Of a stretch of DNA of 64,000 bases, positions 1-64,000 are shown one piece after another; within the stretch, counting starts at the first letter, position 1, and the number at the start of each line of letters is the position of its first letter. The stretch is from Escherichia phage momo, in the sequence record MN850580.1. One strand, given 5' to 3'. The position numbers were made by a program, and so were the translations under genes. A model generated the notes under the pieces. The model was not told the origin of the DNA. It was given only the letters and a program-made list of their open reading frames with translations, and ran no database searches.

Positions 1-526
1 CCATAATTACACCAATAGAACCAACATCTGCATCTGGTGATGCAATAATTTCTTCAGCAGAAGATGCAAGAGCGTATGCAGCGGAACAAGCGAACTCATC
101 TACATAAGCAATAATTTTCTTTTGGCCTCTTGAAGCCATGATGTGACGTGCTAATTCAAAGCAACCTGAAGCTTCACCGCCACCAGAATCAATGTGCAGA
201 ACAATAGTCTTGATTGACTCATCTGCTAAAGCTTCGTCAAAGCCTCTACGCAAACCTTCATAAGAGCTTAATCCACCTGTACACATTGCATCAATGAATG
301 TCATACGATGGGTTAAACCGCCCATAATAGGGATAATAGCAATGTCATCTTTCACTTTTAAAAGACTTCTTGCTTCACCTTTGGGTTTATCAAAGTTTAC
401 TGCTGCTTGGACATCACCCAGCAATCTGTTATTCACATAAGTTGCTGCTGAGTGAGCTAATGATTCAGTGGCTAGTAAAGGTTGGTTGAATAATCTATCA
501 GCAAGTCTGAAGATATTCGAACTCAT
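1..526 (-). CDS. S49/ClpP-like prohead (head maturation) protease, partial; C-terminus lies beyond window start
   Basis: Minus-strand translation from ATG at 526 gives MSSNIFRLADRL...IVLHIDSGGGEASGCFELARHIMAS; DSGGG motif resembles SppA/ClpP serine proteases; sits downstream of terminase and portal. Confidence 0.45.
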   Translation of the reverse strand, partial: MSSNIFRLADRLFNQPLLATESLAHSAATYVNNRLLGDVQAAVNFDKPKGEARSLLKVKDDIAIIPIMGGLTHRMTFIDAMCTGGLSSYEGLRRGFDEALADESIKTIVLHIDSGGGEASGCFELARHIMASRGQKKIIAYVDEFACSAAYALASSAEEIIASPDADVGSIGVIM

Positions 527-537
527 TTTTACTCACC

Positions 538-870
538 CTATTTGTTTAAATCTACAGAGACTGAAGAGATAACATAGATACCTTCTTCAGCAAAGAATTG
601 AGGTTTGCTAAGAGCACCAGTTGCCACGCATTTATCGTTAGCATCCCACAAGCTATAGTGTGAGACCGTTGCAGAAGCTGGGACAGTAATGTTAACTGTG
701 TCTTCTGAGGCAATTAAGCCATTATCCGGTTCAGAAAAATAAATAGCCACTGGCTGAGTAACCTTATTTGCTGTAGGGTCTGCCGTTGGGTCTACATTGT
801 GTAAAATAATAGTCGTTGGGGTTAGCGTGGCGAGGATTTTATTCTTACCATCAATAGTTAATGTTCCCAT
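538..870 (-). CDS. hypothetical protein (head/assembly module)
   Basis: 110-aa ORF abutting neighbours with no gap; position in head module. Confidence 0.4.
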   Translation of the reverse strand: MGTLTIDGKNKILATLTPTTIILHNVDPTADPTANKVTQPVAIYFSEPDNGLIASEDTVNITVPASATVSHYSLWDANDKCVATGALSKPQFFAEEGIYVISSVSVDLNK

Positions 871-1370
871 TAATTAAACCTTACTTTTTGTTTAAGGGCT
901 GTTGAATGGTTACCAGATTCATCTACCACATTTACAATCATATCATATACTTTGCCTTTGACAAGTACTTTGTAATCATTTTGTGAAAAAATGTATTCAA
1001 GTCTGTTTGTTTCTTTATTAACTGTCATTGGAGATTGAAATGCAGTGTCGAGGGTAATGAAAGCGGCTTCAATGCTATTAACATTGATACGTTTATTCTC
1101 GCAGTTATATAACTTTACACCCAAAAGGCATGAACTGTCAAATGGAATTTTAACAATTTCACTACAATTTCCTGAAATAAACGGTTTTCCACTCATTGGT
1201 GCATCAAGTAACCTACAAATAGTGAAAACGTCAGAGGCTCCACCATCACTTACATAACCTGAAAGGCTAACCCTTGAGCCAGCCTCTACAGATAATTTGT
1301 CAGTGATAATAAGAACACCTCTATACGAATGCACTCGTGTAGCATTTGAAATAGAGATAACTTCAGCCAT
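870..1370 (-). CDS. hypothetical protein (head/assembly module)
   Basis: 166-aa ORF, start overlaps stop of upstream gene. Confidence 0.4.
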   Translation of the reverse strand: MAEVISISNATRVHSYRGVLIITDKLSVEAGSRVSLSGYVSDGGASDVFTICRLLDAPMSGKPFISGNCSEIVKIPFDSSCLLGVKLYNCENKRINVNSIEAAFITLDTAFQSPMTVNKETNRLEYIFSQNDYKVLVKGKVYDMIVNVVDESGNHSTALKQKVRFN

Positions 1371-2845
1371 TATTTATTTGCCTTATTTGCTGTGCTTGGG
1401 TCTTTCGCTGAAGGTGTCTTTGCAGTACCTTCTCCAGCAGTCTTATAACCATCTCCTGAACGGCTTTGGCTATTTGGAGAAAGCTTTTCAGATACTGGTT
1501 GAGACTCATCAGCAGGAGGAAGACCAATATGCTCTCTAAGCTTGTTAGATAGCTCTTTGTCAACTTCCAAAGCACCTACTGCAACAGTCTTCTGGATATA
1601 AGAACCAATTGCTTCAAGGTCTGGAGTTTCGATATCATCATATGTGATTTGTACATGTTCTTCATCGTCCCACATATTAAGAGCATAAGTCTGTGCAACT
1701 AAATCACGGTTAATTACGTTCTTAATTTGCTTCAGCAGAATATCTACTGACATTGCTAATAAGCTTGTCTTAGAATCTGCAAGAGAGAATGAACCATATT
1801 TTGACTGACCCATAGCAAGAACATCTGACATAAATGCCATCATAATCTGCTTGGAATATCTGTCAATAATAGAACCTGTGTCGTATGCTTTAGCACCCTG
1901 TCTAGAAACTAATGAGAACTCGAAAATATCCTCTTTAGTATCTGGGTCGATATATCTAGGCCAGATTAAACCTGCTCTGTCATTTGCAATCATATCATTA
2001 ACAACAGTTTTGCAGTATTGTACGAAAGCTTTCTTTTCAGGTTCTGCATTTTCATCCAGATAGTCCGGTGGTAAACCAATCTTTGGCATACCAACCAAGT
2101 CTCTTGAAACACCAACAGCTTCATACTCTTCAATCTGTACTTTATACTTCCACGGCACATAAGCATTAAGTAATGGTGAACGACCTTCTGGGTTTCCATA
2201 TTCATCGTCATACTTAAACAGCATGAATTTAGCTCGTGGAAGTTTTCTTGTCAGTGGTCTTTCTCCGAGATTAATTGCTCCAGCAATATGTGAAACATTT
2301 CTCAGATTCTGTCTAACACCAGTAACTTTTCTAAAGTCTTCGTCAAAGTACCACTTATCAAGCGTTGACTGGTTTCTGATTGGCAATTTAGCCCATCCGA
2401 TTAAACCATCATCGAATTTTGATTGGTACTTCCCTTTCTTACCCTGACGCTTCTTATAAACTTTTTCGTTAACACAGAATCCATAAGTGCAGAATGACAT
2501 TACAGAGTTAATAAAATCTGCCCAATCATGCTCCATGTCATCCATTAAAGAATTAAAGAAGTCTGCTCTTTCAAGCATTTTAGGGTCTTGCTCTTTTCCC
2601 TTTGGAGGTACGAATCTCCAGTTGACTTTTCTGACAAACATCTTAATAATATTTACAGATGCTGCTACAGCAGGGTCACGCATCATTAATTGGAAAGTTT
2701 TAATACTTTCAGGGAACCTTAGTGCCTGACGAGGTTCTTCATAGATTCTTCCATTCTTAACCTTCAGACCCAAAGAACCTACTTCACCCATTCTAAATGG
2801 TGGTAAGCTTTCTTGTGTTTCTGTAATATCTGCCATTCTTCTCAC
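1370..2845 (-). CDS. putative portal protein
   Basis: 491-aa ORF immediately downstream of large terminase; size and synteny only, no motif recognised. Confidence 0.45.
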   Translation of the reverse strand: MRRMADITETQESLPPFRMGEVGSLGLKVKNGRIYEEPRQALRFPESIKTFQLMMRDPAVAASVNIIKMFVRKVNWRFVPPKGKEQDPKMLERADFFNSLMDDMEHDWADFINSVMSFCTYGFCVNEKVYKKRQGKKGKYQSKFDDGLIGWAKLPIRNQSTLDKWYFDEDFRKVTGVRQNLRNVSHIAGAINLGERPLTRKLPRAKFMLFKYDDEYGNPEGRSPLLNAYVPWKYKVQIEEYEAVGVSRDLVGMPKIGLPPDYLDENAEPEKKAFVQYCKTVVNDMIANDRAGLIWPRYIDPDTKEDIFEFSLVSRQGAKAYDTGSIIDRYSKQIMMAFMSDVLAMGQSKYGSFSLADSKTSLLAMSVDILLKQIKNVINRDLVAQTYALNMWDDEEHVQITYDDIETPDLEAIGSYIQKTVAVGALEVDKELSNKLREHIGLPPADESQPVSEKLSPNSQSRSGDGYKTAGEGTAKTPSAKDPSTANKANK

Positions 2846-2852
2846 CTAGCTA

Positions 2853-4454
2853 TCAACGTCTAAGCCCCTCATATGGGTTTCCTCTCACTAAGTCTGTGTG
2901 AGCACCCATTGATGGTGGCTTGAATAATTTAACTTCGTTAAGACTGTTGAAAGCATCACTGGTAGCATCCACTTGGTCATCTTTAGTTTTGCCATCACCA
3001 CAAAAGCCTTCAAGCTCTTGGAAATAAGCTTCGTTCCAACTACCTCTCAAAACTTTTACAAGTCCAGCTTCAGAAGCAGCAGAAAACCCCGCAAAGCGGG
3101 TAACTTTATCTTTATTTGTTGGTTTGGCTCTTGCTCGATAACCTTTCTCGGCAAGTTTCCTGATGAGGGATGTTGCGTAGGATTTACCAGCAGCGCCTGG
3201 GTCTTGAGGGATAAAAATACCAGTTCGCTTACCGTCACTTTCAGCAGTCAAATTAATTTGTGTTTCGACTCCAGAGGGTCTATCTCTAAATCTTACTACA
3301 TCAATGATATAATAGCAACCGTCTTTTTTAGATTTACCCATCTTAACACCTGCTGTCCAGTCTGGATTAGGGTTAATTTCAGATGGTAAAGTTGCTGCTA
3401 AGTCCCATGCCCTAACATCAAATACATCCTCTGGGAGTGAATCAACAATTTCACACCATTGTCTTTGCCAATAGTTTGAACCTTCTGCACGAGCCTTCCA
3501 GTTACCGAAACGAAGTCTTGCAACGTTTACAGGGGTGTTGTTTTCCAACTTACCGCGATACTTTGGTTCTAAGAAGTCAAGAATTGGGTTATCATCAATC
3601 GTACCAGAGATGAAGGTGTATGTTTGAGGAATCTCAAGAGGGAACATTTCAAGAATCTTGTCTCTCTCCCAATCAGAAACCATCACACCATCATTCATTA
3701 CATACCAACGAATACGACCACACTTTTCAGGGTCTGGATAACCTTCTTCATCTAAGAATGGTTCTACCCAATCATAAATAAAGTGGTCTCTGTCTGGGTT
3801 CATGGAAATCTTCATGTATGAATCACCTTCAGCACCAGAACGTAGACGGGTTTGTAGGTATGAAATCTGTGAAGCAGAGAAGTGTGTACCTTCGTCAAAG
3901 TAAATAGCTGAGTATTCAATACCCTGATGACCTTCAGCGTGCTTTTCAAGTTCTAGGTAGGTAAACTTGATAGTCGCCCCAGAAGGGAATGTGATAGTCA
4001 TTTTCTGCTCGTGAGGAATCCCACCAAACTTACCAAATAGTTTCTTTGCAGCAGGCCATAAACCACCTTGTAACTGTGTTGTATTTCGACGGAAATATAC
4101 AGCATTATAGTTAGGGTCTTCAATAAATCTTAAAGAGTCCATTAACAATGCAGCAGTTTTACCAGCACCAGCAGCACCACCATAAAGAACCAAGTCAGCA
4201 TTAGTGTTTAAAAAGACCTCTTGAGAACCCGGTTGAGGGGCTACATAGTTCTTATCAGTCATCAATTTAAAGATAAGGCGAACTTGGTCTGGTGTGTATC
4301 TTAATAAAGTCAGAATTTGAGTTGGAAGGAATTTAGAGGGGTCTTTACCGAATGATTTGATAATTTCTTTTACTTCATCAGAAAGCCCCAACTCTCCAGC
4401 TAGGACTTTCCTAACATCTTCCACTCGCTTCTGCTTAACAGCATTTAAGTCCAT
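2853..4454 (-). CDS. terL: terminase large subunit
   Basis: Walker A LYGGAAGAGKTAAL near N-terminus, ~530 aa; start set at MDLNAVKQK preceded by GGAGGTG. Confidence 0.85.
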   Translation of the reverse strand: MDLNAVKQKRVEDVRKVLAGELGLSDEVKEIIKSFGKDPSKFLPTQILTLLRYTPDQVRLIFKLMTDKNYVAPQPGSQEVFLNTNADLVLYGGAAGAGKTAALLMDSLRFIEDPNYNAVYFRRNTTQLQGGLWPAAKKLFGKFGGIPHEQKMTITFPSGATIKFTYLELEKHAEGHQGIEYSAIYFDEGTHFSASQISYLQTRLRSGAEGDSYMKISMNPDRDHFIYDWVEPFLDEEGYPDPEKCGRIRWYVMNDGVMVSDWERDKILEMFPLEIPQTYTFISGTIDDNPILDFLEPKYRGKLENNTPVNVARLRFGNWKARAEGSNYWQRQWCEIVDSLPEDVFDVRAWDLAATLPSEINPNPDWTAGVKMGKSKKDGCYYIIDVVRFRDRPSGVETQINLTAESDGKRTGIFIPQDPGAAGKSYATSLIRKLAEKGYRARAKPTNKDKVTRFAGFSAASEAGLVKVLRGSWNEAYFQELEGFCGDGKTKDDQVDATSDAFNSLNEVKLFKPPSMGAHTDLVRGNPYEGLRR

Positions 4455-4475
4455 TAAGCACCTCCGCAAATAGAA

Positions 4476-4676
4476 TTATTCAGAGTCTGTAGCAGTCTCT
4501 TCTTTCTTAACTTCGAACTTTGCATCAACAGCATCAAGAAGTGCATCCATAGAGGCTTCTTTGATATCAATACCTGTTGCTACAGATAATCTATCTGCAA
4601 TTGCCATGATAGTGTTCTGCATAAATTCTAGCTTTTTGTTAGCTTCATAAAGTTCTTTATAAACGGTCTCACTCAT
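4476..4676 (-). CDS. hypothetical small acidic protein (upstream of terL)
   Basis: 66-aa ORF with GGAGA RBS. Confidence 0.35.
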   Translation of the reverse strand: MSETVYKELYEANKKLEFMQNTIMAIADRLSVATGIDIKEASMDALLDAVDAKFEVKKEETATDSE

Positions 4677-4712
4677 TATGTTTTCTCCAAATAATTAACC
4701 ATGTTTCTCCTT

Positions 4713-4736
4713 AAAAAAGACGGCACAGAGACCGTC
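4713..4736 (-). terminator. rho-independent terminator at distal end of tRNA array
   Basis: Minus strand GACGG-loop-CCGTC followed by TTTTTT. Confidence 0.5.
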
Positions 4737-4898
4737 AAGGAGAAACCACAATGTACGTCAGAGACATACTGTATAAGCCTTCTTATAAAGTATAACTCTG
4801 TAAAAAAGCCCTGTCTAAAAATACTCTTCGGTAGCGAAAGGAAGAATACTTATAGCAGGGCATTATTATTATTTTAATTGAGAGAGAGTAAAATAACT

Positions 4899-4974
4899 TG
4901 GAGAATCCGAAGGGACTCGAACCCTTATAAACCTGTTTTGCAGACAGGCACATATCCATTTCTGTCACGGATTC
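4899..4974 (-). tRNA. tRNA-Cys(GCA): tRNA-Cys (anticodon GCA), CCA encoded
   Basis: Manual cloverleaf: acceptor GAATCCG/CGGATTC, anticodon loop CUGCAAA, T-loop. Confidence 0.65.
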
Positions 4975-4978
4975 AAAT

Positions 4979-5071
4979 TGGAGGAAGATACCAGACTTGA
5001 ACTGGTACACCGATTTCTCAGCTACTGGCAGTTTAGCAAACTGCTCCCTTACCTTTTAGGGTTAATCTTCC
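4979..5071 (-). tRNA. tRNA-Ser(GCU): tRNA-Ser (anticodon GCU), long variable arm, CCA encoded
   Basis: 93 nt; acceptor GGAAGAT/ATCTTCC; anticodon loop UUGCUAA. Confidence 0.6.
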
Positions 5072-5072
5072 A

Positions 5073-5870
5073 TTATTTCTGTAATGCGCTCTTCATTTCT
5101 GGTGTTGCAATAGTGTCAATCACACCAGTTTTACAAGCATCGTCAAACCAGTCTGGTAAGATACCTGCTAAGAACCCATTGATATTCGTTTTAAGGTACT
5201 CTGCAATAAGGGCAGCTTCTTCTTCAATCATCTGCACAACTTCATCTGCATAAGCTGTAATCTTTGAAATACCTTCATTAATCTTACTGACAGCTTGGTT
5301 AGCTAAATCAGAAACAGTATCAAGACCCTTATCAATAGCATCTTGTAAGTCACTTAACACACCATTAACACTATCTAGTGTACTGTTCATCATGTCAATA
5401 GCTTTTTGACCATACTCTGTAGCAACACCCATGATACCACTGAATGGTGTACAACCAACTTGTTCTCCTGCTGCACCCATAACATTGGAATACCCCTTTG
5501 CTACCTGCATACGTGATGAAAACTCATCAATAGATTTTTGACCGTAGTCTGTCAGAGTTTTAGTAGTTGCTGTAGTGCTTGTAAGGCTTGTTGTAAAGCT
5601 GTTTAGAAGGACTGTTGTAAGTCCAGCAGCAACAAGTTTCTCCTTCATTGTAGGGTCTGTTACAGAACTAATAGAGCTTACAAGTGATGTAGAAGCAGCT
5701 ACGGTTCCACCGAGAACTGCTGCACCAGTAATAAGCGGGTTAGAGAACCCTTTACCAGTTTTTAAGAGATTAAAAATCTCCTTACCTTGTTCTGTCATCT
5801 CTTTCATTAAGCACCTTTGAAATTGGTAGTCCAGTGGGATTTGAACCCTCTTCTCATGTTTTTCAGACAC
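5073..5870 (-). CDS. hypothetical protein embedded in tRNA array
   Basis: 265-aa ORF between tRNA genes; Ser/Thr-rich middle region. Confidence 0.4.
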   Translation of the reverse strand: MSEKHEKRVQIPLDYQFQRCLMKEMTEQGKEIFNLLKTGKGFSNPLITGAAVLGGTVAASTSLVSSISSVTDPTMKEKLVAAGLTTVLLNSFTTSLTSTTATTKTLTDYGQKSIDEFSSRMQVAKGYSNVMGAAGEQVGCTPFSGIMGVATEYGQKAIDMMNSTLDSVNGVLSDLQDAIDKGLDTVSDLANQAVSKINEGISKITAYADEVVQMIEEEAALIAEYLKTNINGFLAGILPDWFDDACKTGVIDTIATPEMKSALQK

Positions 5871-5899
5871 GCGCTTTAACCATATAAGCTACTTGGACT
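5824..5899 (-). tRNA. tRNA-Phe(GAA): tRNA-Phe (anticodon GAA)
   Basis: Anticodon loop CUGAAAA, T-loop TTCAAAT, CCA encoded. Confidence 0.6.
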
Positions 5900-5905
5900 A
5901 TAAAT

Positions 5906-5981
5906 TGGGGTGACCTACGGGATTTGAACCCGTATAGACCATGTTCACAGCATGGGTCATTACCGTTTATGATAAGGCCAC
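5906..5981 (-). tRNA. tRNA-His(GUG): tRNA-His (anticodon GUG)
   Basis: Acceptor with one G-U pair; anticodon loop CUGUGAA; CCA encoded. Confidence 0.65.
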
Positions 5982-6012
5982 ATTTAAGGACTCTCGCAAG
6001 AATCCTTAGAAG

Positions 6013-6088
6013 TGGCAGCGGCATAAGGATTTGAACCTTAATAGGACAGCTTCAGAGGCTGCTGCATTGCCAGTTATGCTATACCGCT
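6013..6088 (-). tRNA. tRNA-Gln(CUG): tRNA-Gln (anticodon CUG)
   Basis: Anticodon stem GCAGC/GCUGU, loop CUCUGAA. Confidence 0.55.
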
Positions 6089-6093
6089 AAATT

Positions 6094-6172
6094 TGGTACT
6101 CCATATCGGATTCGAACCGATACATAACACAGATTTTAAGTCTGGCCTCTCTGCCAATTGGAGTAATGGAGC
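6094..6172 (-). tRNA. tRNA-Leu(UAA)?: tRNA with anticodon UAA (Leu by anticodon) but short variable loop
   Basis: Acceptor and T-arm clear; anticodon loop CUUAAAA; no long extra arm. Confidence 0.5.
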
Positions 6173-6174
6173 AT

Positions 6175-6250
6175 TGGCGGGGGATGTTGGAATTGAACCA
6201 ACTTCTTCGATTTCAAAGACCGAGGTTTTAACCTTGTAAACTAATCCCCT
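6175..6250 (-). tRNA. tRNA-Gln(UUG): tRNA-Gln (anticodon UUG)
   Basis: Anticodon stem UCGGU/AUCGA, loop CUUUGAA; possible 1-72 mismatch. Confidence 0.55.
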
Positions 6251-6258
6251 TTAAATCT

Positions 6259-6816
6259 TTACTTTCTCAGTGGATGAATAAAGAATGCCAACATAACTCT
6301 TTCCCTTGAGAATGCTCTTTCTTCTGGGACAACACTTTTTAGTTTCCATCCAACATAAATTCTCCAGTAAAACTGTTTACCAAAGATTTTAATTGACGGA
6401 ATAAAAGCGAATAATCCCCAAGCATTGTTGTTCCACATTAGGAGATAACCTGTCTGATTATCTTCAGGGTCAGAACTTACGTTGATATTACCTTTCCACT
6501 TAGTAACATCTTTTACATCTCTTCCTAATACATGGTAAGAGAAGTTATAAGCTTTGTTTCTCCAGAGCCATCCAACTCTCTGCATATAAACACCGAGCTT
6601 GCCAATCTTTCTAATCTTAGCCCATCTTTTAATGTGACCTTCATCACCATCAATAGGGTTGTCATATGTCTCCATCCATCTGAATCCAAAAGGTAGATGC
6701 CCTTTCTTCTCACTATAGAATGGAACTACAAAAGGTGCTAAGATAACTGCTAAGGTTGCTGCCAATGGGTCTAACAAAGCTAGGAAAATCCATGAAGCAT
6801 ACTTCAAATATCTCAT
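6259..6816 (-). CDS. hypothetical membrane protein embedded in tRNA array
   Basis: 185-aa ORF with hydrophobic N-terminal segment. Confidence 0.4.
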   Translation of the reverse strand: MRYLKYASWIFLALLDPLAATLAVILAPFVVPFYSEKKGHLPFGFRWMETYDNPIDGDEGHIKRWAKIRKIGKLGVYMQRVGWLWRNKAYNFSYHVLGRDVKDVTKWKGNINVSSDPEDNQTGYLLMWNNNAWGLFAFIPSIKIFGKQFYWRIYVGWKLKSVVPEERAFSRERVMLAFFIHPLRK

Positions 6817-6835
6817 TTAAATAGCCTCTTTAAAT

Positions 6836-6911
6836 TGGCGCAGGATAAGGGATTCGAACCCCTATTAACAGCTTCGTAGACTGCTGCTCTATCCATTTGA
6901 ACTAATCCTGC
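6836..6911 (-). tRNA. tRNA-Arg(ACG): tRNA-Arg (anticodon ACG)
   Basis: Perfect acceptor GCAGGAT/ATCCTGC; anticodon loop CUACGAA. Confidence 0.65.
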
Positions 6912-6916
6912 AAAAT

Positions 6917-6994
6917 TGGTGTTCCAAGACGGATTCGAACCGTCACTAGTACAAGGTTTGAGCTTGCATCCTCTGCCAATTGGGATATTGGAAC
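6917..6994 (-). tRNA. tRNA-Leu(CAA)?: tRNA with anticodon CAA (Leu by anticodon) but short variable loop
   Basis: Acceptor GUUCCAA/UUGGAAC; anticodon loop CUCAAAC. Confidence 0.5.
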
Positions 6995-6995
6995 A

Positions 6996-7070
6996 TGGTA
7001 CTCACTAAAGGACTTGAACCTTTTTCTTCATCTTGTAAGGGTGATGTTTTACCATATAAACTAAGCGAGT
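6996..7070 (-). tRNA. tRNA-Val(UAC): tRNA-Val (anticodon UAC)
   Basis: Anticodon loop CUUACAA; T-loop TTCAAGT. Confidence 0.55.
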
Positions 7071-7165
7071 ATGAAAGAGGTCTGAAGTTGTGCCGCTAAC
7101 TCAACTCCGTGGAATTTGTTACGGTCTTCAGTTGACACCAGCGGTCTTTCACTTGACCTCTGAAT

Positions 7166-7241
7166 TGGTGCTCCCACAAGGATTCGAACCCTGATAAGTT
7201 GCTTACAAGGCAACCGTAATAGCCAATTATACGATAGGAGC
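7166..7241 (-). tRNA. tRNA-Thr(UGU): tRNA-Thr (anticodon UGU)
   Basis: Anticodon stem GUUGC/GCAAC, loop CUUGUAA. Confidence 0.65.
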
Positions 7242-7248
7242 ATTAATT

Positions 7249-7323
7249 TGGAGCATCCAGAGGGAATCGAACCCTCAACCTCAGTTTGGAAGACTGTAAT
7301 TTTCCCGTTTAAACTATGGATGC
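7249..7323 (-). tRNA. tRNA-Gly(UCC): tRNA-Gly (anticodon UCC)
   Basis: Perfect acceptor GCAUCCA/UGGAUGC; anticodon loop CUUCCAA. Confidence 0.65.
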
Positions 7324-7329
7324 ACTAAT

Positions 7330-7403
7330 TGGTGGAGTCACTGAGAATTGAACTCAGTTCCCAAGTTTGCAAAACTCGAATTTTAACCATATAAACTATG
7401 ACC
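7330..7403 (-). tRNA. tRNA-Ala(UGC): tRNA-Ala (anticodon UGC)
   Basis: Acceptor GGGGUCA with G3-U70 pair (Ala identity element); anticodon loop UUUGCAA. Confidence 0.65.
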
Positions 7404-7410
7404 CCATTGT

Positions 7411-7486
7411 TTGGTACAGGTGGAGGGAATTGAACCCATCGTCTTACTGATTAAGAGTCAGCCGCATAACCATTTTGCTACACCTG
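7411..7486 (-). tRNA. tRNA-Lys(CUU): tRNA-Lys (anticodon CUU)
   Basis: Anticodon stem GCUGA/UCAGU, loop CUCUUAA; weak T-stem. Confidence 0.5.
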
Positions 7487-7493
7487 CATTAAT

Positions 7494-7571
7494 TTGGTAG
7501 GAGACAAGGGATTCGAACCCTCAAACATCTCGTTCTAAGCGAGATAGGTTTACCAATTACCGTCAATCTCC
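7494..7571 (-). tRNA. tRNA-Leu(UAG)?: tRNA with anticodon UAG (Leu by anticodon) but short variable loop
   Basis: Perfect anticodon stem UCUCG/CGAGA, loop CUUAGAA; 5-nt variable loop. Confidence 0.55.
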
Positions 7572-7830
7572 CATTAAATCTTTTTAGAGAACTTCTAAGA
7601 ACCTAAGCAACAAGGTTCCACAACAAGCTGTAATAACCTTAGAAGCCCTCTAAAAAGACCTAAAAAGGTCTTTGCATAGTCTTGTTTAATCCGGTGACTA
7701 GAACCTTTGGAGAGCTTGATATTATCTCTTCTCCGTGACACCTACTAGGTGCTTTACTGTGCGTGTACGACAATACACTAGGGATACCAAAGCAACATCC
7801 GAATGAAGCTTGGCTTTAAATCTTATTAGG

Positions 7831-7918
7831 CGGTAAGTAAAGGAGTCGAACCCTCACCGTATCTCTACAGTGGCAACTGTTTTCAAGACAGTTTGGCTAC
7901 CATTAGCCGCTACCTACC
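7831..7918 (-). tRNA. tRNA-Ser(UGA): tRNA-Ser (anticodon UGA), long variable arm, no encoded CCA
   Basis: Perfect anticodon stem ACUGU/ACAGU, loop CUUGAAA; discriminator G. Confidence 0.6.
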
Positions 7919-7931
7919 CCTAATAAGACTT

Positions 7932-8014
7932 TGGCATGGGACGGAGGAGTTGAACCACTTTGAAACGGTTTTGGAGGCCGTTGCTCATGCCTTAGAGTCT
8001 TAACATCGTCCCAC
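7932..8014 (-). tRNA. atypical tRNA-like gene (possible anticodon CCA, Trp) with extra nucleotides between acceptor and D region
   Basis: Clear acceptor GUGGGAC/GUCCCAU, T-arm and encoded CCA, but D-region does not fold canonically in manual fold. Confidence 0.4.
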
Positions 8015-8157
8015 ACTATAATTCGAAGCTTACCGTATTTTCACAACACTGTAAAGCCCCTTCTCAGATTATTTACATGTTCTGGAAAACATGAGATACA
8101 GACCACCTCCTTACACGGAGACCCGATAAGGTCGTCTAAGTAATCTGCTAACTAAAT

Positions 8158-8239
8158 TGGTCGAGGCGGCAGGACTCGAACCCGCATACTCCACTTACTC
8201 GGTTAACGGCGGTTTAGAAGACCGCTGAGATACGCCCCG
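8158..8239 (-). tRNA. atypical tRNA-like gene; one perfect 5-bp stem with loop CUUCUAA (UCU), no canonical D-arm
   Basis: Acceptor CGGGGCG/CGCCUCG, T-arm and CCA present; body folds ambiguously. Confidence 0.35.
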
Positions 8240-8487
8240 TAATTATCTTTAAAGACTCTCTTAGAAAGCCCTTAAAGATGCCCACCTTATTAATCATACC
8301 GTGGGCTAGTACGCCAAATTCTTTGATGAGGGATTGGAAGACCTCACTGGTGTTTAGCCTATCAAGCTACTGCCAGAAAAACATTGTCGTTTGCATTTAT
8401 TTTAAATTTGCAAAATAGACGCTACGCAACGAAAACTAAGGTTACTATAAAGTAGTCGCATCTCAATGTCAACAACTTTATTGAAAT

Positions 8488-8563
8488 TGGTACTGGTAGG
8501 TGGAATCGAACCACCGATGTTCCCTTATCAGGGGAGTGTTATAACCTTCTTAACTATACCAGC
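8488..8563 (-). tRNA. tRNA-Ile(GAU): tRNA-Ile (anticodon GAU)
   Basis: Anticodon loop CUGAUAA; T-arm GGUGG/CCACC. Confidence 0.6.
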
Positions 8564-8564
8564 T

Positions 8565-8641
8565 TGGAGGTTCAGATGGGAATCGAACCCACATTCATAG
8601 GGCTTATGAGACCCTTGCATTACCTTATCTGCGACTGAACC
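8565..8641 (-). tRNA. tRNA-Met(CAU): tRNA-Met (anticodon CAU)
   Basis: Perfect acceptor GGUUCAG/CUGAACC; anticodon loop CUCAUAA. Confidence 0.6.
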
Positions 8642-8645
8642 ATAT

Positions 8646-8720
8646 TGGTAGAAGTGGAGGGATTCGAACCCATCGCCTGTCAGATTAAAAGTCTGCCGCA
8701 TCACCATTCTGCTACACTTC
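8646..8720 (-). tRNA. tRNA-Lys(UUU): tRNA-Lys (anticodon UUU)
   Basis: Anticodon stem GCAGA/UCUGA (one G-U), loop CUUUUAA. Confidence 0.6.
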
Positions 8721-8872
8721 CATTAAATTATCTTTGTAGATAAGCTACCCAGACTTGCTTAAGGTCTGTAGCGATGTGACTTTTTGGGTTTAAATCTAGA
8801 ATTTACCCTTTCACCCTTTGTGGTCGCATACTCACAGGTAAGCTTAATAACTTATCTACAAAGATAATTACC

Positions 8873-9003
8873 AGACCGTTGTTTATCATCTTAAGTGCTA
8901 CCATTACACCAACTCGACCTCTGCCGAGTGAAGGAATCGAACCTTCGCCTTTTCTTTACCGAGAAATAGATTGTTTAAGTTTTGCTGTAAACGGTCTTCT
9001 GTA
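8873..9003 (-). repeat. tRNA-spacer hairpin repeat (CCAGACC...GGTCTTCTG) enclosing a T-arm-like hairpin
   Basis: Inverted termini CCAGACCGTT / AACGGTCTTCTG; internal GAAGG-AATCGAA-CCTTC with no matching acceptor stem. Confidence 0.4.
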
Positions 9004-9013
9004 AATTTGTTGA

Positions 9014-9113
9014 GCCAGACCAAGTTTTAAATTTTTTCAAAATTGAATTGGCTTGAAAATATCATACATTCTTGCTGTATTTGGTCTTCTACTCCTTTAA
9101 AGAATACTCGTAA
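9014..9113 (-). repeat. tRNA-spacer hairpin repeat (CCAGACC...GGTCTTCT)
   Basis: Same terminal inverted repeat as 8873-9003. Confidence 0.4.
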
Positions 9114-9152
9114 GAACTCTTTAAGGGAGGGGCTAAATAGCCCTCTCAAAAT

Positions 9153-9230
9153 TGGCGGTTACGAAGGGATTTGAACCCTCATCATCTCCCGTGACAGGGG
9201 AGTATTTTAACCAAATTAAACTACATAACC
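9153..9230 (-). tRNA. tRNA-Asp(GUC): tRNA-Asp (anticodon GUC)
   Basis: Perfect anticodon stem CUCCC/GGGAG, loop CUGUCAC. Confidence 0.65.
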
Positions 9231-9235
9231 TTTAT

Positions 9236-9323
9236 TGGTGTGCCGTGTAGGAGTCGAACCTACCGAGTCTCAATGACAAGGGATTTACAGTCCCCACCGC
9301 TACCATCTACGGGATAACGACAC
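9236..9323 (-). tRNA. tRNA-Tyr(GUA): tRNA-Tyr (anticodon GUA), long variable arm
   Basis: 85-nt body; anticodon loop CUGUAAA. Confidence 0.6.
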
Positions 9324-9331
9324 ATTTAATT

Positions 9332-9408
9332 TGGCGGTTAGTCAGGGATTCGAACCCTGTGCCATTCGCTTAACAGGCGACCGCACATACCTTATGTGCT
9401 TCCTAACC
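9332..9408 (-). tRNA. tRNA-Asn(GUU): tRNA-Asn (anticodon GUU)
   Basis: Anticodon loop CUGUUAA; T-arm CAGGG/CCCUG. Confidence 0.55.
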
Positions 9409-9418
9409 TTAATACATT

Positions 9419-9481
9419 GCCAGACCGTGTTTTTTCTTTTATCCGCAAAAAAGTATTTTGTTGCTGAATACGGTCTTCTGC
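9419..9481 (-). repeat. tRNA-spacer hairpin repeat (CAGACCGT...ACGGTCTTCTG)
   Basis: Terminal inverted repeat, immediately 3' of tRNA in transcript orientation. Confidence 0.4.
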
Positions 9482-9486
9482 AAAAT

Positions 9487-9563
9487 TGGAGGCGGGTGCA
9501 GGAGTCGAACCTGCCGATACCATGCTAATGAGACATGTGAGACGCCCTTTCTCTATACCCGCA
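9487..9563 (-). tRNA. tRNA-Met/Ile2(CAU): tRNA with anticodon CAU (initiator Met, elongator Met or lysidine Ile2)
   Basis: Anticodon stem CAUGU/GCAUG, loop CUCAUUA; possible 1-72 mismatch. Confidence 0.5.
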
Positions 9564-9574
9564 ATTCTTAATGA

Positions 9575-9648
9575 CCAGACCAAATCTCTTCTTTGTCCGA
9601 TTTACCTTCAGATGAATAAGATTAAGTTTGCTGTAATTGGTCTTCTGT
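9575..9648 (-). repeat. tRNA-spacer hairpin repeat (CCAGACCAA...TTGGTCTTCTG)
   Basis: Terminal inverted repeat as in the other spacers. Confidence 0.4.
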
Positions 9649-9654
9649 CAAAAC

Positions 9655-9732
9655 TGGCGTTCCAGAAGGGATTTGAACCCTCAGATATCCACTTTGAAAG
9701 AGTGGTGACTATACCATTTTGTCTACTGGAAC
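9655..9732 (-). tRNA. tRNA-Glu(UUC): tRNA-Glu (anticodon UUC)
   Basis: Perfect acceptor GUUCCAG/CUGGAAC; anticodon loop CUUUCAA. Confidence 0.65.
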
Positions 9733-9739
9733 ATTAATT

Positions 9740-9816
9740 TGGTCTCTGTTGGAGGACTTGAACCTCCGGCCTTACCGCCCCAAACGGAACGCTCTACCAA
9801 TCTGAGCTAAACAGAG
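9740..9816 (-). tRNA. tRNA-Pro(UGG): tRNA-Pro (anticodon UGG)
   Basis: Perfect acceptor CUCUGUU/AACAGAG; D-arm GCUC/GAGC; anticodon loop UUUGGGG. Confidence 0.65.
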
Positions 9817-9934
9817 ATAAACTTTTCAAACTCTATGTAACCACTTTAACATTATTTTTTAGTGGTTGTCAAGAACTTTTTTAAAATATTTTTCAGTATC
9901 TTAGAAAAGCTCTCATTTCGTTTCTATGTAGAAC

Positions 9935-9963
9935 ATATTAAAGGGTATCAAACACATTGTCAA
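9935..9963 (-). promoter_or_regulatory. sigma70-like promoter for the tRNA array
   Basis: Minus strand TTGACA, 17-nt spacer, TAATAT, about 120 nt upstream of first tRNA. Confidence 0.5.
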
Positions 9964-9981
9964 TACCCTTTTTAAAACTTT

Positions 9982-11397
9982 TTACCAGATATAACGGTCA
10001 ATCATTACTGCTTTGAGCATTACACTGATTGGGTCAAACTTCTCACCACCAAGCAGAGCTTTTAAAGTGGCTGGAGAGAACCCTGATACCATTGCTACAC
10101 CGTTATCCTTAACAGATACTTCGCAAGTACCATTACGGTTTGCTAAGTACCAGAATACCAGTTGTGGCATCTCATATCCAGCTTTTTTGTACTTACTCTG
10201 AATTGCTTCAAAGTTTGTACGACCGTTAGCTCCATCAACCTGATTGAACTCCATATCGGAGAAGATGATAAGCTTACTTGGCATATCTTTCTGAGTCAAG
10301 TTGTTTCTTTTACCTGTTTCAAGAATGCGGTCAAAAGCTGCTTGTAAGTTAGTTGAGCCATATTCAACGTGTCGCATCACCTGACGATGACGGTTTCGTA
10401 AATCACCACTCAGTTCGATGAAGTGAGGGTTTGTTGAATAAACCATTAACTCATTCTTAAAGCAACCTGTATTGCGTTCTGCTACATACAAGGCAAGTGA
10501 TACACCAATATCCAGAGCAGTAATGGAGCCAAAATTCACCCAAGACATTGAACTTGATACATCAGACATACACAAGATGTTTTCACCTTCTGCCATCCAG
10601 TTTGGTAGTGCTTTCCACTGCTCATTAGCAACATCTGCATTACCATACTTGACAGATTTAATCACATCGTATGGGTAAACAGCACCAGCGTTAATCTTAG
10701 TCTCACCTTTTGATAAGGACTCGATGTAAGATTTGTAACGCTCTCCATCTTTACGGTTAAACAGTTTTTGGTAACGTGCAGCAGCAAGTGAAGGAATCTT
10801 ACTGTAGTCAATCTTACCAAACTCGTTAGCAGAGATTTTTTGCTCAACTGTATCAGATAGTGCAGACAACAGTGTGCGGTACTCTTTCTCACTCAAGTTG
10901 GCAAACTTGCAGAAACGTTTTACAAACTGCTTATGACGTGGTTTGACTCGTGGTAACCACTTAGCTGCCAAACCTGCTGTTGCAGGGTCTAGTAATGCTG
11001 CTTCTAAATGCTTGAAGGCATCTGTCTCGAAACGAGTACCCACGAAGATTTTGAAATCATCAAAGCGACCAAGCTCTGCAATCTTATCCATAATGCGAAG
11101 AACCTGTGTAGACTCTAGAACTTTATCTTCAATCGCTTGAAGTAAAACAGTTCGGAAAGCTTTACGCTCACCCATACCTTCTCGTACATCTCGCATATGC
11201 AGTAAAATACGAACTGCAACATCAACATCCTCATGCAAAGCTTTGTAGAACAAGTCTGGTAAGATTTCTACATTGCTACGGCTAGAACCAGCAGCTTTGT
11301 AAAAGTCCACAAGAGCAGACATTGATGAAGTATGGTTTACAGCACCATTTTCAGTTCGACCTGCATGAAGGTGCACATGTTTAAATAATTCGCTCAT
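9982..11397 (-). CDS. vWA-domain protein with helical N-terminal region (possibly Ro60/TROVE-like or DUF2828-like)
   Basis: 471 aa; C-terminal MIDAS-like motif SDVSSSM followed by GSTN and FSDME; alpha-helical N-terminal ~270 aa. Confidence 0.5.
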   Translation of the reverse strand: MSELFKHVHLHAGRTENGAVNHTSSMSALVDFYKAAGSSRSNVEILPDLFYKALHEDVDVAVRILLHMRDVREGMGERKAFRTVLLQAIEDKVLESTQVLRIMDKIAELGRFDDFKIFVGTRFETDAFKHLEAALLDPATAGLAAKWLPRVKPRHKQFVKRFCKFANLSEKEYRTLLSALSDTVEQKISANEFGKIDYSKIPSLAAARYQKLFNRKDGERYKSYIESLSKGETKINAGAVYPYDVIKSVKYGNADVANEQWKALPNWMAEGENILCMSDVSSSMSWVNFGSITALDIGVSLALYVAERNTGCFKNELMVYSTNPHFIELSGDLRNRHRQVMRHVEYGSTNLQAAFDRILETGKRNNLTQKDMPSKLIIFSDMEFNQVDGANGRTNFEAIQSKYKKAGYEMPQLVFWYLANRNGTCEVSVKDNGVAMVSGFSPATLKALLGGEKFDPISVMLKAVMIDRYIW

Positions 11398-11478
11398 ATT
11401 TTACTCTCTTCTCTCATTTGTTGTTTGATGTGACAGACTTTAGAGCAACTTTGTAGAGTCTGTCAACACCTTTTAAAA

Positions 11479-11850
11479 TTATTTTTTGAGAGTCGCTACA
11501 GCAGAGAACGTTGGTTTGTTATCTGTCTGTTGTTGACCACCACTATCAGGAGTCTTCTTAGTGTCTGCTGCAAGTGCTTTCATCTCACCTGCTGAGTGAG
11601 TAAAGATAGTTTTACCGACCTCAATCATACTCTTGATGGTTACGTCATCTGTGTTTAACCCGAACTCTGCAAGCTTAGCAGCATCCCTTGTAACAATCGC
11701 TTCAAATAACTTTGCAGCAAACTCAGCAGAATTGTCAATGGTCAGTTGAGCTTTTACAAGTGAGCTTTTGTTGCGAGAGCCTTTTGGTCTTCCAGATGGG
11801 TTTCCAGATTGGCCTTTTTTAAACTGGCCTTTGTTTGTTCTGTTTTTCAT
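11479..11850 (-). CDS. hypothetical protein with basic N-terminal motif
   Basis: 123 aa beginning MKNRTNKGQFKKGQSGNPSGRPKGSRNK. Confidence 0.45.
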   Translation of the reverse strand: MKNRTNKGQFKKGQSGNPSGRPKGSRNKSSLVKAQLTIDNSAEFAAKLFEAIVTRDAAKLAEFGLNTDDVTIKSMIEVGKTIFTHSAGEMKALAADTKKTPDSGGQQQTDNKPTFSAVATLKK

Positions 11851-12099
11851 TGGTATGCCTCTTATAAGACCTCTTAAAAGGCTTTTAAGATAAAAGATAG
11901 ATATCCAGAAAGATATCTGTTTAAATAGCCTTTTTAGAGGAACCTTTTAAGTTATCTTCTAAGTATTTATAAGCCTACACCTTGTCAAGTACTTTGTCAA
12001 CAACTTTTTTAACTTGCAATAGTTCTTGACTTGTTGTATGGATTACTGTACCATCTTACTTAAAGCTGTAGGTCTGCCTTGTTCTACAAAGGAGACTTA

Positions 12100-12261
12100 A
12101 TGAGAAAATCAAATAAACCGAAGAAAGGTAAGAATACCAATCACTGTAAGGAATCAAAAAGGGTAGAGTTAATCTACTATTCATCCTCTGAAATTGGTCT
12201 GTACCTGTTCTTTCAAAATTACAGAAGACAAGAGGATTATCTATGTGTAGTTCCCAATTAG
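12100..12261 (+). CDS. hypothetical small basic protein
   Basis: ATG at 12100 preceded by AAGGAGA; ORF track start is an upstream alternative. Confidence 0.3.
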   Translation: MRKSNKPKKGKNTNHCKESKRVELIYYSSSEIGLYLFFQNYRRQEDYLCVVPN

Positions 12262-12476
12262 AAATCGCAGATATTATAGATTTATATCAAACTGCAAAGA
12301 GTCATGGCTATATAACCTCAATTGGAAAGAATAGTCACTATGATGCTTTGACTGGAATGTATTTCAGGGCAATGGCTCAATCTAGTGAACAACACTTAAT
12401 GGTTTCTTCCAGTGAGTTTACTTCGTTTCTCTATTGCAGCAAAATTATAAATCGCAGGAGAACTGAAAAATGTTAA
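12243..12476 (+). CDS. hypothetical protein
   Basis: 77-aa ORF in plus-strand cluster. Confidence 0.3.
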   Translation: MCSSQLEIADIIDLYQTAKSHGYITSIGKNSHYDALTGMYFRAMAQSSEQHLMVSSSEFTSFLYCSKIINRRRTEKC

Positions 12477-13060
12477 CAGTAAGTTTTAATTACAATAGTG
12501 ATGGCTCTGTATCAATTAATTCACCATATGCAAATGACCTACTTAAAGAGCTAGTCAATCAGTGTGATAGAGGTCTTCACTATGTTCAAAATTCTTTTAA
12601 ACAGAAGACTATTGCTAATAACTTGATGCGTGTAACAGTGACGGCATCGAATCCAAATTATGACTTTGATAGTGAAAGTCCGTACTCATTAGTTGCGCTT
12701 GGAGAGAGCAGCCAATTCAAACTTGTTTGCCACGACTCAGAAACATTTCTTAAGGTATTTTCCAACCTTATCCATAATAATAAGTACAGCTACGTTGATA
12801 GTAGTGTAAACTTCTATCCAGCAAACTATACATGTTTGTTGGTTGATAATATGAGAAAAAGTAAGCAAGAGCCTACAGAAATTTCATTTGATGTGAACTC
12901 TAGTCCAGACGCAGAAACAAGTAAGAACTTTGATATGAGTTACGCATTGTCACTTAGTAAGAAATCCGAGTTCATTGATTATGTCAATGGATTTGGTTTT
13001 AAGTTTGATGAGAGTATGAATCTTAAAAAACTTAAGAACCTACTTAAGACCAAAGCTTAA
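12470..13060 (+). CDS. hypothetical protein
   Basis: 196-aa ORF followed by hairpin. Confidence 0.45.
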   Translation: MLTVSFNYNSDGSVSINSPYANDLLKELVNQCDRGLHYVQNSFKQKTIANNLMRVTVTASNPNYDFDSESPYSLVALGESSQFKLVCHDSETFLKVFSNLIHNNKYSYVDSSVNFYPANYTCLLVDNMRKSKQEPTEISFDVNSSPDAETSKNFDMSYALSLSKKSEFIDYVNGFGFKFDESMNLKKLKNLLKTKA

Positions 13061-13069
13061 GTGTGAATA

Positions 13070-13093
13070 GGGGCTGATGCCCCTTTAACTATT
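13070..13093 (+). terminator. putative terminator hairpin
   Basis: GGGGC-TGAT-GCCCC followed by TTTAACTATTT. Confidence 0.35.
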
Positions 13094-13107
13094 TATAAGG
13101 ATATTTA

Positions 13108-13479
13108 ATGAAAGCTAAGAGTGCAAAAGACTTTTATTGCTTCCTACAATCCTATATCAATTCCGTGCAAAATGGTGAAAGGTACAACCTTAATGATGTT
13201 ATCCCAACACCTTTGACATGGAGACTCAGTAAGTGGCCTGAAGAAGATATTACACCAACAAGCGAACAGCGTACCTACAAACCTGAAATCAATATTCCAG
13301 ATTCTGAGAATCTATTATATCCAATGTTCCATATTGTTGGTCTTGGAAGATTCCTTATGGATATCCAGTATGTAATTGGTAAAGGTTATAAGGTTAAAGG
13401 TATTGTTGTTGGTGATGTATCTCCGCATCACAAAGGTTATTTTAGACTAAACGCACATTTAGAGGCTAAAAAGAAATGA
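13108..13479 (+). CDS. hypothetical protein, paralog of N-terminal domain of next gene
   Basis: 123 aa; shared motifs with 13476-14360 (K..DF..F....I..V..G.RY, FMD(I/L)QYxI). Confidence 0.5.
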   Translation: MKAKSAKDFYCFLQSYINSVQNGERYNLNDVIPTPLTWRLSKWPEEDITPTSEQRTYKPEINIPDSENLLYPMFHIVGLGRFLMDIQYVIGKGYKVKGIVVGDVSPHHKGYFRLNAHLEAKKK

Positions 13480-14360
13480 TTAAAGCAAAGACTTACCCAG
13501 ACTTCAAAGAGTTTGTGAAGGGTTTCATTGCAAATGTAAAGGCTGGTAAGAGATATGATTTTAGAACATATCAAGAGGCTATTTTACCACTTACCTATAG
13601 TTCATATTGGCCTGAAGCTGATATTGCAGAAGTTGAGAAGTTTGACTACAAACCAGACTACAAAGTTCCATTTAGTGACGAATTGCTTTACAGTGTTGGT
13701 GCACAGATGAGAACTGCTGATTTCTTCATGGATTTGCAGTATGCAATCATCAATGGTAAAGATGTTGACACAATTTACTGTGAATGGTTGGCAAGAGTTA
13801 AGCCGTTCTCAATGTTGAATGCTAAGTTGAAGGATGCTATTAAGCCACCAGCAATTACTCAGCAACCGACAGGTCAAACAGTCAATGAGGGTGGCACACT
13901 TACTCTAAGCATTCTAGCAACTAACGCCACTGGATATCAGTGGAAGAAGGATGGTGAGGACATCCCTAGTGCCAATTCTGCAACTTACACAAAACAGTCA
14001 GTAGCACCTTCTGACGCTGGTTCATACACTTGTGTTGTATCTGGAGAGGGTGGAACAAGTGTTACTTCAGATGCAGCAACAGTTACTGTGAATGCACTTC
14101 CAGTAATCACTCAACAGCCAGCAAATCAAGAAATCACTGAAGGTGAGACCTTAACGCTGAATGTTGTGGCTACTGGTGCAACAAGTTACCAGTGGAAGAA
14201 AGGTGAGGAAGACATCCTCGATGCAACTACTGCAACTTACACCAAAGAAGGTGCAACCACCGCTGATGCAGGAAGCTACACTTGTGTAGTGACTGGCGCA
14301 GGTGGCTCTGTAACATCTAACGCAGCAACAGTTACAGTTAATCCAGCAGGGGAGGCATAA
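13476..14360 (+). CDS. paralogous N-domain fused to two tandem Ig-like (I-set type) domains
   Basis: Two repeats TLTL...ATGYQWKKDGEDI...ATYTK...DAGSYTCVV.G.GG..TS.AATVTVN. Confidence 0.6.
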   Translation: MIKAKTYPDFKEFVKGFIANVKAGKRYDFRTYQEAILPLTYSSYWPEADIAEVEKFDYKPDYKVPFSDELLYSVGAQMRTADFFMDLQYAIINGKDVDTIYCEWLARVKPFSMLNAKLKDAIKPPAITQQPTGQTVNEGGTLTLSILATNATGYQWKKDGEDIPSANSATYTKQSVAPSDAGSYTCVVSGEGGTSVTSDAATVTVNALPVITQQPANQEITEGETLTLNVVATGATSYQWKKGEEDILDATTATYTKEGATTADAGSYTCVVTGAGGSVTSNAATVTVNPAGEA

Positions 14361-14824
14361 TGCAACTCTCAAGAAAAGGTTTAGAGGCTATTAAGTTCTT
14401 TGAAGGTCTGAAGTTAGAGGCTTACGAAGACTCTGCCGGAATCCCAACAATCGGTTATGGAACAATCCGTATTGACGGAAAACCTGTTAAGATGGGTATG
14501 AAAATTACTGCTGAACAAGCTGAACAGTATCTTCTTGCAGATGTTGAAAAATTCGTTGCAGCAGTGAATAAAGCCATCAAGGTTCCAACTTCTCAGAACG
14601 AGTTTGATGCACTTGTAAGTGAAACATACAACATCGGTATCACAGCTATGCAGGATTCCACATTTATCAAGCGCCACAATGCTGGTAATAAGGTCGGTTG
14701 TGCAGAAGCTATGCAGTGGTGGAACAAGGTTACAGTCAAAGGTAAGAAGGTCACTTCAAACGGCCTGAAAAACAGACGTAGAATGGAAGCTGACATTTAT
14801 CTTGACAGTGTATACCCAAAGTAA
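14360..14824 (+). CDS. lysozyme / endolysin (GH24 muramidase family)
   Basis: N-terminal FEGLKLEAYEDSAGIPTIGYGT matches phage lysozyme catalytic region; 154 aa. Confidence 0.7.
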   Translation: MQLSRKGLEAIKFFEGLKLEAYEDSAGIPTIGYGTIRIDGKPVKMGMKITAEQAEQYLLADVEKFVAAVNKAIKVPTSQNEFDALVSETYNIGITAMQDSTFIKRHNAGNKVGCAEAMQWWNKVTVKGKKVTSNGLKNRRRMEADIYLDSVYPK

Positions 14825-14834
14825 TATCTTCATA

Positions 14835-14860
14835 GGCTCCTTCGGGAGCCTTTTTTATTT
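14835..14860 (+). terminator. rho-independent terminator after lysozyme
   Basis: GGCTCC-TTCG-GGAGCC followed by TTTTTTATTTT. Confidence 0.65.
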
Positions 14861-14875
14861 TCTAAGGAGAAAACT

Positions 14876-15274
14876 ATGAAGCTTTGGGCTAGTGACTTTG
14901 GAACTTTTAAGTACACTCGTAACGGCTCGCTTGTACGTATCATTGGAAGTAACGTTGTTACAGTTGGAGATAAGGTACATACAAGGTTTACTGTTGAGTT
15001 GGTTGAACTATCGCCTATTGAGTCTGCTAATAATGGTTTATTCAAGTTTGAAACTTACCATGTAAATGAGCATGGACAGTTTAATACTCTAGGTGAAAGT
15101 GGTCTCGATATTATTTCAGAGAACCCATTGACAAGAGAGCAACTTGCAGGTTACTATAAAACCATTCTTGAAAGAACTTTGGCGACACATGAGCATGAAG
15201 CCAGATATCACATTGAACGGTGTGAAGTTCTAAAAGCAAAAATCGAACAAGCAGAGAGAGGTTTTTATGAATAA
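14876..15274 (+). CDS. hypothetical protein
   Basis: 132-aa ORF preceded by AAGGAGA. Confidence 0.45.
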   Translation: MKLWASDFGTFKYTRNGSLVRIIGSNVVTVGDKVHTRFTVELVELSPIESANNGLFKFETYHVNEHGQFNTLGESGLDIISENPLTREQLAGYYKTILERTLATHEHEARYHIERCEVLKAKIEQAERGFYE

Positions 15275-15665
15275 AGATGTTAGAGATATCCAAGTAAAAG
15301 TTGACACGTTTGGCCATGATGGTCGAGAAGATATAGGTTTTGCCGATGCAGTAATATACAAGTGCAACGGAGATTTATTCCTTCAGTTTACAGGGTCTGG
15401 AAGCACACTTCATCGAGTACGAGATGATGAAGATGGTTGTCCTGTATTTGGTTGGTTTGACAGGGAGTTCCCTCTTTACGCAATCCACTACCCAGATGGT
15501 GGTGAAGATTGGACAACCCAATCAATCTTTGATGAGCTTAATGGTGTTCCAGTTGAGCAAGAAGAGCGAGAGCCTGTTGAACTTACCTTCACCTTTATCA
15601 AAGAAGAGAAAGTAGGTGACTTGTCAGTAACTGAAGCAATTCAAGTCTCACAGGTGATTCGTTAA
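15267..15665 (+). CDS. hypothetical protein
   Basis: 132-aa ORF overlapping upstream stop. Confidence 0.45.
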   Translation: MNKDVRDIQVKVDTFGHDGREDIGFADAVIYKCNGDLFLQFTGSGSTLHRVRDDEDGCPVFGWFDREFPLYAIHYPDGGEDWTTQSIFDELNGVPVEQEEREPVELTFTFIKEEKVGDLSVTEAIQVSQVIR

Positions 15666-15958
15666 TGAGTAAAGTACAGGTTATTTTCCCTATTTGTGAC
15701 TTCTCACTAGAGCGTGAACTTGACCTGTACGAAGAAATTACTGACGAAATTATCTGGTCTGTTGTAGAAGAGGCTATCAAGAAACTGTATGGTGGCCTCT
15801 TAAATCCATCAAGTAAAAAGCTCACTACTAAGCAAGTAGCTGATACGTACACTTCATATGATGCCTACAACAAGCCTTTTGAGAACACCTGCTTTGACCT
15901 TATGGTAGGTAATAATAAAGTCAACTATTTCTTCGTCAGAGAGTTTAACGATGAGTAA
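15665..15958 (+). CDS. hypothetical protein
   Basis: 97-aa ORF, tightly packed. Confidence 0.4.
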   Translation: MSKVQVIFPICDFSLERELDLYEEITDEIIWSVVEEAIKKLYGGLLNPSSKKLTTKQVADTYTSYDAYNKPFENTCFDLMVGNNKVNYFFVREFNDE

Positions 15959-16295
15959 GCTCCATGTCACAGTTTACAAAAACTTCTCAGATATTAAAGA
16001 GTCTTTAACAAATAAGCTTGACTTACAACGTAAAAGACTCTTCTTAATGTACGATATAGACAACTACAACCATCCTAAAGAGTTTAACTACAAAGATGGT
16101 ACAAAGGTTGTTGAGTTTGAAGATTCTGTAACGGTGTATGTCAAGTATGACTTGCCAGCAAAGTACATAGGGATGCTAGAGTACTACATATTCAAACATA
16201 CTGGTATGCGTGGTGAATCTGTCAAGATATCTTCTATAGAAGTTTTTGAGAAACCTAACACACAACTTAAAAAGTATTTAATGAGGAAACTGTAA
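15951..16295 (+). CDS. hypothetical protein
   Basis: 114-aa ORF. Confidence 0.4.
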   Translation: MSKLHVTVYKNFSDIKESLTNKLDLQRKRLFLMYDIDNYNHPKEFNYKDGTKVVEFEDSVTVYVKYDLPAKYIGMLEYYIFKHTGMRGESVKISSIEVFEKPNTQLKKYLMRKL

Positions 16296-16876
16296 TGTCC
16301 GAAGAGCAACAGAATATTACTCCACAAGTAACACTAGTCCAACATTTTGGAAACATTGAAGGGTGTGTTGCACTTTTTCAACCAAGCATCAACTCTCCTG
16401 CAAAAGTTTGTAAGTTGACTATGAATGTGAACAATATCAGTGTTTGCCTTGTTGATGAAGTTCAATATTTCAAGTTTAATGACAGAGAGGTTGATGCTGC
16501 ACTATTGAAGTACCGAGCAAGCCTCGAAAAAGACATCGACCACAAAGAACTTGTAACACTGTTTGGTGACCTTCACAAGCTTCTTGAAAAGGTTATGAAG
16601 CGCACATACTACATGAACAATGGTTCAATCATCACCACTTTGATTTCACCATGTATATCAGAGCCAATTTTAACTGATGACGGTGGATACTACGTGGTAG
16701 CATCAGCAGACTCTGATTGGTGGATGAAGAACACAGCACTTAAAACAGTGATTGAGGCTATCCGCGAACATATCCCTTCATTCAGCCCGTGGAAAGGTAA
16801 AAGTGATGATTTCATTGCACTATTGAGTGAAGAGAGTAACAAGCGCAGTGCATTGCTGCCTAAAAAATACTCTTGA
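16295..16876 (+). CDS. hypothetical protein
   Basis: 193-aa ORF. Confidence 0.45.
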   Translation: MSEEQQNITPQVTLVQHFGNIEGCVALFQPSINSPAKVCKLTMNVNNISVCLVDEVQYFKFNDREVDAALLKYRASLEKDIDHKELVTLFGDLHKLLEKVMKRTYYMNNGSIITTLISPCISEPILTDDGGYYVVASADSDWWMKNTALKTVIEAIREHIPSFSPWKGKSDDFIALLSEESNKRSALLPKKYS

Positions 16877-16959
16877 CCGAGTATACAATATTGACTATGA
16901 TGGGAGCTATCGAGAGGTAGTTCCCTTTTTAGTTTCTAGATAAGAGACATGGTAAAAGA

Positions 16960-17178
16960 ATGAAAAAGTTAACTACAGTTGAAGATTACTACAAACTTTC
17001 CCTGTTAGAACAGTATCGTAGAAGCCAGAATATCAGAAAATGCTACGGTAAACACGCTGAAGGTGACTTTTACCGTTGCTATGATGCAGATTTAAAAGGC
17101 GTAACACCTAGAGGGAAAGTCCTGCAAAGACTTGTTGACCTTGAGTGGAACAAACGATTGAGAGGGGTTGGAAAATGA
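16960..17178 (+). CDS. hypothetical protein
   Basis: 72-aa ORF. Confidence 0.35.
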   Translation: MKKLTTVEDYYKLSLLEQYRRSQNIRKCYGKHAEGDFYRCYDADLKGVTPRGKVLQRLVDLEWNKRLRGVGK

Positions 17179-17678
17179 TTTACGAAGAAAGATACAAGAT
17201 AGATTTTCAGGATACTTGCCATCATACTTCTTTAAGAGTGACGAAACCAAATGGAGAGGTTGGTATCATAGCACATTTTGGTGGTGATTATTGGTATGGT
17301 ACAGGTTGCTTTGAAGGCTACACTCAAGAATACCTGAAAGCTTTCTACAGAGACTTTGCAAATGACTACAACAGAGTTGTTGACGAAAAGAATAAGTGTA
17401 TTAAGCATGAACACCATGCCAGAGGTTGCCTAAGTATTGTTATGGTACTGGCGTTCTTCTTAGCAATGCTACTGGCAGTATCAGCAATTAGCTGCATAGC
17501 TCAAGATTTGACCATTACACAGATTACTACAAAGATACATGATATCTGGTACTTGTATGCTGTTCCTTTAGCTGGTATTATCATCTCACTAATAAGGTTC
17601 AGAGTTCATAAGAAACGACTTAAGGACTCAGAGATTAAACTTGAAGAGGTAAGTAAAGAATGCAACCTACAATTATAG
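17175..17678 (+). CDS. hypothetical membrane protein
   Basis: Start at MIYEERYK after GAGGGG; two hydrophobic segments in C-terminal half. Confidence 0.4.
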   Translation: MIYEERYKIDFQDTCHHTSLRVTKPNGEVGIIAHFGGDYWYGTGCFEGYTQEYLKAFYRDFANDYNRVVDEKNKCIKHEHHARGCLSIVMVLAFFLAMLLAVSAISCIAQDLTITQITTKIHDIWYLYAVPLAGIIISLIRFRVHKKRLKDSEIKLEEVSKECNLQL

Positions 17679-17754
17679 CTGTATGTGTTCGTTTTGCAAT
17701 CGCTGAAATGATTAACAAGGCAATCTTAAAAGATGCCTATGGAGAGACTAAGCA

Positions 17755-17979
17755 ATGATTAAGACACCTGTACCAATTTTTGGATTTCCTTCTATAGAAG
17801 AGTTCAAAGTTTATCTTGACAAAAACTTCTACAACGAGCAGCCTGTTACTTTGCTGAAGAGTGACTTATCAGAGCTTCTTGATATGGTTATTAAGGCAAC
17901 TTCTGAGAAGGAGCCTGAACAGAAAGCTGAGAAGAAGACTAGTAAGAAATCCGATAAGAAGACTGAAAAGTCTGAGTAA
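17755..17979 (+). CDS. hypothetical protein
   Basis: 74 aa with lysine-rich C-terminus. Confidence 0.4.
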   Translation: MIKTPVPIFGFPSIEEFKVYLDKNFYNEQPVTLLKSDLSELLDMVIKATSEKEPEQKAEKKTSKKSDKKTEKSE

Positions 17980-18031
17980 TAACTTAGGGGTTACTTGATA
18001 GCCCCTTTGTAGAAGCTTAGAAGGTAGCGAA

Positions 18032-18496
18032 ATGAAAATTAAAGAAGTCGTTCAAAAAGCAATGCTTGACAACTCAACTAAAGATGAAATGTACAAAGAG
18101 ATTTGTGATAAGTTGAATTGTTCAAGACATGCTGCTAAGGCTCTTGTACATTGTTTTATCTGGGAATGCTCAGAGGCTTATATGCAATATGTAGCTTTTG
18201 AAAGTTCTCACTTGCTAGGTGATGTAGAAGCTGGTGATAAGCTAAAAGAGCCTGAGATGAAAACAGTCCCTAGAGTCGGTAATACATACCCTCTTAAAGA
18301 TTTCAAGACTGGAAAGATTGTTGCAAAAGGTGTAGTAGAATCTGTCTATCATGATGGTAAATACTTACTTAAAATATTTGAGTATGACAGCCACTATACG
18401 CACTTATGTGGGATTACATTCTTAGTAACAGAAGAAGACCTTATTAAGCACAACAGCAACAAGTTTGCAGTACCAGCCTACCAAGTTTTACGATAA
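18032..18496 (+). CDS. hypothetical protein
   Basis: 154-aa ORF. Confidence 0.4.
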   Translation: MKIKEVVQKAMLDNSTKDEMYKEICDKLNCSRHAAKALVHCFIWECSEAYMQYVAFESSHLLGDVEAGDKLKEPEMKTVPRVGNTYPLKDFKTGKIVAKGVVESVYHDGKYLLKIFEYDSHYTHLCGITFLVTEEDLIKHNSNKFAVPAYQVLR

Positions 18497-19058
18497 TGTT
18501 GTGATAGCTATGGAAAAAGATAACTTAAAAGAAGTTGAAGGTAACTACCTAGTCCTTGACTGGAGTGATGTTCGTGAAGCACTCTCCGAAGAAAATCTTG
18601 ACTGGTTCCAACAAATTATCTTTGCAGTACGACATACCAGAGAAGTTGAAAATGGTAAAGAGCCACTTGAAGGAATCTTTGTAGAGAAGTCTTATCCGTT
18701 CTATGAAGACACTTTACAGAAAGTTAAAATGTACTTTAAACAGAAGAACCGTAAAGTGGTCACTATGGTATCTCTTGGTGGACAGAGTATGTCTGTGATG
18801 GAAGATATCAACCCTAAGAGACCGAGCAAAGGTGTCTGTATAAAAATCACAGGGCATGAAGAGTATATCTCAGTGGACGATTTTAGTGTGTTCTGTAATG
18901 GTTCTGCTGTCTTTAATGGGTTTCACTATGATATCCGAGTGTACCCAATCAAGGGAGATGATATCATGATGCAGATATTCGATAACAACAATGGATTTAC
19001 TCATTTTTATCAGACAACCAAGTCATCATTAAAAACAGTTCTGGAAACACTGATTTAA
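18465..19058 (+). CDS. hypothetical protein
   Basis: 197-aa ORF; true start may be internal MEKDNLKEV. Confidence 0.4.
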   Translation: MQYQPTKFYDNVVIAMEKDNLKEVEGNYLVLDWSDVREALSEENLDWFQQIIFAVRHTREVENGKEPLEGIFVEKSYPFYEDTLQKVKMYFKQKNRKVVTMVSLGGQSMSVMEDINPKRPSKGVCIKITGHEEYISVDDFSVFCNGSAVFNGFHYDIRVYPIKGDDIMMQIFDNNNGFTHFYQTTKSSLKTVLETLI

Positions 19059-19068
19059 AATATCTTAA

Positions 19069-19100
19069 GAGCCTCCTTAATTGGGGGCTTTTTAATTTTT
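19069..19100 (+). terminator. rho-independent terminator closing plus-strand cluster
   Basis: AGCCTCC-loop-GGGGGCT followed by TTTTTAATTTTT. Confidence 0.5.
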
Positions 19101-19105
19101 ATAAA

Positions 19106-20700
19106 ATTTTATCGGTTGTCCCAACCTCTGGGTCACCATCATATGTGAATAAAATATCTACCCTTCTTAACAACCTTCTTAAGCTTACTCTCTATATATA
19201 GTTATATAGTACTATATAGTATCTTAGTATCTATCTAGTGGTCTTAATAGCCCCTCTGTATAGCCCTTCTAAATAGCCTTCTAAACACTCTTCTAACAAG
19301 CCTTCTTAATAACCTATACAATCACCTTAACCATTCCTCTACACACTCTTAGAAGCTCCTATACACCTCTTAATCTCTATGTCAGCTATGATACCCTCTA
19401 TAGGTGTTCACTAGGTACTACTAAGCCTCTATATAGACTGTTTTAACAAACTTAACAGGAATATCTTCACAGACTTTATCTCACAAGGTCTAACACGGCA
19501 CTAACAAGGTATCTTATAAGCCTGTTTCTACCTGTATTTTTAAAAGACTGTATAGGTAATTATTCAGAATCTTAAAATTTTTATAAAATAGAGCTATCAA
19601 GTCATTTTTTAGGGTCTTTGAAGGAACTGAAAAATATCTGTAGAAGATGTATATCTGCTTGGTAGCCCTTAACAGCCCCCTTACAAGTACTTTGCAAAAT
19701 TTTAAAATATCCTTAACAATCTCTTAACAGTTCTCACACCTTCTTAACAACTCTTCAAAGGTCTTAACAGATTCTTAACAGAACTAACAAGGATGTAACA
19801 GTTTTCTAACAAGTGCTGAATAGGCTTTACAGAATCTTAACAGATGACTAACAAGAGCTAAGTAGTTAAATGTTAAGAGTTATTTTGTTAAGATAATTAA
19901 CAAGTTTCTAACAAGTGTTTAATCTTTTTAACAAGCTATTAACATGGTCACTACTCTTTTCTTATCGTTCCCTTTGCTTCTTAGTGATTCTTTAAACATA
20001 CCTCTTAAAAGCCCTCTATAGCTCCTTGTAAGCTCTTTTAAGTCTCTTCCTAGTATTTACCCCCAACTATACAGACACCTCTTTATAAGGCTTTACAGAA
20101 GCTTTAAAGGCTATGTCAAAGGCTCTTACAAGGCTTTTACATGGTCTTAACAGAGATTTAACAAGGGGCTAACAAGTTGCTAACAAGTGCCTTAAAAGCA
20201 TAACTATGTAGGGTTTGTTAAGAAATTGTTAAGAAAATGTTAAGGGGGCTAGCATTTACGTAACTTTTAAGCTACTTCAAAATAACTTTTAAACTACTTC
20301 AAAATAACTTTATAGCCCCCTTCTTAGATATTCACAAGATAGCTAACGAGATAATAAAGCTTACACCCTTATAAGATTCTTTTAAGTCTCTGGGAAGCTT
20401 TATAAAGGGCTTTTTAGGGTGAGTTAATGCAATCCCTTAAGTTAGGTTGATAAGGCTGTTATAGAGCTTTATAGAGCGTTTAAACGGTTGCCCTTCCCTT
20501 TCGGGTTATGGGCTTATATTTAAGTTGATTTGATAAAAGGCTATAGAGTAGACTATAGAGTTATTGCTTTTTAAGGTCTGATAAGATTCTGGAAAGGAAA
20601 GGGAAAGGGCTGTATAAGGGATTTGATAAGACGTAAAAAAGCCCCTATGAGATAGACTCTATCGAATCTATATGGGAAAGGGGCTGTAAAGGTATCTGGG
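19106..20700. promoter_or_regulatory. 1.6-kb non-coding region dense in short direct repeats; candidate origin / regulatory hub
   Basis: No ORF over 60 aa; more than 20 copies of (T/C)TAACA(G/A)G, TATATAGT repeats at 19195-19245, 21-nt tandem duplication at 20281-20322. Confidence 0.5.
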
Positions 20701-20723
20701 GCTATTTAGCCCCGTTGCGGCGT

Positions 20724-20972
20724 TTAGTTAGTGCCTTTTTTGTCGTAGTACAGGGAGACAATTTTTTCACCCCAGTAGTGGTATGTATAACCCTCTTTGA
20801 GAACTTCCTGTTTTGTTTCTTTCCAGAATTCATCAGAGGGGTTGTAGTCACTGATGGTCTGGCTGATGAGGCCTTTCACCATTTCAAAGGTGTTATCAGT
20901 ACCTACAAGGTCAAATTTAACGTCCAGAGAGTAGAAGCCGAATTCGTTAACAGTTGCGCGGATAGTAGCCAT
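20724..20972 (-). CDS. hypothetical small protein (cassette array)
   Basis: 82-aa ORF directly preceded by conserved leader ending AAACTGGAGATTCTAAAATG. Confidence 0.5.
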   Translation of the reverse strand: MATIRATVNEFGFYSLDVKFDLVGTDNTFEMVKGLISQTISDYNPSDEFWKETKQEVLKEGYTYHYWGEKIVSLYYDKKGTN

Positions 20973-21051
20973 TTTAGAATCTCCAGTTTAGGAAGTTGAT
21001 TAAGGGTTTTATTTAGTGGGGAAGGTCATTCCCTCCCCGTTGATTGACAAT
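20973..21051 (-). repeat. conserved stem-loop plus leader cassette, variant A
   Basis: GGGGAGGGAATGACCTTCCCC hairpin then CTAAACTGGAGATTCTAAA leader. Confidence 0.6.
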
Positions 21052-21582
21052 TTACAGACTTTTGATTGTCTCGTCAATATCTTTTTCAATATCTTTTAAA
21101 GTTTTTTCTAAGTTCTTGATATTGAAAGATAAGCCCTCTCCTAGTGTCTTAGAGTAACCGCTAGGACGTGAGTTATATAGTTCGATTTCTTCCACTTCGA
21201 AGAGACTAACCAACTCACCGCTTACACTGTAAGCCATTGAAACAGTATTTACAGGGGCTTTATAAAACTTGTTTAAGGACTTGATAGAACGTTCATAAGC
21301 CATTTTATAACCGTTTAAAAGGTTTTTAACGTGGTTACGAACGTTTTTGCACTCATCTAAGTAAATCTCTAAGAATAACGGTAATAATTCCGCTACAGCT
21401 TGCATAAAGTGAGAGACTACAACAGTAGAAACATTACGGCGATGAATGTAATAAGCCCCGTTTTCTGACTTAGTGATGGTTGCAAAGTGTACCCCATTGC
21501 AGCGAAATTCGTATGTGTCTTTTACAGGTTTTGACATTACAGCATTTGAACGAATGAAGTTGATAGCTTTAAACTTGTTCAT
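21052..21582 (-). CDS. hypothetical protein (cassette array)
   Basis: 176-aa ORF preceded by cassette. Confidence 0.5.
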   Translation of the reverse strand: MNKFKAINFIRSNAVMSKPVKDTYEFRCNGVHFATITKSENGAYYIHRRNVSTVVVSHFMQAVAELLPLFLEIYLDECKNVRNHVKNLLNGYKMAYERSIKSLNKFYKAPVNTVSMAYSVSGELVSLFEVEEIELYNSRPSGYSKTLGEGLSFNIKNLEKTLKDIEKDIDETIKSL

Positions 21583-21665
21583 TTTGACTCTCCTAGTTTA
21601 AGGATTTTATTTAGTGAGGAAGGTCATCCCTCCCGTTGATTAGTAATTTACTTGTTTTGATAGCT
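21583..21665 (-). repeat. conserved stem-loop plus leader cassette, variant A, degenerate
   Basis: Hairpin and leader with SD GGAG. Confidence 0.5.
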
Positions 21666-21801
21666 GATTGCAAGCAATTTTTTAAGCTTATCTATAAAGA
21701 ATCTTTTAAGTGAATCCCTTTTAGATAAACCCCCTCGAACAAAGTTACCAATGTCAAGGGGTATTGTCAACACTTTTTAAAAGTTTTTTGTAAGTTATTG
21801 A

Positions 21802-22143
21802 TTAACTGATGAATATTTTTTCAGGCTTTACATAGCTGATACGTTGACTTTTTAGAAGGTCATCCCAGATTATCGCGGCAATGTGACCATATCCGGCCTC
21901 ACGTAAGAGCTTCATTGCTTTACTTCTCGTTTCAAAACGGCTTGCGTAGTACTCACTATTCAGAGTTGTTTTCTTCCCTTCATTGTCTACATGAATAATC
22001 TGCATTACGTGAAAGGGGCTTGTGTCCTCGCCTTTGTTCCACTGTTCAAAGTATTTTAGGCACTGCATAGGCGACATCTTATCACTAACCTGAGTTGACC
22101 AAGATGCGCCAGCTTTATCGGTAATTACGGTTACATAAGCCAT
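21802..22143 (-). CDS. hypothetical protein (cassette array)
   Basis: 113-aa ORF preceded by cassette. Confidence 0.5.
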   Translation of the reverse strand: MAYVTVITDKAGASWSTQVSDKMSPMQCLKYFEQWNKGEDTSPFHVMQIIHVDNEGKKTTLNSEYYASRFETRSKAMKLLREAGYGHIAAIIWDDLLKSQRISYVKPEKIFIS

Positions 22144-22233
22144 TTTTAGAATCTCCAGTTTAGGACTTTACTTAGTGGGGAAGGTCATTCCCTCCCCGTT
22201 GATTGACAATTTACAGACTTTTATCAGGCTTGT
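22144..22233 (-). repeat. conserved stem-loop plus leader cassette, variant A
   Basis: Near-identical to 20973-21051. Confidence 0.6.
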
Positions 22234-22467
22234 CTAGTCTTTTTCAATGATAATTTCATATTGACCGTCAACGCTGTCAAAATAGATGCCGTCTTTATCT
22301 TCTGTCTTAAAGTAGCATTGTATATCATCACTTGCGGGATAGTCTTGCCGTGCTATCTGGCAAACTTGAATAGCATTTTCTTTACTTCCTGTAAACTCTT
22401 CAAGCCCTTTAAAATCGCATGAATGACCATTACAGATGGAAAGGATGAGGTAAACGGTTGTAAGCAT
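22234..22467 (-). CDS. hypothetical small protein
   Basis: 77-aa ORF; upstream hairpin AGCCCCT-ACAA-GGGGCT instead of the standard cassette. Confidence 0.45.
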   Translation of the reverse strand: MLTTVYLILSICNGHSCDFKGLEEFTGSKENAIQVCQIARQDYPASDDIQCYFKTEDKDGIYFDSVDGQYEIIIEKD

Positions 22468-22510
22468 GATTTAAGCCCCCTAAAAGCCCCTACAAGGGGC
22501 TGATTAGTGT

Positions 22511-23077
22511 TTATAAGGTGATTGCATAGGTTTTTAAAAAAAAGCTCTTTAAATCCTCTTCTGCGATGTTTCCTGCCAGTGTATCCATGATGTCACAAAA
22601 AACCTGAATGCTGTCCGACTGTTGAACGCTTTTAGCAAGAAGCTCCAGAGACTCATCAAGATAGTTTAAATTTGGGTTATCCAATGAAGGAAGACAAAAA
22701 GGCGAAAACATCGCATTAAACTCGGTTACGTAAACCTTTTTAATCCAATTTAAATCGAAGTATTCTGTAAAACTTGCTACGCCAGACATATTATCACAAG
22801 AATAATCATCATTTAATTCGTCCTCTGGAATATCAAGTTCCAAGATAACAATGTTTTGGGTTTTCATCTGGAAAGCTGCCGTGATAGTGGCATTTCCTAA
22901 CGCCTGTTGAATACCTTCGGATACTATCTCTTCCTCATCGTCACCATAGATTTTATTTTCTGGGTATACGTAAAAATTGCCATCCATATCCGAACAATTC
23001 CATGCACCTGATGGCTTATCACCATTATTAATCAGGTTGATAAAGTTTTCTTGAGTAGTACCGTGAAAGCATTTCAT
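22511..23077 (-). CDS. hypothetical protein (cassette array)
   Basis: 188-aa ORF preceded by variant B cassette. Confidence 0.5.
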   Translation of the reverse strand: MKCFHGTTQENFINLINNGDKPSGAWNCSDMDGNFYVYPENKIYGDDEEEIVSEGIQQALGNATITAAFQMKTQNIVILELDIPEDELNDDYSCDNMSGVASFTEYFDLNWIKKVYVTEFNAMFSPFCLPSLDNPNLNYLDESLELLAKSVQQSDSIQVFCDIMDTLAGNIAEEDLKSFFLKTYAITL

Positions 23078-23163
23078 TTTTTGAATCTCCAGTTTAGGAT
23101 TTAGTGGTAAAGCTCTTTATCTGGGGCTTACTTTATCGAACTATAAGCCCCTTGTAAAGTACT
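23078..23163 (-). repeat. conserved stem-loop plus leader cassette, variant B
   Basis: GGGGCTTA-13 nt-TAAGCCCC hairpin; minus strand TTTACA-17 nt-TAAAGT promoter-like; leader with SD GGAG. Confidence 0.6.
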
Positions 23164-23367
23164 TTATTTGTTATTTTTGACAACTTTTAAGACTGCAAGA
23201 TACCCTAAGCAATAAGAATCACCGAAGAGAGTCCTACCCATGAAAGAATCCTCTTTGATATCCTTTGTAGTGACAGTTTTTTCTACGCCGTGGGAAAGGA
23301 CTATATCGCCAACTTTGATATCTTTGATGTGTGTAGTTTCAATGTTTAAGCCGTTAATAATAGCCAT
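23164..23367 (-). CDS. hypothetical small protein (cassette array)
   Basis: 67-aa ORF preceded by variant A cassette. Confidence 0.5.
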   Translation of the reverse strand: MAIINGLNIETTHIKDIKVGDIVLSHGVEKTVTTKDIKEDSFMGRTLFGDSYCLGYLAVLKVVKNNK

Positions 23368-23467
23368 TTTAGAATCTCCAGTTTAGGACTTTACTTAGTG
23401 GGGAAGGTCATTCCCTCCCCGTTGATGTGTAATTTAATCTATCTAAAAACCGGTGTCAACAAAATTT
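23368..23467 (-). repeat. conserved stem-loop plus leader cassette, variant A
   Basis: Same hairpin and leader. Confidence 0.6.
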
Positions 23468-23872
23468 TTAGAGTTCTGCATAAATTGCATCACAGACATC
23501 ACGAAAATCGTGATTTGTCAAATTACGTTGTAACCAAGTGGCAAAGAAATCAGCGATTGCAAAATTAGCGTCATACTCGACGGATAGCCATACTTTAACA
23601 GCAAATCGAAACATTTTTAAATCAAGCTCTTTATTCATTATCTTTGATTTGCCTAACATGTCAGCCATTTCATATTGTGCGCCGTCTAGCGTGATACCTG
23701 ATGCAACGTCAGCCAATGATTTTTTTACGTTTTCAACGTCTAAGATAACGCTTTGAATCTTCCCGATAATGTTGTGCAATGTCTCATCAGGCGCTGATGA
23801 CGTGATAACATTAATCCGGTTAACGGTCAAACGTGCTTTTAAGATTGATAATTCACGGTTATTAATAGCCAT
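23468..23872 (-). CDS. hypothetical protein (cassette array)
   Basis: 134-aa ORF preceded by variant B cassette. Confidence 0.5.
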   Translation of the reverse strand: MAINNRELSILKARLTVNRINVITSSAPDETLHNIIGKIQSVILDVENVKKSLADVASGITLDGAQYEMADMLGKSKIMNKELDLKMFRFAVKVWLSVEYDANFAIADFFATWLQRNLTNHDFRDVCDAIYAEL

Positions 23873-23958
23873 TTTTAAGTTCTCCAGTTTAGGATTTAGT
23901 GGTAAAGCTCTTTATCTGGGGCTTACTTTATCGAACTATAAGCCCCCTGTAAAGTACT
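23873..23958 (-). repeat. conserved stem-loop plus leader cassette, variant B
   Basis: Near-identical to 23078-23163. Confidence 0.6.
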
Positions 23959-24231
23959 TTACACTAAATGCAGCTTTTTACCTTTTACTATGATGTAACT
24001 CGATGCGCTATTGCTTTGCACATCCTGATAAATTCTGCGCAAACGGCCTTCGTAGTATACTTTCCAACTGGTTGGAATCTTTTTCCCGTATCCTGTAGCA
24101 GTTTTTTGTAGTCCTGCAAGTTGCCAATCTAAGATATGTTGTTCGGCTTGTAAATCTTCGAAGTGCATTACACCGTTCACATAGTGACGAATGGTTACGT
24201 TTAAGGTGCGACCGTTGTTAGTAGTGTACAT
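23959..24231 (-). CDS. hypothetical protein (cassette array)
   Basis: 90-aa ORF preceded by cassette. Confidence 0.5.
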   Translation of the reverse strand: MYTTNNGRTLNVTIRHYVNGVMHFEDLQAEQHILDWQLAGLQKTATGYGKKIPTSWKVYYEGRLRRIYQDVQSNSASSYIIVKGKKLHLV

Positions 24232-24318
24232 TTTGAATCTCCTAGTTTAAGGACTTTACTTAGTGGGGAGGTTATTACCTCCCGTTGATTAGTAATTTAC
24301 TTGTTTTAAAAACCAAAA
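24232..24318 (-). repeat. conserved stem-loop plus leader cassette, variant A, diverged
   Basis: GGGGAGGTTATTACCTCCC hairpin and leader. Confidence 0.55.
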
Positions 24319-24651
24319 TCAAGAGGAATTTTTTCGTTTGCTCAATTCTTGAACAATTACAGCGTAGTAGTCTTTTAAGTCACTGACATTTAAAGCATTT
24401 ATCAGAGAATTATAATCATCGACTAACTGAAAATCATCTTTGAAAATGTCGCTGATTTGATAAGTTTTTGATTGAAATCTGAAGCTCATTTCTAACCGTT
24501 TTATTTGTTCATCACTTAAACGCTCCAGAAAGCTCATTACAAGGCTATTATTGACCTGTTGCGTGATTGCCTTATTTGCTAGATTATAGGCTTTATATGC
24601 CTTATATAGCGCGAAAATGGCAAGGATTGCGGTGATGCCAGTCATTAACAT
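24319..24651 (-). CDS. hypothetical membrane protein
   Basis: 110 aa with N-terminal hydrophobic segment; overlaps upstream gene by 7 nt. Confidence 0.45.
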   Translation of the reverse strand: MLMTGITAILAIFALYKAYKAYNLANKAITQQVNNSLVMSFLERLSDEQIKRLEMSFRFQSKTYQISDIFKDDFQLVDDYNSLINALNVSDLKDYYAVIVQELSKRKNSS

Positions 24652-24941
24652 GGTGTTTCCTCTTTACGTGATACTTTGCCATTTACAGTTATCTCATAGG
24701 ATTCTAATAAGTCACTTTTAGACTTTACTGGACTTTTAAAAGTATCATCATAAATATTTACTTGCAATACAGGTTTTTTATACTCCCTGCAACTATTCCA
24801 TAAGCAAATCACTACGCGACGGCCTTTTATTTTGCCGTGCAACCATTCCATAACATCATGATTATTTCTTGATGTCTCGATAAAATCAATTTTGTTGAGT
24901 AATTTGCTCAGATTTTCACGCACTTGATTTGATAATTTCAT
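24645..24941 (-). CDS. hypothetical protein (cassette array)
   Basis: 98-aa ORF preceded by cassette. Confidence 0.5.
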   Translation of the reverse strand: MKLSNQVRENLSKLLNKIDFIETSRNNHDVMEWLHGKIKGRRVVICLWNSCREYKKPVLQVNIYDDTFKSPVKSKSDLLESYEITVNGKVSRKEETPC

Positions 24942-25033
24942 TTTAGAATCTCCTAGTTTAAGGGCTTTATTTGATAAATCTCTTTATCTGGGGCTATCTT
25001 ACCAGCTTGATAACCCCGTGTAAAGAAATCTAT
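24942..25033 (-). repeat. conserved stem-loop plus leader cassette, variant B, diverged
   Basis: GGGGCTATCTTACCAGCTTGATAACCCC hairpin and leader. Confidence 0.55.
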
Positions 25034-25546
25034 TTAGTTCTTAAAGATATTCATCACTGAGTCTTTCAACGATTCCAAACGTTCTAATACTTCAGTTTCT
25101 GCGTCTGAATTGTTCACCTCTTCTTTTAGTCTATCTTCTAAATCCTCACCGTCACTATAGCACCAATCGAAAGCGTAACCAATATAAAAGCTGTCTAAAA
25201 CCGTTTTACCGTTTGCATCTACAACTTTCGCGGCAATGTTATACTCTGAAGCTTCTAAATCTCTTTCTAGTTCTTTTTGTAAGCTGATGTAAGCCTCTTT
25301 TGATGGATTTTCCCGGCCTTGTTTTGCATAGTCACTTGAAAGCTGTTTAAGGCTGTAATGCAAAGGGATTGCATATTTAAATGCATTATGCTGATAGTTA
25401 GGATTTTTAACAGTCACGCCGCCTTGATGGTCATCTGTAAACTTCCAATTATCAAGGTTATGGCTTGCTTCGTAGCAATTTACCGCTTCATAGATAATGG
25501 TGAATTTTTCTTTTACAACTTCAAAAGTAGCGTCTACAGTTTTCAT
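25034..25546 (-). CDS. hypothetical acidic protein (cassette array)
   Basis: 170-aa ORF preceded by cassette. Confidence 0.5.
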   Translation of the reverse strand: MKTVDATFEVVKEKFTIIYEAVNCYEASHNLDNWKFTDDHQGGVTVKNPNYQHNAFKYAIPLHYSLKQLSSDYAKQGRENPSKEAYISLQKELERDLEASEYNIAAKVVDANGKTVLDSFYIGYAFDWCYSDGEDLEDRLKEEVNNSDAETEVLERLESLKDSVMNIFKN

Positions 25547-25634
25547 TTTTGAATCTCCAGTTTAGGATTTAGTGGTAAAGCTCTTTATCTGGGGCTTAAG
25601 ATATCAACTTTTAAGCCCCTTGTAAAGTACTTTA
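25547..25634 (-). repeat. conserved stem-loop plus leader cassette, variant B
   Basis: GGGGCTTAAGATATCAACTTTTAAGCCCC hairpin and leader. Confidence 0.6.
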
Positions 25635-25892
25635 TCAGATTAAATTGCCAGTTAATGATAAGTGCATTTTATAGCCTTTTTTGGTAAAGACGTTCACTTT
25701 ACCGAGTGATTTTACACCTTTAAAAAGGTTGTTTGAACTGCGTTTTAAGGTTAGTTGTTTATCAGCCTTTACTCCCCATCTTACAGCGGATTGTTTTCCG
25801 TTGTCAACCACTTTCCCGCATAACTTTTTAGCCATAACGCGAGCGTCATCACGAGTTTTTGCAGCAATTACAACGTTTTTGATAATAGCCAT
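25635..25892 (-). CDS. hypothetical basic protein (cassette array)
   Basis: Start placed at MAIIKNVV directly after cassette; ORF track start is an upstream alternative. Confidence 0.45.
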   Translation of the reverse strand: MAIIKNVVIAAKTRDDARVMAKKLCGKVVDNGKQSAVRWGVKADKQLTLKRSSNNLFKGVKSLGKVNVFTKKGYKMHLSLTGNLI

Positions 25893-25981
25893 TTTTAAGT
25901 TCTCCAATTTAGGATTTAGTGGTAAAGCTCTTTATCTGGGGCTTACTTTATCGAACTATAAGCCCCTTGTAAAGTACTTTA
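25893..25981 (-). repeat. conserved stem-loop plus leader cassette, variant B
   Basis: Near-identical to 23078-23163. Confidence 0.6.
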
Positions 25982-26362
25982 TCAGTTAATTTTGAAAATT
26001 GTCACATAGCCGTCACTGCCGATTATTTGAGACACTCCAGCTTTTTCCACTGAATAGTCCATATTTTCAAGATGATAAACAGCATCATCATAACCATATG
26101 CGCCACCCTGATAACGTCTCTTATCGCATCTTATCAGGTTTTTACCACGTCCTGCAAGTGCATTCAGTACAGCTTTTTCACTTGATAGCGTACCATCTAA
26201 CATGGTTGCCGTGTAATGGTTGATTTTATTCCCGTTAATATCATACTTAAAATTGAATGCGTGAATAACAATCAATTTGCCGTTAAATTTTTCATCAAGT
26301 GACTTCTCCAGTGCGTTGCGGAAGTTGTCTTTGTTGATGAATTTCGGTGCACGATAAGCCAT
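25982..26362 (-). CDS. hypothetical protein (cassette array)
   Basis: 126-aa ORF preceded by cassette. Confidence 0.5.
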   Translation of the reverse strand: MAYRAPKFINKDNFRNALEKSLDEKFNGKLIVIHAFNFKYDINGNKINHYTATMLDGTLSSEKAVLNALAGRGKNLIRCDKRRYQGGAYGYDDAVYHLENMDYSVEKAGVSQIIGSDGYVTIFKIN

Positions 26363-26450
26363 TTTTGAATCTCCTAGTTTAAGGTTAATGTAGTAAAGCT
26401 CTTTATCTGGGGCTTACTTTATCGAACTATAAGCCCCTTGTAAAGTACTT
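26363..26450 (-). repeat. conserved stem-loop plus leader cassette, variant B
   Basis: Near-identical hairpin and leader. Confidence 0.6.
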
Positions 26451-26672
26451 TTATCTATCGTAATAGTAAACCGCTGTCTGTTTTATATGTCGCTTTGTAT
26501 TCTTCGTAAGGTAGCAATTAGAGTTGATTGCCGTTTCTACATAGTTGCAATAATCAGCTTCTGATATTCTACGCCATGCGCCGCACACTTGCATGTAAAA
26601 ACGTTTTACCTTTGTATTAACGTTGGTTGTAACCATCAATTCACGGCTGTAAATCATTATTTCGCGCTCCAT
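26451..26672 (-). CDS. hypothetical small protein
   Basis: 73-aa ORF overlapping upstream gene by 16 nt. Confidence 0.4.
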   Translation of the reverse strand: MEREIMIYSRELMVTTNVNTKVKRFYMQVCGAWRRISEADYCNYVETAINSNCYLTKNTKRHIKQTAVYYYDR

Positions 26673-26845
26673 TTCTCAAAGAGTTCAGCAGGGAAACGTT
26701 CGCTATAACCTTTTAAGGAAAAAGTGTTATCTTTGTGGATAGCTTCCACCTGATAAACCTTATAAGAACGTATAGTTAGCATTTTGTAAGAGTATTCGTG
26801 CTTAATGTTAACCTCATCGCCAACTTTAATTTTTCTTGATGCCAT
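26657..26845 (-). CDS. hypothetical small protein (first gene of cassette array)
   Basis: 62-aa ORF preceded by leader CTAAACTGGAGAATCTAAGAAATG. Confidence 0.45.
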   Translation of the reverse strand: MASRKIKVGDEVNIKHEYSYKMLTIRSYKVYQVEAIHKDNTFSLKGYSERFPAELFEKWSAK

Positions 26846-26890
26846 TTCTTAGATTCTCCAGTTTAGGAAGTGGGCTTGATTGCCCGTCTG
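26846..26890 (-). repeat. leader half of cassette, no hairpin
   Basis: Leader motif with SD GGAG only. Confidence 0.45.
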
Positions 26891-27096
26891 ATGCAGATAT
26901 TAGATAACCATACTCAAAGAGTCAATAGGAATTTTAAAAATATTTTTTTTTTTTTTGCAAAGATTGTAATGAAACGGGTGCGCGCGACTACCATAAAACA
27001 GAACTACAATCAAGAATTATTTTTCAATCCGCTACAAATTTTTCTGTTGACTTTTATTTCCAGATGTGGTAGCCTTGTGAGAAATGGCGACATCCC

Positions 27097-27295
27097 CACC
27101 TGCACCCACCTACCTGCACAATTCTAAAATGATTTTTCTTGCCCGACCTGATTTTTCTCTGCACGTTTTGAAAATGAAAAAGCTCTTTGGAGATTACCTG
27201 CACAGTTTGAAAATGAATTTTCCCTTTGGAGTTCAAAATTTTCTCTACAGATTTCTCTACAGAACTCTACCTGCACAATCCTGAAATGAAAAAGC
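27097..27295. repeat. direct repeats (A/T)CCTGCACA...GAAAATGA, 5-6 copies
   Basis: Copies at about 27098, 27114, 27168, 27196, 27269; adjacent poly-T run at 26944-26958. Confidence 0.5.
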
Positions 27296-27362
27296 CCCCC
27301 TTACCTGAAAAATTTACCAGATAAGAAAGGCTTAGTCTATTGTGAATACTATACAGAATTTC

Positions 27363-28148
27363 TTAGTTCTTTGCGTCTAAGAAGGTTACTTCCGGTGAAG
27401 AGAAAACCGTCTCGATATCCTCATCATTTCTTGCATAGATGTAAGCATCTGCATCACTGCCAAATGTTACTGCAATTCTGTGATTGCTCTTCGACAGGTG
27501 GGTAACTAGAGCGTTACTTAGAGACATCTTCTCAACCGGAGGGTTACTTTGATGTATCTTACCTTTTCTTCGTCTGAAGAGGGTAACTGTATCATCTGTG
27601 AACATTACTACACCTGCAAAGTATTCTGGTTCACAGTAGTTATTCCAACCTGAGCGTAACTTGTGGTACATCTCTCCTTCGTAGACATACAGATAAACAT
27701 CTACACTCTTCATCACCTGATTAATGATAACTGTGACGGCTTGAGGGTCTAGCCCACCGATACCTGCACCAATCATAGGTAGACCAACTTTCTTCAACTG
27801 ATTGACTTCACAGTATCTGTTAAGCTGTTTCAAAGATGATTCTAAAGCACTGTATCGGGCATCTTTACCAGTCTTAAGCTGAGTGTAAAGGTTAGCTATT
27901 CGACCTTGTTTTAAACGTGCTACAGAGAAATTACCCAGTAAATTTTCACAGGGTTTGTGTCCTATACCACCTGCATATAGATAAACTTCTGTATCGGTCT
28001 CATATGCTTTTGGGTAAAGTTTAGAAATCTTGTCAGCGATACCTGCACCCATTAAATTCATACAGTTGCAACCGTGACCGATGATGTCAAACTTACCTTT
28101 ATCAAATGCGGCAAAGATATCACCATTGATTATTTTTACAATACCCAT
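27363..28148 (-). CDS. putative macro-domain-like protein (ADP-ribose binding/processing) with C-terminal extension
   Basis: N-terminal INGDIF...DIIGHGCNCMNLMGAGIA resembles the macro-domain N(A)AN and GGGV(A) motifs; assignment tentative. Confidence 0.35.
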   Translation of the reverse strand: MGIVKIINGDIFAAFDKGKFDIIGHGCNCMNLMGAGIADKISKLYPKAYETDTEVYLYAGGIGHKPCENLLGNFSVARLKQGRIANLYTQLKTGKDARYSALESSLKQLNRYCEVNQLKKVGLPMIGAGIGGLDPQAVTVIINQVMKSVDVYLYVYEGEMYHKLRSGWNNYCEPEYFAGVVMFTDDTVTLFRRRKGKIHQSNPPVEKMSLSNALVTHLSKSNHRIAVTFGSDADAYIYARNDEDIETVFSSPEVTFLDAKN

Positions 28149-28349
28149 TTAACATCTCTCCCAAGATTCTTTATCTTCTGAAGGTTTTACACGTTGTCCT
28201 TCGTGGTCTACCCAGATACATCCACAACCTTCACAGATTACTGGCATTGCATAGCCAGCTTTAAAGTCATCTTCAGTGATAAGACCTTTTAAGTCACCTG
28301 TATCACGTCCGAACATTTCGATAGAACAGTCTTTGCAGAAGTCAGCCAT
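28149..28349 (-). CDS. hypothetical Cys-rich small protein
   Basis: Start set at MADFCKDCSIEMF; C-terminal CEGCGC cluster. Confidence 0.35.
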   Translation of the reverse strand: MADFCKDCSIEMFGRDTGDLKGLITEDDFKAGYAMPVICEGCGCIWVDHEGQRVKPSEDKESWERC

Positions 28350-28569
28350 GAATAATTGCCTCTTGAATGATGATGCCTTTACCACAACGACTTTTAAAGT
28401 CTTCCAACGGTTGGGAGATGAAGCCGCGCAAGCAATCACTAAATACTAAGTTTTTCCTGTAAGCTATCACAAAGTTTGTTGTAAACGGGATGACTTCATT
28501 TCTTCCAATGAATACTGCTGACCGGATGAGTTTCCGTGTCTTTTTATCTCTGGCTAGAATTACTCTCAT
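28342..28569 (-). CDS. hypothetical protein
   Basis: 75-aa ORF filling gap, overlaps both neighbours. Confidence 0.25.
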   Translation of the reverse strand: MRVILARDKKTRKLIRSAVFIGRNEVIPFTTNFVIAYRKNLVFSDCLRGFISQPLEDFKSRCGKGIIIQEAIIHG

Positions 28570-28909
28570 AATTTACCTTCTCAGTTAGCTCATATAAATC
28601 AACATGCTCAATACTATCAATGTTGATATCAATCTTTTTGAAACGTTCCATCACTTCATTGTCAGTCATCCATATCAGACACCAATGATTGTGGATGGAT
28701 TCTTCAAGAAGGTCAACACAATCTTTAAAAGTTTTTGTATCACTTCTTGTTCCTACTACTGCGATTGTTCCATATAGCCACTTACCATTGCCATAGGTTA
28801 CCTGTGCTACACCAACTTCTTTATCGTTCTCGTAGTAAACGGCTACAAAGTCTCTTCCATTAATCTGCATTTGTAAGTTCCTCTGTTGGTAATTCACCAT
28901 TTTCAGCAA
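28544..28909 (-). CDS. hypothetical protein
   Basis: 121-aa ORF. Confidence 0.4.
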   Translation of the reverse strand: MLKMVNYQQRNLQMQINGRDFVAVYYENDKEVGVAQVTYGNGKWLYGTIAVVGTRSDTKTFKDCVDLLEESIHNHWCLIWMTDNEVMERFKKIDINIDSIEHVDLYELTEKVNYESNSSQR

Positions 28910-29174
28910 AGTATTGAAGGTACGGCAACAGTTCTTTTACCTGTTCTTGATTGAGTTTCATTCTTTGGTTACCTACAAAATCTTTGCCTACTAATGCTGG
29001 GATATCAAGTGTTTTCCAGCCACCATCTAGGTACTGAACAGAGACCTCTTTAGCACCTAACCAGATACATGGTTCATATGATGAACTCTCTTGTAAAGTA
29101 CAAATTTCCCCTTTAGCATCTTTAAATTCTGCATAAGAAAATCCACGATTTGTTGGCTGGAATTGCATAATCAT
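28860..29174 (-). CDS. hypothetical protein
   Basis: 104-aa ORF. Confidence 0.4.
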   Translation of the reverse strand: MIMQFQPTNRGFSYAEFKDAKGEICTLQESSSYEPCIWLGAKEVSVQYLDGGWKTLDIPALVGKDFVGNQRMKLNQEQVKELLPYLQYFAENGELPTEELTNAD

Positions 29175-29440
29175 TTCCTCGTTTTAAGAACTGCTAAGAT
29201 TTCTTTAGAGTCTGGTAAGAACCATGTGTAGTGATTCTCTTTGATTTCTGGATGAGTGTCAACCTTTATTTTGCACTCTTTACCAACATGCTTAAGCTGT
29301 GCTGTGACACCTTGCATAAAGATATGACACATCACGTTGTCCATAATGGTTGGTGAGAAATCAACACGCATATAAGTTTCTTTTGGTCGTGGTAGTAGTA
29401 AGTACCCTTCTACATAGAAAGTGTCTTCATTCTCTGTCAT
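29171..29440 (-). CDS. hypothetical protein
   Basis: 89-aa ORF with 4-nt start/stop overlap. Confidence 0.4.
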   Translation of the reverse strand: MTENEDTFYVEGYLLLPRPKETYMRVDFSPTIMDNVMCHIFMQGVTAQLKHVGKECKIKVDTHPEIKENHYTWFLPDSKEILAVLKTRK

Positions 29441-29706
29441 TGCTGTTTGTTTCCTAATAAAATCATATCAATAAGGTTATTAGCTTTGATTGTGCACTGG
29501 TAAAAACCATCACGATAAAACTCAAGGGCTGCTGCCACATTACTACCAGTATTACCTTTGACAGTGAATCTTGACTCTTCTTGAGTGTACTTGTCACTCT
29601 CACTTACTTGGGAGTTTTTGAATGTACTGTTCACTTTGTTCGTTGAACACCCTGACATAATTATCAGTAACACAAACATTATAAAACTCTGGCTTAGTCT
29701 TTTCAT
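29437..29706 (-). CDS. putative o-spanin (outer-membrane lipoprotein, Rz1-like)
   Basis: Signal peptide with lipobox LIIMSGC; starts inside 3' end of preceding gene in another frame. Confidence 0.5.
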   Translation of the reverse strand: MKRLSQSFIMFVLLIIMSGCSTNKVNSTFKNSQVSESDKYTQEESRFTVKGNTGSNVAAALEFYRDGFYQCTIKANNLIDMILLGNKQQ

Positions 29707-29947
29707 ATGTTAGTACCTCTTTTGTGTGCTTATTCTTAGCAAGCACGTCTTTCAAATCATTTTTGTAATTGGTGCTGAGTGTGGCTAAACCTTCCTGATA
29801 AGCATCTTTAGCAACACTTATTAGTTTCTCATTATTTAGCTCAGCTTCAGCAACTTGGTAGTCTCTGTAAGAGTATCCTCCCCAGACACCTGCCCCAACT
29901 AAGAAAACAATTATGAAAGTAGCTTGACAGAACTCTTTAAATGTCAT
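29600..29947 (-). CDS. putative i-spanin (Rz-like)
   Basis: N-terminal transmembrane helix then charged periplasmic domain; 3' end overlaps the lipoprotein gene. Confidence 0.5.
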   Translation of the reverse strand: MTFKEFCQATFIIVFLVGAGVWGGYSYRDYQVAEAELNNEKLISVAKDAYQEGLATLSTNYKNDLKDVLAKNKHTKEVLTYEKTKPEFYNVCVTDNYVRVFNEQSEQYIQKLPSK

Positions 29948-29963
29948 TTAACAATCTCCTGAA

Positions 29964-29987
29964 ATGAAAAAGGCTCCAGAAGGAGCC
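29964..29987 (-). terminator. rho-independent terminator / attenuator
   Basis: Minus strand GGCTCC-TTCT-GGAGCC followed by TTTTTC. Confidence 0.5.
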
Positions 29988-29999
29988 TGTATCTTAACC

Positions 30000-30464
30000 T
30001 TAACCGAGGACTTTAGCAAGGACATTTGCAGCCATCGAAGAAGCTTTTGCAGCAGCAGCTACCCCAGCTTTGACAGTGCTATCCTTGATAGCAGATACCG
30101 TTGCAGCATCAGTAAAGAGATAAGTAGTTGTTTTAGAACCACTTGTAAAGGAAAGCATGAGAGCAGTTTCCAGATTGAAAGAGCGATACGGAGCACCTTC
30201 TTTAACGATACCTTCAGCACCTAATTCTGAAGCCATCCCCATATCATAGATAGTCATCAGGTTTTCTTTGTGTGCAGTCGTTGAACCAGCACCTTTGACG
30301 TGTTTCTTAACATTTAAAAGAGCACGATACTCCCGAATGTTACCGTCTGCTTTTACATTGACAGCACGGAAGATTTTACCCTCAAAGTTGCTCTTGATAA
30401 TGTTACGAACTACTTCAGATTTGTTTGCTGTAACGTCCAGTGCTACCGTGATAATGTTGTTCAT
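30000..30464 (-). CDS. hypothetical protein
   Basis: 154-aa ORF, Ala-rich C-terminus. Confidence 0.4.
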   Translation of the reverse strand: MNNIITVALDVTANKSEVVRNIIKSNFEGKIFRAVNVKADGNIREYRALLNVKKHVKGAGSTTAHKENLMTIYDMGMASELGAEGIVKEGAPYRSFNLETALMLSFTSGSKTTTYLFTDAATVSAIKDSTVKAGVAAAAKASSMAANVLAKVLG

Positions 30465-30474
30465 AAGTTTTCTC

Positions 30475-31170
30475 TCAATGTTTAACTAACATGGTTTTGA
30501 TGTGTGGAAGGATTCTGTTCACCTTCTGCACATTCTTCTCTGTATCTTCTATAAAACATACTATATTAAAGTAAGGTAGAATGCAAGACTGAATCATCCT
30601 CACTTTCAAACTTTCTGCACTTATAGAGTTAGTCCCAAAACCACGCATAAAAAGCATGTAGTCATGCTCTGTGTTATGCCTTAAAAACATCTCAGTAGGT
30701 ATTCTCTGAGATTCGCCTCTCGCTGTCAAGAGTCCAACGGCAGCATGATTAGCAATTGCATCAATGATATTGAAAACATACGTTGGTTTTGCTCTTACAG
30801 AGTCAAGAAGATTAGTGTACTGTGAAAATGAACCATCAGTCAGTTCCGTTGAACAATCTTCGTGATTAAAATTTGTAAGAACACCATCAATATCTGCTAA
30901 GATGAGATTCCCTTTTTCTATAAGGTCTTTATTGACTATGACTAAACTATCACGTTTTACACCTATGGATTGTCCAGTCTTTTTGTCCACAACGTTCACA
31001 ATTGGTTCTGATGTGTGGAACTCTTCAAGTGAACATACAACTTCTCTTGCGGTGTCTTCAAAATCCCTGCACTGTTCTGGAGTCCATACACAGGAGTCAA
31101 GACCTAACTCATGAGGATGTAAGTCATAAGCGTGGCACAATACTTCATCAGACTTTCTTAATTTTTTCAT
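30475..31170 (-). CDS. putative HAD-superfamily phosphatase (nucleotidase-like)
   Basis: Motif I-like LILADIDGVLT, LLTARGES, FIEDTEKN; N-terminal extension unusual. Confidence 0.35.
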   Translation of the reverse strand: MKKLRKSDEVLCHAYDLHPHELGLDSCVWTPEQCRDFEDTAREVVCSLEEFHTSEPIVNVVDKKTGQSIGVKRDSLVIVNKDLIEKGNLILADIDGVLTNFNHEDCSTELTDGSFSQYTNLLDSVRAKPTYVFNIIDAIANHAAVGLLTARGESQRIPTEMFLRHNTEHDYMLFMRGFGTNSISAESLKVRMIQSCILPYFNIVCFIEDTEKNVQKVNRILPHIKTMLVKH

Positions 31171-31696
31171 GGTTTACCTTAGAAATGTTTGTTGCAAATT
31201 CACATTGAGCAATTACTTTCATGTTGTTATAGACATCTTGAGAATACTTCTTAGCTTTAGGGATTCTGTACGAATACCCAGCATTATATGATGCTAAGAC
31301 TTTTTGTAAAGTCTTCTTTGACTTTGGCTGACCATGTACCTTTGTCCAAAACTCAAGTTCTTTGTGCGTTTCCTTCGCAGCATAATCAAAGTCTTTTAAG
31401 AGTTTCTTTTTAGCCACATTAGGACTAATTTTGTTACGCTTTACAACAGTCTTCAAGTGATTCTGGAAGATACCATAATCATGTGTCTTTTTATTCTCTA
31501 CCTTCAGACCTAACTCTGACTCTTGTAAGGCTATAGCAGCTAGAGTGATACCCCAACCTTTACCCATGTTATTCTCACCATACTGGTAAGCTTTTAACAT
31601 GTTTACTTTTTGGCTAATTGATAGCTCTGGGCAGTCAACTGCATAAGATAAGTGTGCTGTAAACATTAAGCACAAACCTAGAATCAATTTCTTCAT
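31148..31696 (-). CDS. putative secreted lytic transglycosylase (SLT/lysozyme-like fold)
   Basis: Signal peptide MKKLILGLCLMFTAHLSYA; LQESELG and DYGIFQNH resemble SLT catalytic motifs. Confidence 0.45.
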   Translation of the reverse strand: MKKLILGLCLMFTAHLSYAVDCPELSISQKVNMLKAYQYGENNMGKGWGITLAAIALQESELGLKVENKKTHDYGIFQNHLKTVVKRNKISPNVAKKKLLKDFDYAAKETHKELEFWTKVHGQPKSKKTLQKVLASYNAGYSYRIPKAKKYSQDVYNNMKVIAQCEFATNISKVNHEKIKKV

Positions 31697-31754
31697 TGGT
31701 TCTCCTGTTTAGTTTATCGTGACAACAATTATACAGCACTCTGCACAAAATACA

Positions 31755-31779
31755 AATAAAAAAGGCTGCCGAAGCAGCC
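31755..31779 (-). terminator. rho-independent terminator after rIIB
   Basis: GGCTGC-CGAA-GCAGCC flanked by A-run and T-run. Confidence 0.6.
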
Positions 31780-31796
31780 TTTTAAGAAATTACTTA

Positions 31797-32906
31797 TTAG
31801 ATTTCACGTTTACGTTGGGAGATTAGTTCACCAGCAGTGCCAACGATGACATGCAAAGCTTCAGTCTTGCCATCCCATTCTTTCAGCACTTTACGTTGAT
31901 TATCAACGATTGCTGCAACTTCATAACGAGACGAACGCATCTTCATATCGTTGTAATCAGTTGGAACAGATACAACATCTCGTGGATGGACACGAACCTT
32001 CAGGATTGTATCACCTGAGAAGCAACGAACATAATCCCAAGCACCAACGTGAAGACCCTGAGAGCAAGTCACGTTACGGTTATTATCAACCATCCAACGT
32101 GGCATTTCTACAATGTTACCCAAATCATTAGGTACTCTGTAGGTGTGGGAGTCAACCAGCTTGCCTTCATGAGTAGAGACTTTCTTCCAACCAATGATGT
32201 AGCCTTCTTCATCAATTTCAACATCAAGGTGAGATACGAATCCCCAAAGTTGTTCTACAGAGTCTTTAGATGGGTTTTCCATCAGTTTTTCGAAGAACAT
32301 CACAAGGCGTTCAAAACCCTTATCGCCAGTTTTCATCATGTGAAGAATACGGTCAACCAGAGTAGAACGCATCTCAACAGCACCGTAGAATAGCTTGTCT
32401 CCTTTGATTGTGATAGCACCCTGAGTGAAGTTTTCGATAGACTTACGAATGTTCATCAGTTCAAATGCTTTCTTGAACTCACCTTTCACAACATGAACTA
32501 CAATCTCTTGATAGTTCGGATGGGTAGACTCAACAATTTCAGATTCTGAACCATAAGTCATGATTACAGAATCACCAGTAATCATGTACTCAATCTTGTC
32601 ATCTTTCTGCATAGCTTCATGCAGTTTATTTACTGGAGCTTTCTGTACAGCATCTTTAACGGCCTTTTCAACTTGTTTGCCAGATTTCTTTTTAACTGAT
32701 TTAGCAACTTGCTTCAAAGTCTTCGTAGCTGGTTTAGAAGCTACCTTTTTCTTACCTTTTAAGGTTGCTTCATGACGCTCTACAGCACGACCAACTGAAC
32801 GGGTTGAAGTATTGAACTTCTGTGCAATAGCTGTTTTAGTCAGCTTACCTTCTTTAACCAGTTCGTAAATTTCTGCGTCAATCTGTGCTTTAGTTTTAGT
32901 AGTCAT
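31797..32906 (-). CDS. rIIB: rIIB-like protein
   Basis: N-terminal HTH-like region; ITGDSV...THPNYQEI resembles T4 rIIB as recalled; immediately downstream of rIIA-like gene. Confidence 0.6.
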   Translation of the reverse strand: MTTKTKAQIDAEIYELVKEGKLTKTAIAQKFNTSTRSVGRAVERHEATLKGKKKVASKPATKTLKQVAKSVKKKSGKQVEKAVKDAVQKAPVNKLHEAMQKDDKIEYMITGDSVIMTYGSESEIVESTHPNYQEIVVHVVKGEFKKAFELMNIRKSIENFTQGAITIKGDKLFYGAVEMRSTLVDRILHMMKTGDKGFERLVMFFEKLMENPSKDSVEQLWGFVSHLDVEIDEEGYIIGWKKVSTHEGKLVDSHTYRVPNDLGNIVEMPRWMVDNNRNVTCSQGLHVGAWDYVRCFSGDTILKVRVHPRDVVSVPTDYNDMKMRSSRYEVAAIVDNQRKVLKEWDGKTEALHVIVGTAGELISQRKREI

Positions 32907-32985
32907 CTTATTACTCTCTCTTGTTAGTTAATAAATCATTTTGTAAGGCTATTCTAAGGGGCTTCGAAGCCCCTTGTCAAACACT

Positions 32986-35352
32986 TTAATCGTAAATTGT
33001 AGTTCCTTCTGGAACACACTTCACATCAAAGCCTAAGAACTTACTTACTTCGACGGGTGACACTTTATTCCAATCTAGATGAGAAAGCAAGAAGTTTTCT
33101 TGTTTTCTTTTTGAGAAGTAGTTTGTTACCTTAATAAACATACGGTCACCAGCTTTCTTAATTTTCTTGTAAAGTTTTGTATCATTATCAAGACACCTTT
33201 TCAAATCTTGCAACACACTAATAGTGTAAGTGTATGCAAATTGTGCAGCAATGTATTGGATTTTACCGAACATTGCCTCAACAGCATCTTCATTACCTTC
33301 TAGGAAGATAGTTTTGTTTGTATCCCGTGAATAGCAATAACCATCAGAAATCTTCCTGTTATTGAACGTAAAGTTTCTGGTAATAATCCAACAGCTTGTA
33401 AGGTCTAGGACACCACGCATACAGACGCGTGTCATATACCTGTTATGATTAATCCAATGAACATCAGTTAAGCTGTCGTTCAAGAGCTTCTCATCTACTT
33501 CAATCCAGTCTTCTGGTATCTTTTTCCAATTTGCTTTTCGGAAAACATAGACTGTCTTTCCAATGACATTGGCAACTGACTTAGCTACATCATCTGGAGA
33601 TGAGCAAAAACATTCGCCATCAACTGTGTCACCTACTGCCTTAATATAAAGCTGAGGCTCTTCAATCGTGTCTAAGTCTTCTGACACCTCTGTGTATGAG
33701 GCTACACCTTCTGCTGGAACAGCTTTCCAGAGTTTTACAACACCTCTCACAGCTTCTTTACGCTGATAATGGTGTTCCTTATCAGACATCTTCACAATCT
33801 TTAACAAGCTCTTATCAAGTTTGTGCAGATTGATTAAGTCATCTAACTCTTTCTCTGTAGAGAATACAAAGACAATACCGTTGTATCTGTGAAACAGACT
33901 TGACTCACTGGCATAGTCTCGACATGCACCACGCAAGATTTGATTGCGTCCTACAGTCTTCTCAGTACCATTTTTATTGCGACGGTCATTGATAACAAAC
34001 AAAAACTGTTCAATTTGGCTTTTACGCATTGCGCCAAAAATATTGAACATACTTGCCTCTTGAGTGTAGGAAAGTGATGTCGCACGAATCTTACTCTCTA
34101 AAGAGTTGAACTTAACATAAGCAACTGGGTCATAAAGATAATCTACTTTAGGGATGTTGTTTCCGTTTCTATCAACCTTAATATTACCTTTACCGTCACG
34201 TTCATAGATGACTGACCCGTCTTCTGCATAGATAATTCCACGACGAATATTTAGTAATTCTTCTTCCAGAGAATCAAGCTTAACACCTCCCCACTCTAGC
34301 TTTGGACACACAGCATTAAACATCTCTCGTGAGTTCAAACGTAACTCAGCATAAGCCTGTGCAGCATCCATGAGTGTAGGTTGGCTGTTAACTTTCTTGA
34401 TAACATCCTTTGTAATTGCTTCAGTTATCTTTTTAGTAGCCTCAATGATAACATTTTTTGTCGTGTCATTCATCTGCAATGCTTCACGAGAAGCTGCAAT
34501 AGCAACTGAACCAATAGGCATGTAGATGTTTACAAGGTCTACACTCCTACGGAAAAATTCTGGCAAGATTTTGAAGAAATCATCACCAAGTAATGCTTCC
34601 ATGTTAACAGGGTAGGCAATGTTACCCATCACCACATTAAACTCTGTCCTGTTACCACTAGAACGCCAGCTTTGCTTATGAATCATGGCATCATAAACAC
34701 CCTCTTCACGGGCAATGACGTTCATATCTGCTAACACGTCATCATATACAATATTACTTTCTGGTTTCACAGCAAAGTATGAGTATACGTGACCAGCCTC
34801 TTCAAAGAACTTTGAAATACGATGGTCAGCAACTGCTACACGTACAGCTAAACCATTAGGTTCTTTTGTTGGGTTAGTGGTTAGCTTAGTCACTTGAGGA
34901 ATACCATTCTCAAGATAAACAGAGTATTTATTAACAACACCATCAACGTAGCTCGATACTGTGAATGACTGAGCAATTGCAAACGGTGACTTTGAGCCGA
35001 TACCCATTGCACCAATGTAGTCATTAGAGTCATTCTTTGTAGAAGCCCCGTAGTTCAGATACAGACTCATAACTTTGTCATGAGTTAATCCAGTTCCAAA
35101 ATCACGAACTTCAAAGTAAGGCTCAAAACGAGTAGGTAAATGCACATGGAACGGGATGTTCTCTTTTCCAGCTTCTTTCTGAGCATCTACTGCGTTACAT
35201 GACAGTTCACGAATAACTGCCCTTTCTTTAAAGGTATATACACCAGAACTCAAAAGACTGAACATTTCAGGTGTCATTGTAATCTGTGCTTGAGATGTCT
35301 CCAAAGAAGTTGAACTCTTAATCACTTCTGCGTGGTCGTTTACCATGCGCAT
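32986..35352 (-). CDS. rIIA: rIIA-like protein with N-terminal GHKL ATPase fold
   Basis: Bergerat motifs ELSCNAVDA, DFGTG, GAMGIGSKS; 788 aa; followed by rIIB-like gene. Confidence 0.6.
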   Translation of the reverse strand: MRMVNDHAEVIKSSTSLETSQAQITMTPEMFSLLSSGVYTFKERAVIRELSCNAVDAQKEAGKENIPFHVHLPTRFEPYFEVRDFGTGLTHDKVMSLYLNYGASTKNDSNDYIGAMGIGSKSPFAIAQSFTVSSYVDGVVNKYSVYLENGIPQVTKLTTNPTKEPNGLAVRVAVADHRISKFFEEAGHVYSYFAVKPESNIVYDDVLADMNVIAREEGVYDAMIHKQSWRSSGNRTEFNVVMGNIAYPVNMEALLGDDFFKILPEFFRRSVDLVNIYMPIGSVAIAASREALQMNDTTKNVIIEATKKITEAITKDVIKKVNSQPTLMDAAQAYAELRLNSREMFNAVCPKLEWGGVKLDSLEEELLNIRRGIIYAEDGSVIYERDGKGNIKVDRNGNNIPKVDYLYDPVAYVKFNSLESKIRATSLSYTQEASMFNIFGAMRKSQIEQFLFVINDRRNKNGTEKTVGRNQILRGACRDYASESSLFHRYNGIVFVFSTEKELDDLINLHKLDKSLLKIVKMSDKEHHYQRKEAVRGVVKLWKAVPAEGVASYTEVSEDLDTIEEPQLYIKAVGDTVDGECFCSSPDDVAKSVANVIGKTVYVFRKANWKKIPEDWIEVDEKLLNDSLTDVHWINHNRYMTRVCMRGVLDLTSCWIITRNFTFNNRKISDGYCYSRDTNKTIFLEGNEDAVEAMFGKIQYIAAQFAYTYTISVLQDLKRCLDNDTKLYKKIKKAGDRMFIKVTNYFSKRKQENFLLSHLDWNKVSPVEVSKFLGFDVKCVPEGTTIYD

Positions 35353-35538
35353 AATACTTTCCTCTTAGTTTACTGTTAAATTACTTATTAAACATTTTAC
35401 CAGAACCACCACAAATAGGGCAACAACCTGCTCTTGTGTACCCTTCCCCGTTGCAGTAATCACACTTCTTGTGCTCTGCATAGTACTTGCAAAGAAGGTA
35501 AACAAATACTGCTACACTACCAAGTGACAGTAAAATTT

Positions 35539-35874
35539 CTATCCAATATGCTTGCATGACTCACCTCTCATATTCTTGTAAAGGATAAAGCTTCTGTCAT
35601 GGACGATACTTGTAGACACTGCAAAGTTACTTTCAAGCATCTGTTTGTTTGGATTGTAGAAGCTTTCTTTAAACTCGTCAAGTGCAAATTGGTGATGTTG
35701 TGGAAGACCTTTTACACAGATTTTTATTGTGATTGCTGCTGCAATCTTGCCAGTCAGTTCTTCTTTAGCTGCTACTAAAATTTTGTTAAGGAACTTTTTA
35801 CCATCTTCAGGTTGCTTAATGTTCTCCCAACGTTCTTCTAGGACAACGTTAATGTTCATTTCTTTGATTTTCAT
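35539..35874 (-). CDS. hypothetical protein
   Basis: 111-aa ORF. Confidence 0.4.
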   Translation of the reverse strand: MKIKEMNINVVLEERWENIKQPEDGKKFLNKILVAAKEELTGKIAAAITIKICVKGLPQHHQFALDEFKESFYNPNKQMLESNFAVSTSIVHDRSFILYKNMRGESCKHIG

Positions 35875-35889
35875 AATCTTCTCCAGAAA

Positions 35890-35912
35890 TTAAAAAGGCT
35901 CCCGTAGGAGCC
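35890..35912 (-). terminator. rho-independent terminator after NAMPT-like gene
   Basis: GGCTCC-TACG-GGAGCC followed by TTTTTAATTT. Confidence 0.55.
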
Positions 35913-35927
35913 TCTTATCATATACTT

Positions 35928-37709
35928 TTAAAGCTGCTTGTCAATATTATTTCGAATATCTCCAAGAGTTGTATAACCGAACTGCTCAGAGTCGCTAAAG
36001 ACTAAACGTAAAGCACAAGCTTGGTGGTCAAGTACATCTGCAAAACTCTGGAATCCATAGCCATCTACAGCTTTCAGCTTATCACCATCCCACATAGGTG
36101 CTACACCACCAAAGGCAGATTTCTTAACACCACTATCTGTTTTAGGGTCTTTTGCAAGCATAATCTCTTTACCACCAATGCTTGCAAGAGTTGCTTTGAC
36201 AGCAAATGCGAAGGTGTCACGAGTCATGTACTGGTAAGTGTAAGAGCCTACACCAAACACTACGTTAGAGCTTGCAAAACCCATTTCATACAGACGCTTC
36301 AGGATTTCGTTTGCACGTTCCAGCGTGATAGAGTCACCATAGATAAGGCCGATGTGCTCATCCAGTACCTTAAACCCTTTAGAGTTAATAGTCCCTCCGA
36401 AGATGTTGTACAGGGTCTTAATAGCTCCATCAATCTCAGCTACAGGACGTGTTACAACGTTTGCAGAACCAACCATATAAGCGTTTTTCAACAGCACTGT
36501 ATCAGCAACTTCAAAGTCTTCTCTGTCAACAACCATTTCGTAGCCTTCTGACAGTAGCCATCCAGCAATACCATAATTGATGTTTTCAAGCTTCATGTTC
36601 AGAACAGCATTCAACATTGTGTCGCTGGCTTCAAGCTTGCTTAAGTGTTTGTAATAAGCCTTTTTAGCACATTCTAAGTGGATTGCTTTATAACCTGTGA
36701 CAATATGTACAGGGTCTCCAGAGTCAGGACGAATTACCAGTTTGCCATCACGTTCCATAATTTCTTTACGAAGTGCTGGTAAAATTTCTGACACAGTTCT
36801 CCAGAAGTTATAAGTGTCTGAAACAACACTTGCAATACCAGTTGGGTAAGTTTCTGTTAAGAAACGACGGAAGGTTTGTAACTCACCTTTAAAGCGTCTT
36901 TCTTCTTCAATCAACTCATTACCACCTTCCCAAGCAATGTTTGCACACATTACAGAGTGCTCAGTGGCTGGTACAGAGCTACCAATATCAGAGATTGGGT
37001 AGGACTGTCCATAGATTCGTTTAGCCGTATACACAGCAGGGAAGCTATCAGTTCCTTTAAAGCTGGTTAAGTGGCCTACAGCGTTAAATGCGTCATCAGT
37101 AAAGCCGGACATACCACGCATAGCAAAGTCATGGCACTGATAAGGCAAATGCAAGTCGTTGTCACAAGTAAGGTCAGCCCACTTCTTACAGATACGTTTG
37201 TAGTGCAATGCAATAGTTGCAATGGTACAAGCCTTCCAAATCTCAGCAGAGAAAGCATCTTCCAGATACCCCGCTACCCAATGGAAGCCTGAAACAGTGT
37301 TCTGGAAGACAATCATTGGGACGCGCATAGGGACAACTGTACCTTCTTCTACAGCGTATACTTCAACTGGTAGATAACCTAAGTCGTGAAGTGCTTCCCA
37401 GTGCTCTCGACCGATAGCATCTTTACCCAGAACACCATTCATGACTTCTAAGATTTCATCAATGGCTTCTTTTTTATCACGTTCAAAGAAAGTGGCGTTC
37501 CAGTGGTCTATCAAGTAATCTTTAACGAAACGTTGAATACCAAAAGCCACTACACCGTCAATTGCCAAAGGGCTGTTAAACCATTTATCACTACGTGGTG
37601 TCAGGTTCAACATAAGATATTGCGTAGCATCTGGATACTGATATATATGTGATGCCTTGTAAGCATCTGCATTAAGACCTGCTGGTACTGCGTAAAGTGA
37701 TTTAGTCAT
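35928..37709 (-). CDS. nicotinamide phosphoribosyltransferase (NAMPT/NadV) family protein; candidate Namat-like enzyme
   Basis: AYKASHIYQYP, HDFAMRG, LTSFKGTD, PATEHS, RPDSGDP match NAMPT motifs as recalled; 593 aa. Confidence 0.75.
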   Translation of the reverse strand: MTKSLYAVPAGLNADAYKASHIYQYPDATQYLMLNLTPRSDKWFNSPLAIDGVVAFGIQRFVKDYLIDHWNATFFERDKKEAIDEILEVMNGVLGKDAIGREHWEALHDLGYLPVEVYAVEEGTVVPMRVPMIVFQNTVSGFHWVAGYLEDAFSAEIWKACTIATIALHYKRICKKWADLTCDNDLHLPYQCHDFAMRGMSGFTDDAFNAVGHLTSFKGTDSFPAVYTAKRIYGQSYPISDIGSSVPATEHSVMCANIAWEGGNELIEEERRFKGELQTFRRFLTETYPTGIASVVSDTYNFWRTVSEILPALRKEIMERDGKLVIRPDSGDPVHIVTGYKAIHLECAKKAYYKHLSKLEASDTMLNAVLNMKLENINYGIAGWLLSEGYEMVVDREDFEVADTVLLKNAYMVGSANVVTRPVAEIDGAIKTLYNIFGGTINSKGFKVLDEHIGLIYGDSITLERANEILKRLYEMGFASSNVVFGVGSYTYQYMTRDTFAFAVKATLASIGGKEIMLAKDPKTDSGVKKSAFGGVAPMWDGDKLKAVDGYGFQSFADVLDHQACALRLVFSDSEQFGYTTLGDIRNNIDKQL

Positions 37710-37754
37710 CTTTTAATCTCTCTCAAAGTGGGGCTTTCAAGCCCCTATAAAGTT

Positions 37755-38651
37755 TCAATCAATGGTTGCTACAGTAACTTGGGCGTAATGTGTTAAGCCA
37801 CGGTCTTTAGCTTCACCTAAAGTGTTTGTAGTGTAGATATGGTCAATACCGTTGTCAAGTAAGTTTTCAACACCTTTAGAGAAAATACCATGAGTTACAT
37901 AGAGTTCCACACGTTTTGCACCTGCTTCACGTAGGTGTTTAGCTGCCTCTACGAAGGTTCGACCACCATCACAGATATCATCAAGAATCATGACAGTTTT
38001 ATCGGTCAAATCAACATCGTCAAGGATTCGCATACCAGTGATTTCTCCAGTCTTAAGATTGCGCACCTTAGACATTGTGATATACGGTTTATCCACCTCT
38101 TTAGCGGTATCTTCAGTCTTCTTAGCTGCACCTGCATCTGGGGCTACCAAGAAATCAATGCGTGGGTCACTTGCAAAGTGTACTGCCACATCTTTTTGCT
38201 TCATGCTTTGAAAGCACTTAAATAAGTTTTCTGCAACATTACTGTGAGGGTCAAGAGCACATACTGCATCAAAACCCATTGCATTAACTAGGTTGGCAAA
38301 GACTTTCAGTGCTGCTGCATCACCTTTGAACATGTGGCGGTCATATCGAGCATTTGGTAAGAACCCGAAAACAACGGTTTTCATCGCTGATTTCTGGGGA
38401 ACAAGACTGTCAACGGCATCCTTAGCCAAAGCTAATGCAAACAGTGTATCTTTGTCATATCCCTGTACAGTAATTATAACATTATCAATCTTACCAGCAT
38501 TACGCTCAGTAAACTTAACAAAATCTTCAGAGAAGTTTCCACCAATTTCTCCAGATGGGAATTGAATGATATTAAATTTTTCTGTGTGGAAGAATTTCTC
38601 TTGAGCGGTGACGACGGCTTCAATAACAGTTTTCATAGTTTTCTCTCTCAA
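37755..38651 (-). CDS. ribose-phosphate pyrophosphokinase (Prs) family protein; candidate Adps-like enzyme
   Basis: LDPHSNVAENLF, VAPDAGAAKK and ILDDICDGGRTFVEAAKHLREAGAKRVELYVTHGIFS match Prs PRPP-binding region. Confidence 0.75.
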   Translation of the reverse strand: MREKTMKTVIEAVVTAQEKFFHTEKFNIIQFPSGEIGGNFSEDFVKFTERNAGKIDNVIITVQGYDKDTLFALALAKDAVDSLVPQKSAMKTVVFGFLPNARYDRHMFKGDAAALKVFANLVNAMGFDAVCALDPHSNVAENLFKCFQSMKQKDVAVHFASDPRIDFLVAPDAGAAKKTEDTAKEVDKPYITMSKVRNLKTGEITGMRILDDVDLTDKTVMILDDICDGGRTFVEAAKHLREAGAKRVELYVTHGIFSKGVENLLDNGIDHIYTTNTLGEAKDRGLTHYAQVTVATID

Positions 38652-38926
38652 TCAAAAGTTACGTTTGTTACTGCCATTGCAGATTTGCATTTTGCAGGGT
38701 CTACAACGTGATAAAGTACACTACAGTTACCTGTGCTGTCTGGTACAGGCTTTACCCATTGCTGCTTTATATTTGGCTCCCCTAAGTCTTTGTAAGAGCC
38801 ATCTGTAAAGTTGTTTACCATCTCAAGTGCAATTGGTTCTGGAACATGCCCACGTATCATGTACATTTCACAACCATTACCGCCTTCACTGACTAATGGT
38901 AAAATCTCCCACTTCTCTTTAGCCAT
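38648..38926 (-). CDS. hypothetical protein
   Basis: 92-aa ORF. Confidence 0.4.
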   Translation of the reverse strand: MAKEKWEILPLVSEGGNGCEMYMIRGHVPEPIALEMVNNFTDGSYKDLGEPNIKQQWVKPVPDSTGNCSVLYHVVDPAKCKSAMAVTNVTFD

Positions 38927-39434
38927 TGTAAGTTGCCCTATAAACTGTCTCGAACTTCAACAGGAGAGATATTGCCAAATCTGTATAGTTGTTGTCAAGC
39001 ACATCTGGCATATTATTTTTGATATATTTCTCTTGCTCTTCATAGGTCATCTTAGGTGTGCTTAGAAGGTTATCTCCCTGCTTCTGGTTATCAAGTTTAG
39101 TCTGGATAAACCAGTTTGCACAGTGATGCTCACCACCCTTTGTAACAGGTTTGTGGTGGCCTAATGTGAAGGATTGACTACCTGTGTATCTACAAAGCTT
39201 ATTGAGCACTGCAATGGTGTTCTTCACAACAAAACATTCATACAGGTTATCTATAGTGTAGTGTGGGTAATAACGGAATAGTACTCTTTCACGAGTACTT
39301 TCACGATTCCAGAGAATCATGTGATTGGAGTTTGAGGGGTCGTATTGGTGGGAGTCAATGAACTCTTGACGTTCCTCAAAGCTAAGTCTTAACACTGACA
39401 TTGCAGCAGAACGTTTTAGGTTTGACAGATACAT
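38919..39434 (-). CDS. putative HNH endonuclease
   Basis: GHHKPVTKGGEHHCANW...N motif typical of HNH nucleases. Confidence 0.5.
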   Translation of the reverse strand: MYLSNLKRSAAMSVLRLSFEERQEFIDSHQYDPSNSNHMILWNRESTRERVLFRYYPHYTIDNLYECFVVKNTIAVLNKLCRYTGSQSFTLGHHKPVTKGGEHHCANWFIQTKLDNQKQGDNLLSTPKMTYEEQEKYIKNNMPDVLDNNYTDLAISLLLKFETVYRATYNG

Positions 39435-39485
39435 ATCATCTCCAAAATAAAAAGGGAACTGTAAAGGTTCCCTTATAGTATCTGT

Positions 39486-39806
39486 TTACTGAGCTACTTT
39501 CAAGATGCTTGTGAATGAAATCTCACTCTCATCCATAAACTCTTTTGCTTCTCCAGTAACTTTTACAAAGTTATCTAGGCAGATAATCTTCTTATCTTTC
39601 TTGCTATAGGTTAGCTTGACCTTTTCAATATCTTTCTTAGAGTTTTTCTCTTCATTAAAGAGCTTCACAGCTTCTTTAAATGGTAGGTATGAACCATCAT
39701 CATCGCTAATAAAACCTGTGCCGCAATAGTAGAAGTTATATTCTTTAGCCATAAACTGGCACAGTACGAAAATCTGTAATTTGCGAGTGTTATATACTTT
39801 GCTCAT
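39486..39806 (-). CDS. hypothetical protein
   Basis: 106-aa ORF. Confidence 0.4.
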   Translation of the reverse strand: MSKVYNTRKLQIFVLCQFMAKEYNFYYCGTGFISDDDGSYLPFKEAVKLFNEEKNSKKDIEKVKLTYSKKDKKIICLDNFVKVTGEAKEFMDESEISFTSILKVAQ

Positions 39807-39808
39807 GA

Positions 39809-40075
39809 TTATTTAACCTTCTTATTACGTTTACGGTTACGAGCTTTCTTAGCTGCTCGTTTAATAGCTGCTGCACCAGACTGGTGGTGAGCTTGTTTCT
39901 TACCACCTTTACCACGTCCTACGTAGATGTAAGGCTGCTGTTCAATTTGGCTTGTAAGAACCTGTGCAACCGCTGAAGCATCTACACCGACCTGCTTTCC
40001 AGTCATAGAAATGATTGCTGCTGCTTTTGCCAGTGCCTTCAAGAAGCCAGCCTTCATATTACCTAAAATTCCCAT
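39809..40075 (-). CDS. hypothetical small basic protein
   Basis: 88 aa, Lys/Arg-rich C-terminus. Confidence 0.4.
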   Translation of the reverse strand: MGILGNMKAGFLKALAKAAAIISMTGKQVGVDASAVAQVLTSQIEQQPYIYVGRGKGGKKQAHHQSGAAAIKRAAKKARNRKRNKKVK

Positions 40076-40090
40076 TTTTAGTCTCTCTCA

Positions 40091-40447
40091 TTAAAGTTTA
40101 ATACAGAACTTATGGAGTTCTTCTTCAGTGATACCGATTGAAGTTACACCTTCTCTGATGTTTTGAATCCTGTAGAAGTCTCCAAATTTATCTGACTCGT
40201 GTATGGCAAAGGTGACATTCTTTACAATCGTTGCAAGAGCACATAATGAATGTGCACCAAATTTTTCTCTTGTATAAATAATCCAGGCATCTAACTTGTT
40301 GATGTCATAAGTCCACTTGCCAGAATAATCATTCTGCTCGCCATTGACAATCGCCTTGCCATCCATACTCTTTTCTCCAGAGGTTTTGGTTATCAGAACC
40401 ACGATATGGTTTAACTGTTGGTTTAGACGAATCATACTTACCATCAA
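40091..40447 (-). CDS. hypothetical protein
   Basis: 118-aa ORF; 5' end overlaps nrdG, true start probably internal. Confidence 0.3.
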   Translation of the reverse strand: MMVSMIRLNQQLNHIVVLITKTSGEKSMDGKAIVNGEQNDYSGKWTYDINKLDAWIIYTREKFGAHSLCALATIVKNVTFAIHESDKFGDFYRIQNIREGVTSIGITEEELHKFCIKL

Positions 40448-40814
40448 TCACCACGTCAACATATTTCATCACATCTAAGTGGATTTTTTCGTGCAGTTGA
40501 AAACCTGTCCAGAGCCATATAGTCTTCTCTGGGTAAACAGTTTTAACACGTTTGCATATGTCGGTAACCTCTTGAATATTTCTATCATCCAGAGGTTCTC
40601 CACCAAGTATTGACAGCCCACTGACAGCATCGTCACCCATTAACTGGATGACTCCGTATAGGTTTGCATAAGTAAATACTTTACCAGCATTAAACTTCCA
40701 AGACTCCCTGTTAAAGCAGCCTTCACAGTGATGTTTACAGCCAGCTACGAAGAGGCTTACACGAACCCCTTCACCATTAGCTGTGTCAAATGGTCTAATC
40801 TCCATGTAATTCAT
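40329..40814 (-). CDS. nrdG: anaerobic ribonucleotide reductase activating protein (radical SAM)
   Basis: CKHHCEGC radical-SAM cysteine motif near N-terminus; 161 aa. Confidence 0.75.
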   Translation of the reverse strand: MNYMEIRPFDTANGEGVRVSLFVAGCKHHCEGCFNRESWKFNAGKVFTYANLYGVIQLMGDDAVSGLSILGGEPLDDRNIQEVTDICKRVKTVYPEKTIWLWTGFQLHEKIHLDVMKYVDVVIDGKYDSSKPTVKPYRGSDNQNLWRKEYGWQGDCQWRAE

Positions 40815-40823
40815 CTAGTTACC

Positions 40824-41123
40824 TCACCAATACATATAAGTGCTCTGAGCAGCTTTCTTTGGAGACTTGCTGTCAATGTCAAAGTATTCATCTAAGAAAG
40901 ATGTCTTAGAAAGCTGCCTTATTTGTGTTCTTGTAAGACGTTTAGTAGCCTTCTTAATCTCTCTACAAGGTTGGCTTGTAAAGTCATAAGAGCCACCTTT
41001 TCTGGACATCATATCAGAATGGAAGTAGACATCTGAAGCGTTTTCTCTGTTACGTACCTCATTTCTCCACTCATAAAGCCCATGAACGTTCTTTAAACCT
41101 TTTCTTCGAATTGTTTTACTCAT
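40824..41123 (-). CDS. hypothetical protein
   Basis: 99-aa ORF. Confidence 0.4.
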   Translation of the reverse strand: MSKTIRRKGLKNVHGLYEWRNEVRNRENASDVYFHSDMMSRKGGSYDFTSQPCREIKKATKRLTRTQIRQLSKTSFLDEYFDIDSKSPKKAAQSTYMYW

Positions 41124-41515
41124 TCAAACACCACCTGACAAGGAACCTGTTTAGTAATAAATTCTTCACAGTGCTCTTTAATGAAGTTTTGTAATGGTAC
41201 ACAATCTTGTGCGCAAGTCATTAGCATAATGTACTCTGGATTCATGATGTTTTCAAGGGTGTAGAAGATAACATCGTCAGATAGCTCATGACCATCCTCT
41301 TCAGACCAAGTTCCAGAGACTACAGCCAGTTTATCAAGTAATTCATTAGGTAATGCTACACCATCTTCTACAGAATCACTTAGAACGTTGTCGCTGATGT
41401 ACAATGTGAAGACCGTGTGGAATGTTGAGTATCTTACGTGATTCTTTTCGCAAGAGCCACACTCTGAGGCGTAATCTTTAATCCACTCTAACTGTTTTTG
41501 GTTTAACTTAATCAT
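41120..41515 (-). CDS. hypothetical protein
   Basis: 131-aa ORF. Confidence 0.4.
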   Translation of the reverse strand: MIKLNQKQLEWIKDYASECGSCEKNHVRYSTFHTVFTLYISDNVLSDSVEDGVALPNELLDKLAVVSGTWSEEDGHELSDDVIFYTLENIMNPEYIMLMTCAQDCVPLQNFIKEHCEEFITKQVPCQVVFE

Positions 41516-41727
41516 AATTTCACCTTAGTTGGTAATGCACTGAATGCTATAGCTAACCCTAAAAATGGTTTGAAGCATGACCATAAATCCATCTTACCAT
41601 GATATGAGAAATTCCATTGTGGGTCTGAAAAACCCCATACCATAACACTAACACCAAAGAAGAAGATTACTATGTGTAGTATGGGTGTCAATACCTTTAA
41701 GATTGTTGTCATTGTTAATTCCACCAT
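41512..41727 (-). CDS. hypothetical membrane protein
   Basis: 71 aa with two hydrophobic segments. Confidence 0.35.
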   Translation of the reverse strand: MVELTMTTILKVLTPILHIVIFFFGVSVMVWGFSDPQWNFSYHGKMDLWSCFKPFLGLAIAFSALPTKVKL

Positions 41728-42101
41728 ATAGTTTTACCATTATCACATGTGTAAAGATACTCTACAGAAGTTTGTGGGACAAGTATAGTGGTGCTACCAC
41801 TAAGTACACTCACAAAATGAGTAACCTCACGATGCTGATGAGTTTTTACACAATTGTTTGCCTCCATCCATATCACAGTTTTGTATGAATAGAACACTGC
41901 CAAGACACAAAGGGCAATAACCCCAACTATCATGGCAAACTCAGGCAAAAAATCTGACTGTATTATGTCTCTAAATCGCATTATTCCAAGAATAAATAAG
42001 ATTATCAGACATACAATCCCACAAGCTGCTACATAAAGCCACAAGTCCATAATGTAACTCCAAATAAAAAGGTGATGTAAGCCTATCAAGACCCACATCA
42101 C
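41715..42101 (-). CDS. hypothetical membrane protein
   Basis: 128 aa, several hydrophobic segments. Confidence 0.35.
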   Translation of the reverse strand: MMWVLIGLHHLFIWSYIMDLWLYVAACGIVCLIILFILGIMRFRDIIQSDFLPEFAMIVGVIALCVLAVFYSYKTVIWMEANNCVKTHQHREVTHFVSVLSGSTTILVPQTSVEYLYTCDNGKTIWWN

Positions 42102-42112
42102 CTTGTCAAGTT

Positions 42113-43060
42113 TTACATAGAAATTCTGTCACGAATCTCAGCGATTTTTGCATCATTCATTCGGGATTCACCTTTAATCTTAGTCCATCCCAAATATCCG
42201 CACACCCTGTTAATCACAGAGATATCGTGTGAATGACAAACCTCACATTCTTCAACATCAGCCTTTGGTCTGTTACCACAATGTTCACAGATTGCTAAGT
42301 CAAAGTTAAGTCCCTGATAGAAACCTTTCAACATCCCTCTTGTAATACAACTTTTAAGTGCTGTTAAGTTTTCTGGGTTAGCTACTCTTACATACTGGAT
42401 TCTACCACCTCTACAGATATGGAAGAATGGCTCTTCTAAGTCCTGCTTCTCAAATGGTGAGATGTCTGCTGCAACATTCATATGGAAACTGTTTGTAAAG
42501 TATTCCTTGTCAGAGACACCTTTAATAACGCCAAACATATCTCTGAACTGTTTTAACTGAGTTCCACAAAGTGATTCTGCTGGAGTGCCATATACCGCAT
42601 ACAAGAAGCCATCTTCGTTCTTAAACTCTTCAGTTTTCATGTTGATGTATGCCAGAACATCATATGCAAAACTATAGCTTCCAACTTCATGAAGTCGTTT
42701 ACCTTCAGCAAGAACAGATAGCTCATCAAGCGCAGTAACCCCAAAAGAAGCTGTGAAGGACTTCACAATATCCCAACCAACCCTGTCAGTAGGCTTCTTA
42801 GTTCCTTTGTACAGACCACCTTGCGTGAATGCAAGAGGGTTAGAACTTGCTGGCATATTAGCAATCATTTCGTAGCGTTTCTTGTGGAAGCTGCGAATCA
42901 TCTCTAGGTACTTATCAAGCTCTTTCCAGAAATCTAAACCATTCTCTTTAGAATACTGGTAAATCATTGGTAAGTTCAAAGATACAGCACCAATGTTAGC
43001 ACGACCTACATAAAACTCTTCACCATGTTCGTTATGGTATGGTGATAAAAATGCTCTACA
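42113..43060 (-). CDS. nrdD: anaerobic ribonucleoside-triphosphate reductase NrdD, exon 2 (C-terminal glycyl-radical domain)
   Basis: C-terminal zinc-ribbon CEHCG...CEVCHSHD and glycyl-radical RVCGYLG; reading frame is open upstream to 43081; proposed exon start at codon TGT gives junction SPMG|CRAFLSP. Confidence 0.6.
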   Translation of the reverse strand, partial: CRAFLSPYHNEHGEEFYVGRANIGAVSLNLPMIYQYSKENGLDFWKELDKYLEMIRSFHKKRYEMIANMPASSNPLAFTQGGLYKGTKKPTDRVGWDIVKSFTASFGVTALDELSVLAEGKRLHEVGSYSFAYDVLAYINMKTEEFKNEDGFLYAVYGTPAESLCGTQLKQFRDMFGVIKGVSDKEYFTNSFHMNVAADISPFEKQDLEEPFFHICRGGRIQYVRVANPENLTALKSCITRGMLKGFYQGLNFDLAICEHCGNRPKADVEECEVCHSHDISVINRVCGYLGWTKIKGESRMNDAKIAEIRDRISM

Positions 43061-43376
43061 CTTGTTGTTCAGGTAAGTTCGCTAAGCTTACCCCGCTTTA
43101 TTCAAGCTGCTTACTGTCGCCAGTAAGTCCAGACTATATCTTCTACTTATTTCTAAGTAGCGTACCATTTCGAGTCGCTTGACCCTACACCGCTACATTC
43201 ATCACGGTTAGTCGTTCGGCATTTAGATGTACTCAAACTCATATTCGAAGTTATTCGGTATGTAAGACTCCTATGTTGTATAGTTTCTTACATCGTACAT
43301 CATTTAGCACAGGATTGTCTACATCTGTAGAGTTTCCCTGTTTAGGCACGTTTTAGATGAGCTATAGAGCTTGTTA
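43061..43376 (-). other. putative self-splicing group I intron in nrdD (no ORF)
   Basis: Interrupts nrdD; starts with in-frame TAA after exon-terminal U; R-like GACTAA and S-like AGATATAGTC elements, GNRA-capped hairpin CTTACTG-GCGA-CAGTAAG, ends in G. Confidence 0.6.
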
Positions 43377-44573
43377 ACCCATCGGTGAAATTACCTTACC
43401 AGAACGCTCAAAAGCCTCTGCTACAGCACCATGTCCAGTTACACTTAAGAAATCTGGATACATCGCTTTAGAGCAACACTCAATAGCTTTTTCAAACAAC
43501 CTTGCTTGGCATACATCAAGCTTATGTCTCGTTTCTTCATAGATATACACAAGTTTAGGGAACACAACAGGTTTTTTGCTTTTTCCTTGCCCGTTCATCC
43601 TTACGTTAAGGATTGTATTGGCAATCATAAACTGAAGACGGTTATCTTCATTGTGCATATCTGGTTCCAACAGACCAAATGTCAGAGTAGTAAATGCAAA
43701 ATCACCGCGACTGCAAGGAACAGTGTTAAGTTTCATTTCAAGAGATTGGAAACCTTGTGTTAACTCATTCTGTAATTGCTCCATTACGTAATTATAGTGT
43801 TGCTCTTTAGGGATTCCGTACTCTTCAGCTTTCTCTGAGTGGTACACTAAAGACTTCTTAGCATACGGTACAAGTACCTTATCAATCTCTGCTAAAGTAA
43901 AGCCACCAAATTGCTGTGCAGTTGCTGAAAGAACTACATCACCAATAACCTGTAAGGCTGACAGCACAGACTTCGGTTCACAGTATTCAATGCCAGACAT
44001 TTCAAAGCCACCTTTCAGCACTTTACCAATGTCAAACAGGCAACAGTTGATACCACCAAAAATTAGGTCTCTTAAATCATGGATATAGATAAACCCTTTT
44101 TCAATGGCTTCAAGTTCCTCTGGTGTTAAATGGTACTGTTTAAAGATTTCTTTAGTCAGGTAACCACGGATAATTGAACCTTTCGTAGAAATTAAACTGC
44201 TGTCAAAGTTAGCATTTTCACGGTCACCTAAGAAGAGTGTATCTTTAGTCTTCTGGTAGAGTTCATCCCAATTTTGAGCAACCTCTTTACGGTAATTTCT
44301 GTATGTTGAGTAAGACTCATAAATCTCGTGATTAACTTCTGCCAAAGCACCTTCAACAATACTGTGAATATCATTTACCGAGATAAGCAAATTATTCTGC
44401 TTAGTGGACTTTACCAAAATCCTCATGAATGCTGACTCAAGAGCTTGGGTAACATCTGGTGGAAGTTCTTTATATCCAACCCTGTTAGCTGACTTAGCTA
44501 CTGCTGCTAAAACTTTTTTTATATCAGGTTCTTCAAGTGAGCCGTTCTTTTTAATAATCTGTACTTTGTTCAT
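43377..44573 (-). CDS. nrdD: anaerobic ribonucleoside-triphosphate reductase NrdD, exon 1 (N-terminal ATP-cone and core)
   Basis: ATP-cone-like N-terminus (IIKKNGSLEEPDIKKV); spliced product about 714 aa, matching class III RNR size. Confidence 0.65.
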
Positions 44574-44590
44574 TATTGCCCCTTTACATG

Positions 44591-44613
44591 CTAAAAAGGT
44601 CTCCGAAGAGACC
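44591..44613 (-). terminator. terminator / attenuator upstream of nrdD
   Basis: Minus strand GGTCTC-TTCG-GAGACC followed by TTTTT. Confidence 0.5.
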
Positions 44614-44621
44614 CTTTCATT

Positions 44622-44828
44622 TTAAATCTTTTTAGAAAACTTTGAAACGAGTTTTCTTAGTTTTTCAGTGATGCCTAGCTGTATCTCTAATATTTCAAAG
44701 ATAACCCATAGTAACATGGCTCCAAACAATGAACCTTGTTCAAAATCAGTAAATAGGTTAACGATAAGCATACCAATCACAATAGCTGGTGCATCAACAA
44801 CCAAACCTTCCCAAATGCGTTTAAGCAT
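44622..44828 (-). CDS. hypothetical small membrane protein
   Basis: 68 aa, hydrophobic. Confidence 0.35.
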   Translation of the reverse strand: MLKRIWEGLVVDAPAIVIGMLIVNLFTDFEQGSLFGAMLLWVIFEILEIQLGITEKLRKLVSKFSKKI

Positions 44829-45063
44829 TATTCACCTCTGCCATAAAATTCTGTAGCATACCAACAGGTTTTAGGTTTTGCCCATCAGTTTTCATGATGA
44901 ATGGCATCTGACGAACTGGCATCTGTGCAATAGCAATCAGGTCTGACAGTTCATAGTCCTGCCCTAACATTCTCACAACATGGTCAATACCACGAGCTTT
45001 TGCAAAATTCTTTGCAGTCTCGCACTGAGGGCATCCAGTTTTGGAGTAAATTACATAAGTCAT
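44821..45063 (-). CDS. glutaredoxin/thioredoxin-like protein
   Basis: CPQC redox motif near N-terminus; 80 aa; adjacent to nrdB. Confidence 0.6.
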   Translation of the reverse strand: MTYVIYSKTGCPQCETAKNFAKARGIDHVVRMLGQDYELSDLIAIAQMPVRQMPFIMKTDGQNLKPVGMLQNFMAEVNNA

Positions 45064-46136
45064 TAAGGAACCTCTAAAAATCCACTATTCAAATCATCTA
45101 CAACAGTATTCAATAGGTACGCACCGTTCTGTTGCTCCTGATTAGCATTCTGCTCTTTATCAATTTCCATCTTCTTAATCATGTACTTCAAAGGTGGTTC
45201 TTTAGGAGCTACAAAATCTCTGGGAATGCCAAACATATCATACAGTGGGGCAGCATTATAGTAAACCCACTCATGAAGAAGCTTTGTATTTAAGCCAACT
45301 ACAGCACGTCCTTCGGAGAAGATATAATACGACCATTTCTCTTCACTTTCAACTACTTCATCTAAGATTACTTTAATCTCTGGAAGAATTTGTTGAAAAG
45401 CTTTCTGCCACTCATCATCTCTTAAAGTTTCTTTTAAAACTTCAATATCAATTTTAGTGTGAAGGATTTCGTCAAGCATAATTTTCTGGACAGCTTGAGC
45501 AATACCTTGAAATTTATCTTGAGCATCAAGTGCAAAAGTACATGCAAAGGATGCCATAAAAGATATTCCTTCCAGTGCAGTCACTGCAAATAGACCTTTC
45601 AGAATCACTTTATGGAAGTGTAAAGGGTCTTTGTCCAGAAGTGAGTCACGCACATAACTCAGACGATAGTTTATACCTTCATCCAGTAATTCTTCAAGAA
45701 CACGATTCACAGTTTTTAATCGGTCTTGCACAGCAACATTCTGGTTAATCTCATCTAAGATTGTTTCAGGATTTTTAATACATTGCCTTACAATCTCTGA
45801 GTAAGTAAGAGCATGTAGGTTTTCAATCTCAGACTGCTTCATAATTGCAGTTGCATAAATGTCATCAGAGATGAATGGTGCAAAGGCAAACGCTAAACTC
45901 TTAGCAACTTGGGTATCTGCTTCCCACTGCCACTTAAGAATCTCAAGCATTACACCTGACATTGATGCTGGCACACTCTCAAAATCAAGACGTGATTGTT
46001 CAAAAGGGAACTCATCTTCTGACCAGTCTTGTGCTTTTTGTTGTTTATATAACTCAAAGATTTTTGGGTAGTGCTTGTTAAGTGAGTCAAATGTCTTTCT
46101 CTCACCACCTAAAAAGATTGGGTGTTGGTTAATCAT
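45063..46136 (-). CDS. nrdB: ribonucleotide reductase class I beta subunit
   Basis: EIENLHALTYSEIV and DEILHTKID resemble R2 di-iron ligand motifs; start set at MINQHPIF. Confidence 0.7.
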   Translation of the reverse strand: MINQHPIFLGGERKTFDSLNKHYPKIFELYKQQKAQDWSEDEFPFEQSRLDFESVPASMSGVMLEILKWQWEADTQVAKSLAFAFAPFISDDIYATAIMKQSEIENLHALTYSEIVRQCIKNPETILDEINQNVAVQDRLKTVNRVLEELLDEGINYRLSYVRDSLLDKDPLHFHKVILKGLFAVTALEGISFMASFACTFALDAQDKFQGIAQAVQKIMLDEILHTKIDIEVLKETLRDDEWQKAFQQILPEIKVILDEVVESEEKWSYYIFSEGRAVVGLNTKLLHEWVYYNAAPLYDMFGIPRDFVAPKEPPLKYMIKKMEIDKEQNANQEQQNGAYLLNTVVDDLNSGFLEVP

Positions 46137-46390
46137 AGTGTGATTTCTCCTTTCTTTATCATCTCTAAGGCTTGTTTTCTGTCTAAAACTTCCCAATTTT
46201 CTTTGTTAAACATGTCATAAGGTCTTGCATAGATTTTACCATCTGCTGTAGAGATGTAAGAGACACCATCGACCCATGAGTCATCATTTTGTTTTATCAT
46301 CATATCTGTGCTACTCACATAGTACAGCGTTTTCCGAGGTTTGTGGAGCAAGTATATGGGATGCTCGTGATTTGCTATTAAGTCTTTCAT
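46133..46390 (-). CDS. hypothetical protein between nrdA and nrdB
   Basis: Start set at internal MKDLIANHEHP to avoid overlap with nrdA. Confidence 0.35.
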   Translation of the reverse strand: MKDLIANHEHPIYLLHKPRKTLYYVSSTDMMIKQNDDSWVDGVSYISTADGKIYARPYDMFNKENWEVLDRKQALEMIKKGEITL

Positions 46391-46445
46391 AGTCTCTCCA
46401 AAGTTAATTTTAGAGGGTCTTTTACGACCCTCATAGTTATTAAAA

Positions 46446-48680
46446 CTAAACACCACAACCCTCGCAATAAGCATCTTGCAGTGCAGATTTACCTACACCA
46501 ATGCGGCTGTTAAGGTAGTACATGGTTTTCATACCTACCGAGTTGGCATAAATCATGTACTTCAGAGCTTGAGCCAATGATACCTTCTTAGACTTTGCAT
46601 AGTCAACATAGAAGTCTGAAGAGATAGCCTGACCAGTGAACTTTTGAACAATTGCATAACAATCAATCATATCAAAGGTGTCAATATCCCAAGCAATCTC
46701 ATAGACATACTTCAACTCTTCATAATCTGGAACAATAAACAGTACGTTACCAGTTGCAGACTTTTTAGTTAAAATAAAGTCACGAATTGGGTACAAGCCA
46801 TTTGTCGTATTAGTTGCCAGTGAAGAACTCTCATTAGGCATATAAGCCTCAAGTACAGAGTTTCGGATTCCACCATTTTCTTTGATACGTTGTGCTAAGT
46901 CGTCCCAATCATATCGTAGTTTTGCATCATGCTTTTCATCAATCTTCTTGTTAGCTGTCTTTGGAGGAACCCATCCTTCAGGATACTTAGTGAACTTCAT
47001 GTACTCTGGAACGCCACGCTCTTTAGCAAGTCTCAGAGAGGCTTCATGCAGATAGTAAGAGTGCATCTCTGCAAGTTCATGAAGCTTCGTCTTACCTGCT
47101 CGTGAAGAGTAGTTCACGTAGTTCTTCGCAAGGTAATGAGCCACATTTGTAAGGCCAATCCCAACAGAACGACGCTTCTGAACATGGTTACGCATCGACG
47201 GATACGGATAATCCATAAGGTCAATAACGGAGTCAACCATTGCAAGAGCATAATAAGCAACGTCAGCGTATTCATCTTCTGAAATTCTCCCTGCAACCAA
47301 ACTAGCTAGGAAGCAAAGAGCCACCTCACCATCCTCTTTCACAGCATCGTCTCTGTAAAGGTCTGTCTCTTTCTCAAAACCATACACTGGCAACACAATT
47401 TCCATACAAAGATTTGACATCTTCAAAGGCTCTTTAAATGGTGTATGTGTGTTCGCATTATTTGTGAAGAATGGATACACACGGCCTGTTGCGTAACGCT
47501 GCTGAATAAACAGTTTAGCAATTTCACGAGCCTTTACTCGTCTGTGCTTAACTCCTGAATGTACTGCGTGACCAACTGCCATAGCAAACTCATCAGCAGA
47601 TGCTGTGTAGAACATGTCATAGAGTTTTGGTGCATCTTTGTAAGAGAATAGCAACCAATCTGTATCATACTGGACACACTGCCAGAAATAATCGTTTGTG
47701 CCGAATGAGTAGTCCATCTCATTAATACGTTTAGAAGGAACCGTTGTAGGGTGCTTCAAACGCAGTAAATCTTCAATCTGCGGGTCTAGAGCAGTGTAAA
47801 AGTTATTAGCTGAACCACCACGGCTCTTCTGTTTGTTTGCCTCTACAGATGAACGTACAAGCTTGTAATAAGGTAGCTTACCCATGTGCTCAATAGTATT
47901 TTGACGGATACCATCACCAATAGTGCGAGTCTCCATCAGCATACCAATACCAGCTTGCTTTGTAGTCATATCATAAGCAACCTTTGCAGCAATACCAAGT
48001 GATTCAGCAGTATCATTTGCCTTAATCAAACAGCATGACGCATAGCCTGACTTGGTGGCTCTTAAACCGTTTAAATAAGGTGTAGGAGCATTAATCTTCA
48101 GGTCAGACAGGTAAGTGTACAGCTTGATAACATCTTGCAGTCTACGGTGCTTTGGTTGCTTCTCAAAGGCTTTCATAGCCATACCCATAAACATAAACTG
48201 TGGTGACTCAAAAAGTCTTCCAGTTTTAATATCACGGATACCGTACTTGTCTCTGAACTGTTTCAAGACTGCATAACCGTAAGAGATATCTTTTGAGTGT
48301 ACGATGTAACCTTGCAGGTATTCAAGCTCTTCCTGTGAATAGTCCATCTTCTCCCAAAGTCCTGCTCTCTCCATATTTTTAACGAAGGTAATCAGTGTAG
48401 GAACCTTAGTAAAGCCTCCAAAGGCTTCTTTGTAGATAATACCCAAAAGTAGCCGTCCAGCCATGTCTGAGTACTCTTGAGTTTGTTTATCAACACAAAC
48501 ATCAATCATGGCTTGGTGCATCTCTTTTGTAGTGCATCCTTCATAGACACGTTTCATGGCTTCCATAGTGACTTCTGACCAGATAATTCCACGCTTATCT
48601 GCCCATGATGCCCACTTGTTCAGTCTTTCTGGGTCAAAGCTTACTACTGTACCGTTTGATTTTTTAATTGTCTTAATCAT
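46446..48680 (-). CDS. nrdA: ribonucleotide reductase class I alpha subunit
   Basis: 744 aa; N-terminal ATP-cone (IKKSNGTVVSFDPERLNKW); adjacent nrdB. Confidence 0.8.
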   Translation of the reverse strand: MIKTIKKSNGTVVSFDPERLNKWASWADKRGIIWSEVTMEAMKRVYEGCTTKEMHQAMIDVCVDKQTQEYSDMAGRLLLGIIYKEAFGGFTKVPTLITFVKNMERAGLWEKMDYSQEELEYLQGYIVHSKDISYGYAVLKQFRDKYGIRDIKTGRLFESPQFMFMGMAMKAFEKQPKHRRLQDVIKLYTYLSDLKINAPTPYLNGLRATKSGYASCCLIKANDTAESLGIAAKVAYDMTTKQAGIGMLMETRTIGDGIRQNTIEHMGKLPYYKLVRSSVEANKQKSRGGSANNFYTALDPQIEDLLRLKHPTTVPSKRINEMDYSFGTNDYFWQCVQYDTDWLLFSYKDAPKLYDMFYTASADEFAMAVGHAVHSGVKHRRVKAREIAKLFIQQRYATGRVYPFFTNNANTHTPFKEPLKMSNLCMEIVLPVYGFEKETDLYRDDAVKEDGEVALCFLASLVAGRISEDEYADVAYYALAMVDSVIDLMDYPYPSMRNHVQKRRSVGIGLTNVAHYLAKNYVNYSSRAGKTKLHELAEMHSYYLHEASLRLAKERGVPEYMKFTKYPEGWVPPKTANKKIDEKHDAKLRYDWDDLAQRIKENGGIRNSVLEAYMPNESSSLATNTTNGLYPIRDFILTKKSATGNVLFIVPDYEELKYVYEIAWDIDTFDMIDCYAIVQKFTGQAISSDFYVDYAKSKKVSLAQALKYMIYANSVGMKTMYYLNSRIGVGKSALQDAYCEGCGV

Positions 48681-48696
48681 TTTTGAATCCTACAGA

Positions 48697-48720
48697 TGAA
48701 AAGAGCCTCCGAAGAGGCTC
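48697..48720 (-). terminator. terminator / attenuator upstream of nrdA
   Basis: GAGCCTC-CGAA-GAGGCTC; minus strand followed by TTTTCATC. Confidence 0.5.
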
Positions 48721-48726
48721 CATAGT

Positions 48727-49062
48727 TTAAATCTTGAAAATTTGCTCATTCTGCCACATATCGTAAAACTTATCACTTACTTTTGTGACTGAAGAAGTGT
48801 GCATACAATTTAGGAACCATGATGGTGCGCTAGCATCCATAATTGTTTCAAGTTTTTGTGTAACGTTCACATCCATGTCTGCAACAACGTAATTACCTCT
48901 CATCTTGCAAACAATTCTTCCAAACAAGATTGCACTTCTGCCTCTTCGGTCATCACAGTACATAACTGTGTCTCCGTGCTTGATATCTTGTCCGATACTG
49001 TCAACACCTAACTTAGCACCTGAGATGATGTCATCATAAGATAGCTTTTTTGCTTTAGACAC
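48727..49062 (-). CDS. hypothetical protein
   Basis: 111-aa ORF. Confidence 0.4.
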   Translation of the reverse strand: MSKAKKLSYDDIISGAKLGVDSIGQDIKHGDTVMYCDDRRGRSAILFGRIVCKMRGNYVVADMDVNVTQKLETIMDASAPSWFLNCMHTSSVTKVSDKFYDMWQNEQIFKI

Positions 49063-49387
49063 GGTATTTCTCCAAGTTTCTTTTTAGATACAACCAACCA
49101 TAGTCAGTCCTTTCTACACCCATAAAGAGTGGAGCCATCACAACTTTACCGAAAGTATTCCTGTGTTGGCAGATTTCAAAGGAATACTCTTTCTCAATAT
49201 CAATCCCGTATTTGTACAGGACTGCTTTTAAAACTTGTTCATTGTCCAGAAGTGTATCTGGAGTCTCACCATATTTTTCTAGTAACGGGTCATTCATAAA
49301 CACCGTCATAGAAATATTGTAGTTTGAGAAGTGGCTCTTCTGAGCCACACCCTCTTTATTAATGTTCTGTGAATCCATTATAACCAA
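49055..49387 (-). CDS. hypothetical protein
   Basis: 110-aa ORF. Confidence 0.4.
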   Translation of the reverse strand: MVIMDSQNINKEGVAQKSHFSNYNISMTVFMNDPLLEKYGETPDTLLDNEQVLKAVLYKYGIDIEKEYSFEICQHRNTFGKVVMAPLFMGVERTDYGWLYLKRNLEKYRV

Positions 49388-50114
49388 CCCCTTTTAACCA
49401 GCACTTCAGGTTATTAGCATCATAATTCAGTTTCGGGTATGAAGTTACATGGAACTGCTCACCATCATAGTAGACAATATCTGCAATCCATAGTCCGTTC
49501 TCTTTACAGAAGTCTTTATCTGCTTTAGAGGTAATTGGATTAACTTCTACAAAACCATCTACACCCAAATCCTTTAAGCTACCTACAATACCTTTGCAGA
49601 TAACGCATGTCTCAGATACTACCACAAAAAGTTCTTGGCTTTCAAGTTCTACAATGTATTCACCAAGCTGTACTTTAGGGAGATTTGATTGCTTCATAAT
49701 CTTCCCATCGGCTGCACGAACAATAGCATACCACTCTTTACCATCAACTACTGACATTCTGATAATACACTCTTGACCAGTACGCTTTTCAATGTCTGCA
49801 AGACGTTTTAAAGCTTCTTCATAGTCATCTGTGTACTTCAGGTCATTATTACGGCAAACAGCTTTCATAGCACCGTTATGGTCATGTTGTGACAGATAAA
49901 TCAAGCCGTCAAGAACATATTGCAAATCTGCCTGAGCATCCAGTGTCTCAATGGGGTCTTTCTCTTCAATTGCTTTTACAAGCTCTTTTGCTTCTTCAAG
50001 CATACACAGAGATTGAGATTTTAAAGATTCCCAATACTCATCACTGTAAGGTTGCTTTTGAGTGTTTCCACAACGAAGGTTCCAGTTTTTTACTGATTCT
50101 CTTGAGTTAAACAT
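49359..50114 (-). CDS. hypothetical protein, possible MazG-like NTP pyrophosphohydrolase N-domain
   Basis: EEAKELVKAIEEKDPIETLDAQAD resembles MazG EExxE...D pattern; weak. Confidence 0.3.
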   Translation of the reverse strand: MFNSRESVKNWNLRCGNTQKQPYSDEYWESLKSQSLCMLEEAKELVKAIEEKDPIETLDAQADLQYVLDGLIYLSQHDHNGAMKAVCRNNDLKYTDDYEEALKRLADIEKRTGQECIIRMSVVDGKEWYAIVRAADGKIMKQSNLPKVQLGEYIVELESQELFVVVSETCVICKGIVGSLKDLGVDGFVEVNPITSKADKDFCKENGLWIADIVYYDGEQFHVTSYPKLNYDANNLKCWLKGVGYNGFTEH

Positions 50115-50353
50115 TCGGACTCCTTAAAATATTTGTTAACCTTTAGCTCTCGTGTTTCAATATATTCTAGATGTTCACGTAGCTCTTGACGTTTAAGCAT
50201 TAGGTGCTGCATTTGAGACTCAACAGCTTCAACTTCTTTAATTATTGACTCTCTAGCATTTGCAAGGATGCGCTCAAGTTCTTCAATTTTGCTGTCAACT
50301 TTTGCTACATGACTCACAGCTTTACTTTTGTTAAACATTTTATTCTCTCTCAA
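50090..50353 (-). CDS. hypothetical coiled-coil protein
   Basis: 87-aa ORF. Confidence 0.35.
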   Translation of the reverse strand: MRENKMFNKSKAVSHVAKVDSKIEELERILANARESIIKEVEAVESQMQHLMLKRQELREHLEYIETRELKVNKYFKESECLTQENQ

Positions 50354-50359
50354 TAGTTA

Positions 50360-50857
50360 TCAAGCACAATTTGCTTTCATTACCTTATGGATTCTTTTTT
50401 CAGCATCTTCATAAGTTTCTTTAGTGATAAACTTAATTGCTGCAATATTGGCATTGTAGAAGAGTCTGAGCTTAGAGTCAATCCTTTTTGTCATTACATC
50501 GAATTTATGTTGAAGGTTTGCTTCACCATAGACTAGGCCACCTTTTGTGTAGTAGGTCTGAATAATGTAAAAGTCAAAAAATTCTTTTCCAAAACTCTCA
50601 ATATCTTTTTTAATATACTCAGAAGAAGTCTCATAAGTCATCCAATCACTTTCCTTAGTGACTATCTTCTTCCGAGTCTTCCCAGCAACTTTTCTTTTGG
50701 TCACACTGTTAAACTGTTTCTTTCCGATATAATACTGTCCAGTCTTCTTACAGTGTACTAAATAGACAAAGCCAAAATGTTTAGTGGGGTCAACTTCCCC
50801 ACATAAAGATACCCAATGACCATAGGTAGGGCAATTACCAAAACCTTTAATCTTCAT
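50360..50857 (-). CDS. putative GIY-YIG domain endonuclease
   Basis: GFVYLVHCKKTGQYYIGKK resembles GIY-(10 aa)-YIG motif. Confidence 0.4.
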   Translation of the reverse strand: MKIKGFGNCPTYGHWVSLCGEVDPTKHFGFVYLVHCKKTGQYYIGKKQFNSVTKRKVAGKTRKKIVTKESDWMTYETSSEYIKKDIESFGKEFFDFYIIQTYYTKGGLVYGEANLQHKFDVMTKRIDSKLRLFYNANIAAIKFITKETYEDAEKRIHKVMKANCA

Positions 50858-51887
50858 TCATACACGGCTCCCAATTATATTTCTTAAAAGAGAAATTATC
50901 TTTTGGATTTCTCTCTTGATATGCTATCCAGAAATGCTGTTCCATTAACTCTAACGGTGTCTTTGTAACAGTCTGTCCATCCCATGACACGTAGGTATAA
51001 GAGTCTTTTTTAGCATAGAGTTCATAGATAGCATCAAGACACTCTTTGTAAGTCTCTTTACCATCCAAAGCATTCATCACAGCCACTTTACCAGCACCTT
51101 TTAGGCCGAAGTAGTTGTCTGCATTATCTCCAGCAACAGCCTGATAACACAAGAATTTAAAACCTACACCAACTGTTTTTGCAGCTTTTGGTTTTGATTT
51201 GATAGGACAATCCCAGATATCACCAACATTATTGTCAGCAATAAAGATTAGTGGTGATTTTTCATAAGTCATATCAATACAATAAGTCCCTTCAGCTTGT
51301 CGAAGGTCTTTGTCAATACTCATAAGAGCAGCTTTCTTACCCATCTTTTCAGCTTTAGCAATTACGATTGAATCGGCTTCGAAGCCTCCCCTTAAGAGTT
51401 TGAACTCTGGTCTTGACAGAAGATATTCACGACAAGCAACTAAGTGTGTTGGTGTGACAGCATCTTTACGGTTACCTTGATATTGGTGCTCAAGACCTTT
51501 AATGTCTTTATGTTTATGCACACCTTTCTCTGTTAAGTAACCTACCCAAGTTCTCTCTTTACCAACAACCTTAAGCCATTCCTGAAGAACCTGTTGAGTA
51601 GCCATGATAGCTTCTTTTTCACTCTTAGCTTCTTTCCAAGTCTGTCTTTCCCATTCATCTTCATCAAATGCTAGGCCAAGTTCTTCCACAAGGATTCTCT
51701 GGTCTGCTAACCATCTTGCAGCATCTTTAGCATTATCAAATGGCTCAGATTCTTCTGCTGTGAGTTTATTGACATATTTATATTTTGCTTTCTCAACTAC
51801 ACAAGCACCTTTATAGGCAATACTATCAGAGTCAATAAAAACATGTGTAACTGAATCGGGAAGTTTTGTTAATGTGTACTTCTCCAT
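50847..51887 (-). CDS. 5'-3' exonuclease / flap endonuclease (T7 gp6-like)
   Basis: H3TH-like motif AGDNADNYFGLKGAGKVAV; N-terminal acidic VFIDSDSIAY. Confidence 0.65.
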   Translation of the reverse strand: MEKYTLTKLPDSVTHVFIDSDSIAYKGACVVEKAKYKYVNKLTAEESEPFDNAKDAARWLADQRILVEELGLAFDEDEWERQTWKEAKSEKEAIMATQQVLQEWLKVVGKERTWVGYLTEKGVHKHKDIKGLEHQYQGNRKDAVTPTHLVACREYLLSRPEFKLLRGGFEADSIVIAKAEKMGKKAALMSIDKDLRQAEGTYCIDMTYEKSPLIFIADNNVGDIWDCPIKSKPKAAKTVGVGFKFLCYQAVAGDNADNYFGLKGAGKVAVMNALDGKETYKECLDAIYELYAKKDSYTYVSWDGQTVTKTPLELMEQHFWIAYQERNPKDNFSFKKYNWEPCMNED

Positions 51888-51949
51888 TATGGCTCTCCAT
51901 ATGAAAAAGCCCCATACTAAGTACAGGGCTTTAAAGTAACTTTTAGAGA

Positions 51950-52807
51950 TTAGTCTTCTGTATCGAAGTCTTCATCTTCTTCGTCATCTGGGTCTGGCAA
52001 ATCTTCATCATCACCATCATCAGAAGCATTCGAAGGTTTATGGTCTGTTGCGTCTTCTTCAGTGATTTCACCGTTATCTTCAACACCATCAAGACCAAGC
52101 ATAGCCAGTTCATCTTCATCAAGTTCAGGTTCACCGTTAGCACCGTTACCACCAGTGTAAGGTACAAGAGTATCAATGATAAACTGTTCCTGAATAGGTT
52201 TTGTCAGAACATTGTTCTCAAAAGTGTAGAAGTGAGTAGAAAGAATCACACTACCAAAAGAACCGTTACCGACTGCAATATCTGGATGAATTACATCATA
52301 GTTCTTGTCATCTTCATGTTTATCAGATGCTTGAGCTTTGATTTTCTTCATCGGCTGTTTAACAGCTACACGCTTACCATTTACTTCTTCAATCAGCATC
52401 ACAGGGAATGACTGTTTAGCTGTCCATACAGCACCATCTTTATAAGCTGCTGCACGACTTACTTTCAAGATGTAGTAAGTGTCTGCTTCAAAAGGTGGTT
52501 TACAACCAAACTTCTCTTCGAAGTCATCTGCATCAACTGCTTCAGTAGTGACTTTATCCCAGCCTTCTGGATTTTTCTTAGACTTAGTAAACTCTTTAAA
52601 CAGTTTGTTACCGTCTTCTGCCAGAATTGATACGCTGTAGTTACAGTCTTTGCCTGGGAATTTCTTATCAATAGACTTACCTTTTCCCGGACGTGGTGAA
52701 GTGTTCAGGTAATAAAACCAGACATCTTTCAGCAGGTATCGCAGAGTTTGGCGTTCAGTACCATTGTATTTCTCTACCGGAGCTTTCATTTTAACAACTT
52801 TAGACAT
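51950..52807 (-). CDS. putative single-stranded DNA-binding protein (T7 gp2.5-like)
   Basis: 285 aa with strongly acidic C-terminal tail ending DEEDEDFDTED. Confidence 0.45.
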   Translation of the reverse strand: MSKVVKMKAPVEKYNGTERQTLRYLLKDVWFYYLNTSPRPGKGKSIDKKFPGKDCNYSVSILAEDGNKLFKEFTKSKKNPEGWDKVTTEAVDADDFEEKFGCKPPFEADTYYILKVSRAAAYKDGAVWTAKQSFPVMLIEEVNGKRVAVKQPMKKIKAQASDKHEDDKNYDVIHPDIAVGNGSFGSVILSTHFYTFENNVLTKPIQEQFIIDTLVPYTGGNGANGEPELDEDELAMLGLDGVEDNGEITEEDATDHKPSNASDDGDDEDLPDPDDEEDEDFDTED

Positions 52808-53025
52808 TATTTAAACCTCTATCTCAATTTATGAAGAGTACCAATTCTAGTTTGTTGATACTCTATTGTCAAATACTAATTACTGGAAGTTGTGCTTATC
52901 TTTAGAAGCTGCTTTACGTGCAGTTTTTCCAGTTCTTACACGTTTTTCTTCATAGTATTTTGCTGGTTTTCCAGCAGTGGCTTTTAAGGAATCCCCAAAA
53001 ACTTTTTCAAATGCTTTAGAGTGTT

Positions 53026-53319
53026 TCATGATATTCTCCGATATACTTGATATTCAAACACATTTTCTTTAATTATAAACAGCCAACTAATATTATGCTG
53101 AGGCAGCGCAATGATGACTGTAATCATGCTCTGGTGAAAATCTTCTTTTATCTCAACCTCTCCATCGCATTTCATGAGGAGCATTCTATAGAATCTATCA
53201 ATCTTTGTCAAACACTCTTCCTGAAATTTATTTAAACTTTTTTCTTCAAAGAAGGGTGTGAACCCCTCTCTTTTATAACTATCACTCAGTTTCGAATGGG
53301 CAGTCATCTGCATCCTCAC
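53026..53319 (-). CDS. hypothetical protein
   Basis: 97-aa ORF. Confidence 0.35.
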   Translation of the reverse strand: MRMQMTAHSKLSDSYKREGFTPFFEEKSLNKFQEECLTKIDRFYRMLLMKCDGEVEIKEDFHQSMITVIIALPQHNISWLFIIKENVFEYQVYRRIS

Positions 53320-55273
53320 TTAATACAGGTGGAATCGTTGAGCTTTGGCGCTGCTCTTCAGTATAGACTTCACCAGTCTCACGGTCAAACACTTCATCCT
53401 CATAATGTGGCAAAGAGTCATCGTAATGGTCTTCAGCTTCACCAATACCAAACTGTTGGCGAATATTTTCTGCTGCACCATCAATGTCAACTCCGCAACC
53501 AGATGCTTTGATGAGGCGTCCTGTATCTGGATTGTACCAAGTATGACCAGCAATACCCGTTGACTTACCGTGACGACGACATTTAGTTAGCTTGATTTTT
53601 GTCAAGTTTTTCTTAACAGGGTCTGGGTCAACCTTGTTACGCATTAACAGAATGTTGTTCATAGAAATCTGGAAATACGCACCAGAGCCTTTAATATCCT
53701 CTTCAGAGATATCCCCACCTTCAGAGTTAGCCTTCTGACCACCTGCACTCTTACGAACGTGACAGACGTTCACTTGTGCATACTGGTAGCGTTTGCAACG
53801 ACGCAATAGCTCAGACAAAACTTCCTCTTCATCCGTATCTGAACGTGACAGAGCCAACGTAATAGGGTCAAGAATAATAATCTTACAGTCTAAGCTATTA
53901 ACAAGATAGTCAACAAACTCCAGTAAGTTATCTTGGTCAATTGCCCCTTGATGGTCTACGATGTGGATACGACGACCTTTAGATAGTTCTGCGTGCGCTC
54001 CCTTCAATTCATCCCAATCACGTTCGTCATAAGGAATCTCAGAAATCTGCTTGCTCAGGTGGATTGCACAGAGCATCTCCATCAACTCTTCATAGGTATC
54101 TTCTACAGGAATTACACCAATATTGTAATCGGTTTCTTTCCAAGCTGTGTAAATCATTTCACGAGTGTATGCTGATTTACCCACTGAAGATGGTGCTGCC
54201 AGAGTTGTAATCTCACCTAGTCCATAACCACCATAAGTCAGTCTGTTCAAATCTCCGAATGATTCTGGGAAAGGAATCAATGGAATCTGACCACGATTCT
54301 TCATTGCCTCAAAACCATCTGCGAAGTTCTTGATACCAGCAGGACAGTAACGAGGTGCATTGTAGATACGCTGCTTAAATCCTTCCAGAACTGTATCTTT
54401 CTCTTTATAGAACTTTGTCCACCATTCGTTAAGGTCTTTTACACCTTCTGGATACTGGAATAAACGAACCTTCTCGATAGGGAGAATGCCAGCAGCCTCT
54501 TTGGTAGCTTTAGCACCTGCTTCATCGTTATCAAAGCACAAGTAAATCTCATCAAATGATGTGATGTACTGATAGTTGTCTTTGATAGACTTAATGTTTG
54601 CACCTGATGGGACAGATACGTGACAGTAATTCTTACGACGAGACTTATCTTTAATCGCCAAAGAGGTCATGTAGATTGCTGTCGCACATTCCATCTCACC
54701 TTCCCAGATGAATAGACGGTTACCACCTTCTGGAGCAATCCATGAACCAAACATTGCCAGTTCACCTTTAATGTCTCCAACACCACCAGAAAAGTCTTTT
54801 AGCTTACCACGTAGGTGCTCTTTTGGATGGTCTTCTGGGTAACGGTGACGAACACGGTAGCCAACATGTTCTAGCTTACCATCTTCATTACGTTTGTAAG
54901 TTGGGTAGAAATGTGCGTCAATTTCACCATCACTGTCAATGTCAACCTTAATACCCAAACGCTCAAGAACTTTTGCAGGAATCTTCCTGTCTTTCAAGTC
55001 CATTGCTTCTAGGTTTTCTTTTACATCGTCTAAATCCATTCCACGGAAAGTACGGTTTTTATTGTCTGAACCAGTAGAATAAGTGCTCACGATTTGTCCT
55101 TTATCAAAATCCCACTCTGGGAAACCTTTCTTACAACTAAAGCAAGTCATCGAATAAGAATCATCGTCATGATGATAGATTGAACCAGCATCTGATGAAC
55201 CACAACGTGGACATGCACAATGACCAACAAACTGACCAGCCTCTTTCAATTTACGACCTTTAGACATTAGCAC
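53282..55273 (-). CDS. bifunctional DNA primase-helicase (T7 gp4-like)
   Basis: N-terminal zinc finger CACPRCG...CFSCKKG, TOPRIM LCFDNDEAG, Walker A APSSVGKSAYT. Confidence 0.85.
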   Translation of the reverse strand: MLMSKGRKLKEAGQFVGHCACPRCGSSDAGSIYHHDDDSYSMTCFSCKKGFPEWDFDKGQIVSTYSTGSDNKNRTFRGMDLDDVKENLEAMDLKDRKIPAKVLERLGIKVDIDSDGEIDAHFYPTYKRNEDGKLEHVGYRVRHRYPEDHPKEHLRGKLKDFSGGVGDIKGELAMFGSWIAPEGGNRLFIWEGEMECATAIYMTSLAIKDKSRRKNYCHVSVPSGANIKSIKDNYQYITSFDEIYLCFDNDEAGAKATKEAAGILPIEKVRLFQYPEGVKDLNEWWTKFYKEKDTVLEGFKQRIYNAPRYCPAGIKNFADGFEAMKNRGQIPLIPFPESFGDLNRLTYGGYGLGEITTLAAPSSVGKSAYTREMIYTAWKETDYNIGVIPVEDTYEELMEMLCAIHLSKQISEIPYDERDWDELKGAHAELSKGRRIHIVDHQGAIDQDNLLEFVDYLVNSLDCKIIILDPITLALSRSDTDEEEVLSELLRRCKRYQYAQVNVCHVRKSAGGQKANSEGGDISEEDIKGSGAYFQISMNNILLMRNKVDPDPVKKNLTKIKLTKCRRHGKSTGIAGHTWYNPDTGRLIKASGCGVDIDGAAENIRQQFGIGEAEDHYDDSLPHYEDEVFDRETGEVYTEEQRQSSTIPPVLSEDADDCPFETE

Positions 55274-55460
55274 CTCTTCGTTGTAGTTCTGCCTTCAATC
55301 CATTTTCAATCTTGTCCAGTTCATGAATTTCATCTGCAATCTCTTTCCTTCGTGATTCAACTCTCTTAAGACGTTCAATCATTACCTCATTGGAAAGAGA
55401 TGAGAGTTCCACTAAACGGTGGTCAATAACTTTAAAATTGTCTTTTACTCTCATCTTCAT
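55260..55460 (-). CDS. hypothetical small protein
   Basis: 66-aa ORF. Confidence 0.35.
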   Translation of the reverse strand: MKMRVKDNFKVIDHRLVELSSLSNEVMIERLKRVESRRKEIADEIHELDKIENGLKAELQRRGANV

Positions 55461-55468
55461 TCTCTCTT

Positions 55469-56212
55469 TTAAACTTTAATGATGGCTCTTAGCTTGTTCT
55501 CAAGGTCTGCAAGAGTACCATTATTATGAATAATGTCACGCTCATATTTTGTAGAAATCCCATTTTCTGAAACATGTGATGAAACTTTGTCCACATTGTC
55601 TCTTTTTACTTCAATAGTTTGGTGTGCAAATCTACTCAGCCATTCAGCTTCAGAGTCAAATCTTAAATCACTGATTAATACAAAACCATATTGATTTCTA
55701 AGTGAGCACATTTCATGGAATCTAACCATTCTTTTTTCAAGGTCTTTAGACCAGAACTTGTCGCCCATTACTTTACGGACAACTTCAGTGCCCCAAACCT
55801 GTTGAATTTGTCTTGATGAGAATTTATACTTTTTGCTAAACCCCAGACGTGTCAATAGAGTCGGTTTAGCAACCTTCTTAAGCTCCATGATTAATCGTCC
55901 GGTTAACTCTGACATAAGCTTGAAGTCCATATGGTAACGTTCATCTCTGAAGGTGAACTCCATAGCTTCCGTAACTTTAAACATCAGTTCAGGATATGAT
56001 AAGTTAAATACCTGTGGAGTCTCTTTAGTTTCACCATACAGGTCATTCCAAGTCAGGTCAAATATCTTTGATGCAGACAGTTTAAGGTTGTCTGCAAAGG
56101 CCATTACAGCAACATTGTAGCCGTACTCATCCTCTAAGATGTTCTTCACAATAGAACATGAGGTGTCTTTTCCAGAACGTGCCTTTCCAGTAAATGCGAT
56201 AATATTACTCAT
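55469..56212 (-). CDS. deoxynucleoside monophosphate kinase (T4 gp1-like)
   Basis: P-loop FTGKARSGKDT at N-terminus; 247 aa. Confidence 0.65.
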   Translation of the reverse strand: MSNIIAFTGKARSGKDTSCSIVKNILEDEYGYNVAVMAFADNLKLSASKIFDLTWNDLYGETKETPQVFNLSYPELMFKVTEAMEFTFRDERYHMDFKLMSELTGRLIMELKKVAKPTLLTRLGFSKKYKFSSRQIQQVWGTEVVRKVMGDKFWSKDLEKRMVRFHEMCSLRNQYGFVLISDLRFDSEAEWLSRFAHQTIEVKRDNVDKVSSHVSENGISTKYERDIIHNNGTLADLENKLRAIIKV

Positions 56213-56273
56213 TTTATCTCCCTTAATTACTAAAAAGCCCCCAACTAAGGAGGCTTTTAAGATTTATAAAGAT

Positions 56274-57074
56274 TTAGTGCAGTTGCTCAGCAGACTCTTT
56301 TTCAGCCATAGCTGAGATTTGCTTCACAAAATCATCACCGAAGTTAATGCGTAGTTTTTCTTCAATGATTGAAGCGCCAATGTTCACCAAAACATCATTG
56401 ATTGCTTGCAGACTGACACCACCAGTCATCTCCTCAATGAACTCAATACTCATACCCATCATCTGTGAAAGTTGGATTAGTGCAACGATATTCATCATCG
56501 TAGAGATAGCTGGAATCATCAGTGCAACTTTCACCTGAAGTGGTTCTATATCAGCTACAGAGTCATTTTCAACAGCTTCTTCCAAAGACTCTTTAGTTTG
56601 CTGGATAATTTCTTGGATTCGTGGGTTTAGTTCTTCTACCCCCCAATCAAGTTTTTCATATCGTGACAGCTTCTCTTCCATTCGCTTCTCAAGAGCAGCC
56701 ATAACAGCACTTGTTGATGAAATTATCATGGAAATTAACTCATTATTACCTAATGACAGTAATAAGTCCTTTTCTTCAGAGTTAAGGGAGATATAGTCAT
56801 TTTTCTGCATCTCCTTAAAAATGAACTCTGCAAGAGCATCAACACCTACGACTATAGATGCTAAAGCAAGTGTAGTGTCTGTCAACATCATGTTAACCTG
56901 TTCTGCAAAAGCACCGTTATCAGACTTGTCTTCAGGCAAGTTATAGCTTGAAGGCATAAACTGTTCTGTGTAGTTGTTCCCACGAAGAATCATAGCCATG
57001 CTTTCTACGGCATTGATTAAAAATGCTTCGTCAATACCTTTTTCTTCAAGCATCTTTTCTACATCGATATTCAT
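56274..57074 (-). CDS. hypothetical protein
   Basis: 266-aa ORF. Confidence 0.4.
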   Translation of the reverse strand: MNIDVEKMLEEKGIDEAFLINAVESMAMILRGNNYTEQFMPSSYNLPEDKSDNGAFAEQVNMMLTDTTLALASIVVGVDALAEFIFKEMQKNDYISLNSEEKDLLLSLGNNELISMIISSTSAVMAALEKRMEEKLSRYEKLDWGVEELNPRIQEIIQQTKESLEEAVENDSVADIEPLQVKVALMIPAISTMMNIVALIQLSQMMGMSIEFIEEMTGGVSLQAINDVLVNIGASIIEEKLRINFGDDFVKQISAMAEKESAEQLH

Positions 57075-57075
57075 A

Positions 57076-57498
57076 TTATTTCTCTCTCAGTTGGTTAAGT
57101 TTCTTTCTAGAACATTTTAAGTTTTCGGATGAAGAAAAGTCAAGTGTCTTTTCAGAACGTGGATAATAGTGCCTATCCCAAGAAGTTTCAACATCGTTAA
57201 TCAGTGACGCTAGATTACACAGGTCTGTACCACTTTGCAACCTCTTTTTAAGAGAATCTAGTAAAGCAACTGTGTCTTTAGCTTTACGTCTCGCTGTAGC
57301 AACATCTTTCATATGCTCAAATACAGAGCATTTTAAGTCATCTTCATAGTTTTCAGATAACTCTATTTCATGTTGTATATCAACCATTCTCCTGTGATGG
57401 TGAGCATATTCCCGTTGAGCAGCAATGTCAAGTTCTTCCAACTTCTGCAAAGCTCTAACAAAGTCAGCTATGTCTGGGTGAACAAACATTTTCTGCAT
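57076..57498 (-). CDS. hypothetical protein
   Basis: 140-aa ORF, first gene of minus-strand replication block. Confidence 0.4.
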   Translation of the reverse strand: MQKMFVHPDIADFVRALQKLEELDIAAQREYAHHHRRMVDIQHEIELSENYEDDLKCSVFEHMKDVATARRKAKDTVALLDSLKKRLQSGTDLCNLASLINDVETSWDRHYYPRSEKTLDFSSSENLKCSRKKLNQLREK

Positions 57499-57755
57499 GT
57501 AAGCCTCTTTTAAGTAACTATTAAGTTTTAATCTTTTATCTTAACGTATTCTATACGTTATACTTTAAAGCTTTTTAAAAGCTATTAAATAATCTTTTAA
57601 GAGTTTTAAAGTATCTGTATAGTTAAACTGTTAAGTAACCTTTTAAGTAAAAACCCACTTCGCAAAGATTAACACCTTGTCAAGTACATTGTCAACTTGC
57701 TTTTTATAATTTTTTGCAGTAATGTATGAGGTTAATGATTTTAGAGGGAGTAAAA

Positions 57756-60455
57756 ATGGAAAACGTAGATTTTAAAAACTTACATTTGGTTGGTGATACA
57801 GAAACTGATGGTTTACTCCTTGAGTTCACTAAAGTTCACGTAATGGCCTTTGCAGACTATAAATCTGACGATGAAGAGCCACCTGTATGGGTCTTTACAG
57901 ATGAGCCTATCCTCGGTCACAAGTACACTAAGTACATCAAAGGTGGTTTACGTGAAGGTGTTGAATTTGCGTTAAAGGCAAAACGTCTTTGCATCCATAA
58001 CGGTCTCGGTTATGACTGGTGGGTTTTTAATCACATTGCACCTGATTTATGGAACTTTGATAATCCAAAGTGTAAACCGTGGAGTAATTTCTTTCAGGAT
58101 TCTCTTATCCAGTCCCGTGTTCAGTGGATGGATAGACCAACTCCAAAGGGCTATAAAGGTGCTCATGGTTTGGCTGCATGGGGTGCTCGTGTTGGTGTCC
58201 GTAAACCAGAGATTGAACATTGGGGTGTGTGGAATGCAGAAATCTTCACTCGTGTTGTAGAAGATATCCGTATTAATGCCAAAACTAAACGGGCACTTGA
58301 TAACGAGTATCTCAAGCTTAAGAAGTGTGGTATAGACACTTATGAAACTTACATGCGAGCTAAAGAAACATCTTTCTGGATGAGTCAACAAGCTATCAAT
58401 GGTTGGAAAGCTGATAAAGAGCTTATGGAGTTCCATGTAAAGGAGCTTGACAAGTTGACTAATGAGCTTGCTTCAGAGGTTGAACCACATCTACCTCCAA
58501 CTATTAAGACCAAAGGTAAAGTCACTGGAGAAGAGTTTGCAAAAGCTTGGAATGAGTATGTTGAAACATTTGGTCATGCAGATGGACTGAAAAGAATTAC
58601 CAAGTACCCTAAGACAAAGTATCGTCAGCAGGTGCGTAACGGTGAGATGCAAACATATGAAATCAAACCATTTGGTAAGCCAACTACAAAGATTTTTAAC
58701 ATTGAAAAGAGAAATTGCTATACACCAACCAACTCTGTAACTGGTGAAGAGTACAAAGAGGGTTTTGTAGCGATGAAGGATGCTCGTGCAATCTGCAACG
58801 AGTTGAATGCAAAGATTGGCAAAAAATGCAAAGACTGGAAACCAGTAAAAACAGTCAAGACTGTGAAGTACTATAACAGTCACGTTGTCAATCACTTTGA
58901 ACTTGAGTCAAGTCGCTACACAGGTTTGATTGATGCACCATATACACCAATTGAGTTTGAAGTTTCTCGTATGACTCAGGTAGCAGTTGTTAAAGACTAC
59001 TTGAAATCAGTTGGTTGGATTCCAGATGACTGGAATTACAAGAAAGACTCAGATGGTCGCCCTATCAAAGTTTGTCGTTTCAAAGACAATAAAAAGATGA
59101 TTACAAAGCATCCTAAGTGGCAGGAAATGGTTGAGCGGTGTGGTTTGAGTTATGTTGAACATGAAGGTGTACAGTACATTGAGCATAACTGGTCTGTGAA
59201 GAAATACACAGATTTGCTTGAACCTTGCTTAATCCGTACTTCACCAAAACTTACTGAATCATCTTATGATACGATTGAAGGTGAGCTTGGACAGAAGATT
59301 GCTAAGTACTATACTTTGATGCACCGACGCAGAACTATTGAGAACTCAAAGGATGATGAAAAAGGTTGGTTGAACCAGATTCGTCCTGATGGTCGCCTTA
59401 GTGCTGGCGCAATGGTGTTTGGTACTTCAACTGGACGTATGACACAATATGGTATTGTAAACGTACCGTCTGGTGCTGCTGTCTATGGAGCACCTATGAG
59501 GGAAGTTTGGACTTGTGAAGATGGTACAGATATCATCTCCGTAGACCAAAACTCAGCCCAGCTAGTTCTTCTTTGTAACTTTATGGGTGATGAAGACTTC
59601 ACTAAAGCGGTAACTGAGGGTAAAGAGTCAGTAGAGTTCACTAAGCAAGATGATGGTAGGTACTACTGTAAGCATCTTGACAAGTATCTTAACCCAGAAA
59701 CTGACAAGTATCTGCGTTATGATGCTGAAAATGACCTCTATGAAGTCTACACAGGGACTGATGCGCATACACTGAACAGTATTTACTTTGGTCTGAACAA
59801 GGAAGAAGATATTGTTCGTTGTAGGGAGACACAGGATGAGGAACTTCTTCACGAGATTACAAAAGGTCGTAAGAAGAGCAAAAATGGCATCTACGCCCTG
59901 TTATTTGGAGCCGGAGACGAGAAGTTTGCAAAAACTATCAAGGCATCATCTACGGAAGAAGGTGCATTGACTAAACAAACTTACTTTGTTCGTCTACCTA
60001 AGATTAAAAAGCTGCTTGATAGACTAGAGGAAGACTTCAAAGCAACTAAGAAAGCACTTGAAGAGGTTTTTGGAAAAACTTCTGCAATTGCCAAAGGTGG
60101 TTATATCAAAGTTGCTGGAGCGTGGTTATGGTGTAAATCTCCACATAAGCTATTGAATTACACACTTATGGGCAGTGAGGCGCAGGTGCAGAATGAGGGT
60201 ATTAACTTGGCAAACAGGGAACTCACAGAGCGCAAGCTTACAGTTCTAAATGGTAGGAAGCCCGCTATTGGTGCTAGGTGGGTCTGTAGTTACCACGATG
60301 AGGTCTCTTTAGAGGTTCCAACCAAAGATGTACCTGATGTTAAGGAGATTATTGATAGAATGTATGGCCAAGCATCAAAAAATCTTGGATTAAAGAGTAA
60401 GACGCTTGTTACAGGCACTGGTAAGGTAGGTAAGACATGGTACGCCGTACACTAA
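57756..60455 (+). CDS. DNA polymerase, family A, with 3'-5' exonuclease domain
   Basis: Exo I GDTETDG; motif B RKKSKNGIYALLFGAG; motif C YHDE; C-terminus KTWYAVH; start at MENVDF after GAGGGAG. Confidence 0.85.
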   Translation: MENVDFKNLHLVGDTETDGLLLEFTKVHVMAFADYKSDDEEPPVWVFTDEPILGHKYTKYIKGGLREGVEFALKAKRLCIHNGLGYDWWVFNHIAPDLWNFDNPKCKPWSNFFQDSLIQSRVQWMDRPTPKGYKGAHGLAAWGARVGVRKPEIEHWGVWNAEIFTRVVEDIRINAKTKRALDNEYLKLKKCGIDTYETYMRAKETSFWMSQQAINGWKADKELMEFHVKELDKLTNELASEVEPHLPPTIKTKGKVTGEEFAKAWNEYVETFGHADGLKRITKYPKTKYRQQVRNGEMQTYEIKPFGKPTTKIFNIEKRNCYTPTNSVTGEEYKEGFVAMKDARAICNELNAKIGKKCKDWKPVKTVKTVKYYNSHVVNHFELESSRYTGLIDAPYTPIEFEVSRMTQVAVVKDYLKSVGWIPDDWNYKKDSDGRPIKVCRFKDNKKMITKHPKWQEMVERCGLSYVEHEGVQYIEHNWSVKKYTDLLEPCLIRTSPKLTESSYDTIEGELGQKIAKYYTLMHRRRTIENSKDDEKGWLNQIRPDGRLSAGAMVFGTSTGRMTQYGIVNVPSGAAVYGAPMREVWTCEDGTDIISVDQNSAQLVLLCNFMGDEDFTKAVTEGKESVEFTKQDDGRYYCKHLDKYLNPETDKYLRYDAENDLYEVYTGTDAHTLNSIYFGLNKEEDIVRCRETQDEELLHEITKGRKKSKNGIYALLFGAGDEKFAKTIKASSTEEGALTKQTYFVRLPKIKKLLDRLEEDFKATKKALEEVFGKTSAIAKGGYIKVAGAWLWCKSPHKLLNYTLMGSEAQVQNEGINLANRELTERKLTVLNGRKPAIGARWVCSYHDEVSLEVPTKDVPDVKEIIDRMYGQASKNLGLKSKTLVTGTGKVGKTWYAVH

Positions 60456-60940
60456 CACTTCAAGACTACAAGGATAATTTTATTTACGACCCCGACAAAG
60501 GGGTCTTCTACAACAAGTATGACAGGAATAGACAAGCTAAAGCTGGGCAGATTGCAGGAGGTGCTGATGCTTACGGTTACAAAGTACTTAAATTCAAAGA
60601 TGTCGTAATAAAAATTCATCACCTCGTTTGGTGGTTCGAACATGGTTACAAACCCACTAAGATGATAGACCACATTGATGGTAACAGAAGTAATAATCAC
60701 ATTTCTAATCTTAGGGAGACTGATAAATACGGAAATGCTCAAAATAGAGTAAAGCAGACGACTAACAAATCAGGTTACAAGGGTGTGTATTACTTTAAAG
60801 ACTGCAATAAGTGGAGGGCAGCTATAACATGTAGAGGTAAAAGGACATCACTTGGTTTATTTGACACACCTGAAGAAGCCCATAAAGCTTACTGTGAAGC
60901 TGCTATTAAACTTCACGGAGAGTTTGCAAAACTAAGTTGA
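60437..60940 (+). CDS. HNH endonuclease with AP2 DNA-binding domain (putative homing endonuclease)
   Basis: HNH motif IDHIDGNRSNNHISNLR; AP2-like SGYKGVYYFKDCNKWRAAI...LGLFDTPEEAHKAY; start overlaps polymerase stop. Confidence 0.7.
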   Translation: MVRRTLTLQDYKDNFIYDPDKGVFYNKYDRNRQAKAGQIAGGADAYGYKVLKFKDVVIKIHHLVWWFEHGYKPTKMIDHIDGNRSNNHISNLRETDKYGNAQNRVKQTTNKSGYKGVYYFKDCNKWRAAITCRGKRTSLGLFDTPEEAHKAYCEAAIKLHGEFAKLS

Positions 60941-60991
60941 CAAGGTGCTCATGGAAGAGTACCTTATACTATATCTTGTATAGGAGGACTT

Positions 60992-61201
60992 ATGAGTCAC
61001 CGTGGAAGAACCCATGCAGCAATGATGAAAGGTGCTTCAAAGGAGACTATCAAAAATCGTAAGCAGAAGCTGTTTGAGAGAATGAACAGGTTAATTGACA
61101 ATTCATCTCTTTCATGTTCTGAGAAGGTTTTCTTGAAAGGTAATCTGAAAAGCATTGCACAAGAACTTATTGACATTGAGTATTGGAGACATCAAAAATG
61201 A
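60992..61201 (+). CDS. hypothetical protein
   Basis: 69-aa ORF. Confidence 0.4.
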   Translation: MSHRGRTHAAMMKGASKETIKNRKQKLFERMNRLIDNSSLSCSEKVFLKGNLKSIAQELIDIEYWRHQK

Positions 61202-61410
61202 CACTTGCAGACGTTATTCAGCAACTTCACAACAATTGCTATACTCCAGAGTTGATTCAGGAGATGTCCATTGTAGTGATGCCTAGTAAGTTCGTAAAAG
61301 CTTTTAATGGTGACTCTTTAAGGGCTGCACATATCCTTATTGTTGACGGTAAGATTGCAAGAGACCGTACAGGAGTCCTTAAGGGTGAGCGTATTAATAT
61401 TGACATCTGA
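61183..61410 (+). CDS. hypothetical protein
   Basis: 75-aa ORF. Confidence 0.4.
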   Translation: METSKMTLADVIQQLHNNCYTPELIQEMSIVVMPSKFVKAFNGDSLRAAHILIVDGKIARDRTGVLKGERINIDI

Positions 61411-61427
61411 GTATTGGAGATACCAAA

Positions 61428-61583
61428 ATGAAACGCAAAGTAAAATTATTTAATTTATATGGAAGAGTTGCTAAAGGTTTTGACTGGCAACTGTTACGTT
61501 CAAATGTTAAAAGCAATGAATTAGCACCTCTTATCATAAACTACCGACGCACATACAGAGAAGTAGAACATCGTGAACAGTAA
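61428..61583 (+). CDS. hypothetical small protein (not in ORF track)
   Basis: ATG at 61428 after GGAGATACC; 51 codons read by eye. Confidence 0.3.
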   Translation: MKRKVKLFNLYGRVAKGFDWQLLRSNVKSNELAPLIINYRRTYREVEHREQ

Positions 61584-61833
61584 TAGGATGAGTATTATGT
61601 GGAAAGCAGTAATTGCACTTGGTGTTATTTTTCTATCTGGCTGCAACCCTTCTTATGAAGATAAAAATGCTTCTTACAGTCTCCCACCAGAGATGCAAGA
61701 TTGCAGAGTATACAAGTTACATGGTGATGCTATAAGTAGGGATATTGTTGTTGTCAGATGTCCAAACTCTCAAACAACAACATCTTATAGCTACGGAAAA
61801 AATGGTCAATCACATACTACGGTTATTGAGTGA
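61573..61833 (+). CDS. putative lipoprotein
   Basis: Signal peptide with lipobox FLSGC. Confidence 0.4.
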   Translation: MNSNRMSIMWKAVIALGVIFLSGCNPSYEDKNASYSLPPEMQDCRVYKLHGDAISRDIVVVRCPNSQTTTSYSYGKNGQSHTTVIE

Positions 61834-61843
61834 GGTTTTCACG

Positions 61844-62050
61844 ATGGAAGTCCTAGTAAACTATGTCTATCGTTATGACGTTGTTCACTCCACTACAACC
61901 GTAGCTCAACGTAATCCAATCGTCCCACGAGAAGGTGAGTTGGTTCGCATTGAGGGTTGGACTTACACTGTGGAAAGCATCATTCATAAGTTTGATGTTG
62001 CTGGCGATGTTCAAGTTATCGACGTAGAGATTGGTGGTAAAAGAAAATGA
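61844..62050 (+). CDS. hypothetical protein
   Basis: Start set at MEVLVNYVYRYD after GAGTGAGG. Confidence 0.35.
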   Translation: MEVLVNYVYRYDVVHSTTTVAQRNPIVPREGELVRIEGWTYTVESIIHKFDVAGDVQVIDVEIGGKRK

Positions 62051-62265
62051 CTGTAGAAGATAAATTTAAGAACGCAGTTCTTACAGAAGATGGTGAGCTT
62101 GAAACATTCATTCTTCGTGTTGATGGTAAGTTATTCCGGTGTCGTTGTGGGTCAAACTGTTTCCATAAACCAGATAAAAATGACTTAGAGCTTTACGCAT
62201 GTAATGCTTGCAATACTTGGTATCACTCAGAGGTTAAAAATGACAATTCTGTACAAACAAAATAA
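62047..62265 (+). CDS. hypothetical zinc-finger-like protein
   Basis: CRCGSNCFHK...CNACNTWYH. Confidence 0.4.
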   Translation: MTVEDKFKNAVLTEDGELETFILRVDGKLFRCRCGSNCFHKPDKNDLELYACNACNTWYHSEVKNDNSVQTK

Positions 62266-63343
62266 AGACGGTTCCTTCAACGTCTGGTCATGCGTTGCTG
62301 TAGGTGACAAAGTTATCACAACCTATGGTAAAGAAAATGGCAAGATGATGTTTGAAGAGTATACAGCAGAACCTAAAAACATCGGTAAAAAGAATGAGCG
62401 TAACGCTGAACAGCAAGCTCTCTTTGAAGTTGCTGCTAAGTATAAAAAGCAAGTTGACCGTAAAGGCTACGCTTACACAAAAGAGTCTGCAAAGAATACT
62501 GAGAAAGTAGGTGTACAGCTTGCTCATGATGCTGCAAAGGTTAGTCATGCAAAGTATCTGAAGTTCCCTGCTGATGCTCAACCAAAACTTGATGGTGTAC
62601 GTTGTAGAATTTCAAGACACTTAAGTATTGGCAGTGTATTTACAGCATATTCTCGTGAGAATACTGTTTACAAAATCCCTACTGAACTAATACCTGACAT
62701 TATGGCAATGTTAAGGCTCCACAAAGATGTTGATGAATTTGATGGAGAGATTTATGCTCATGGGTGGGACTTAGAAGATATTGTCTCCATGATTAAAAAT
62801 GAAGACAATCCTGACAGACACTTACTTAAGTTCTACTGGTATGATATCTGTGACAGTACTAAAACGTGGCCTGAGCGTAGAGATATTATTGAGACTTCAC
62901 CATTGAATGACTTTAGAGACGGCTGTAAAGTTGTCCCTGTTAAATCTCGTCGTGTAAATTCTTGGGAAGAGTTTGATGAAGCTCATGATAAGTGGGTTGA
63001 AGCTAAGTTTGAAGGTGCAATGTACCGTTCAATCTCTGAAGACTCCTTCTATGAGTGTTGTCACCGTTCATACTTCTTGATTAAGCACAAGAAGATGCAC
63101 ACTGAAGAGTTTAAAGTGACTGGTGTCAAGACCGATAAACGTGGTCACGGTAAGTTCGTTGTAGAGACTCTTCCTAACGTCTTTGTAGATGTCTCATGGA
63201 AGACTACTCATGAGAAGAAACAGTATCTTGCTGAGCATCCTGAAGAGTTTATCGGGAAACCTTTAACGGTTCAGTTCCAGAAGATGACTCGTAAGGGTTC
63301 TTTACAGTTTCCTGTTGGGCTAGTTATTAGGGATTATGAGTAA
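62240..63343 (+). CDS. ATP-dependent DNA ligase
   Basis: Adenylation motif I PKLDGVRCR; start set at MTILYKQNKDG. Confidence 0.8.
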   Translation: MTILYKQNKDGSFNVWSCVAVGDKVITTYGKENGKMMFEEYTAEPKNIGKKNERNAEQQALFEVAAKYKKQVDRKGYAYTKESAKNTEKVGVQLAHDAAKVSHAKYLKFPADAQPKLDGVRCRISRHLSIGSVFTAYSRENTVYKIPTELIPDIMAMLRLHKDVDEFDGEIYAHGWDLEDIVSMIKNEDNPDRHLLKFYWYDICDSTKTWPERRDIIETSPLNDFRDGCKVVPVKSRRVNSWEEFDEAHDKWVEAKFEGAMYRSISEDSFYECCHRSYFLIKHKKMHTEEFKVTGVKTDKRGHGKFVVETLPNVFVDVSWKTTHEKKQYLAEHPEEFIGKPLTVQFQKMTRKGSLQFPVGLVIRDYE

Positions 63344-63346
63344 ACT

Positions 63347-63493
63347 ATGTTCAGTACAGTCATTATGTTTATACTGGTTGTCTTTGTATTGTCATATGTT
63401 GCAAGTAAGCTTTTGGACACATCTTTTGCAATGGGTGTCTTGTTTACAATCTTTTGTTTCGTGACGCATATAGCTATCAGAACTTTTTTATAA
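63347..63493 (+). CDS. hypothetical small membrane protein (not in ORF track)
   Basis: 48-codon ORF MFSTVIMFILVVFVLSYVASK... read by eye. Confidence 0.25.
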   Translation: MFSTVIMFILVVFVLSYVASKLLDTSFAMGVLFTIFCFVTHIAIRTFL

Positions 63494-63499
63494 AAGTTG

Positions 63500-63527
63500 T
63501 TGACATAGAAAATTTGGTGAGTATACT
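63500..63527 (+). promoter_or_regulatory. sigma70-like promoter
   Basis: TTGACA-16 nt-TATACT. Confidence 0.5.
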
Positions 63528-63880
63528 GAGCAGCATAAACCAACGGGTACTCACCAGCATCACTTAAGAGTCTTCTAAAAAGGGTTTTTAAGTGATGTAA
63601 TGCGTGGCTCGGTGCAGTGAAGTATGGTGGGGTAGGGTATAATATGGTGCGGTAATGTATGGGTAGTTAGTCTCAGCTACATTAAAATGAGACTTACCTT
63701 TTTAAAAGGTCTTTAAAGAGGGTCTTTTAATAAGGTCTGGTGTAGTAGGGTTGGGCATGGTACTGTCCGGTGTGGTGTGGCACGGTATGGGTGGATGGTA
63801 GTATCCACGTTAAAAATCTACCAAGTTTCTAAAGAGTCTTCTGTTGAGGGTTCTTTACAAACAACTTAACAATCAACTAA

Positions 63881-64000
<120 letters not shown>

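What the first reader, a model, noticed from the sequence alone, without database searches (positions are those of the whole stretch)
9982..11397. vWA-domain protein immediately upstream of the tRNA array: possible Ro60-like RNA-binding partner
The 471-aa protein has a C-terminal vWA domain with MIDAS-like SDVSSSM and a long helical N-terminal region, an architecture reminiscent of Ro60/TROVE-type proteins. It is the first gene of the minus-strand unit that continues into the tRNA array, which contains tRNA-like elements lacking canonical D/anticodon arms and a T-arm-only hairpin. Bacterial Ro60 orthologs are known to bind Y-like RNAs with tRNA-like modules. Speculative.
Basis: inference. Interest (0 to 1): 0.5.

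Follow-up and report, generated by a model that had tools for sequence, protein, structure and literature searches.

The report
Phage Ro60-like protein with Y-like RNAs
This Felix O1-type phage gene is predicted to fold like the RNA-binding autoantigen Ro60, and four previously unannotated small structured RNAs lie just downstream of it, one with a rearranged tRNA shape, which look like its RNA partners and recur next to related genes in many other phages.

Summary
The ORF at 9982-11397(-), 471 aa, is real. It belongs to DUF2828+DUF7788 (PHROG 850). The window is a Felixounavirus, 99.9% identical to phage LinBro over this gene.

The 97%-identical Bas63 gp130 was already called Ro60-like in a 2024 preprint, which showed that it counters the Ppl defence system.

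The new result is four Y-RNA-like elements on the gene strand inside the tRNA array: Y1 9650-9572, Y2 9483-9417, Y3 9094-9012 and Y4 9004-8868. All share a covarying basal helix and a UUNCAGCAA motif. Y4 carries a permuted tRNA-like module (T-arm, closed acceptor stem, D-arm), as in bacterial YrlA.

Related elements lie on the gene strand next to 38-47%-identical homologues in at least 46 of 75 viral loci, mostly within 0.5 kb. No match was found on the opposite strand. Protein-RNA binding is untested.

The parts
9982..11397 (-). Gene for the 471-aa Ro60-like protein (DUF2828 + DUF7788; PHROG 850 'RNA-binding protein'); orthologue of Bas63 gp130
10603..11397 (-). N-terminal all-helical, TROVE-like domain (aa 1-~265), with invariant R40, R69, D70, R72, G74, G76, E77, R78, E108, G110, R111, D113, D114, K146, W147
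   Evidence: DSSP of the model. Invariant columns of a 41-sequence alignment. 397 of 471 residues superpose on Ro60, which is more than the vWA domain alone can supply. No Pfam TROVE hit.
10033..10590 (-). C-terminal vWA domain (aa ~270-455) with a complete MIDAS motif (D279-x-S281-x-S283, T349, D381); DVSSS is encoded at 10549-10563
   Evidence: The MIDAS residues are invariant in 41 homologues. hhalign to a Ro60 profile gives 86.8%, E 4e-6, over aa 238-443. Pfam vWA_Ro60 hits in 8 of 41 family members. Sequence checked.
11437..11466 (-). Sigma-70-like promoter match directly upstream of the gene (TTGACA-18-TAAAGT)
   Evidence: Consensus scan, 10 of 12 matches. The number of such matches in the region does not exceed shuffles, so this is weak evidence.
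9843..9963 (-). Two sigma-70-like promoter matches between the stop codon and tRNA-Pro (9963-9935 and 9872-9843); a 12-bp hairpin at 9971-9940 overlaps the first
   Evidence: Consensus scan; weak evidence.
9572..9650 (-). Y-like RNA 1 (79 nt): outer helix UGAC/GUCA, AGA/G internal loop, inner helix AGACCAA/UUGGUCU, UUACAGCAA motif, variable upper part
   Evidence: The pattern AGAAGACC-N3-6-CAGCAA gives 4 hits against 0.01 expected. Fold. Model R2, built only from other phages: 32.5 bits, E 9e-4. Orthologues in Moogle, SUSP2 and Sf15.
9417..9483 (-). Y-like RNA 2 (67 nt): outer helix UUGC/GCAA, AGA/G loop, inner helix AGACCGU/ACGGUCU, AUUCAGCAA
   Evidence: R2: 36.3 bits, E 1.4e-4. The outer helix covaries between genera: UUGC/GCAA versus UUAC/GUAA.
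9012..9094 (-). Y-like RNA 3 (83 nt): outer helix GAGU/GCUC, AGA/G loop, inner helix AGACCAA/UUGGUCU, AUACAGCAA
   Evidence: R2: 33.8 bits, E 4.6e-4. Orthologues.
8868..9004 (-). Y-like RNA 4 (137 nt), of YrlA type: the same basal module (UUAC/GUAA, AGA/G, AGACCGUU/AACGGUCU, UUACAGCAA) closing a permuted tRNA-like domain
   Evidence: Fold. RNAalifold on 8 Ounavirinae sequences. Model R1: 102 bits, though this sequence was in the training set. Untrained relatives score 40-90 bits.
8895..8946 (-). Permuted tRNA-like module of Y4: T-arm GAAGG-UUCGAUU-CCUUC, then directly a 7-bp acceptor-like stem closed by AGAG (ACUCGGC/GUCGAGU), then U8-G9 and the D-arm GUGU-AAUGGUA-GCAC
   Evidence: The descriptor scan finds this as the only hit in 4000-12500 on both strands. 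Three acceptor-stem pairs show compensatory changes across Ounavirinae genera. Sequence checked.
4899..9816 (-). tRNA array (25 ARAGORN tRNAs plus a weak tRNA-Arg at 8161-8239) in which Y1-Y4 are interspersed
   Evidence: The same synteny is seen in LinBro, Bas63, Moogle, SUSP2, Sf15 and Felix O1.

Best explanation
The gene encodes a compact, sequence-divergent phage relative of Ro60: a helical TROVE-like ring domain followed by a MIDAS-bearing vWA domain.

I propose that it forms ribonucleoprotein particles with four phage-encoded Y-like RNAs (Y1-Y4) that are transcribed on the same strand within the first 1.1 kb of the tRNA array. The conserved basal module of each RNA would be the protein-binding site, analogous to the Y-RNA stem bound by Ro60. 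That module consists of a helix closed by A-U and G-C pairs, an AGA/G internal loop in the Ounavirinae, and the adjacent UUNCAGCAA strand.

The variable upper module would be the functional adaptor. In Y4 it is a tRNA mimic comprising the T-arm/acceptor minihelix and the D-arm elbow, as in bacterial YrlA. Such a module could recruit or decoy enzymes that recognise tRNA. The MIDAS face of the vWA domain would contact a protein partner.

The biological role is counter-defence and RNA-metabolism control during infection. The orthologue Bas63 gp130 is needed to overcome the Ppl (ATPase-PHP) defence and transfers that protection to T7.

What is shown: the ORF, family membership, the Ro60-like predicted fold, the conserved MIDAS motif, the existence, covariation and gene linkage of the RNAs, and the published anti-Ppl phenotype of the orthologue.

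What is inferred: protein-RNA binding, which RNA surface is bound, and how Ppl is inhibited.

For: Sequence. hhalign to a Ro60 profile gives 86.8%, E 4e-6, covering the last TROVE helix (AVYPYDV aligned to RIHPFHIL) and the vWA domain. Pfam vWA_Ro60 hits occur in 8 of 41 members. The MIDAS residues and many Arg/Lys are invariant.

RNAs in the window. There are 4 pattern hits against 0.01 expected, all on the minus strand and each with a matching 3' strand. All four adopt the same fold. Helices covary between paralogues and between genera.

Linkage in other phages. All 120 R1 hits (E<=1) in 937 kb lie on the gene strand. In the 26-sequence alignment, 8 of 8 basal-helix pairs show compensatory changes. 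The covariation score is 0.62 against 0.18 in shuffles (0 of 500 reach it) and 0.05-0.13 in the slid controls. The strict descriptor gives 76 hits on the gene strand and 0 on the opposite strand, with about 1 per strand in shuffles; 58 of the 76 lie within 500 nt of the gene. Model R2, trained without any Ounavirinae sequence, finds exactly Y1-Y3 in the 64-kb window, and 27 of its 27 hits are on the gene strand. Elements also occur beside homologues that have no tRNA within 6 kb.

Function of the orthologue: PMC11482910.

Precedent. Bacterial and phage Ro60 genes have Y RNAs encoded within 4 kb on the same strand, and YrlA carries a T-arm, acceptor-stem, D-arm tRNA-like domain (PMC4201824). 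Phage phiLo Ro60 binds two adjacent Yrl RNAs and host PNPase (PMC12135203).
Against: There is no direct evidence that the protein binds any RNA.

The N-terminal domain has no detectable sequence similarity to TROVE, so its homology rests on a predicted structure.

The known Ro60-binding motifs (GGUCCGA and GNCGAA) are absent. The GGCGAAGG in Y4 is simply the variable-loop/T-stem junction and is not conserved in Felix O1 or Moogle.

No Rfam family, including Y_RNA, matches.

gp130 alone protects T7 from Ppl without the phage RNAs, so the RNAs are not needed for that activity.

About 20 of the 75 homologue loci show no element with any of the three detectors.

The covariation counts come from model-fitted alignments and from loci that are partly related to each other.
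Confidence: 0.62

Rival explanations
1. The protein is a purely protein-directed inhibitor. Its MIDAS/vWA domain binds and blocks the Ppl defence protein, or another host factor. The Ro60-like shape is an inherited scaffold with no RNA role. The neighbouring structured RNAs serve the tRNA array or gene expression, for example as processing or stability elements or as leaders and trailers of the gene.
For: gp130 expressed alone from a plasmid or from the T7 genome restores plaquing on Ppl cells. The MIDAS motif is complete and invariant. In many distant loci the element ends 4-50 nt before the start codon or begins 20-70 nt after the stop codon, as a UTR element would.
Against: The RNA elements follow the gene even where no tRNA lies within 6 kb, so they are not features of the tRNA array. 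A tRNA-mimic module closed by a conserved helix, next to a Ro60-fold gene, is the known Rsr-YrlA arrangement. The N-terminal domain keeps many invariant Arg/Lys residues. A UTR role and an RNP role are not mutually exclusive, since Salmonella Y RNAs are processed from the rsr operon transcript; that last point is from my own knowledge of the field and was not checked here.
Confidence: 0.2
2. The Y-like elements are decayed or rearranged tRNA genes and repeated spacers of the array (tandem-duplication debris), with no function of their own.
For: Y4 looks like the 3' half of one tRNA joined to the 5' half of another. In 6 of 17 relatives the acceptor-stem loop begins with N-CCA, as at a tRNA 3' end. 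The four window copies share a repeated 5' sequence.
Against: Helices are maintained by compensatory changes across genera and across phages whose proteins are only ~40% identical. Basal modules are more conserved than the interiors. Short elements with no tRNA-like part carry the same module. Hits are tied strictly to the gene strand and to gene proximity. Tandem tRNAs in the same arrays are not picked up by the descriptor, with two identifiable exceptions.
Confidence: 0.06
3. The protein is a virion or assembly component that uses its vWA domain for adhesion or assembly. The Ro60 similarity is a modelling artefact.
For: vWA domains are common in adhesive and assembly proteins. The N-terminal homology rests on a prediction alone.
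Against: The orthologue is dispensable for plaque formation except on Ppl cells and acts in trans for an unrelated phage. gp130 is not mentioned in the text of the Bas63 virion cryo-EM study, which reports 23 gene products. The model is confident, and only Ro60 proteins match its full length.
Confidence: 0.03

Closest known systems
Bas63 (Escherichia phage JohannRWettstein) gp130, PhageMaP preprint PMC11482910
   Same: This is the same gene: 97% identical, 471 aa, in the same position directly upstream of tRNA-Pro. The preprint reports it as structurally similar to Ro60 and as a counter to the Ppl defence that can be transferred to T7. The authors speculate that some array 'tRNAs' are Y RNAs.
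   Different: The preprint names no RNA. The candidates found here are not among the annotated tRNAs. They lie in the gaps between tRNAs, where public records carry either no annotation or small hypothetical ORFs.
Ro60 / Rsr with Y RNAs (Xenopus and human Ro60; Deinococcus Rsr-Yrn1; Salmonella Rsr-YrlA/YrlB)
   Same: A predicted ring-plus-vWA fold with a MIDAS motif. Several small RNAs encoded beside the gene on the same strand. Each RNA is closed by a helix formed from its 5' and 3' ends, with a conserved motif next to that helix. One RNA carries a tRNA-like domain in the order T-arm, acceptor-like stem-loop, D-arm, as in YrlA, and shorter RNAs lack it, as in YrlB.
   Different: The protein is 471 aa rather than ~535 aa. 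There is no Pfam TROVE match, and sequence similarity is limited to the last helix plus the vWA domain. The conserved RNA motif is UUNCAGCAA rather than GGUCCGA or GNCGAA. There is no Rfam match. No rtcB or rtcA neighbours were seen in the loci I inspected.
Thermus phage phiLo Ro60 with Yrl1/Yrl2 (PDB 9kop, 9l5y; PMC12135203)
   Different: phiLo Ro60 is a recognisable TROVE protein; even so, the Ro60 profile detects it at only E 5e-5 over 70 aa. Its Yrl RNAs carry CGAA motifs and lie upstream of the gene. No tRNA-like module or tRNA array is described for it.
Pfam DUF2828 / DUF7788 family (PHROG 850)
   Same: Full-length member. The family has 8,925 representatives of 50%-identity clusters at E<=1e-3. 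It also occurs in giant eukaryotic viruses.
   Different: The family has no assigned function in Pfam. The 'RNA-binding protein' label in PHROG and RefSeq is an annotation, not a tested function.

Membership tests
Ro60 / TROVE proteins | TROVE domain recognisable by sequence (Pfam PF05731) | tested here: not met
   No TROVE hit for the protein or for any of 41 homologues, even at E<=10. phmmer and hmmsearch against PDB sequences find no Ro60. hhalign to a Ro60 profile aligns only aa 238-443.
Ro60 / TROVE proteins | Fold: helical-repeat ring domain followed by a vWA domain | tested here: met
Ro60 / TROVE proteins | vWA domain with a MIDAS motif (DxSxS...T...D) | tested here: met
   D279, S281, S283, T349 and D381 are invariant in 41 homologues. 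Pfam vWA_Ro60 hits in 8 of 41 members. hhalign 86.8%.
Ro60 / TROVE proteins | Binds Y RNA on the outer surface and single-stranded RNA ends in the central cavity | not testable with these tools
   This needs EMSA, CLIP or a solved complex.
Ro60 / TROVE proteins | Candidate Y RNAs encoded near the gene on the same strand | tested here: met
   Y1-Y4 lie 330-1115 nt downstream on the minus strand. The same linkage is seen in at least 46 of 75 loci with distant homologues.
YrlA-type bacterial Y RNAs (Chen et al. 2014, PMC4201824) | tRNA-like domain in the order T stem-loop, acceptor-like stem-loop, D stem-loop, with tRNA-invariant loop nucleotides | tested here: met
   Y4 has T-loop UUCGAUU, a 7-bp closed stem abutting the T-stem, U8, and D-loop AAUGGUA (A14, G18, G19, A21). 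Three stem pairs covary. The A15:C48 combination does not form the Levitt pair.
YrlA-type bacterial Y RNAs (Chen et al. 2014, PMC4201824) | 5' and 3' ends pair to close the RNA | tested here: met
   The closing helix has 8 of 8 pairs with compensatory changes and 93.8% of cells paired.
YrlA-type bacterial Y RNAs (Chen et al. 2014, PMC4201824) | GNCGAA(N0-1)G motif near the 5' end | tested here: not met
   The conserved 5' motif is UU(U/A)C(A/C)GCAA. The GGCGAAGG in Y4 is the variable-loop/T-stem junction and is lost in Felix O1 and Moogle.
YrlA-type bacterial Y RNAs (Chen et al. 2014, PMC4201824) | Match to a YrlA or Y_RNA covariance model | tested here: inconclusive
   No Rfam 15 family other than tRNA fragments matches at E<=1 in 4000-12500 or at E<=10 in 8722-9152. 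I could not confirm that a YrlA model is in the library, and the published model was not available.
DUF2828 / DUF7788 (PHROG 850) | Pfam and PHROG profile matches above the curated cut-offs | tested here: met
   DUF7788: 148.9 bits (cut-off 27.1). DUF2828: 102.2 bits (cut-off 29). PHROG 850: 609 bits, full length.

The most novel reading that the evidence does not exclude
DUF2828 proteins and the Y-like RNAs described here form a second, very large and previously unrecognised branch of Ro60 ribonucleoproteins. It spans thousands of phage lineages and reaches giant eukaryotic viruses. It has its own RNA recognition code, a basal helix plus UUNCAGCAA. In phages the tRNA-shaped module of the RNP would act as a decoy or adaptor against RNA- or tRNA-directed host immunity such as Ppl, which would explain why the gene travels with tRNA arrays.
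Probability: 0.3. Interest if true: 0.85.

Novelty: new variant of a known kind. Interest (0 to 1): 0.68.

Why it matters
Ro60 and Y RNAs are conserved from bacteria to humans, and Ro60 is a major autoantigen, yet their core function is still debated.

A phage protein with a Ro60 fold already has a clean genetic phenotype: it counters the uncharacterised Ppl defence and can be moved to T7. If the RNAs identified here are its partners, that phenotype comes with defined RNA ligands, a conserved binding-site motif and natural variants with and without the tRNA mimic.

This makes several questions directly testable in E. coli:
- what a Ro60-type RNP does;
- why Y RNAs mimic tRNA;
- how Ppl is neutralised.

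It would also give a function and an RNA partner to a domain-of-unknown-function family with thousands of members. It would correct public annotations that place hypothetical ORFs over these RNAs.

Tried and rejected
1. Sequence searches of the protein and of its family profile against PDB found no Ro60.

2. Pfam at E<=10 found no TROVE domain.

3. A database search with a Ro60 profile returned only vertebrate Ro60 proteins, which were too uniform to deepen the profile. The enlarged profile still aligned only the C-terminal part.

4. Rfam gave no Y_RNA-like hit. The weak hits to Dicty_Class_I_RNA at 9421-9475, MIR473, tmRNA and Plastid-ycf2 are judged to be chance or antisense-tRNA matches.

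5. The supplementary YrlA alignment of Chen et al. was not available, so I could not build the published model.

6. I first took GGCGAAGG in Y4 for the YrlA GNCGAA motif. I rejected this because it is not conserved.

7. A loose stem+CAGCA descriptor showed no strand bias (488 versus 477 hits). Only the stricter descriptor and the covariance models are informative.

8. Two T-AS-D descriptor hits (L056 3033-3088 and L061 12484-12539) are tandem tRNAs and were discarded.

9. One strict-descriptor hit in the window (10179-10339) lies inside the ORF and is taken as a false positive.

10. The outermost 9-bp stem in the first MFE fold of Y4 is not supported in the other genera.

11. The MAFFT alignment of the long elements was out of register in the acceptor-like stem and the D-arm, so the pair counts for those helices (73% and 54%) understate them.

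12. A search for RNA-repair neighbours (RtcB, ligases) in two distant loci found none.
Full report
**What the window is.** The 1,416-nt ORF is 99.9% identical to Escherichia phage LinBro. It is 97-99% identical to about 120 other Felixounavirus records, where it is annotated variously as 'RNA-binding protein', 'vWFA protein' or 'hypothetical protein'. The local gene order is a DUF5681 small protein, this gene, then a tRNA array, all on one strand. That order is conserved in LinBro, Bas63, Felix O1, Moogle, SUSP2 and Sf15.

**Checking the observation.** The ORF at 9982-11397(-) encodes 471 aa. SDVSSSM is at aa 278-284. ARAGORN finds 25 tRNAs at 4899-9816, all on the minus strand. A T-arm hairpin lies outside any called tRNA at 8946-8930(-). 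The gene is not the first of the minus-strand block, because the DUF5681 gene at 11479-11850 precedes it. Sigma-70-like matches lie both before the gene and between the gene and tRNA-Pro, although such matches are no more frequent here than in shuffled sequence.

**The protein family.** Pfam assigns DUF2828 and DUF7788, and PHROG 850 ('RNA-binding protein') matches over the full length. The family is large: a profile of 41 homologues finds 8,925 representatives of 50%-identity clusters at E<=1e-3. The MIDAS residues D279, S281, S283, T349 and D381 are invariant. So are many basic residues in the N-terminal half, including R40, R69, R72, R78, R111 and K146.

**The predicted fold.** An AlphaFold2 model built on that alignment is confident, with pLDDT 89.7 and pTM 0.89.
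- With Foldseek against the PDB, the ten best hits are all Ro60/TROVE structures: Thermus phage phiLo Ro60, Xenopus and human Ro60, and Deinococcus Rsr. They score E 1e-8 to 4e-7 and TM 0.52-0.65 over 510-570 columns. The next hits cover the vWA domain only.
- Against viral models, the family's own members come first. They include proteins of giant eukaryotic viruses and then a Gordonia phage 'Ro-like RNA binding protein'.

**Sequence-level links to Ro60.** The link is partial. No TROVE Pfam hit is found, even at E<=10, and there is no PDB sequence hit. Eight of 41 members do hit Pfam vWA_Ro60. I recalled the human Ro60 sequence from memory and checked it against PDB entry 9nen, where it differed at one residue. 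I then built a profile from vertebrate, hemichordate and Deinococcus Ro60 sequences. hhalign gives 86.8% probability (E 4e-6) for aa 238-443 against Ro60 317-525, which is the last TROVE helix plus the vWA domain. The same Ro60 profile detects the genuine phage TROVE protein phiLo Ro60 at only E 5e-5 over 70 residues, so the missing N-terminal signal is not strong evidence against homology.

**What is already published.** Bas63 gp130 is this gene: 97% identical and in the same position. The PhageMaP preprint (PMC11482910) reports four things:
- deleting it cripples Bas63 on cells carrying the Ppl defence (an ATPase plus PHP-domain protein), and complementation rescues the phage;
- gp130 alone, from a plasmid or inserted into T7, restores T7 plaquing on Ppl cells;
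- some array 'tRNAs' might be Y RNAs.

The protein-level idea is therefore not new. I found no paper that identifies the RNAs.

**The RNAs in the window.** Around the orphan T-arm, the minus strand reads: T-arm GAAGG-UUCGAUU-CCUUC, directly followed by a 7-bp hairpin ACUCGGC-AGAG-GUCGAGU, then U-G, then a D-arm GUGU-AAUGGUA-GCAC. This is a circularly permuted tRNA core in which the acceptor stem is closed by a loop. It has the same order as the tRNA-like domain of bacterial YrlA (PMC4201824). The module sits on a long closing helix.

In an alignment of eight Ounavirinae from three genera, the T-arm and D-arm are invariant. The acceptor-like stem has three different sequences, ACUCGGC/GUCGAGU, ACACG/CGUGU and ACCCUUC/GAAGGGU, and each keeps its pairing. 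Three pairs show compensatory changes.

The 5' strand of the closing helix and its neighbouring motif recur. The pattern AGAAGACC-N3-6-CAGCAA occurs four times in the 64-kb window, all on the minus strand between 8982 and 9646, against 0.01 expected. Each copy has a GGUCUGG 3' partner. All four elements fold in the same way:
- a 4-bp outer helix that differs between copies but stays complementary (UGAC/GUCA, UUGC/GCAA, GAGU/GCUC, UUAC/GUAA);
- an AGA/G internal loop;
- a 7-8-bp inner helix AGACCNN/NNGGUCU whose last two pairs covary;
- the motif UUNCAGCAA, followed by a variable interior.

Y1-Y3 are short (67-83 nt), and Y4 (137 nt) holds the tRNA-like module. Orthologues in Moogle, SUSP2 and Sf15 keep the basal module almost unchanged while the interiors diverge. 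The outer helix of Y2 switches between UUGC/GCAA and UUAC/GUAA. Public records either leave these stretches unannotated or place small hypothetical ORFs over them.

**Linkage to the gene in other phages.** I fetched 80 viral loci that encode homologues. Seventy-five of these proteins are only 38-47% identical to the query. Thirty-one of the 80 loci have tRNAs within 6 kb, and all 282 of those tRNAs are on the gene strand.
- A descriptor for T-arm, closed stem and D-arm found clean permuted tRNA-like modules beside distant homologues. Each is enclosed by a different closing helix, preceded by UU(U/A)C(A/C)GCAA and followed by (C/U)CU-G(A/U)UAA.
- Covariance model R1, built from 15 such elements, gave 120 hits at E<=1 in 937 kb searched on both strands. 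All were on the gene strand. They include untrained elements at 40-90 bits.
- Forty of the 75 loci have an R1 hit that does not overlap a tRNA, and in 35 loci that hit is within 1 kb of the gene.
- On the 26 best matches, the closing helix has compensatory changes at 8 of 8 pairs. The overall covariation score is 0.62, against 0.18 in shuffles (0 of 500 reach it) and 0.05-0.13 in the slid controls. That alignment is fitted to the model, which favours the structure.
- A strict basal-module descriptor gave 76 hits on the gene strand and none on the other, with about one per strand in shuffles. Fifty-eight of the 76 lie within 500 nt of the gene. In the window it finds only Y1-Y4 plus one hit inside the ORF. 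A looser descriptor shows no strand bias, so base composition is not the cause.
- Element lengths are bimodal, about 50-66 nt and about 90-135 nt.
- Model R2 was built from 28 short elements, none from the Ounavirinae. In the window it finds exactly Y2, Y3 and Y1 (36.3, 33.8 and 32.5 bits; E 1e-4 to 9e-4). It adds seven loci that had no strict-descriptor hit on the gene strand, and all 27 of its hits are on the gene strand.

Combined, at least 46 of the 75 loci carry an element within about 1.5 kb of the gene. Many of these loci have no tRNA nearby, so the RNAs track the gene rather than the tRNA array. A 148-kb phage shows the same layout as the window: the gene, then three Y-like elements, then the tRNA array.

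**Interpretation.** The most economical reading is a Ro60-type RNP. The protein would bind the conserved basal module, and the variable upper module would serve as an adaptor. In Y4 that adaptor is a tRNA mimic: the 12-bp T/acceptor stack plus the D/T elbow. The MIDAS face would engage a protein partner.

Known precedents are Rsr-Y RNA-PNPase in bacteria and phiLo Ro60-Yrl-PNPase in a phage. Because gp130 alone protects T7, inhibition of Ppl probably needs only the protein, or the protein plus host RNA. The phage RNAs would then gate or redirect the protein, or serve a second function related to tRNA. From my own knowledge, unchecked here, PHP-domain enzymes include an exoribonuclease of E. 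coli, so an RNA-directed Ppl is conceivable. That point is speculation.

**Limits.**
- No binding data exist.
- The N-terminal homology rests on a predicted structure whose coordinates I could not inspect.
- E-values from the shortened model calibration are rough.
- Several loci are related to each other, so the counts overstate the number of independent observations.
- About 20 loci show no element with any detector.

**Verdict.** The protein assignment is already in the literature for the orthologue. The RNA partner family, with its own conserved motif and permuted tRNA-like modules, appears to be undescribed in Rfam 15 and in the searched literature.

Noticed in passing
window 8161-8239 (-): A weak tRNA (Rfam 31.7 bits) that ARAGORN missed. 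It has a proper T-arm at 8185-8169. The equivalent position is annotated as tRNA-Arg (codon AGA, so anticodon UCU) in Bas63 and as tRNA-Arg in LinBro.
   Followed up: partly
window 5073-5807 (-) and 6259-6816 (-): Two protein-coding genes (DUF7217, E 2e-87; DUF7338, E 4e-62) lie inside the tRNA array on the tRNA strand. In Felix O1, HNH endonuclease genes are also annotated within the array.
   Followed up: partly
window 13476-14360 (+): A protein with Ig-like repeats, syntenic with Bas63 gp124 ('immunoglobulin-like domain protein'). It is 294 aa here against 460 aa in Bas63, so it probably has fewer Ig repeats. The Bas63 cryo-EM paper describes a Hex-Dec capsid decoration protein with a variable number of Ig-like domains and a decoration gene outside the structural module; I suspect but did not confirm that this is the same protein. 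LinBro labels it 'tail protein'.
   Followed up: no
loci L006 (~3105), L066 (7563-7618), L076 (7843-7901 and 10527-10582), L085 (38-99), L056 (7440-7577): In 6 of 17 permuted tRNA-like modules the loop that closes the acceptor-like stem begins with N-CCA (GCCA, ACCA or CCCA), as if a tRNA 3' end were fused to a 5' end. This suggests origin from tRNA, or processing by RNase P or 3'-end enzymes. The window copy has AGAG instead.
   Followed up: partly
window 11479-11850 (-): A 123-aa DUF5681 protein (PHROG 4114) with an N-terminal GNPSGRPKG motif lies immediately upstream in every Ounavirinae locus inspected. I did not test whether it is functionally linked to the Ro60-like gene.
   Followed up: no
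BFVD hits: Close structural relatives of this phage protein (TM 0.78-0.87) occur in giant eukaryotic viruses (Pithovirus, Cafeteria roenbergensis virus, a Mimiviridae member). Papers that mention DUF2828 concern plants. The family therefore spans phages and eukaryote-associated genomes.
   Followed up: no
window 9940-9971 (-): A 12-bp hairpin starts 11 nt after the stop codon of the gene and overlaps the first promoter-like site of the tRNA array (9963-9935). It could be a terminator or attenuator, or an occluded promoter.
   Followed up: no
L042 5786-5910; L024 1529-1647: Some relatives have an intermediate form in which the T-arm is followed directly by the D-arm with no acceptor-like hairpin. 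Others have unrelated hairpins in the upper module, so that module is evolutionarily plastic.
   Followed up: partly
window 2853-4469 (-): Large terminase subunit (Terminase_6N and Terminase_6C) downstream of the tRNA array on the same strand.
   Followed up: no

What the first reader, a model, noticed from the sequence alone, without database searches (positions are those of the whole stretch)
11960..12060. Shared motif CCTTGTCAAGTAC(T/A)TTGTCAAC at both divergent-transcription junctions
An almost identical ~22-nt element occurs at 11979-12002 and 57673-57696, the two places where minus- and plus-strand gene blocks diverge. Read on the minus strand it is GTTGACAAAGTACTTGACAAGG with two TTGACA hexamers. 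Partial copies (CCTTGTCAA / CCTTGTAAAGTACTTTA) occur at 32968, 42097 and in variant B cassettes. It may be a bidirectional promoter or regulator site.
Basis: seen in the sequence. Interest (0 to 1): 0.4.

Follow-up and report, generated by a model that had tools for sequence, protein, structure and literature searches.

The report
Twin -35 boxes of phage promoters
The shared motif is real and is most likely the upstream half of two ordinary host-type (sigma-70) promoters of a Felix O1-like phage, unusual only in carrying a second, strictly conserved TTGACA box whose role is unknown.

Summary
A 25-nt block, 24/25 identical, lies at 11977-12001 and 57672-57696, at the two divergent gene-block junctions of a Felix O1-like phage (Felixounavirus).

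Related phages show that the 22-mer itself is not what is conserved. What is conserved is two perfect TTGACA hexamers 6 nt apart on the minus strand. Both are invariant across Felixounavirus, Suspvirus and Mooglevirus, while the 6 nt between them vary freely.

The upstream hexamer sits 3-4 nt after an A-tract, as in eight other TTGACA promoter-like sites in the window. A weak but conserved TAnnnT follows it at 17 nt (junction 1) or 18 nt (junction 2).

I read both copies as -35 regions of sigma-70-type promoters firing on the minus strand, into Felix O1 genes 41 onward and 97 onward. The plus-strand genes have their own adjacent promoter candidates.

Copy 1 is the predicted promoter 'P41' of the 2010 Felix O1 paper. 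Both copies are already annotated as promoters in phage AYO145A. A third twin-hexamer promoter (7-nt gap) lies at 21752-21770.

The 'partial copies' are unrelated single -35 promoter-like sites. The role of the second hexamer is unexplained. No transcription start data exist. Overall this is ordinary, with one small curiosity.

The parts
11977..12001 (-). Copy 1 of the shared 25-nt block (minus strand: GTTGACAAAGTACTTGACAAGGTGT), at the Felix O1 gene 40/41 junction
   Evidence: Homologous to Felix O1 21515-21541, 'P41'.
11995..12000 (-). Junction 1 hexamer 1, TTGACA: proposed -35
   Evidence: Invariant in 11 sequence variants from 3 genera. Preceded by an A-tract, as in the other family members.
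11983..11988 (-). Junction 1 hexamer 2, TTGACA, lying inside the spacer; role unknown
   Evidence: Invariant while the 6 nt between the hexamers vary at 6/6 positions.
11972..11977 (-). Junction 1 proposed -10, TAGGCT, 17 nt after hexamer 1
   Evidence: Variants are TAGGCT/TAGCCT/TAGTGT/TAAGTT: T1, A2 and T6 are kept, the inner bases are free.
12005..12010 (-). Junction 1 A-tract (AAAAAA), 4 nt upstream of hexamer 1; UP-element-like
57672..57696 (-). Copy 2 of the shared block (GTTGACAATGTACTTGACAAGGTGT), at the Felix O1 gene 96 (DNA polymerase)/97 junction
   Evidence: Homologous to Felix O1 63532.
57690..57695 (-). Junction 2 hexamer 1, TTGACA: proposed -35
   Evidence: Invariant. AYO145A annotates a promoter over the span equivalent to 57666-57695.
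57678..57683 (-). Junction 2 hexamer 2, TTGACA, in the spacer
   Evidence: Invariant; 4/6 positions between the hexamers vary.
57666..57671 (-). Junction 2 proposed -10, TAATCT (TAGTCT in Mooglevirus), 18 nt after hexamer 1, preceded by TGn (extended -10)
57701..57716 (-). Junction 2 A/T-rich tract upstream of hexamer 1 (minus strand: AAAAAATTATAAAAAG)
57697..57725 (+). Separate plus-strand promoter candidate for the DNA polymerase operon: TTGCTT-N17-TAATGT, back to back with hexamer 1
   Evidence: Conserved as TTGCTT...TAATGT/TAGGGT in Suspvirus and Mooglevirus. The TATAAT at 57705-57710 is not conserved.
12014..12054 (+). Plus-strand promoter candidates for genes 40 to 24: TTGCAA-N17-TATGGA (12014-12042) and TTGACT-N17-TACCAT (12026-12054)
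   Evidence: The region is near-invariant in relatives.
21742..21770 (-). Third twin-hexamer promoter: TTGACA-N7-TTGACA-TTGG-TAACTT, upstream of the Felix O1 ORF22 homologue (21052-21582)
   Evidence: Hexamers invariant, N7 variable, -10 is TAACTT/TAATGT in 17 relatives.
11941..11952 (-). Shared downstream (leader) block ACTTAAAAGGTT, copy 1
57637..57648 (-). Shared downstream (leader) block ACTTAAAAGGTT, copy 2
32972..32984 (-). 'Partial copy': an independent promoter-like site, TTGACA-N18-TAGAAT, with hairpin GGGGCTTCGAAGCCCC in its spacer, upstream of rIIB
42101..42113 (-). 'Partial copy': an independent promoter-like site, TTGACA-N18-TAGGCT, nested in a terminator-like hairpin just after the nrdD stop codon

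Best explanation
Both copies are the upstream halves of host-RNA-polymerase (sigma-70-type) promoters that fire on the window's minus strand, which is the Felix O1 plus strand.

Copy 1 would start the transcript of Felix O1 gene 41 (DUF5681), gene 42, the tRNA cluster and onward. Copy 2 would start the transcript of gene 97 and the replication and nucleotide-metabolism genes.

Proposed working, all inferred:
- The alpha subunits of RNA polymerase dock on the A-tract.
- Sigma-70 region 4 reads the upstream TTGACA as the -35.
- Sigma region 2 opens a weak -10. This is TAGGCT at 17 nt for junction 1, and TGn-TAATCT at 18 nt for junction 2.
- The perfect -35 plus the A-tract would compensate for the weak -10.
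- Transcription would start near 11965 and near 57659.

The element therefore lies in DNA that neither divergent promoter transcribes, so it acts as DNA.

The second TTGACA lies inside the spacer, 5-6 nt before the -10. It is under the same strict selection as the first hexamer but has no -10 partner of its own. My best guess (inference only) is that it is a second docking site of -35 specificity. It could be read by sigma-70 region 4 or by a phage factor that mimics it. That would let the three twin-hexamer promoters of the genome be tuned or shut off as a group.

Shown here: the sequence anatomy, its conservation pattern, membership in a promoter family and the orientation. Inferred: the transcription start, promoter strength, timing and the role of hexamer 2.
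For: 1. Identity of the genome. The window is a Felixounavirus, up to 99.9% identical to known phages. It runs antiparallel to the Felix O1 record.

2. Conservation pattern at the junctions.
- Junction 1 has 11 distinct variants from Felixounavirus, Suspvirus and Mooglevirus. Both hexamers are invariant (0/12 positions variable). In the other core positions 22/32 are variable (Fisher p = 6e-5). All 6 inter-hexamer positions vary.
- Junction 2: 0/12 against 9/32 (p = 0.047).

3. The -10 behaves like a -10.
- Junction 1 at N17: TAGGCT, TAGCCT, TAGTGT, TAAGTT.
- Junction 2 at N18: TAATCT and TAGTCT, with TGn kept.
- T1, A2 and T6 are fixed and the inner bases are free.
- Pectobacterium phage Arno162 has TTGACA-N17-TAGGCT at its junction 2.

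4. Family membership. Ten sites in the window share 'ttttaaaaag-N2-4-TTGAC[A/T]' plus TAnnnT at 16-18 nt: 8472, 9872, 9963, 11466, 12000, 21770, 23459, 26925, 57695 (minus) and 63500 (plus). All ten point the same way as the downstream genes. In the twin sites the A-tract adjoins hexamer 1. TGTTGACA is enriched in intergenic DNA, 7 of 10 copies.

5. Independent annotation.
- Whichard et al. 2010 list P41 as TTGACA(N15)TATAGG at 21515-21541, which is hexamer 1.
- The AYO145A record annotates promoters on this strand over the equivalents of 11966-12000 and 57666-57695.

6. A third twin-hexamer promoter, with the same conservation pattern, lies between co-oriented genes. The whole Felix O1 genome has exactly these three, all on one strand.

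7. No co-variation of the inter-hexamer bases between the two junctions. The 22-nt identity in this genome is therefore incidental, not maintained.
Against: - No transcription start site has been mapped in any Felix O1-like phage that I could find.
- Both -10 hexamers match TATAAT at only 3/6. The tool's own promoter scan, which needs 4/6, did not report either site.
- The second hexamer is not explained by a plain promoter model. No TAnnnT lies 16-19 nt downstream of it at any of the three sites.
- RT-PCR in Felix O1 puts ORFs 41, 42, 97 and 98 at maximal level at 25 min rather than 5 min. That is not what a strong constitutive host-type promoter would predict by itself. ORF22, behind the third twin promoter, peaks at 5 min.
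- The orthologous junctions of Kolesnikvirus phages use single-hexamer promoters. The twin arrangement is therefore not essential to junction function.
Confidence: 0.78

Rival explanations
1. The twin TTGACA repeat is chiefly an operator. A phage-encoded or host DNA-binding protein would bind the two direct repeats and switch the junction promoters (and the one at 21770) on or off together. The resemblance to a -35 would be what lets it compete with sigma-70. This is compatible with the promoter reading, because it concerns hexamer 2.
For: - Hexamer 2 is as invariant as hexamer 1 in three promoters and three genera, yet has no -10 partner.
- Only three such pairs exist in the whole Felix O1 genome.
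- All three are followed by related leader motifs, CT(T)AAAAGG and A(C/T)AGATA.
- Felix O1 encodes an HTH_3 regulator, ORF85, in the polymerase operon. It has a weak, sub-threshold Sigma70_r4 similarity.
- Flanking genes peak at 25 min in RT-PCR.
Against: - The gap between hexamers is 6 or 7 nt, and the distance to the -10 is 4, 5 or 6 nt. This is not the fixed geometry expected of a rigid tandem binder.
- XRE-type HTH proteins usually bind inverted repeats, not direct ones (general knowledge).
- No binding data exist. A protein reading TTGACA would also see the many single-hexamer promoters.
Confidence: 0.2
2. A truly bidirectional promoter. The same hexamers, read as TTGTCA on the plus strand, would serve as the -35 of the plus-strand transcripts as well.
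For: TTGACAA is nearly self-complementary, so each hexamer reads TTGTCA (5/6) on the plus strand. At junction 1 the scan finds TTGTCA(11994)-N18-AATAGT preceded by TG, and this stretch is conserved in relatives.
Against: - At junction 2 nothing -10-like lies 16-18 nt to the right of either TTGTCA. The only good plus-strand -10 there, TATAAT at 57705, is at the wrong spacing (10 or 22 nt). It is also replaced by TGAAAC or TGAAGA in Suspvirus and Mooglevirus.
- In Moogle junction 1 the plus-strand reading degrades to ATGTCA.
- The third twin site is not at a divergent junction.
- Separate, conserved plus-strand promoter candidates exist.
Confidence: 0.12
3. An activator site for the plus-strand promoters. 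Two TTGTCAA direct repeats would act like a PhoB 'pho box' or another response-regulator site upstream of the polymerase and gene-40 promoters.
For: On the plus strand the element reads TTGTCAA-N5-TTGTCAA. This resembles CTGTCAT-N4-CTGTCAT (pho box, from memory). In this window a TATAAT lies 10 nt downstream at junction 2 and a TAACTT at junction 1.
Against: - The period is 12 nt (13 at the third site), not 11.
- The downstream TATAAT is not conserved.
- The position of the repeats relative to the best plus-strand promoter candidates differs between the two junctions.
- The third site has no divergent gene.
Confidence: 0.03
4. Part of a replication origin placed at the strand-switch points.
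For: Both copies lie where gene orientation and GC skew switch, in A+T-rich DNA with repeated CTTAAAAG motifs. Several phages place origins at promoters (general knowledge).
Against: - GC skew simply follows the coding strand.
- There are only two short repeats per site.
- The conservation pattern (hexamers plus TAnnnT) is promoter-like.
- The third copy is not at a strand switch.
- A far more iteron-like region, with many 11-bp-period repeats, lies in the ORF-free gap 19059-21051.
Confidence: 0.04

Closest known systems
Predicted Felix O1 promoter P41 (Whichard et al. 2010, PMC3185647) and the 'promoter' features of the phage vB_EcoM_AYO145A record NC_028825
   Same: Copy 1 is the orthologue of P41: Felix O1 21515 is hexamer 1. 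AYO145A annotates promoters on the same strand over both copies.
   Different: - Those are consensus matches only.
- Whichard et al. paired hexamer 1 with TATAGG at N15. They also stated that nothing homologous was seen in the 96-97 gap.
- Neither source notes the second hexamer, its conservation, or the third twin site.
Strong phage early promoters read by host sigma-70 with A-rich upstream (UP-like) elements, such as T4 and T5 early promoters and E. coli rrnB P1 (from general knowledge)
   Same: An A-tract directly upstream of a consensus or near-consensus -35; recognition by unmodified host polymerase; many copies per genome.
   Different: - The -10 hexamers here are weak (3/6).
- A second perfect -35 hexamer occupies the spacer.
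- Activity and timing are untested.
Lambda CII / P22 C1 activator sites (TTGC-N6-TTGC direct repeats straddling the -35 of PRE)
   Same: Two short TTG-containing direct repeats separated by 6 nt in the -35 region of a phage promoter with a poor -10.
   Different: - The period is 12-13 nt rather than 10.
- The repeats are full -35 consensus hexamers, and the upstream one is at the -35 itself.
- The phage is virulent, and no CII-like gene is annotated in Felix O1.
Back-to-back divergent promoter pairs and overlapping tandem promoters, such as gal P1/P2 (general knowledge)
   Same: At junction 2 the minus-strand -35 (57690-57695) and the plus-strand -35 candidate (57697-57702) are 1 bp apart. The two polymerases would therefore compete for overlapping upstream DNA.
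   Different: The second hexamer has no -10 of its own, so this is not a classical pair of complete overlapping promoters.

Membership tests
Sigma-70-type (-35/-10) promoter | -35 hexamer close to TTGACA | tested here: met
   Exact TTGACA at 12000-11995 and 57695-57690, invariant in relatives.
Sigma-70-type (-35/-10) promoter | -10 hexamer (TAnnnT) 16-18 nt downstream of the -35 | tested here: met
   TAGGCT at N17 and TGn-TAATCT at N18. This is only 3/6 to TATAAT, but T1/A2/T6 are conserved through 4 and 2 sequence variants. The tool's stricter scan (4/6 per hexamer) does not list them.
Sigma-70-type (-35/-10) promoter | Points at a downstream gene with no closer upstream gene on that strand | tested here: met
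   Minus-strand genes start at 11850 and 57498. Both are the first genes of their blocks.
Sigma-70-type (-35/-10) promoter | Transcription initiates about 7 nt after the -10, dependent on sigma-70 holoenzyme | not testable with these tools
   No TSS or in vitro data found for any Felix O1-like phage.
UP-element-assisted promoter | A/T tract at about -40 to -60, adjoining the -35 | tested here: met
   AAAAAA at 12005-12010 and AAAAAATTATAAAAAG at 57701-57716 (minus strand). Shared by ten family members. Comparison with the published UP consensus is from memory only.
Bidirectional promoter sharing one -35 | -10-like hexamers at 16-18 nt on both sides of the same hexamer, at both copies | tested here: not met
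   Present only at junction 1 and absent at junction 2.
Lambda CII-type activator site | TTGC-N6-TTGC, 10-nt period, flanking the -35 | tested here: not met
   The period is 12 nt (13 at 21770), and the upstream repeat is itself at the -35 position.
PhoB pho box (plus-strand reading) | 7-nt direct repeats with an 11-nt period, replacing the -35, about 10 nt upstream of a conserved -10 | tested here: not met
   The period is 12. The plus-strand TATAAT at 57705 is not conserved in Suspvirus or Mooglevirus.
T4 middle promoter (MotA box) | (a/t)(a/t)TGCTT(t/c)A centred at -30, with MotA/AsiA encoded by the phage | tested here: not met
   The motif itself has no TGCTT. The neighbouring plus-strand TTGCTT sits at normal -35 spacing (N17). 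No MotA or AsiA is annotated in Felix O1.
Replication origin with iterons | Array of three or more iterons plus an unwinding element; initiation mapped there | tested here: inconclusive
   There are only two 6-nt repeats per site. A richer repeat array lies elsewhere, at 19712-20311. Initiation cannot be tested here.

The most novel reading that the evidence does not exclude
The twin -35 arrangement (TTGACA-N6/7-TTGACA, then a weak -10) could be a dedicated regulatory device of the Felix O1 clade. In this reading the in-spacer hexamer is a decoy or operator of -35 specificity. A second sigma-70 region 4, or a phage-encoded sigma-4-like HTH protein such as ORF85, would bind it to throttle or time three key promoters together. 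Those promoters drive the tRNA and morphogenesis entry, the replication module, and ORF22. That would be a promoter-control mechanism not described for sigma-70 promoters.
Probability: 0.15. Interest if true: 0.5.

Novelty: new member of a known kind. Interest (0 to 1): 0.25.

Why it matters
How Felix O1-type phages time their transcription is unknown. They encode no RNA polymerase and no recognised sigma-modifying proteins (PMC3185647). These phages are widely used for Salmonella typing and biocontrol.

Three results make the question directly testable with a handful of reporter and 5'-mapping experiments:
- Both divergent junctions are placed in one A-tract/TTGACA promoter family.
- The direction in which the junction promoters fire is assigned.
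- A three-member subclass with a conserved extra -35 hexamer is flagged.

Otherwise the finding is a routine promoter prediction that others have already partly annotated.

Tried and rejected
1. Pho-box-like or activator reading on the plus strand. Rejected because the downstream TATAAT at 57705 is not conserved and the period is 12.

2. Second hexamer as the -35 of a second overlapping promoter. I looked 15-19 nt downstream of it at all three sites and in relatives. I found only TACTTA/AAYACT (junction 1), AAGTGG (junction 2) and GGGGGT (21770), so this was rejected.

3. Concerted evolution or gene conversion between the two copies. The inter-hexamer bases of junctions 1 and 2 assort independently among 20+ genomes.

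4. A palindrome or inverted-repeat operator. CTTGTCAAG and AAGTACTT are palindromic in this genome, but not in Suspvirus or Mooglevirus.

5. A known RNA family. Rfam finds only tRNAs and a group I intron, and nothing at the junctions.

6. Literature search for transcription start data or a described twin -35. Nothing found. One search failed on syntax.

7. One IMG/VR scan was wasted on a mistyped anchor (4 G instead of 5). It was replaced by a protein-anchored search.

8. De novo k-mer enrichment in intergenic DNA. It recovered mainly the repeated promoter-hairpin cassettes, TGTTGACA and CTTAAAAG, and no alternative promoter motif at the junctions.

Full report
**What the window is.** The stretches 11400-12500 and 57000-58200 match about 250 Felix O1-like phages (Felixounavirus) at 95-99.9% identity. 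The window runs antiparallel to the Felix O1 reference. Its minus strand is therefore the Felix O1 plus strand.
- The gap 11851-12099 is the Felix O1 gene 40/41 junction.
- The gap 57499-57725 is the gene 96 (DNA polymerase)/97 junction.
- These are the only two places in the window where a minus-strand block and a plus-strand block diverge.
- Whichard et al. 2010 describe the same four 'transcriptons'. They assumed divergent promoters between genes 96 and 97.

**Checking the observation.** The 22-mer occurs exactly twice, at 11980-12001 and 57675-57696, with none expected by chance.
- The identity extends to 25 nt, 24/25.
- On the minus strand it reads GTTGACAA[A/T]GTACTTGACAAGGTGT, with two exact TTGACA hexamers 6 nt apart.
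- TTGACA-N6-TTGACA occurs nowhere else in the window. About 0.06 is expected from the hexamer's own frequency.

**What is actually conserved.** I collected the orthologous junctions without using the hexamers as bait. The anchors were the flanking sequences CATACAACAAGTCAAGAA and TKCGAAGTGGGTTTT in IMG/VR, plus GenBank records of Felixounavirus, Suspvirus and Mooglevirus.
- Junction 1 gave 11 distinct sequences, and junction 2 also gave 11.
- In all of them both hexamers are invariant.
- The six bases between them vary freely. Junction 1 shows AAGTAC, AAGGAC, AAGCAC, AATGAC, TTCCTC, AGGGGA and AGCCTC. Junction 2 shows ATGTAC, ATGCAC, ATTCAC, AATCAC, ATACAC, ATGCGC and AAGCAC.
- Variable positions are 0/12 in the hexamers against 22/32 in the rest of the core at junction 1 (Fisher p = 6e-5). 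At junction 2 they are 0/12 against 9/32 (p = 0.047).
- At junction 1, 22 of the 34 variable columns of the whole 137-column alignment fall in the non-hexamer core positions. This is the usual footprint of a promoter whose contact points are fixed and whose spacer is free.
- The inter-hexamer bases of the two junctions assort independently among genomes. The near-perfect 22-nt identity in this genome is therefore incidental. The 'GTAC' is not part of the functional element.

**Direction and promoter anatomy.**
- Seventeen nt after the upstream hexamer at junction 1 lies TAGGCT. Its variants are TAGCCT, TAGTGT and TAAGTT.
- Eighteen nt after the upstream hexamer at junction 2 lies TAATCT or TAGTCT, preceded by TGn.
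- In both cases T1, A2 and T6 are kept and the inner bases drift.
- Phage Arno162, a more distant member of the subfamily, has TTGACA-N17-TAGGCT at its junction 2.
- A window-wide scan finds ten sites with the same layout: 'ttttaaaaag', then 2-4 nt, then TTGAC[A/T], then TAnnnT at 16-18 nt. They are at 8472, 9872, 9963, 11466, 12000, 21770, 23459, 26925 and 57695 on the minus strand, and at 63500 on the plus strand.
- All ten point the same way as the genes downstream. In the junction copies the A-tract adjoins the upstream hexamer.
- TGTTGACA is enriched in intergenic DNA.

I therefore read the upstream hexamer as the -35 of an A-tract-assisted sigma-70-type promoter on the minus strand. Predicted starts are near 11965 and 57659 (inference). 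Independent annotators reached the same call. Felix O1 'P41', TTGACA(N15)TATAGG at 21515-21541, starts at hexamer 1. The AYO145A record marks promoters on this strand over the equivalents of 11966-12000 and 57666-57695. Whichard et al. explicitly saw nothing comparable in the 96-97 gap, so the link between the two junctions appears not to have been noticed.

**The plus-strand side.** The plus-strand genes have their own candidates:
- TTGCTT(57697)-N17-TAATGT. It is conserved as TAATGT/TAGGGT and lies 1 bp from the minus-strand -35.
- TTGACT(12026)-N17-TACCAT, or TTGCAA(12014)-N17-TATGGA.

The attractive TATAAT at 57705 is not conserved: it is TGAAAC in Suspvirus and TGAAGA in Mooglevirus. This removes a pho-box-like plus-strand reading. 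Only at junction 1 could the complement of hexamer 1 serve as a plus-strand -35. 'Bidirectional' is thus at most half true.

**The second hexamer.** The second TTGACA lies in the spacer, 5 nt (junction 1) or 6 nt (junction 2) before the -10. It has no TAnnnT partner 16-19 nt downstream.
- The whole Felix O1 genome has exactly three TTGACA pairs with gaps of 4-9 nt: the two junctions and one upstream of ORF22.
- The ORF22 site is at window 21770-21752: TTGACA-N7-TTGACA-TTGG-TAACTT.
- In 17 relatives of that third site the hexamers are again invariant. The 7-nt gap varies, and the -10 is TAACTT or TAATGT.
- The third site lies between co-oriented genes. The twin arrangement is therefore not a property of divergent junctions.
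- The distances from hexamer 2 to hexamer 1 (6 or 7 nt) and to the -10 (4, 5 or 6 nt) are not fixed. This argues for an independently recognised unit rather than a rigid composite site.
- Arno162 also has a -35-like TTTACA in its spacer, whereas Kolesnikvirus junction promoters have a single hexamer.
- I cannot say what hexamer 2 does. Possibilities are a second sigma region-4 docking site or the operator of a phage factor. Felix O1 ORF85, just beyond the window end, is an HTH_3 protein with weak Sigma70_r4 similarity. Both are speculation.

**Extended similarity.** The two junction regions align beyond the motif. Upstream they share TGCAA and the A-tract. Downstream they share ACTTAAAAGGTT (11952-11941 and 57648-57637) and ACAGATA. 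The third site carries related motifs. Suspvirus and Mooglevirus have AAAAGACT at both junctions where Felix-type phages have AAAAGGTT. That is a parallel change at two loci, and I did not follow it up.

**The 'partial copies'.** These are independent promoter-like sites that share only TT[G/T]ACAAGG:
- TTGACA-N18-TAGAAT, with a hairpin in its spacer, upstream of rIIB (32984).
- TTGACA-N18-TAGGCT, nested in a terminator-like hairpin after nrdD (42113).
- Five TTTACA-N17-TAAAGT cassettes with a GGGGCTTA...TAAGCCCC hairpin.

**Limits.** No transcription start data exist for this phage group. The -10 hexamers are weak, and the tool's own stricter scan does not list these sites. Felix O1 RT-PCR shows ORFs 41, 42, 97 and 98 peaking at 25 min and ORF22 at 5 min.

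**Verdict.** The feature is real and conserved, and most likely an ordinary host-type promoter module. It has already been partly annotated by others. It carries one unexplained detail, a strictly conserved second -35 hexamer in the spacer, present in three promoters per genome. Interest is low to moderate.

Noticed in passing
window 43110-43437 (minus strand): Rfam group I intron (RF00028, 54.4 bits, above the gathering score). It lies between ORFs 43374-44573 and 42113-42979, which together correspond to the single nrdD gene of Felix O1. This phage's anaerobic ribonucleotide reductase gene therefore appears to be intron-split.
   Followed up: no
window 19059-21051: About 2 kb at the convergent junction has no long ORF. 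It is packed with short tandem repeats of 11-nt period: CTTAACAGATT x6.8 at 19712-19782, TAACAAGTGGC x2.8 at 20159, TTGTTAAGAAA x2.7 at 20215, and a 22-nt unit x2.3 at 20261. These look iteron-like, so this may be a replication origin or a regulatory array.
   Followed up: partly
window 11941-11952 and 57637-57648 (minus strand); relatives: Both junction leaders share ACTTAAAAGGTT about 12-25 nt after the predicted starts, and also ACAGATA further on. Suspvirus and Mooglevirus carry AAAAGACT at both junctions where Felix-type phages carry AAAAGGTT. This parallel two-base change at two loci hints at a common trans-acting partner.
   Followed up: partly
window-wide; clusters at 11873-11951, 20004-20386, 57514-57647: The octamer CTTAAAAG (complement CTTTTAAG) is enriched in intergenic DNA, with 16 of its 28 copies there. 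It sometimes occurs as an inverted pair, CTTAAAAG-C-CTTTTAAG, at 11873-11889.
   Followed up: partly
window 23150-23200, 23945-23995, 25618-25668, 25965-26015, 26436-26486 (minus strand): Five near-identical intergenic cassettes: AAAGTACTTTACAAGGGGCTTATAGTTCGATAAAGTAAGCCCCAGATAAAGAGCTTTACC. Each has a TTTACA-N17-TAAAGT promoter-like site whose spacer and -10 lie inside a hairpin. One copy (25630) keeps both the hairpin and a -10 through different bases. They correspond to the 57-bp repeats reported for Felix O1.
   Followed up: partly
window 11910-11929 and 57542-57560: Perfect inverted repeats lie in the two junction leaders: AGATATC-N6-GATATCT and TAACGTAT-N3-ATACGTTA. Their sequences are unrelated to each other. 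They could be operators or RNA hairpins (read).
   Followed up: no
window 9938-9963 (minus strand): GGGTATTGACAATGTGTTTGATACCC-TTT is a terminator-like hairpin listed for Felix O1. It also contains TTGACA-N17-TAATAT and a -35-like TTGATA 6 nt after the TTGACA. It sits between gene 42 and the 25-gene tRNA cluster (4899-9816), so it combines a terminator and a promoter.
   Followed up: no
L007/L008 (Kolesnikvirus junction 1), about 2300-2370: Erwinia and Hafnia phages have TTGACA-N16-TAGAAT followed 6 nt later by another TTGACA, just upstream of the gene 41 homologue. This is a second -35-like hexamer at a different position from that in the Felix clade.
   Followed up: no

What the first reader, a model, noticed from the sequence alone, without database searches (positions are those of the whole stretch)
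13108..14360. Tandem paralogs, the second fused to two eukaryote-like Ig (I-set) domains
ORFs 13108-13479 and the N-terminal ~125 aa of 13476-14360 are clear paralogs (shared FMD(I/L)QYxI and surrounding pattern). The second copy gained two tandem Ig-like domains with the classic Y-W-K...D-G-Y-C-V signature. Phage Ig-like domains are usually on virion surface proteins, yet these genes sit beside the lysozyme in a non-structural cluster.
Basis: seen in the sequence. Interest (0 to 1): 0.4.

Follow-up and report, generated by a model that had tools for sequence, protein, structure and literature searches.

The report
Phage head decoration gene plus truncated duplicate
The Ig-domain gene is the already solved Hoc-like protein that plugs into the capsid hexamers of Felix O1-type phages, so it is ordinary. 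The gene in front of it is an undescribed, Ig-less copy of its capsid-binding domain whose role is still open.

Summary
ORF 13108-13479 (123 aa) and the first ~120 aa of ORF 13476-14360 (294 aa) are homologous (BLASTP 38% identity, E=3e-16; profile-profile E=1e-19). The second ORF carries two Ig domains (Pfam Ig_3 1.2e-22, I-set 6.3e-16).

The window is a Felixounavirus, 98% identical to known isolates. The 294-aa protein is Hex-Dec, equivalent to Felix O1 gp36, Bas63 bas63_0124 and Sf14 gp20. It matches PDB 9NCF chain S at E=1.7e-245 and 9C2D chain S at E=3.8e-168. [quoted passage not shown] It is therefore a virion surface protein. Its position next to the endolysin, far from the head genes, is published and conserved across Ounavirinae.

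What the papers I could search do not describe is the upstream gene, a CapBD-only paralog (Felix O1 gp37, Sf14 gp21).
- It is transcribed late together with gp36.
- It is under purifying selection (dN/dS 0.05-0.20).
- It is kept in four lineages and has decayed to a pseudogene in one clade.
- It is missing from two virion proteomes and was not modelled in two cryo-EM virions.
- It lacks the Arg79 capsid anchor.

Its function is unknown.

The parts
12470..13060 (+). Conserved 196-aa ORF (Felix O1 ORF38 homolog, phrog_4034, unknown function). It is the upstream syntenic neighbour and serves only as a context marker.
   Evidence: The same neighbour occurs in Felix O1, Sf14, Bas63, Moogle, mistaenkt, EC6, phiEa21-4 and metagenomic contig L015.
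13070..13083 (+). GC-rich hairpin GGGGC-TGAT-GCCCC, followed by TTTAAC and TATTTATAAGG, in the 47-nt spacer before the paralog. Possibly a transcription boundary and late promoter region (inferred).
   Evidence: Sequence. The hairpin is conserved in REP11 and Z31 even though their paralog has decayed. Felix O1 RT-PCR shows ORF38 peaking at 25 min and ORF37/36 at 60 min.
13108..13479 (+). Ig-less paralog of the Hex-Dec capsid-binding domain (123 aa; Felix O1 gp37, Sf14 gp21, bas63_0125, VpaE1 ORF40c; phrog_4463 'unknown function').
   Evidence: Homology. dN/dS is 0.05-0.20. Foldseek top hits of a low-confidence model are 9c2d_S and 9ncf_S.
13462..13465 (+). GAGG Shine-Dalgarno for Hex-Dec, embedded in the 3' end of the paralog, 10 nt before the ATG. 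The stop and start codons overlap as ATGA at 13476-13479, which suggests translational coupling (inferred).
   Evidence: The TTAGAGG motif is retained in the pseudogene remnant of REP11 and Z31.
13476..14360 (+). Hex-Dec, the Hoc-like hexamer-centre capsid decoration protein (294 aa; Felix O1 gp36 homolog, 92% identical). Databases mislabel it 'tail protein'.
   Evidence: PDB 9NCF_S E=1.7e-245 and 9C2D_S E=3.8e-168. phrog_3995 E=5e-171. Identities.
13476..13841 (+). Capsid-binding domain (CapBD, aa 1-122), carrying Arg79 and Arg107.
   Evidence: It aligns residue for residue with the modelled 120-122 residues of 9C2D_S and 9NCF_S. R79 and R107 are invariant in 8 phages. Their role as salt bridges to MCP Asp221 comes from PMC11821841.
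13845..14090 (+). Ig-like domain 1 (aa 124-205).
   Evidence: Pfam Ig_3, I-set and V-set stretches. 66% identical to domain 2.
14100..14339 (+). Ig-like domain 2 (aa 209-288).
   Evidence: Pfam Ig_2 and I-set, residues 209-288.
14360..14824 (+). Endolysin (Phage_lysozyme). Its start overlaps the Hex-Dec stop codon (TAATG). It is the downstream syntenic neighbour.
   Evidence: Pfam PF00959 E=6.6e-41. Junction sequence.
14834..14851 (+). Terminator-like hairpin plus T-run after the endolysin. Probably the end of this small transcription unit.

Best explanation
The locus is the Felix O1 gp37-gp36 gene pair of a Felixounavirus.

Gene 13476-14360 encodes Hex-Dec, the Hoc-like head decoration protein. 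In the solved Bas63 and Sf14 virions, its N-terminal 122-residue capsid-binding domain (CapBD) inserts as a monomer into the central depression of each of the 60 pentamer-adjacent hexamers of the T=9 capsid. It is held partly by Arg79 and Arg107 salt bridges to Asp221 of the major capsid protein. That this window's protein does the same is inferred by homology. The two C-terminal I-set-type Ig domains project from the head as a flexible fibre. Their likely role, inferred by analogy with T4 Hoc, is weak adhesion to host or environmental surfaces, or control of particle aggregation. The gene has sat next to the endolysin, ~10 kb or more from the head genes, since before the Ounavirinae genera split.

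Gene 13108-13479 is a duplicate of the CapBD alone.
- It is read late, together with Hex-Dec.
- Its 3' end carries the ribosome-binding site for Hex-Dec, and the two genes are translationally coupled (ATGA overlap).
- It is kept under purifying selection but evolves 2-4 times faster than the CapBD.
- It is dispensable, because one clade carries it as a pseudogene.
- It has lost the Arg79 anchor.

My best guess for its role is inferred, not shown. I think it is still a ligand of the capsomer centre that acts transiently or at low copy during head assembly, for example on procapsid hexamers or on the hexamers that Hex-Dec leaves empty. I do not think it is a stable major virion component.
For: Identity of the phage and of Hex-Dec:
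- The region is 98.5% identical in DNA to Escherichia phage LinBro, and 231 Felixounavirus/Mooglevirus records cover at least 80% of it.
- Hex-Dec matches PDB 9NCF_S at E=1.7e-245 and 9C2D_S at 3.8e-168 over residues 1-290.
- The papers describe CapBD plus 1-4 Ig domains, a monomer at hexamer centres, one copy per asymmetric unit, and a gene more than 10 kb from the structural module.
- R79 and R107 are invariant in 8 phages. MCP Asp221 is conserved, with Sf14 and Felix O1 MCPs 93% identical.
- Felix O1 gp36 was found in virions with 14 peptides and 44% coverage.

The paralog:
- Homology is shown.
- Felix O1 ORFs 36 and 37 both peak at 60 min along with morphogenesis genes, whereas neighbours 35 and 38 peak at 25 min.
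- dN/dS is 0.05-0.20, against 0.01-0.05 for the CapBD.
- The tandem pair with identical synteny occurs in Felixounavirus, Mooglevirus and Suspvirus, and in a divergent 87-kb metagenomic phage whose paralog is 45% identical.
- It is absent from the Felix O1 mass-spectrometry list. It is labelled 'hypothetical' rather than 'structural' in VpaE1, whose 22 MS-detected proteins add only gp54, gp58 and gp68 to the Felix O1 set.
- No PDB chain other than Hex-Dec matches it.
- About 19 of 252 records lack it. In REP11 and Z31 it is a remnant with a lost start codon and an internal deletion.
- Arg79 is replaced by an invariant Gly.
Against: For Hex-Dec: nothing substantial. Its presence on this particular phage's capsid is inferred by homology, and the MCP gene lies outside the window.

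For the paralog's proposed capsid-related role:
- There is no direct evidence of capsid binding.
- Both cryo-EM papers report no density on the other hexamers.
- The protein has seven MS-friendly tryptic peptides, yet neither virion proteome reports it.
- One of the two known capsid-anchoring arginines is gone, and the other position is variable (H/Q/R).
- The AF2 model is low confidence (pLDDT 55.8), so even retention of the fold rests mainly on sequence.
- The Felix O1 mass-spectrometry table is truncated to the top 17 proteins with at least 25% coverage, so absence from it is weak evidence either way.
Confidence: 0.8

Rival explanations
1. The small paralog is a genuine but overlooked virion protein. 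In this reading it is an Ig-less decoration specialised for the 20 hexamers on the icosahedral three-fold axes, which Hex-Dec does not occupy.
For: - It has a full-length CapBD fold signature with 30 shared invariant columns.
- It is expressed late with Hex-Dec.
- The Sf14 paper attributes Hex-Dec's avoidance of true three-fold hexamers to shifted Asp221 geometry relative to Arg79 and Arg107. Arg79 is invariantly changed and the Arg107 position varies in the paralog.
- A 14-kDa monomer on a three-fold axis would be smeared by icosahedral averaging (inference).
Against: - Both structural papers state that no density is seen on the other hexamers.
- It is not in the Felix O1 or VpaE1 virion proteomes, although it has seven good tryptic peptides and 12-copy proteins were detected.
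- Viable phages with an intact Hex-Dec carry it as a pseudogene.
Confidence: 0.12
2. The paralog has been neofunctionalised and no longer touches the capsid. It would be a soluble late protein with another partner, for example a host factor, a defence-system decoy that mimics the CapBD, or Hex-Dec itself.
For: - It evolves 2-4 times faster than the CapBD.
- It is further from the outgroup CapBDs than Hex-Dec is.
- Its C-terminal hairpin region and the Arg79 site are remodelled, with their own family-specific invariant residues such as FYCFLQ, HIVGLG and HKGYFRLNA.
- It is absent from virion data.
Against: - No domain, motif or family hit points to any other activity (Pfam 0 hits, PHROG 'unknown').
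- Its strict linkage and co-timing with Hex-Dec in every lineage that has it is most simply explained by a related function.
Confidence: 0.3
3. The paralog is a functionless leftover of a duplication. It would survive only because its 3' end holds the Hex-Dec ribosome-binding site and its 5' region holds the promoter.
For: - It has decayed in a clade of about 19 records, and exactly the flanks are retained: the hairpin and upstream region, and the 3' end with GAGG.
- It has not been detected in virions.
Against: - The reading frame is intact at 118-124 aa in about 230 records and four lineages, down to 45% identity.
- dN/dS is 0.05-0.20 with dS up to 1-2. That is incompatible with neutral drift.
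Confidence: 0.05
4. The 294-aa protein is a tail protein, as databases say, or a non-structural Ig protein linked to lysis, as its position suggests.
For: - The GenBank and PHROG label is 'tail protein'.
- It is translationally coupled to the endolysin.
Against: - Its homologs are modelled in capsid hexamer centres in two independent cryo-EM structures.
- The Bas63 paper explicitly calls the 'tail protein' label inaccurate.
- The label traces back to the 2010 Felix O1 proteome naming of gp36.
Confidence: 0.02

Closest known systems
Ounavirinae Hex-Dec: Bas63 bas63_0124 (PDB 9NCF chain S), Sf14 gp20 (PDB 9C2D/9C3A chain S), Felix O1 gp36
   Same: - The N-terminal CapBD is the same (87-98% identical).
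- Arg79 and Arg107 are present.
- The Ig repeats are of the same I-set type.
- The synteny is the same: 196-aa ORF, paralog, Hex-Dec, endolysin.
- The upstream paralog is present in all three phages.
   Different: Only the number of Ig repeats differs. This window and Felix O1 have two, Sf14 three, Bas63 four, and EC6 and mistaenkt one. The Bas63 paper already documents this variation.
[quoted passage not shown]
   Same: It works alike. A monomer sits at the hexamer centre, with a small globular capsid-binding domain plus a string of Ig-like domains projecting outward. The PHROG 'Hoc-like head decoration' families hit the Ig region.
   Different: - The domain order is reversed: in Hoc the capsid-binding domain is C-terminal.
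- The capsid-binding domains are topologically distinct and not detectably homologous (PMC12609058). The PHROG Hoc-like hits cover only aa 120-292.
- Hex-Dec occupies only 60 of 80 hexamers.
T5 pb10 decoration protein
   Same: [quoted passage not shown] PDB 'Decoration protein' chains 5LXK_A and 8ZVI_a match the Ig domain at about 2e-12.
   Different: There is no similarity in the capsid-binding domain; the hits cover only aa 128-207. pb10 has one Ig domain. No stand-alone paralog is known to me (from memory, not tested).
Erwinia phage phiEa21-4 gp38 (Kolesnikvirus 'conserved structural protein') and metagenomic relatives P0101-P0105
   Same: The CapBD is homologous (hmmsearch E from 9e-10 to 3e-5; hhalign E=2.8e-24). 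The gene occupies the same slot between the ORF38-like gene and the endolysin.
   Different: The C-terminal module is a Big_2-type Ig-like domain or a low-complexity tail instead of I-set repeats. No small paralog is present.

Membership tests
Ounavirinae Hex-Dec (Hoc-like hexamer-centre decoration) - for ORF 13476-14360 | N-terminal capsid-binding domain homologous to the modelled residues 1-~120 of 9NCF_S and 9C2D_S | tested here: met
   phmmer E=1.7e-245 and 3.8e-168, aligned 1-290. CapBD identity to Bas63, Sf14 and Felix O1 is 97, 87 and 98%.
Ounavirinae Hex-Dec (Hoc-like hexamer-centre decoration) - for ORF 13476-14360 | One to four C-terminal Ig-like repeats | tested here: met
   Two repeats. 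Pfam Ig_3 80.7 bits, Ig_2 65.6 and I-set 58.7, all above their cut-offs. The repeats are 66% identical to each other.
Ounavirinae Hex-Dec (Hoc-like hexamer-centre decoration) - for ORF 13476-14360 | Capsid-anchoring Arg79 and Arg107 (salt bridges to MCP Asp221 in Sf14) | tested here: met
   R79 and R107 are present here and in all 8 phages compared. Asp221 is conserved between the Sf14 and Felix O1 MCPs. The role of these residues is taken from PMC11821841.
Ounavirinae Hex-Dec (Hoc-like hexamer-centre decoration) - for ORF 13476-14360 | Gene located outside the head module, immediately upstream of the endolysin | tested here: met
   Terminase and portal lie at 2853-4469 and 1370-2845 on the opposite strand, beyond the tRNA cluster.
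Ounavirinae Hex-Dec (Hoc-like hexamer-centre decoration) - for ORF 13476-14360 | Physical presence at hexamer centres of this phage's capsid | not testable with these tools
   Inferred from homologs only: the cryo-EM structures 9NCF and 9C2D, and Felix O1 gp36 in the virion proteome.
Hex-Dec CapBD family - for ORF 13108-13479 (small paralog) | Full-length sequence homology to the CapBD | tested here: met
   BLASTP E=3e-16. PDB hits at 1.2e-11. hhalign probability 99.2%, E=1e-19, 117 columns.
Hex-Dec CapBD family - for ORF 13108-13479 (small paralog) | Same fold as the solved CapBD | tested here: inconclusive
   The AF2 models are low confidence (pLDDT 55.5 and 55.8). Even so, Foldseek against the PDB ranks 9c2d_S and 9ncf_S first (probability 0.99, TM 0.53-0.55, E~1e-2). 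All other hits have E>2.
Hex-Dec CapBD family - for ORF 13108-13479 (small paralog) | Capsid-anchoring Arg79 and Arg107 | tested here: not met
   Arg79 is replaced by an invariant Gly in all paralogs. The Arg107 position is His, Gln or Arg.
Hex-Dec CapBD family - for ORF 13108-13479 (small paralog) | Ig-like C-terminal extension | tested here: not met
   The protein ends at the CapBD-linker boundary (LNAHLEAKKK*). Pfam gives 0 hits.
Hex-Dec CapBD family - for ORF 13108-13479 (small paralog) | Component of the virion | tested here: inconclusive
   This rests on literature only. It is not in the Felix O1 mass-spectrometry list, not flagged as structural in VpaE1, and not modelled in 9NCF or 9C2D.
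T4 Hoc family | Homologous capsid-binding domain at the C-terminus, preceded by Ig domains | tested here: not met
   The domain order is reversed. The PHROG Hoc-like families match only the Ig region, aa 120-292. The Bas63 paper reports a distinct topology and minimal sequence conservation. It works like Hoc but is not a member.
Pfam immunoglobulin clan (Ig_3 / Ig_2 / I-set) | Score above the gathering threshold; W in strand C and the D-x-G-x-Y-x-C motif in strand F | tested here: met
   The sequence reads YQWKK...DAGSYTCVV in both domains. The strand-B Cys is absent, so there is no canonical disulfide.

The most novel reading that the evidence does not exclude
The Ig-less paralog (Felix O1 gp37 / Sf14 gp21) is a second hexamer-centre ligand tuned to the capsomers that Hex-Dec cannot occupy. 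These would be the 20 hexamers on the icosahedral three-fold axes, or hexamers of the unexpanded procapsid. Felix O1-type heads would then use two paralogous plugs to read out two hexamer conformations. The small plug would have been missed because a 14-kDa monomer on a symmetry axis is averaged away and because the published proteome lists are truncated.
Probability: 0.12. Interest if true: 0.55.

Novelty: new member of a known kind. Interest (0 to 1): 0.27.

Why it matters
For the Ig protein it matters little, because it is a solved and published decoration protein. The main practical point is that most database records, and the PHROG family, still call it a 'tail protein', which is wrong.

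The upstream paralog is a small but real gap.
- Two recent virion structures of phages that encode it do not mention it.
- It is conserved, late-expressed and derived from a domain whose only known job is to recognise one particular hexamer conformation.
- If it still binds capsomers, it offers a natural pair of probes for how decoration proteins discriminate quasi-equivalent hexamers.
- It would also give a ready-made, Ig-free anchoring module for display on Felix O1-type heads, in the way T5 pb10 and T4 Hoc are used.

If it does not bind capsomers, it is an example of a capsid-binding domain recruited to another late function.

Tried and rejected
1. Programmed -1 frameshift fusing the paralog to Hex-Dec. 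The window has T-AAA-AAG just before the stop codon, and Hex-Dec lies in the -1 frame. However, Sf14 and Moogle read GCT-AAG-AAA, and in mistaenkt the frame offset is +1 with an 8-nt overlap. There is therefore no conserved slippery site. Rejected in favour of ordinary ATGA coupling.

2. A basic paralog attracted to the acidic Asp221 ring. The window protein has pI 9.1, against 5.5 for the CapBD. Mooglevirus, Suspvirus and metagenomic paralogs are acidic, with pI 5.2-6.1. The property is not conserved. Rejected.

3. Sequence trace of the pseudo-C2 (L1/L2) symmetry reported for the CapBD. hhalign of the N-terminal half against the C-terminal half gives probability 0.3% or less. Not detectable.

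4. Structure prediction of the paralog. The single-sequence run and the 18-sequence alignment both gave pLDDT of about 55. The family is too shallow. An exhaustive HMM search found only 12 representatives among 1.84 billion proteins.

5. Searching IMG/VR for the divergent paralog P0099 found nothing. An exact-sequence look-up did find its contigs.

6. A consensus late-promoter motif. TATTTATAAGG with up to 1 mismatch occurs 6 times against about 2 expected, but not in an interpretable pattern. The sigma-70 scan was not enriched.

7. Virion proteome lists. The wV8 paper and the Sf14 supplement do not list minor proteins. The VpaE1 list is a figure, so I used its text and Table S1 instead.

8. 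The Gifsy defence paper on Felix O1 has no link to these genes.

9. A third CapBD or Ig copy in the window: none found.
Full report
**1.
The ORF listing gives ORFs 13108..13479 (+, 123 aa) and 13476..14360 (+, 294 aa), followed by a 154-aa ORF at 14360..14824. The first two overlap by ATGA. The second and third overlap as TAATG.

BLASTP of the two proteins gives 38/101 identities, E=3e-16, covering residues 1-99 of the short protein and 2-100 of the long one. Family-versus-family hhalign gives probability 99.2%, E=1e-19 over 117 columns, which is the whole short protein. A MAFFT alignment of 9 short and 9 long homologs has 30 invariant columns. The shared motif is F-[LF]-M-D-[IL]-Q-Y-x-I.

Pfam finds two Ig domains in the long protein: Ig_3 1.2e-22, Ig_2 4.9e-18 and I-set 6.3e-16, all above their gathering scores, at about aa 124-205 and 209-288. 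Pfam finds nothing in the short protein. The two Ig domains are 66% identical to each other. Each has YQWKK...DAGSYTCVV but only one Cys, so the canonical Ig disulfide is absent. Neither module recurs elsewhere in the window.

**2. What the window is.**
The 2.5-kb region is 98.5% identical to Escherichia phage LinBro, and 231 records of Felixounavirus and Mooglevirus phages cover at least 80% of it. The window carries 25 tRNA genes at 4899-9816 on the minus strand. Terminase (2853-4469, minus strand) and portal (1370-2845, minus strand) lie at its left end.

The head module therefore runs off the left edge of the window, and the major capsid protein gene is outside it. The two genes of interest are transcribed divergently from the head module, on the other side of the tRNA cluster.

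**3. The 294-aa protein is a solved capsid decoration protein.**
Against PDB sequences it matches three chains:
- 9NCF chain S ('Immunoglobulin-like domain protein', 460 aa), E=1.7e-245
- 9C2D and 9C3A chain S ('Tail protein | Putative tail protein', 372 aa), E=3.8e-168

Both matches align from residue 1. These are the icosahedral capsid reconstructions of Felixounavirus Bas63 (PMC12609058) and Mooglevirus Sf14 (PMC11821841).

The papers report the following:
- The protein is called Hex-Dec in Bas63 and gp20 in Sf14.
- It binds as a monomer in the centre of hexamers, one copy per asymmetric unit. That means the 60 pentamer-adjacent hexamers of the T=9 shell and not the 20 on the three-fold axes.
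- In Sf14 it is anchored by Arg79 and Arg107 to Asp221 of three MCP subunits.
- It resembles T4 Hoc in function and architecture, but the domain order is reversed and the binding domain is unrelated.
- The Bas63 authors state that the gene lies more than 10 kb outside the structural module and that 'tail protein' is a misannotation.

Arg79 and Arg107 are present in the window protein and in seven other phages from three genera. Asp221 is conserved between the Sf14 and Felix O1 MCPs, which are 93% identical.

In Felix O1 the ortholog is ORF36, 294 aa and 92% identical. It was detected in CsCl-purified virions with 14 peptides and 44% coverage.

**4. The position next to the endolysin is ancient.**
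The order 196-aa ORF, (paralog), Hex-Dec, endolysin is found in these genomes:
- Felix O1
- Sf14
- Bas63
- Moogle
- Suspvirus mistaenkt
- EC6
- a divergent 87-kb metagenomic contig
- Erwinia phage phiEa21-4, without the paralog

In phiEa21-4 the gene (gp38, 'conserved structural protein') is CapBD plus a Big_2 domain. An exhaustive HMM search of 1.84 billion representatives found only 12 family members. The distant ones are CapBD+Big_2, CapBD+Ig, or CapBD plus a Lys/Ser-rich tail. The CapBD is thus a narrow, Ounavirinae-centred module that has swapped its outward-facing domain several times.

**5. The upstream 123-aa gene is the less-known part.**
It is Felix O1 ORF37, Sf14 gp21, bas63_0125 and VpaE1 ORF40c. 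Its PHROG family (phrog_4463) is 'unknown function'. Neither structural paper mentions it: 'paralog' occurs 0 times in the Bas63 paper, and 'gp21' occurs 0 times in the Sf14 main text.

What I could establish:
- (a) It is a real gene. The reading frame is intact at 118-124 aa in about 230 phage records and 51 protein clusters. Nei-Gojobori dN/dS is 0.05-0.20 at dS up to ~2, compared with 0.01-0.05 for the CapBD of Hex-Dec.
- (b) The duplication is old. The pair exists in a metagenomic lineage where the paralogs are 45% identical and the CapBDs 57% identical to those of the window.
- (c) The short copy is the derived one. The outgroup has only the long form, and the Hex-Dec CapBD scores closer to outgroup CapBDs than the paralog does (136 versus 98).
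- (d) It is co-expressed with Hex-Dec. In Felix O1 RT-PCR, ORFs 36 and 37 peak at 60 min with the tail and head genes 53, 63, 64, 72, 73, 76 and 77. Their immediate neighbours 35 and 38 peak at 25 min. A GC-rich hairpin at 13070-13083 precedes the paralog. A GAGG at 13462-13465 inside the paralog serves Hex-Dec.
- (e) It is dispensable. About 19 of 252 records lack it. In REP11 and Z31 the 193-nt gap is a decayed remnant with the start codon lost and ~180 nt deleted. The upstream hairpin and the 3' end with the Hex-Dec ribosome-binding site are preserved. REP11 keeps an intact 293-aa Hex-Dec.
- (f) It has not been seen in virions. It is absent from the Felix O1 list. It is annotated 'hypothetical', not 'structural', in VpaE1, whose 22 MS-detected proteins differ from Felix O1's only by gp54, gp58 and gp68. 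No PDB chain besides Hex-Dec matches it. It would yield seven well-sized tryptic peptides.
- (g) Its putative binding face has changed. Arg79 is an invariant Gly in all paralogs. The Arg107 position is His, Gln or Arg. The C-terminal hairpin region carries its own invariant motif, HKGYFRLNA.
- (h) Fold prediction is poor (pLDDT ~55). Nevertheless the model's only meaningful PDB neighbours are 9c2d_S and 9ncf_S (probability 0.99, TM ~0.54).

**6. Mechanism.**
- Shown by others and transferred here by near-identity: Hex-Dec plugs 60 hexamer centres through its CapBD and displays two Ig domains.
- Inferred by analogy with Hoc: the Ig fibre mediates weak adhesion or aggregation control. No experiment exists for Ounavirinae, and the Bas63 authors say its role and essentiality are unknown.
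- For the paralog I commit, at modest confidence (~0.35), to a capsid-related accessory role that leaves no stable trace, or only a low-copy one, in mature virions. An example is transient binding to hexamer centres during assembly or maturation.
- The main rivals are a non-capsid neofunctionalised protein (~0.3), an overlooked decoration of the three-fold hexamers (~0.12), and a functionless remnant (~0.05, contradicted by dN/dS).

**7. Things that did not pan out.**
- A -1 frameshift fusion of the two genes is not conserved.
- The basic pI of the window paralog is not a family trait.
- The pseudo-C2 symmetry of the CapBD leaves no sequence repeat.
- No convincing late-promoter motif emerged.
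- Bas63 and Sf14 both show an unidentified helix-rich trimeric density at the tail-spike tip. I note it but have no evidence linking it to this protein.

**8. Verdict.**
The finding is accurate as an observation and largely ordinary as biology. The Ig protein is already known and structurally solved, and its odd genomic position is documented. The residual interest is the conserved, late-expressed, Ig-less CapBD paralog. It appears not to have been discussed in the literature I could search, and its function is open. Novelty: a new, unremarked member of a known family. Interest: about 0.27.

Noticed in passing
window 4899-9816 (- strand): A cluster of 25 tRNA genes separates the Hex-Dec/endolysin unit from the terminase/portal end of the head module.
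   Followed up: no
window 9982-11397 (- strand): A 471-aa ORF with Pfam DUF7788 (1.7e-43) and DUF2828 (3.9e-29) lies directly beside the tRNA cluster. RefSeq labels the Felix O1 ortholog (ORF42) 'RNA-binding protein'. A conserved RNA-binding-type protein next to a tRNA array may be worth a separate look.
   Followed up: partly
window 13070-13083, and L008/L003 equivalents: The hairpin GGGGC-TGAT-GCCCC between the 196-aa ORF and the paralog is conserved even in phages where the paralog has decayed. It coincides with a switch from 25-min to 60-min peak transcription in Felix O1 (ORF38 versus ORF37/36). It is possibly a terminator with a late promoter behind it.
   Followed up: partly
L008 (REP11) 2306-2497; L003 (Z31) 3806-3997: A clade of Felixounaviruses (REP5, REP8-12, Z31, vB_CECAV_041, SP116, Tf and others; about 19 of 252 records) carries only a decayed remnant of the paralog. 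The start codon is lost and there is a ~180-nt internal deletion. REP11 and Z31 have the same structure, which suggests a single ancestral loss.
   Followed up: yes
L003 (Shigella phage Z31) 3998-4570: In Z31, Hex-Dec itself is split into a 134-aa CapBD-only ORF and a 55-aa fragment. This is either a genuine Ig-less truncation or a sequencing frameshift.
   Followed up: no
GenBank GU169904.1 'Staphylococcus phage SA1' 143190-143558: A 147-kb record labelled as a Staphylococcus phage carries genes 99% identical to this E. coli/Salmonella Felixounavirus. It looks like a mixed or contaminated assembly.
   Followed up: no
Bas63 and Sf14 virions (literature, PMC12609058): [quoted passage not shown] Felix O1 gp23 (9.7 kDa) is MS-detected but has no assigned location. 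No link to the present genes was established.
   Followed up: no
window 14834-14851 (+): A strong terminator-like hairpin (AGGCTCC-TTCG-GGAGCCT plus a T-run) lies right after the endolysin, closing the paralog / Hex-Dec / endolysin unit.
   Followed up: no
L012 (phiEa21-4) 2336-2950; proteins P0101-P0105: The same capsid-binding domain is fused to Big_2-type Ig-like domains in Erwinia phages, and to a Lys/Ser-rich tail in one metagenomic relative. The outward-facing module has therefore been exchanged repeatedly on a constant anchor.
   Followed up: partly
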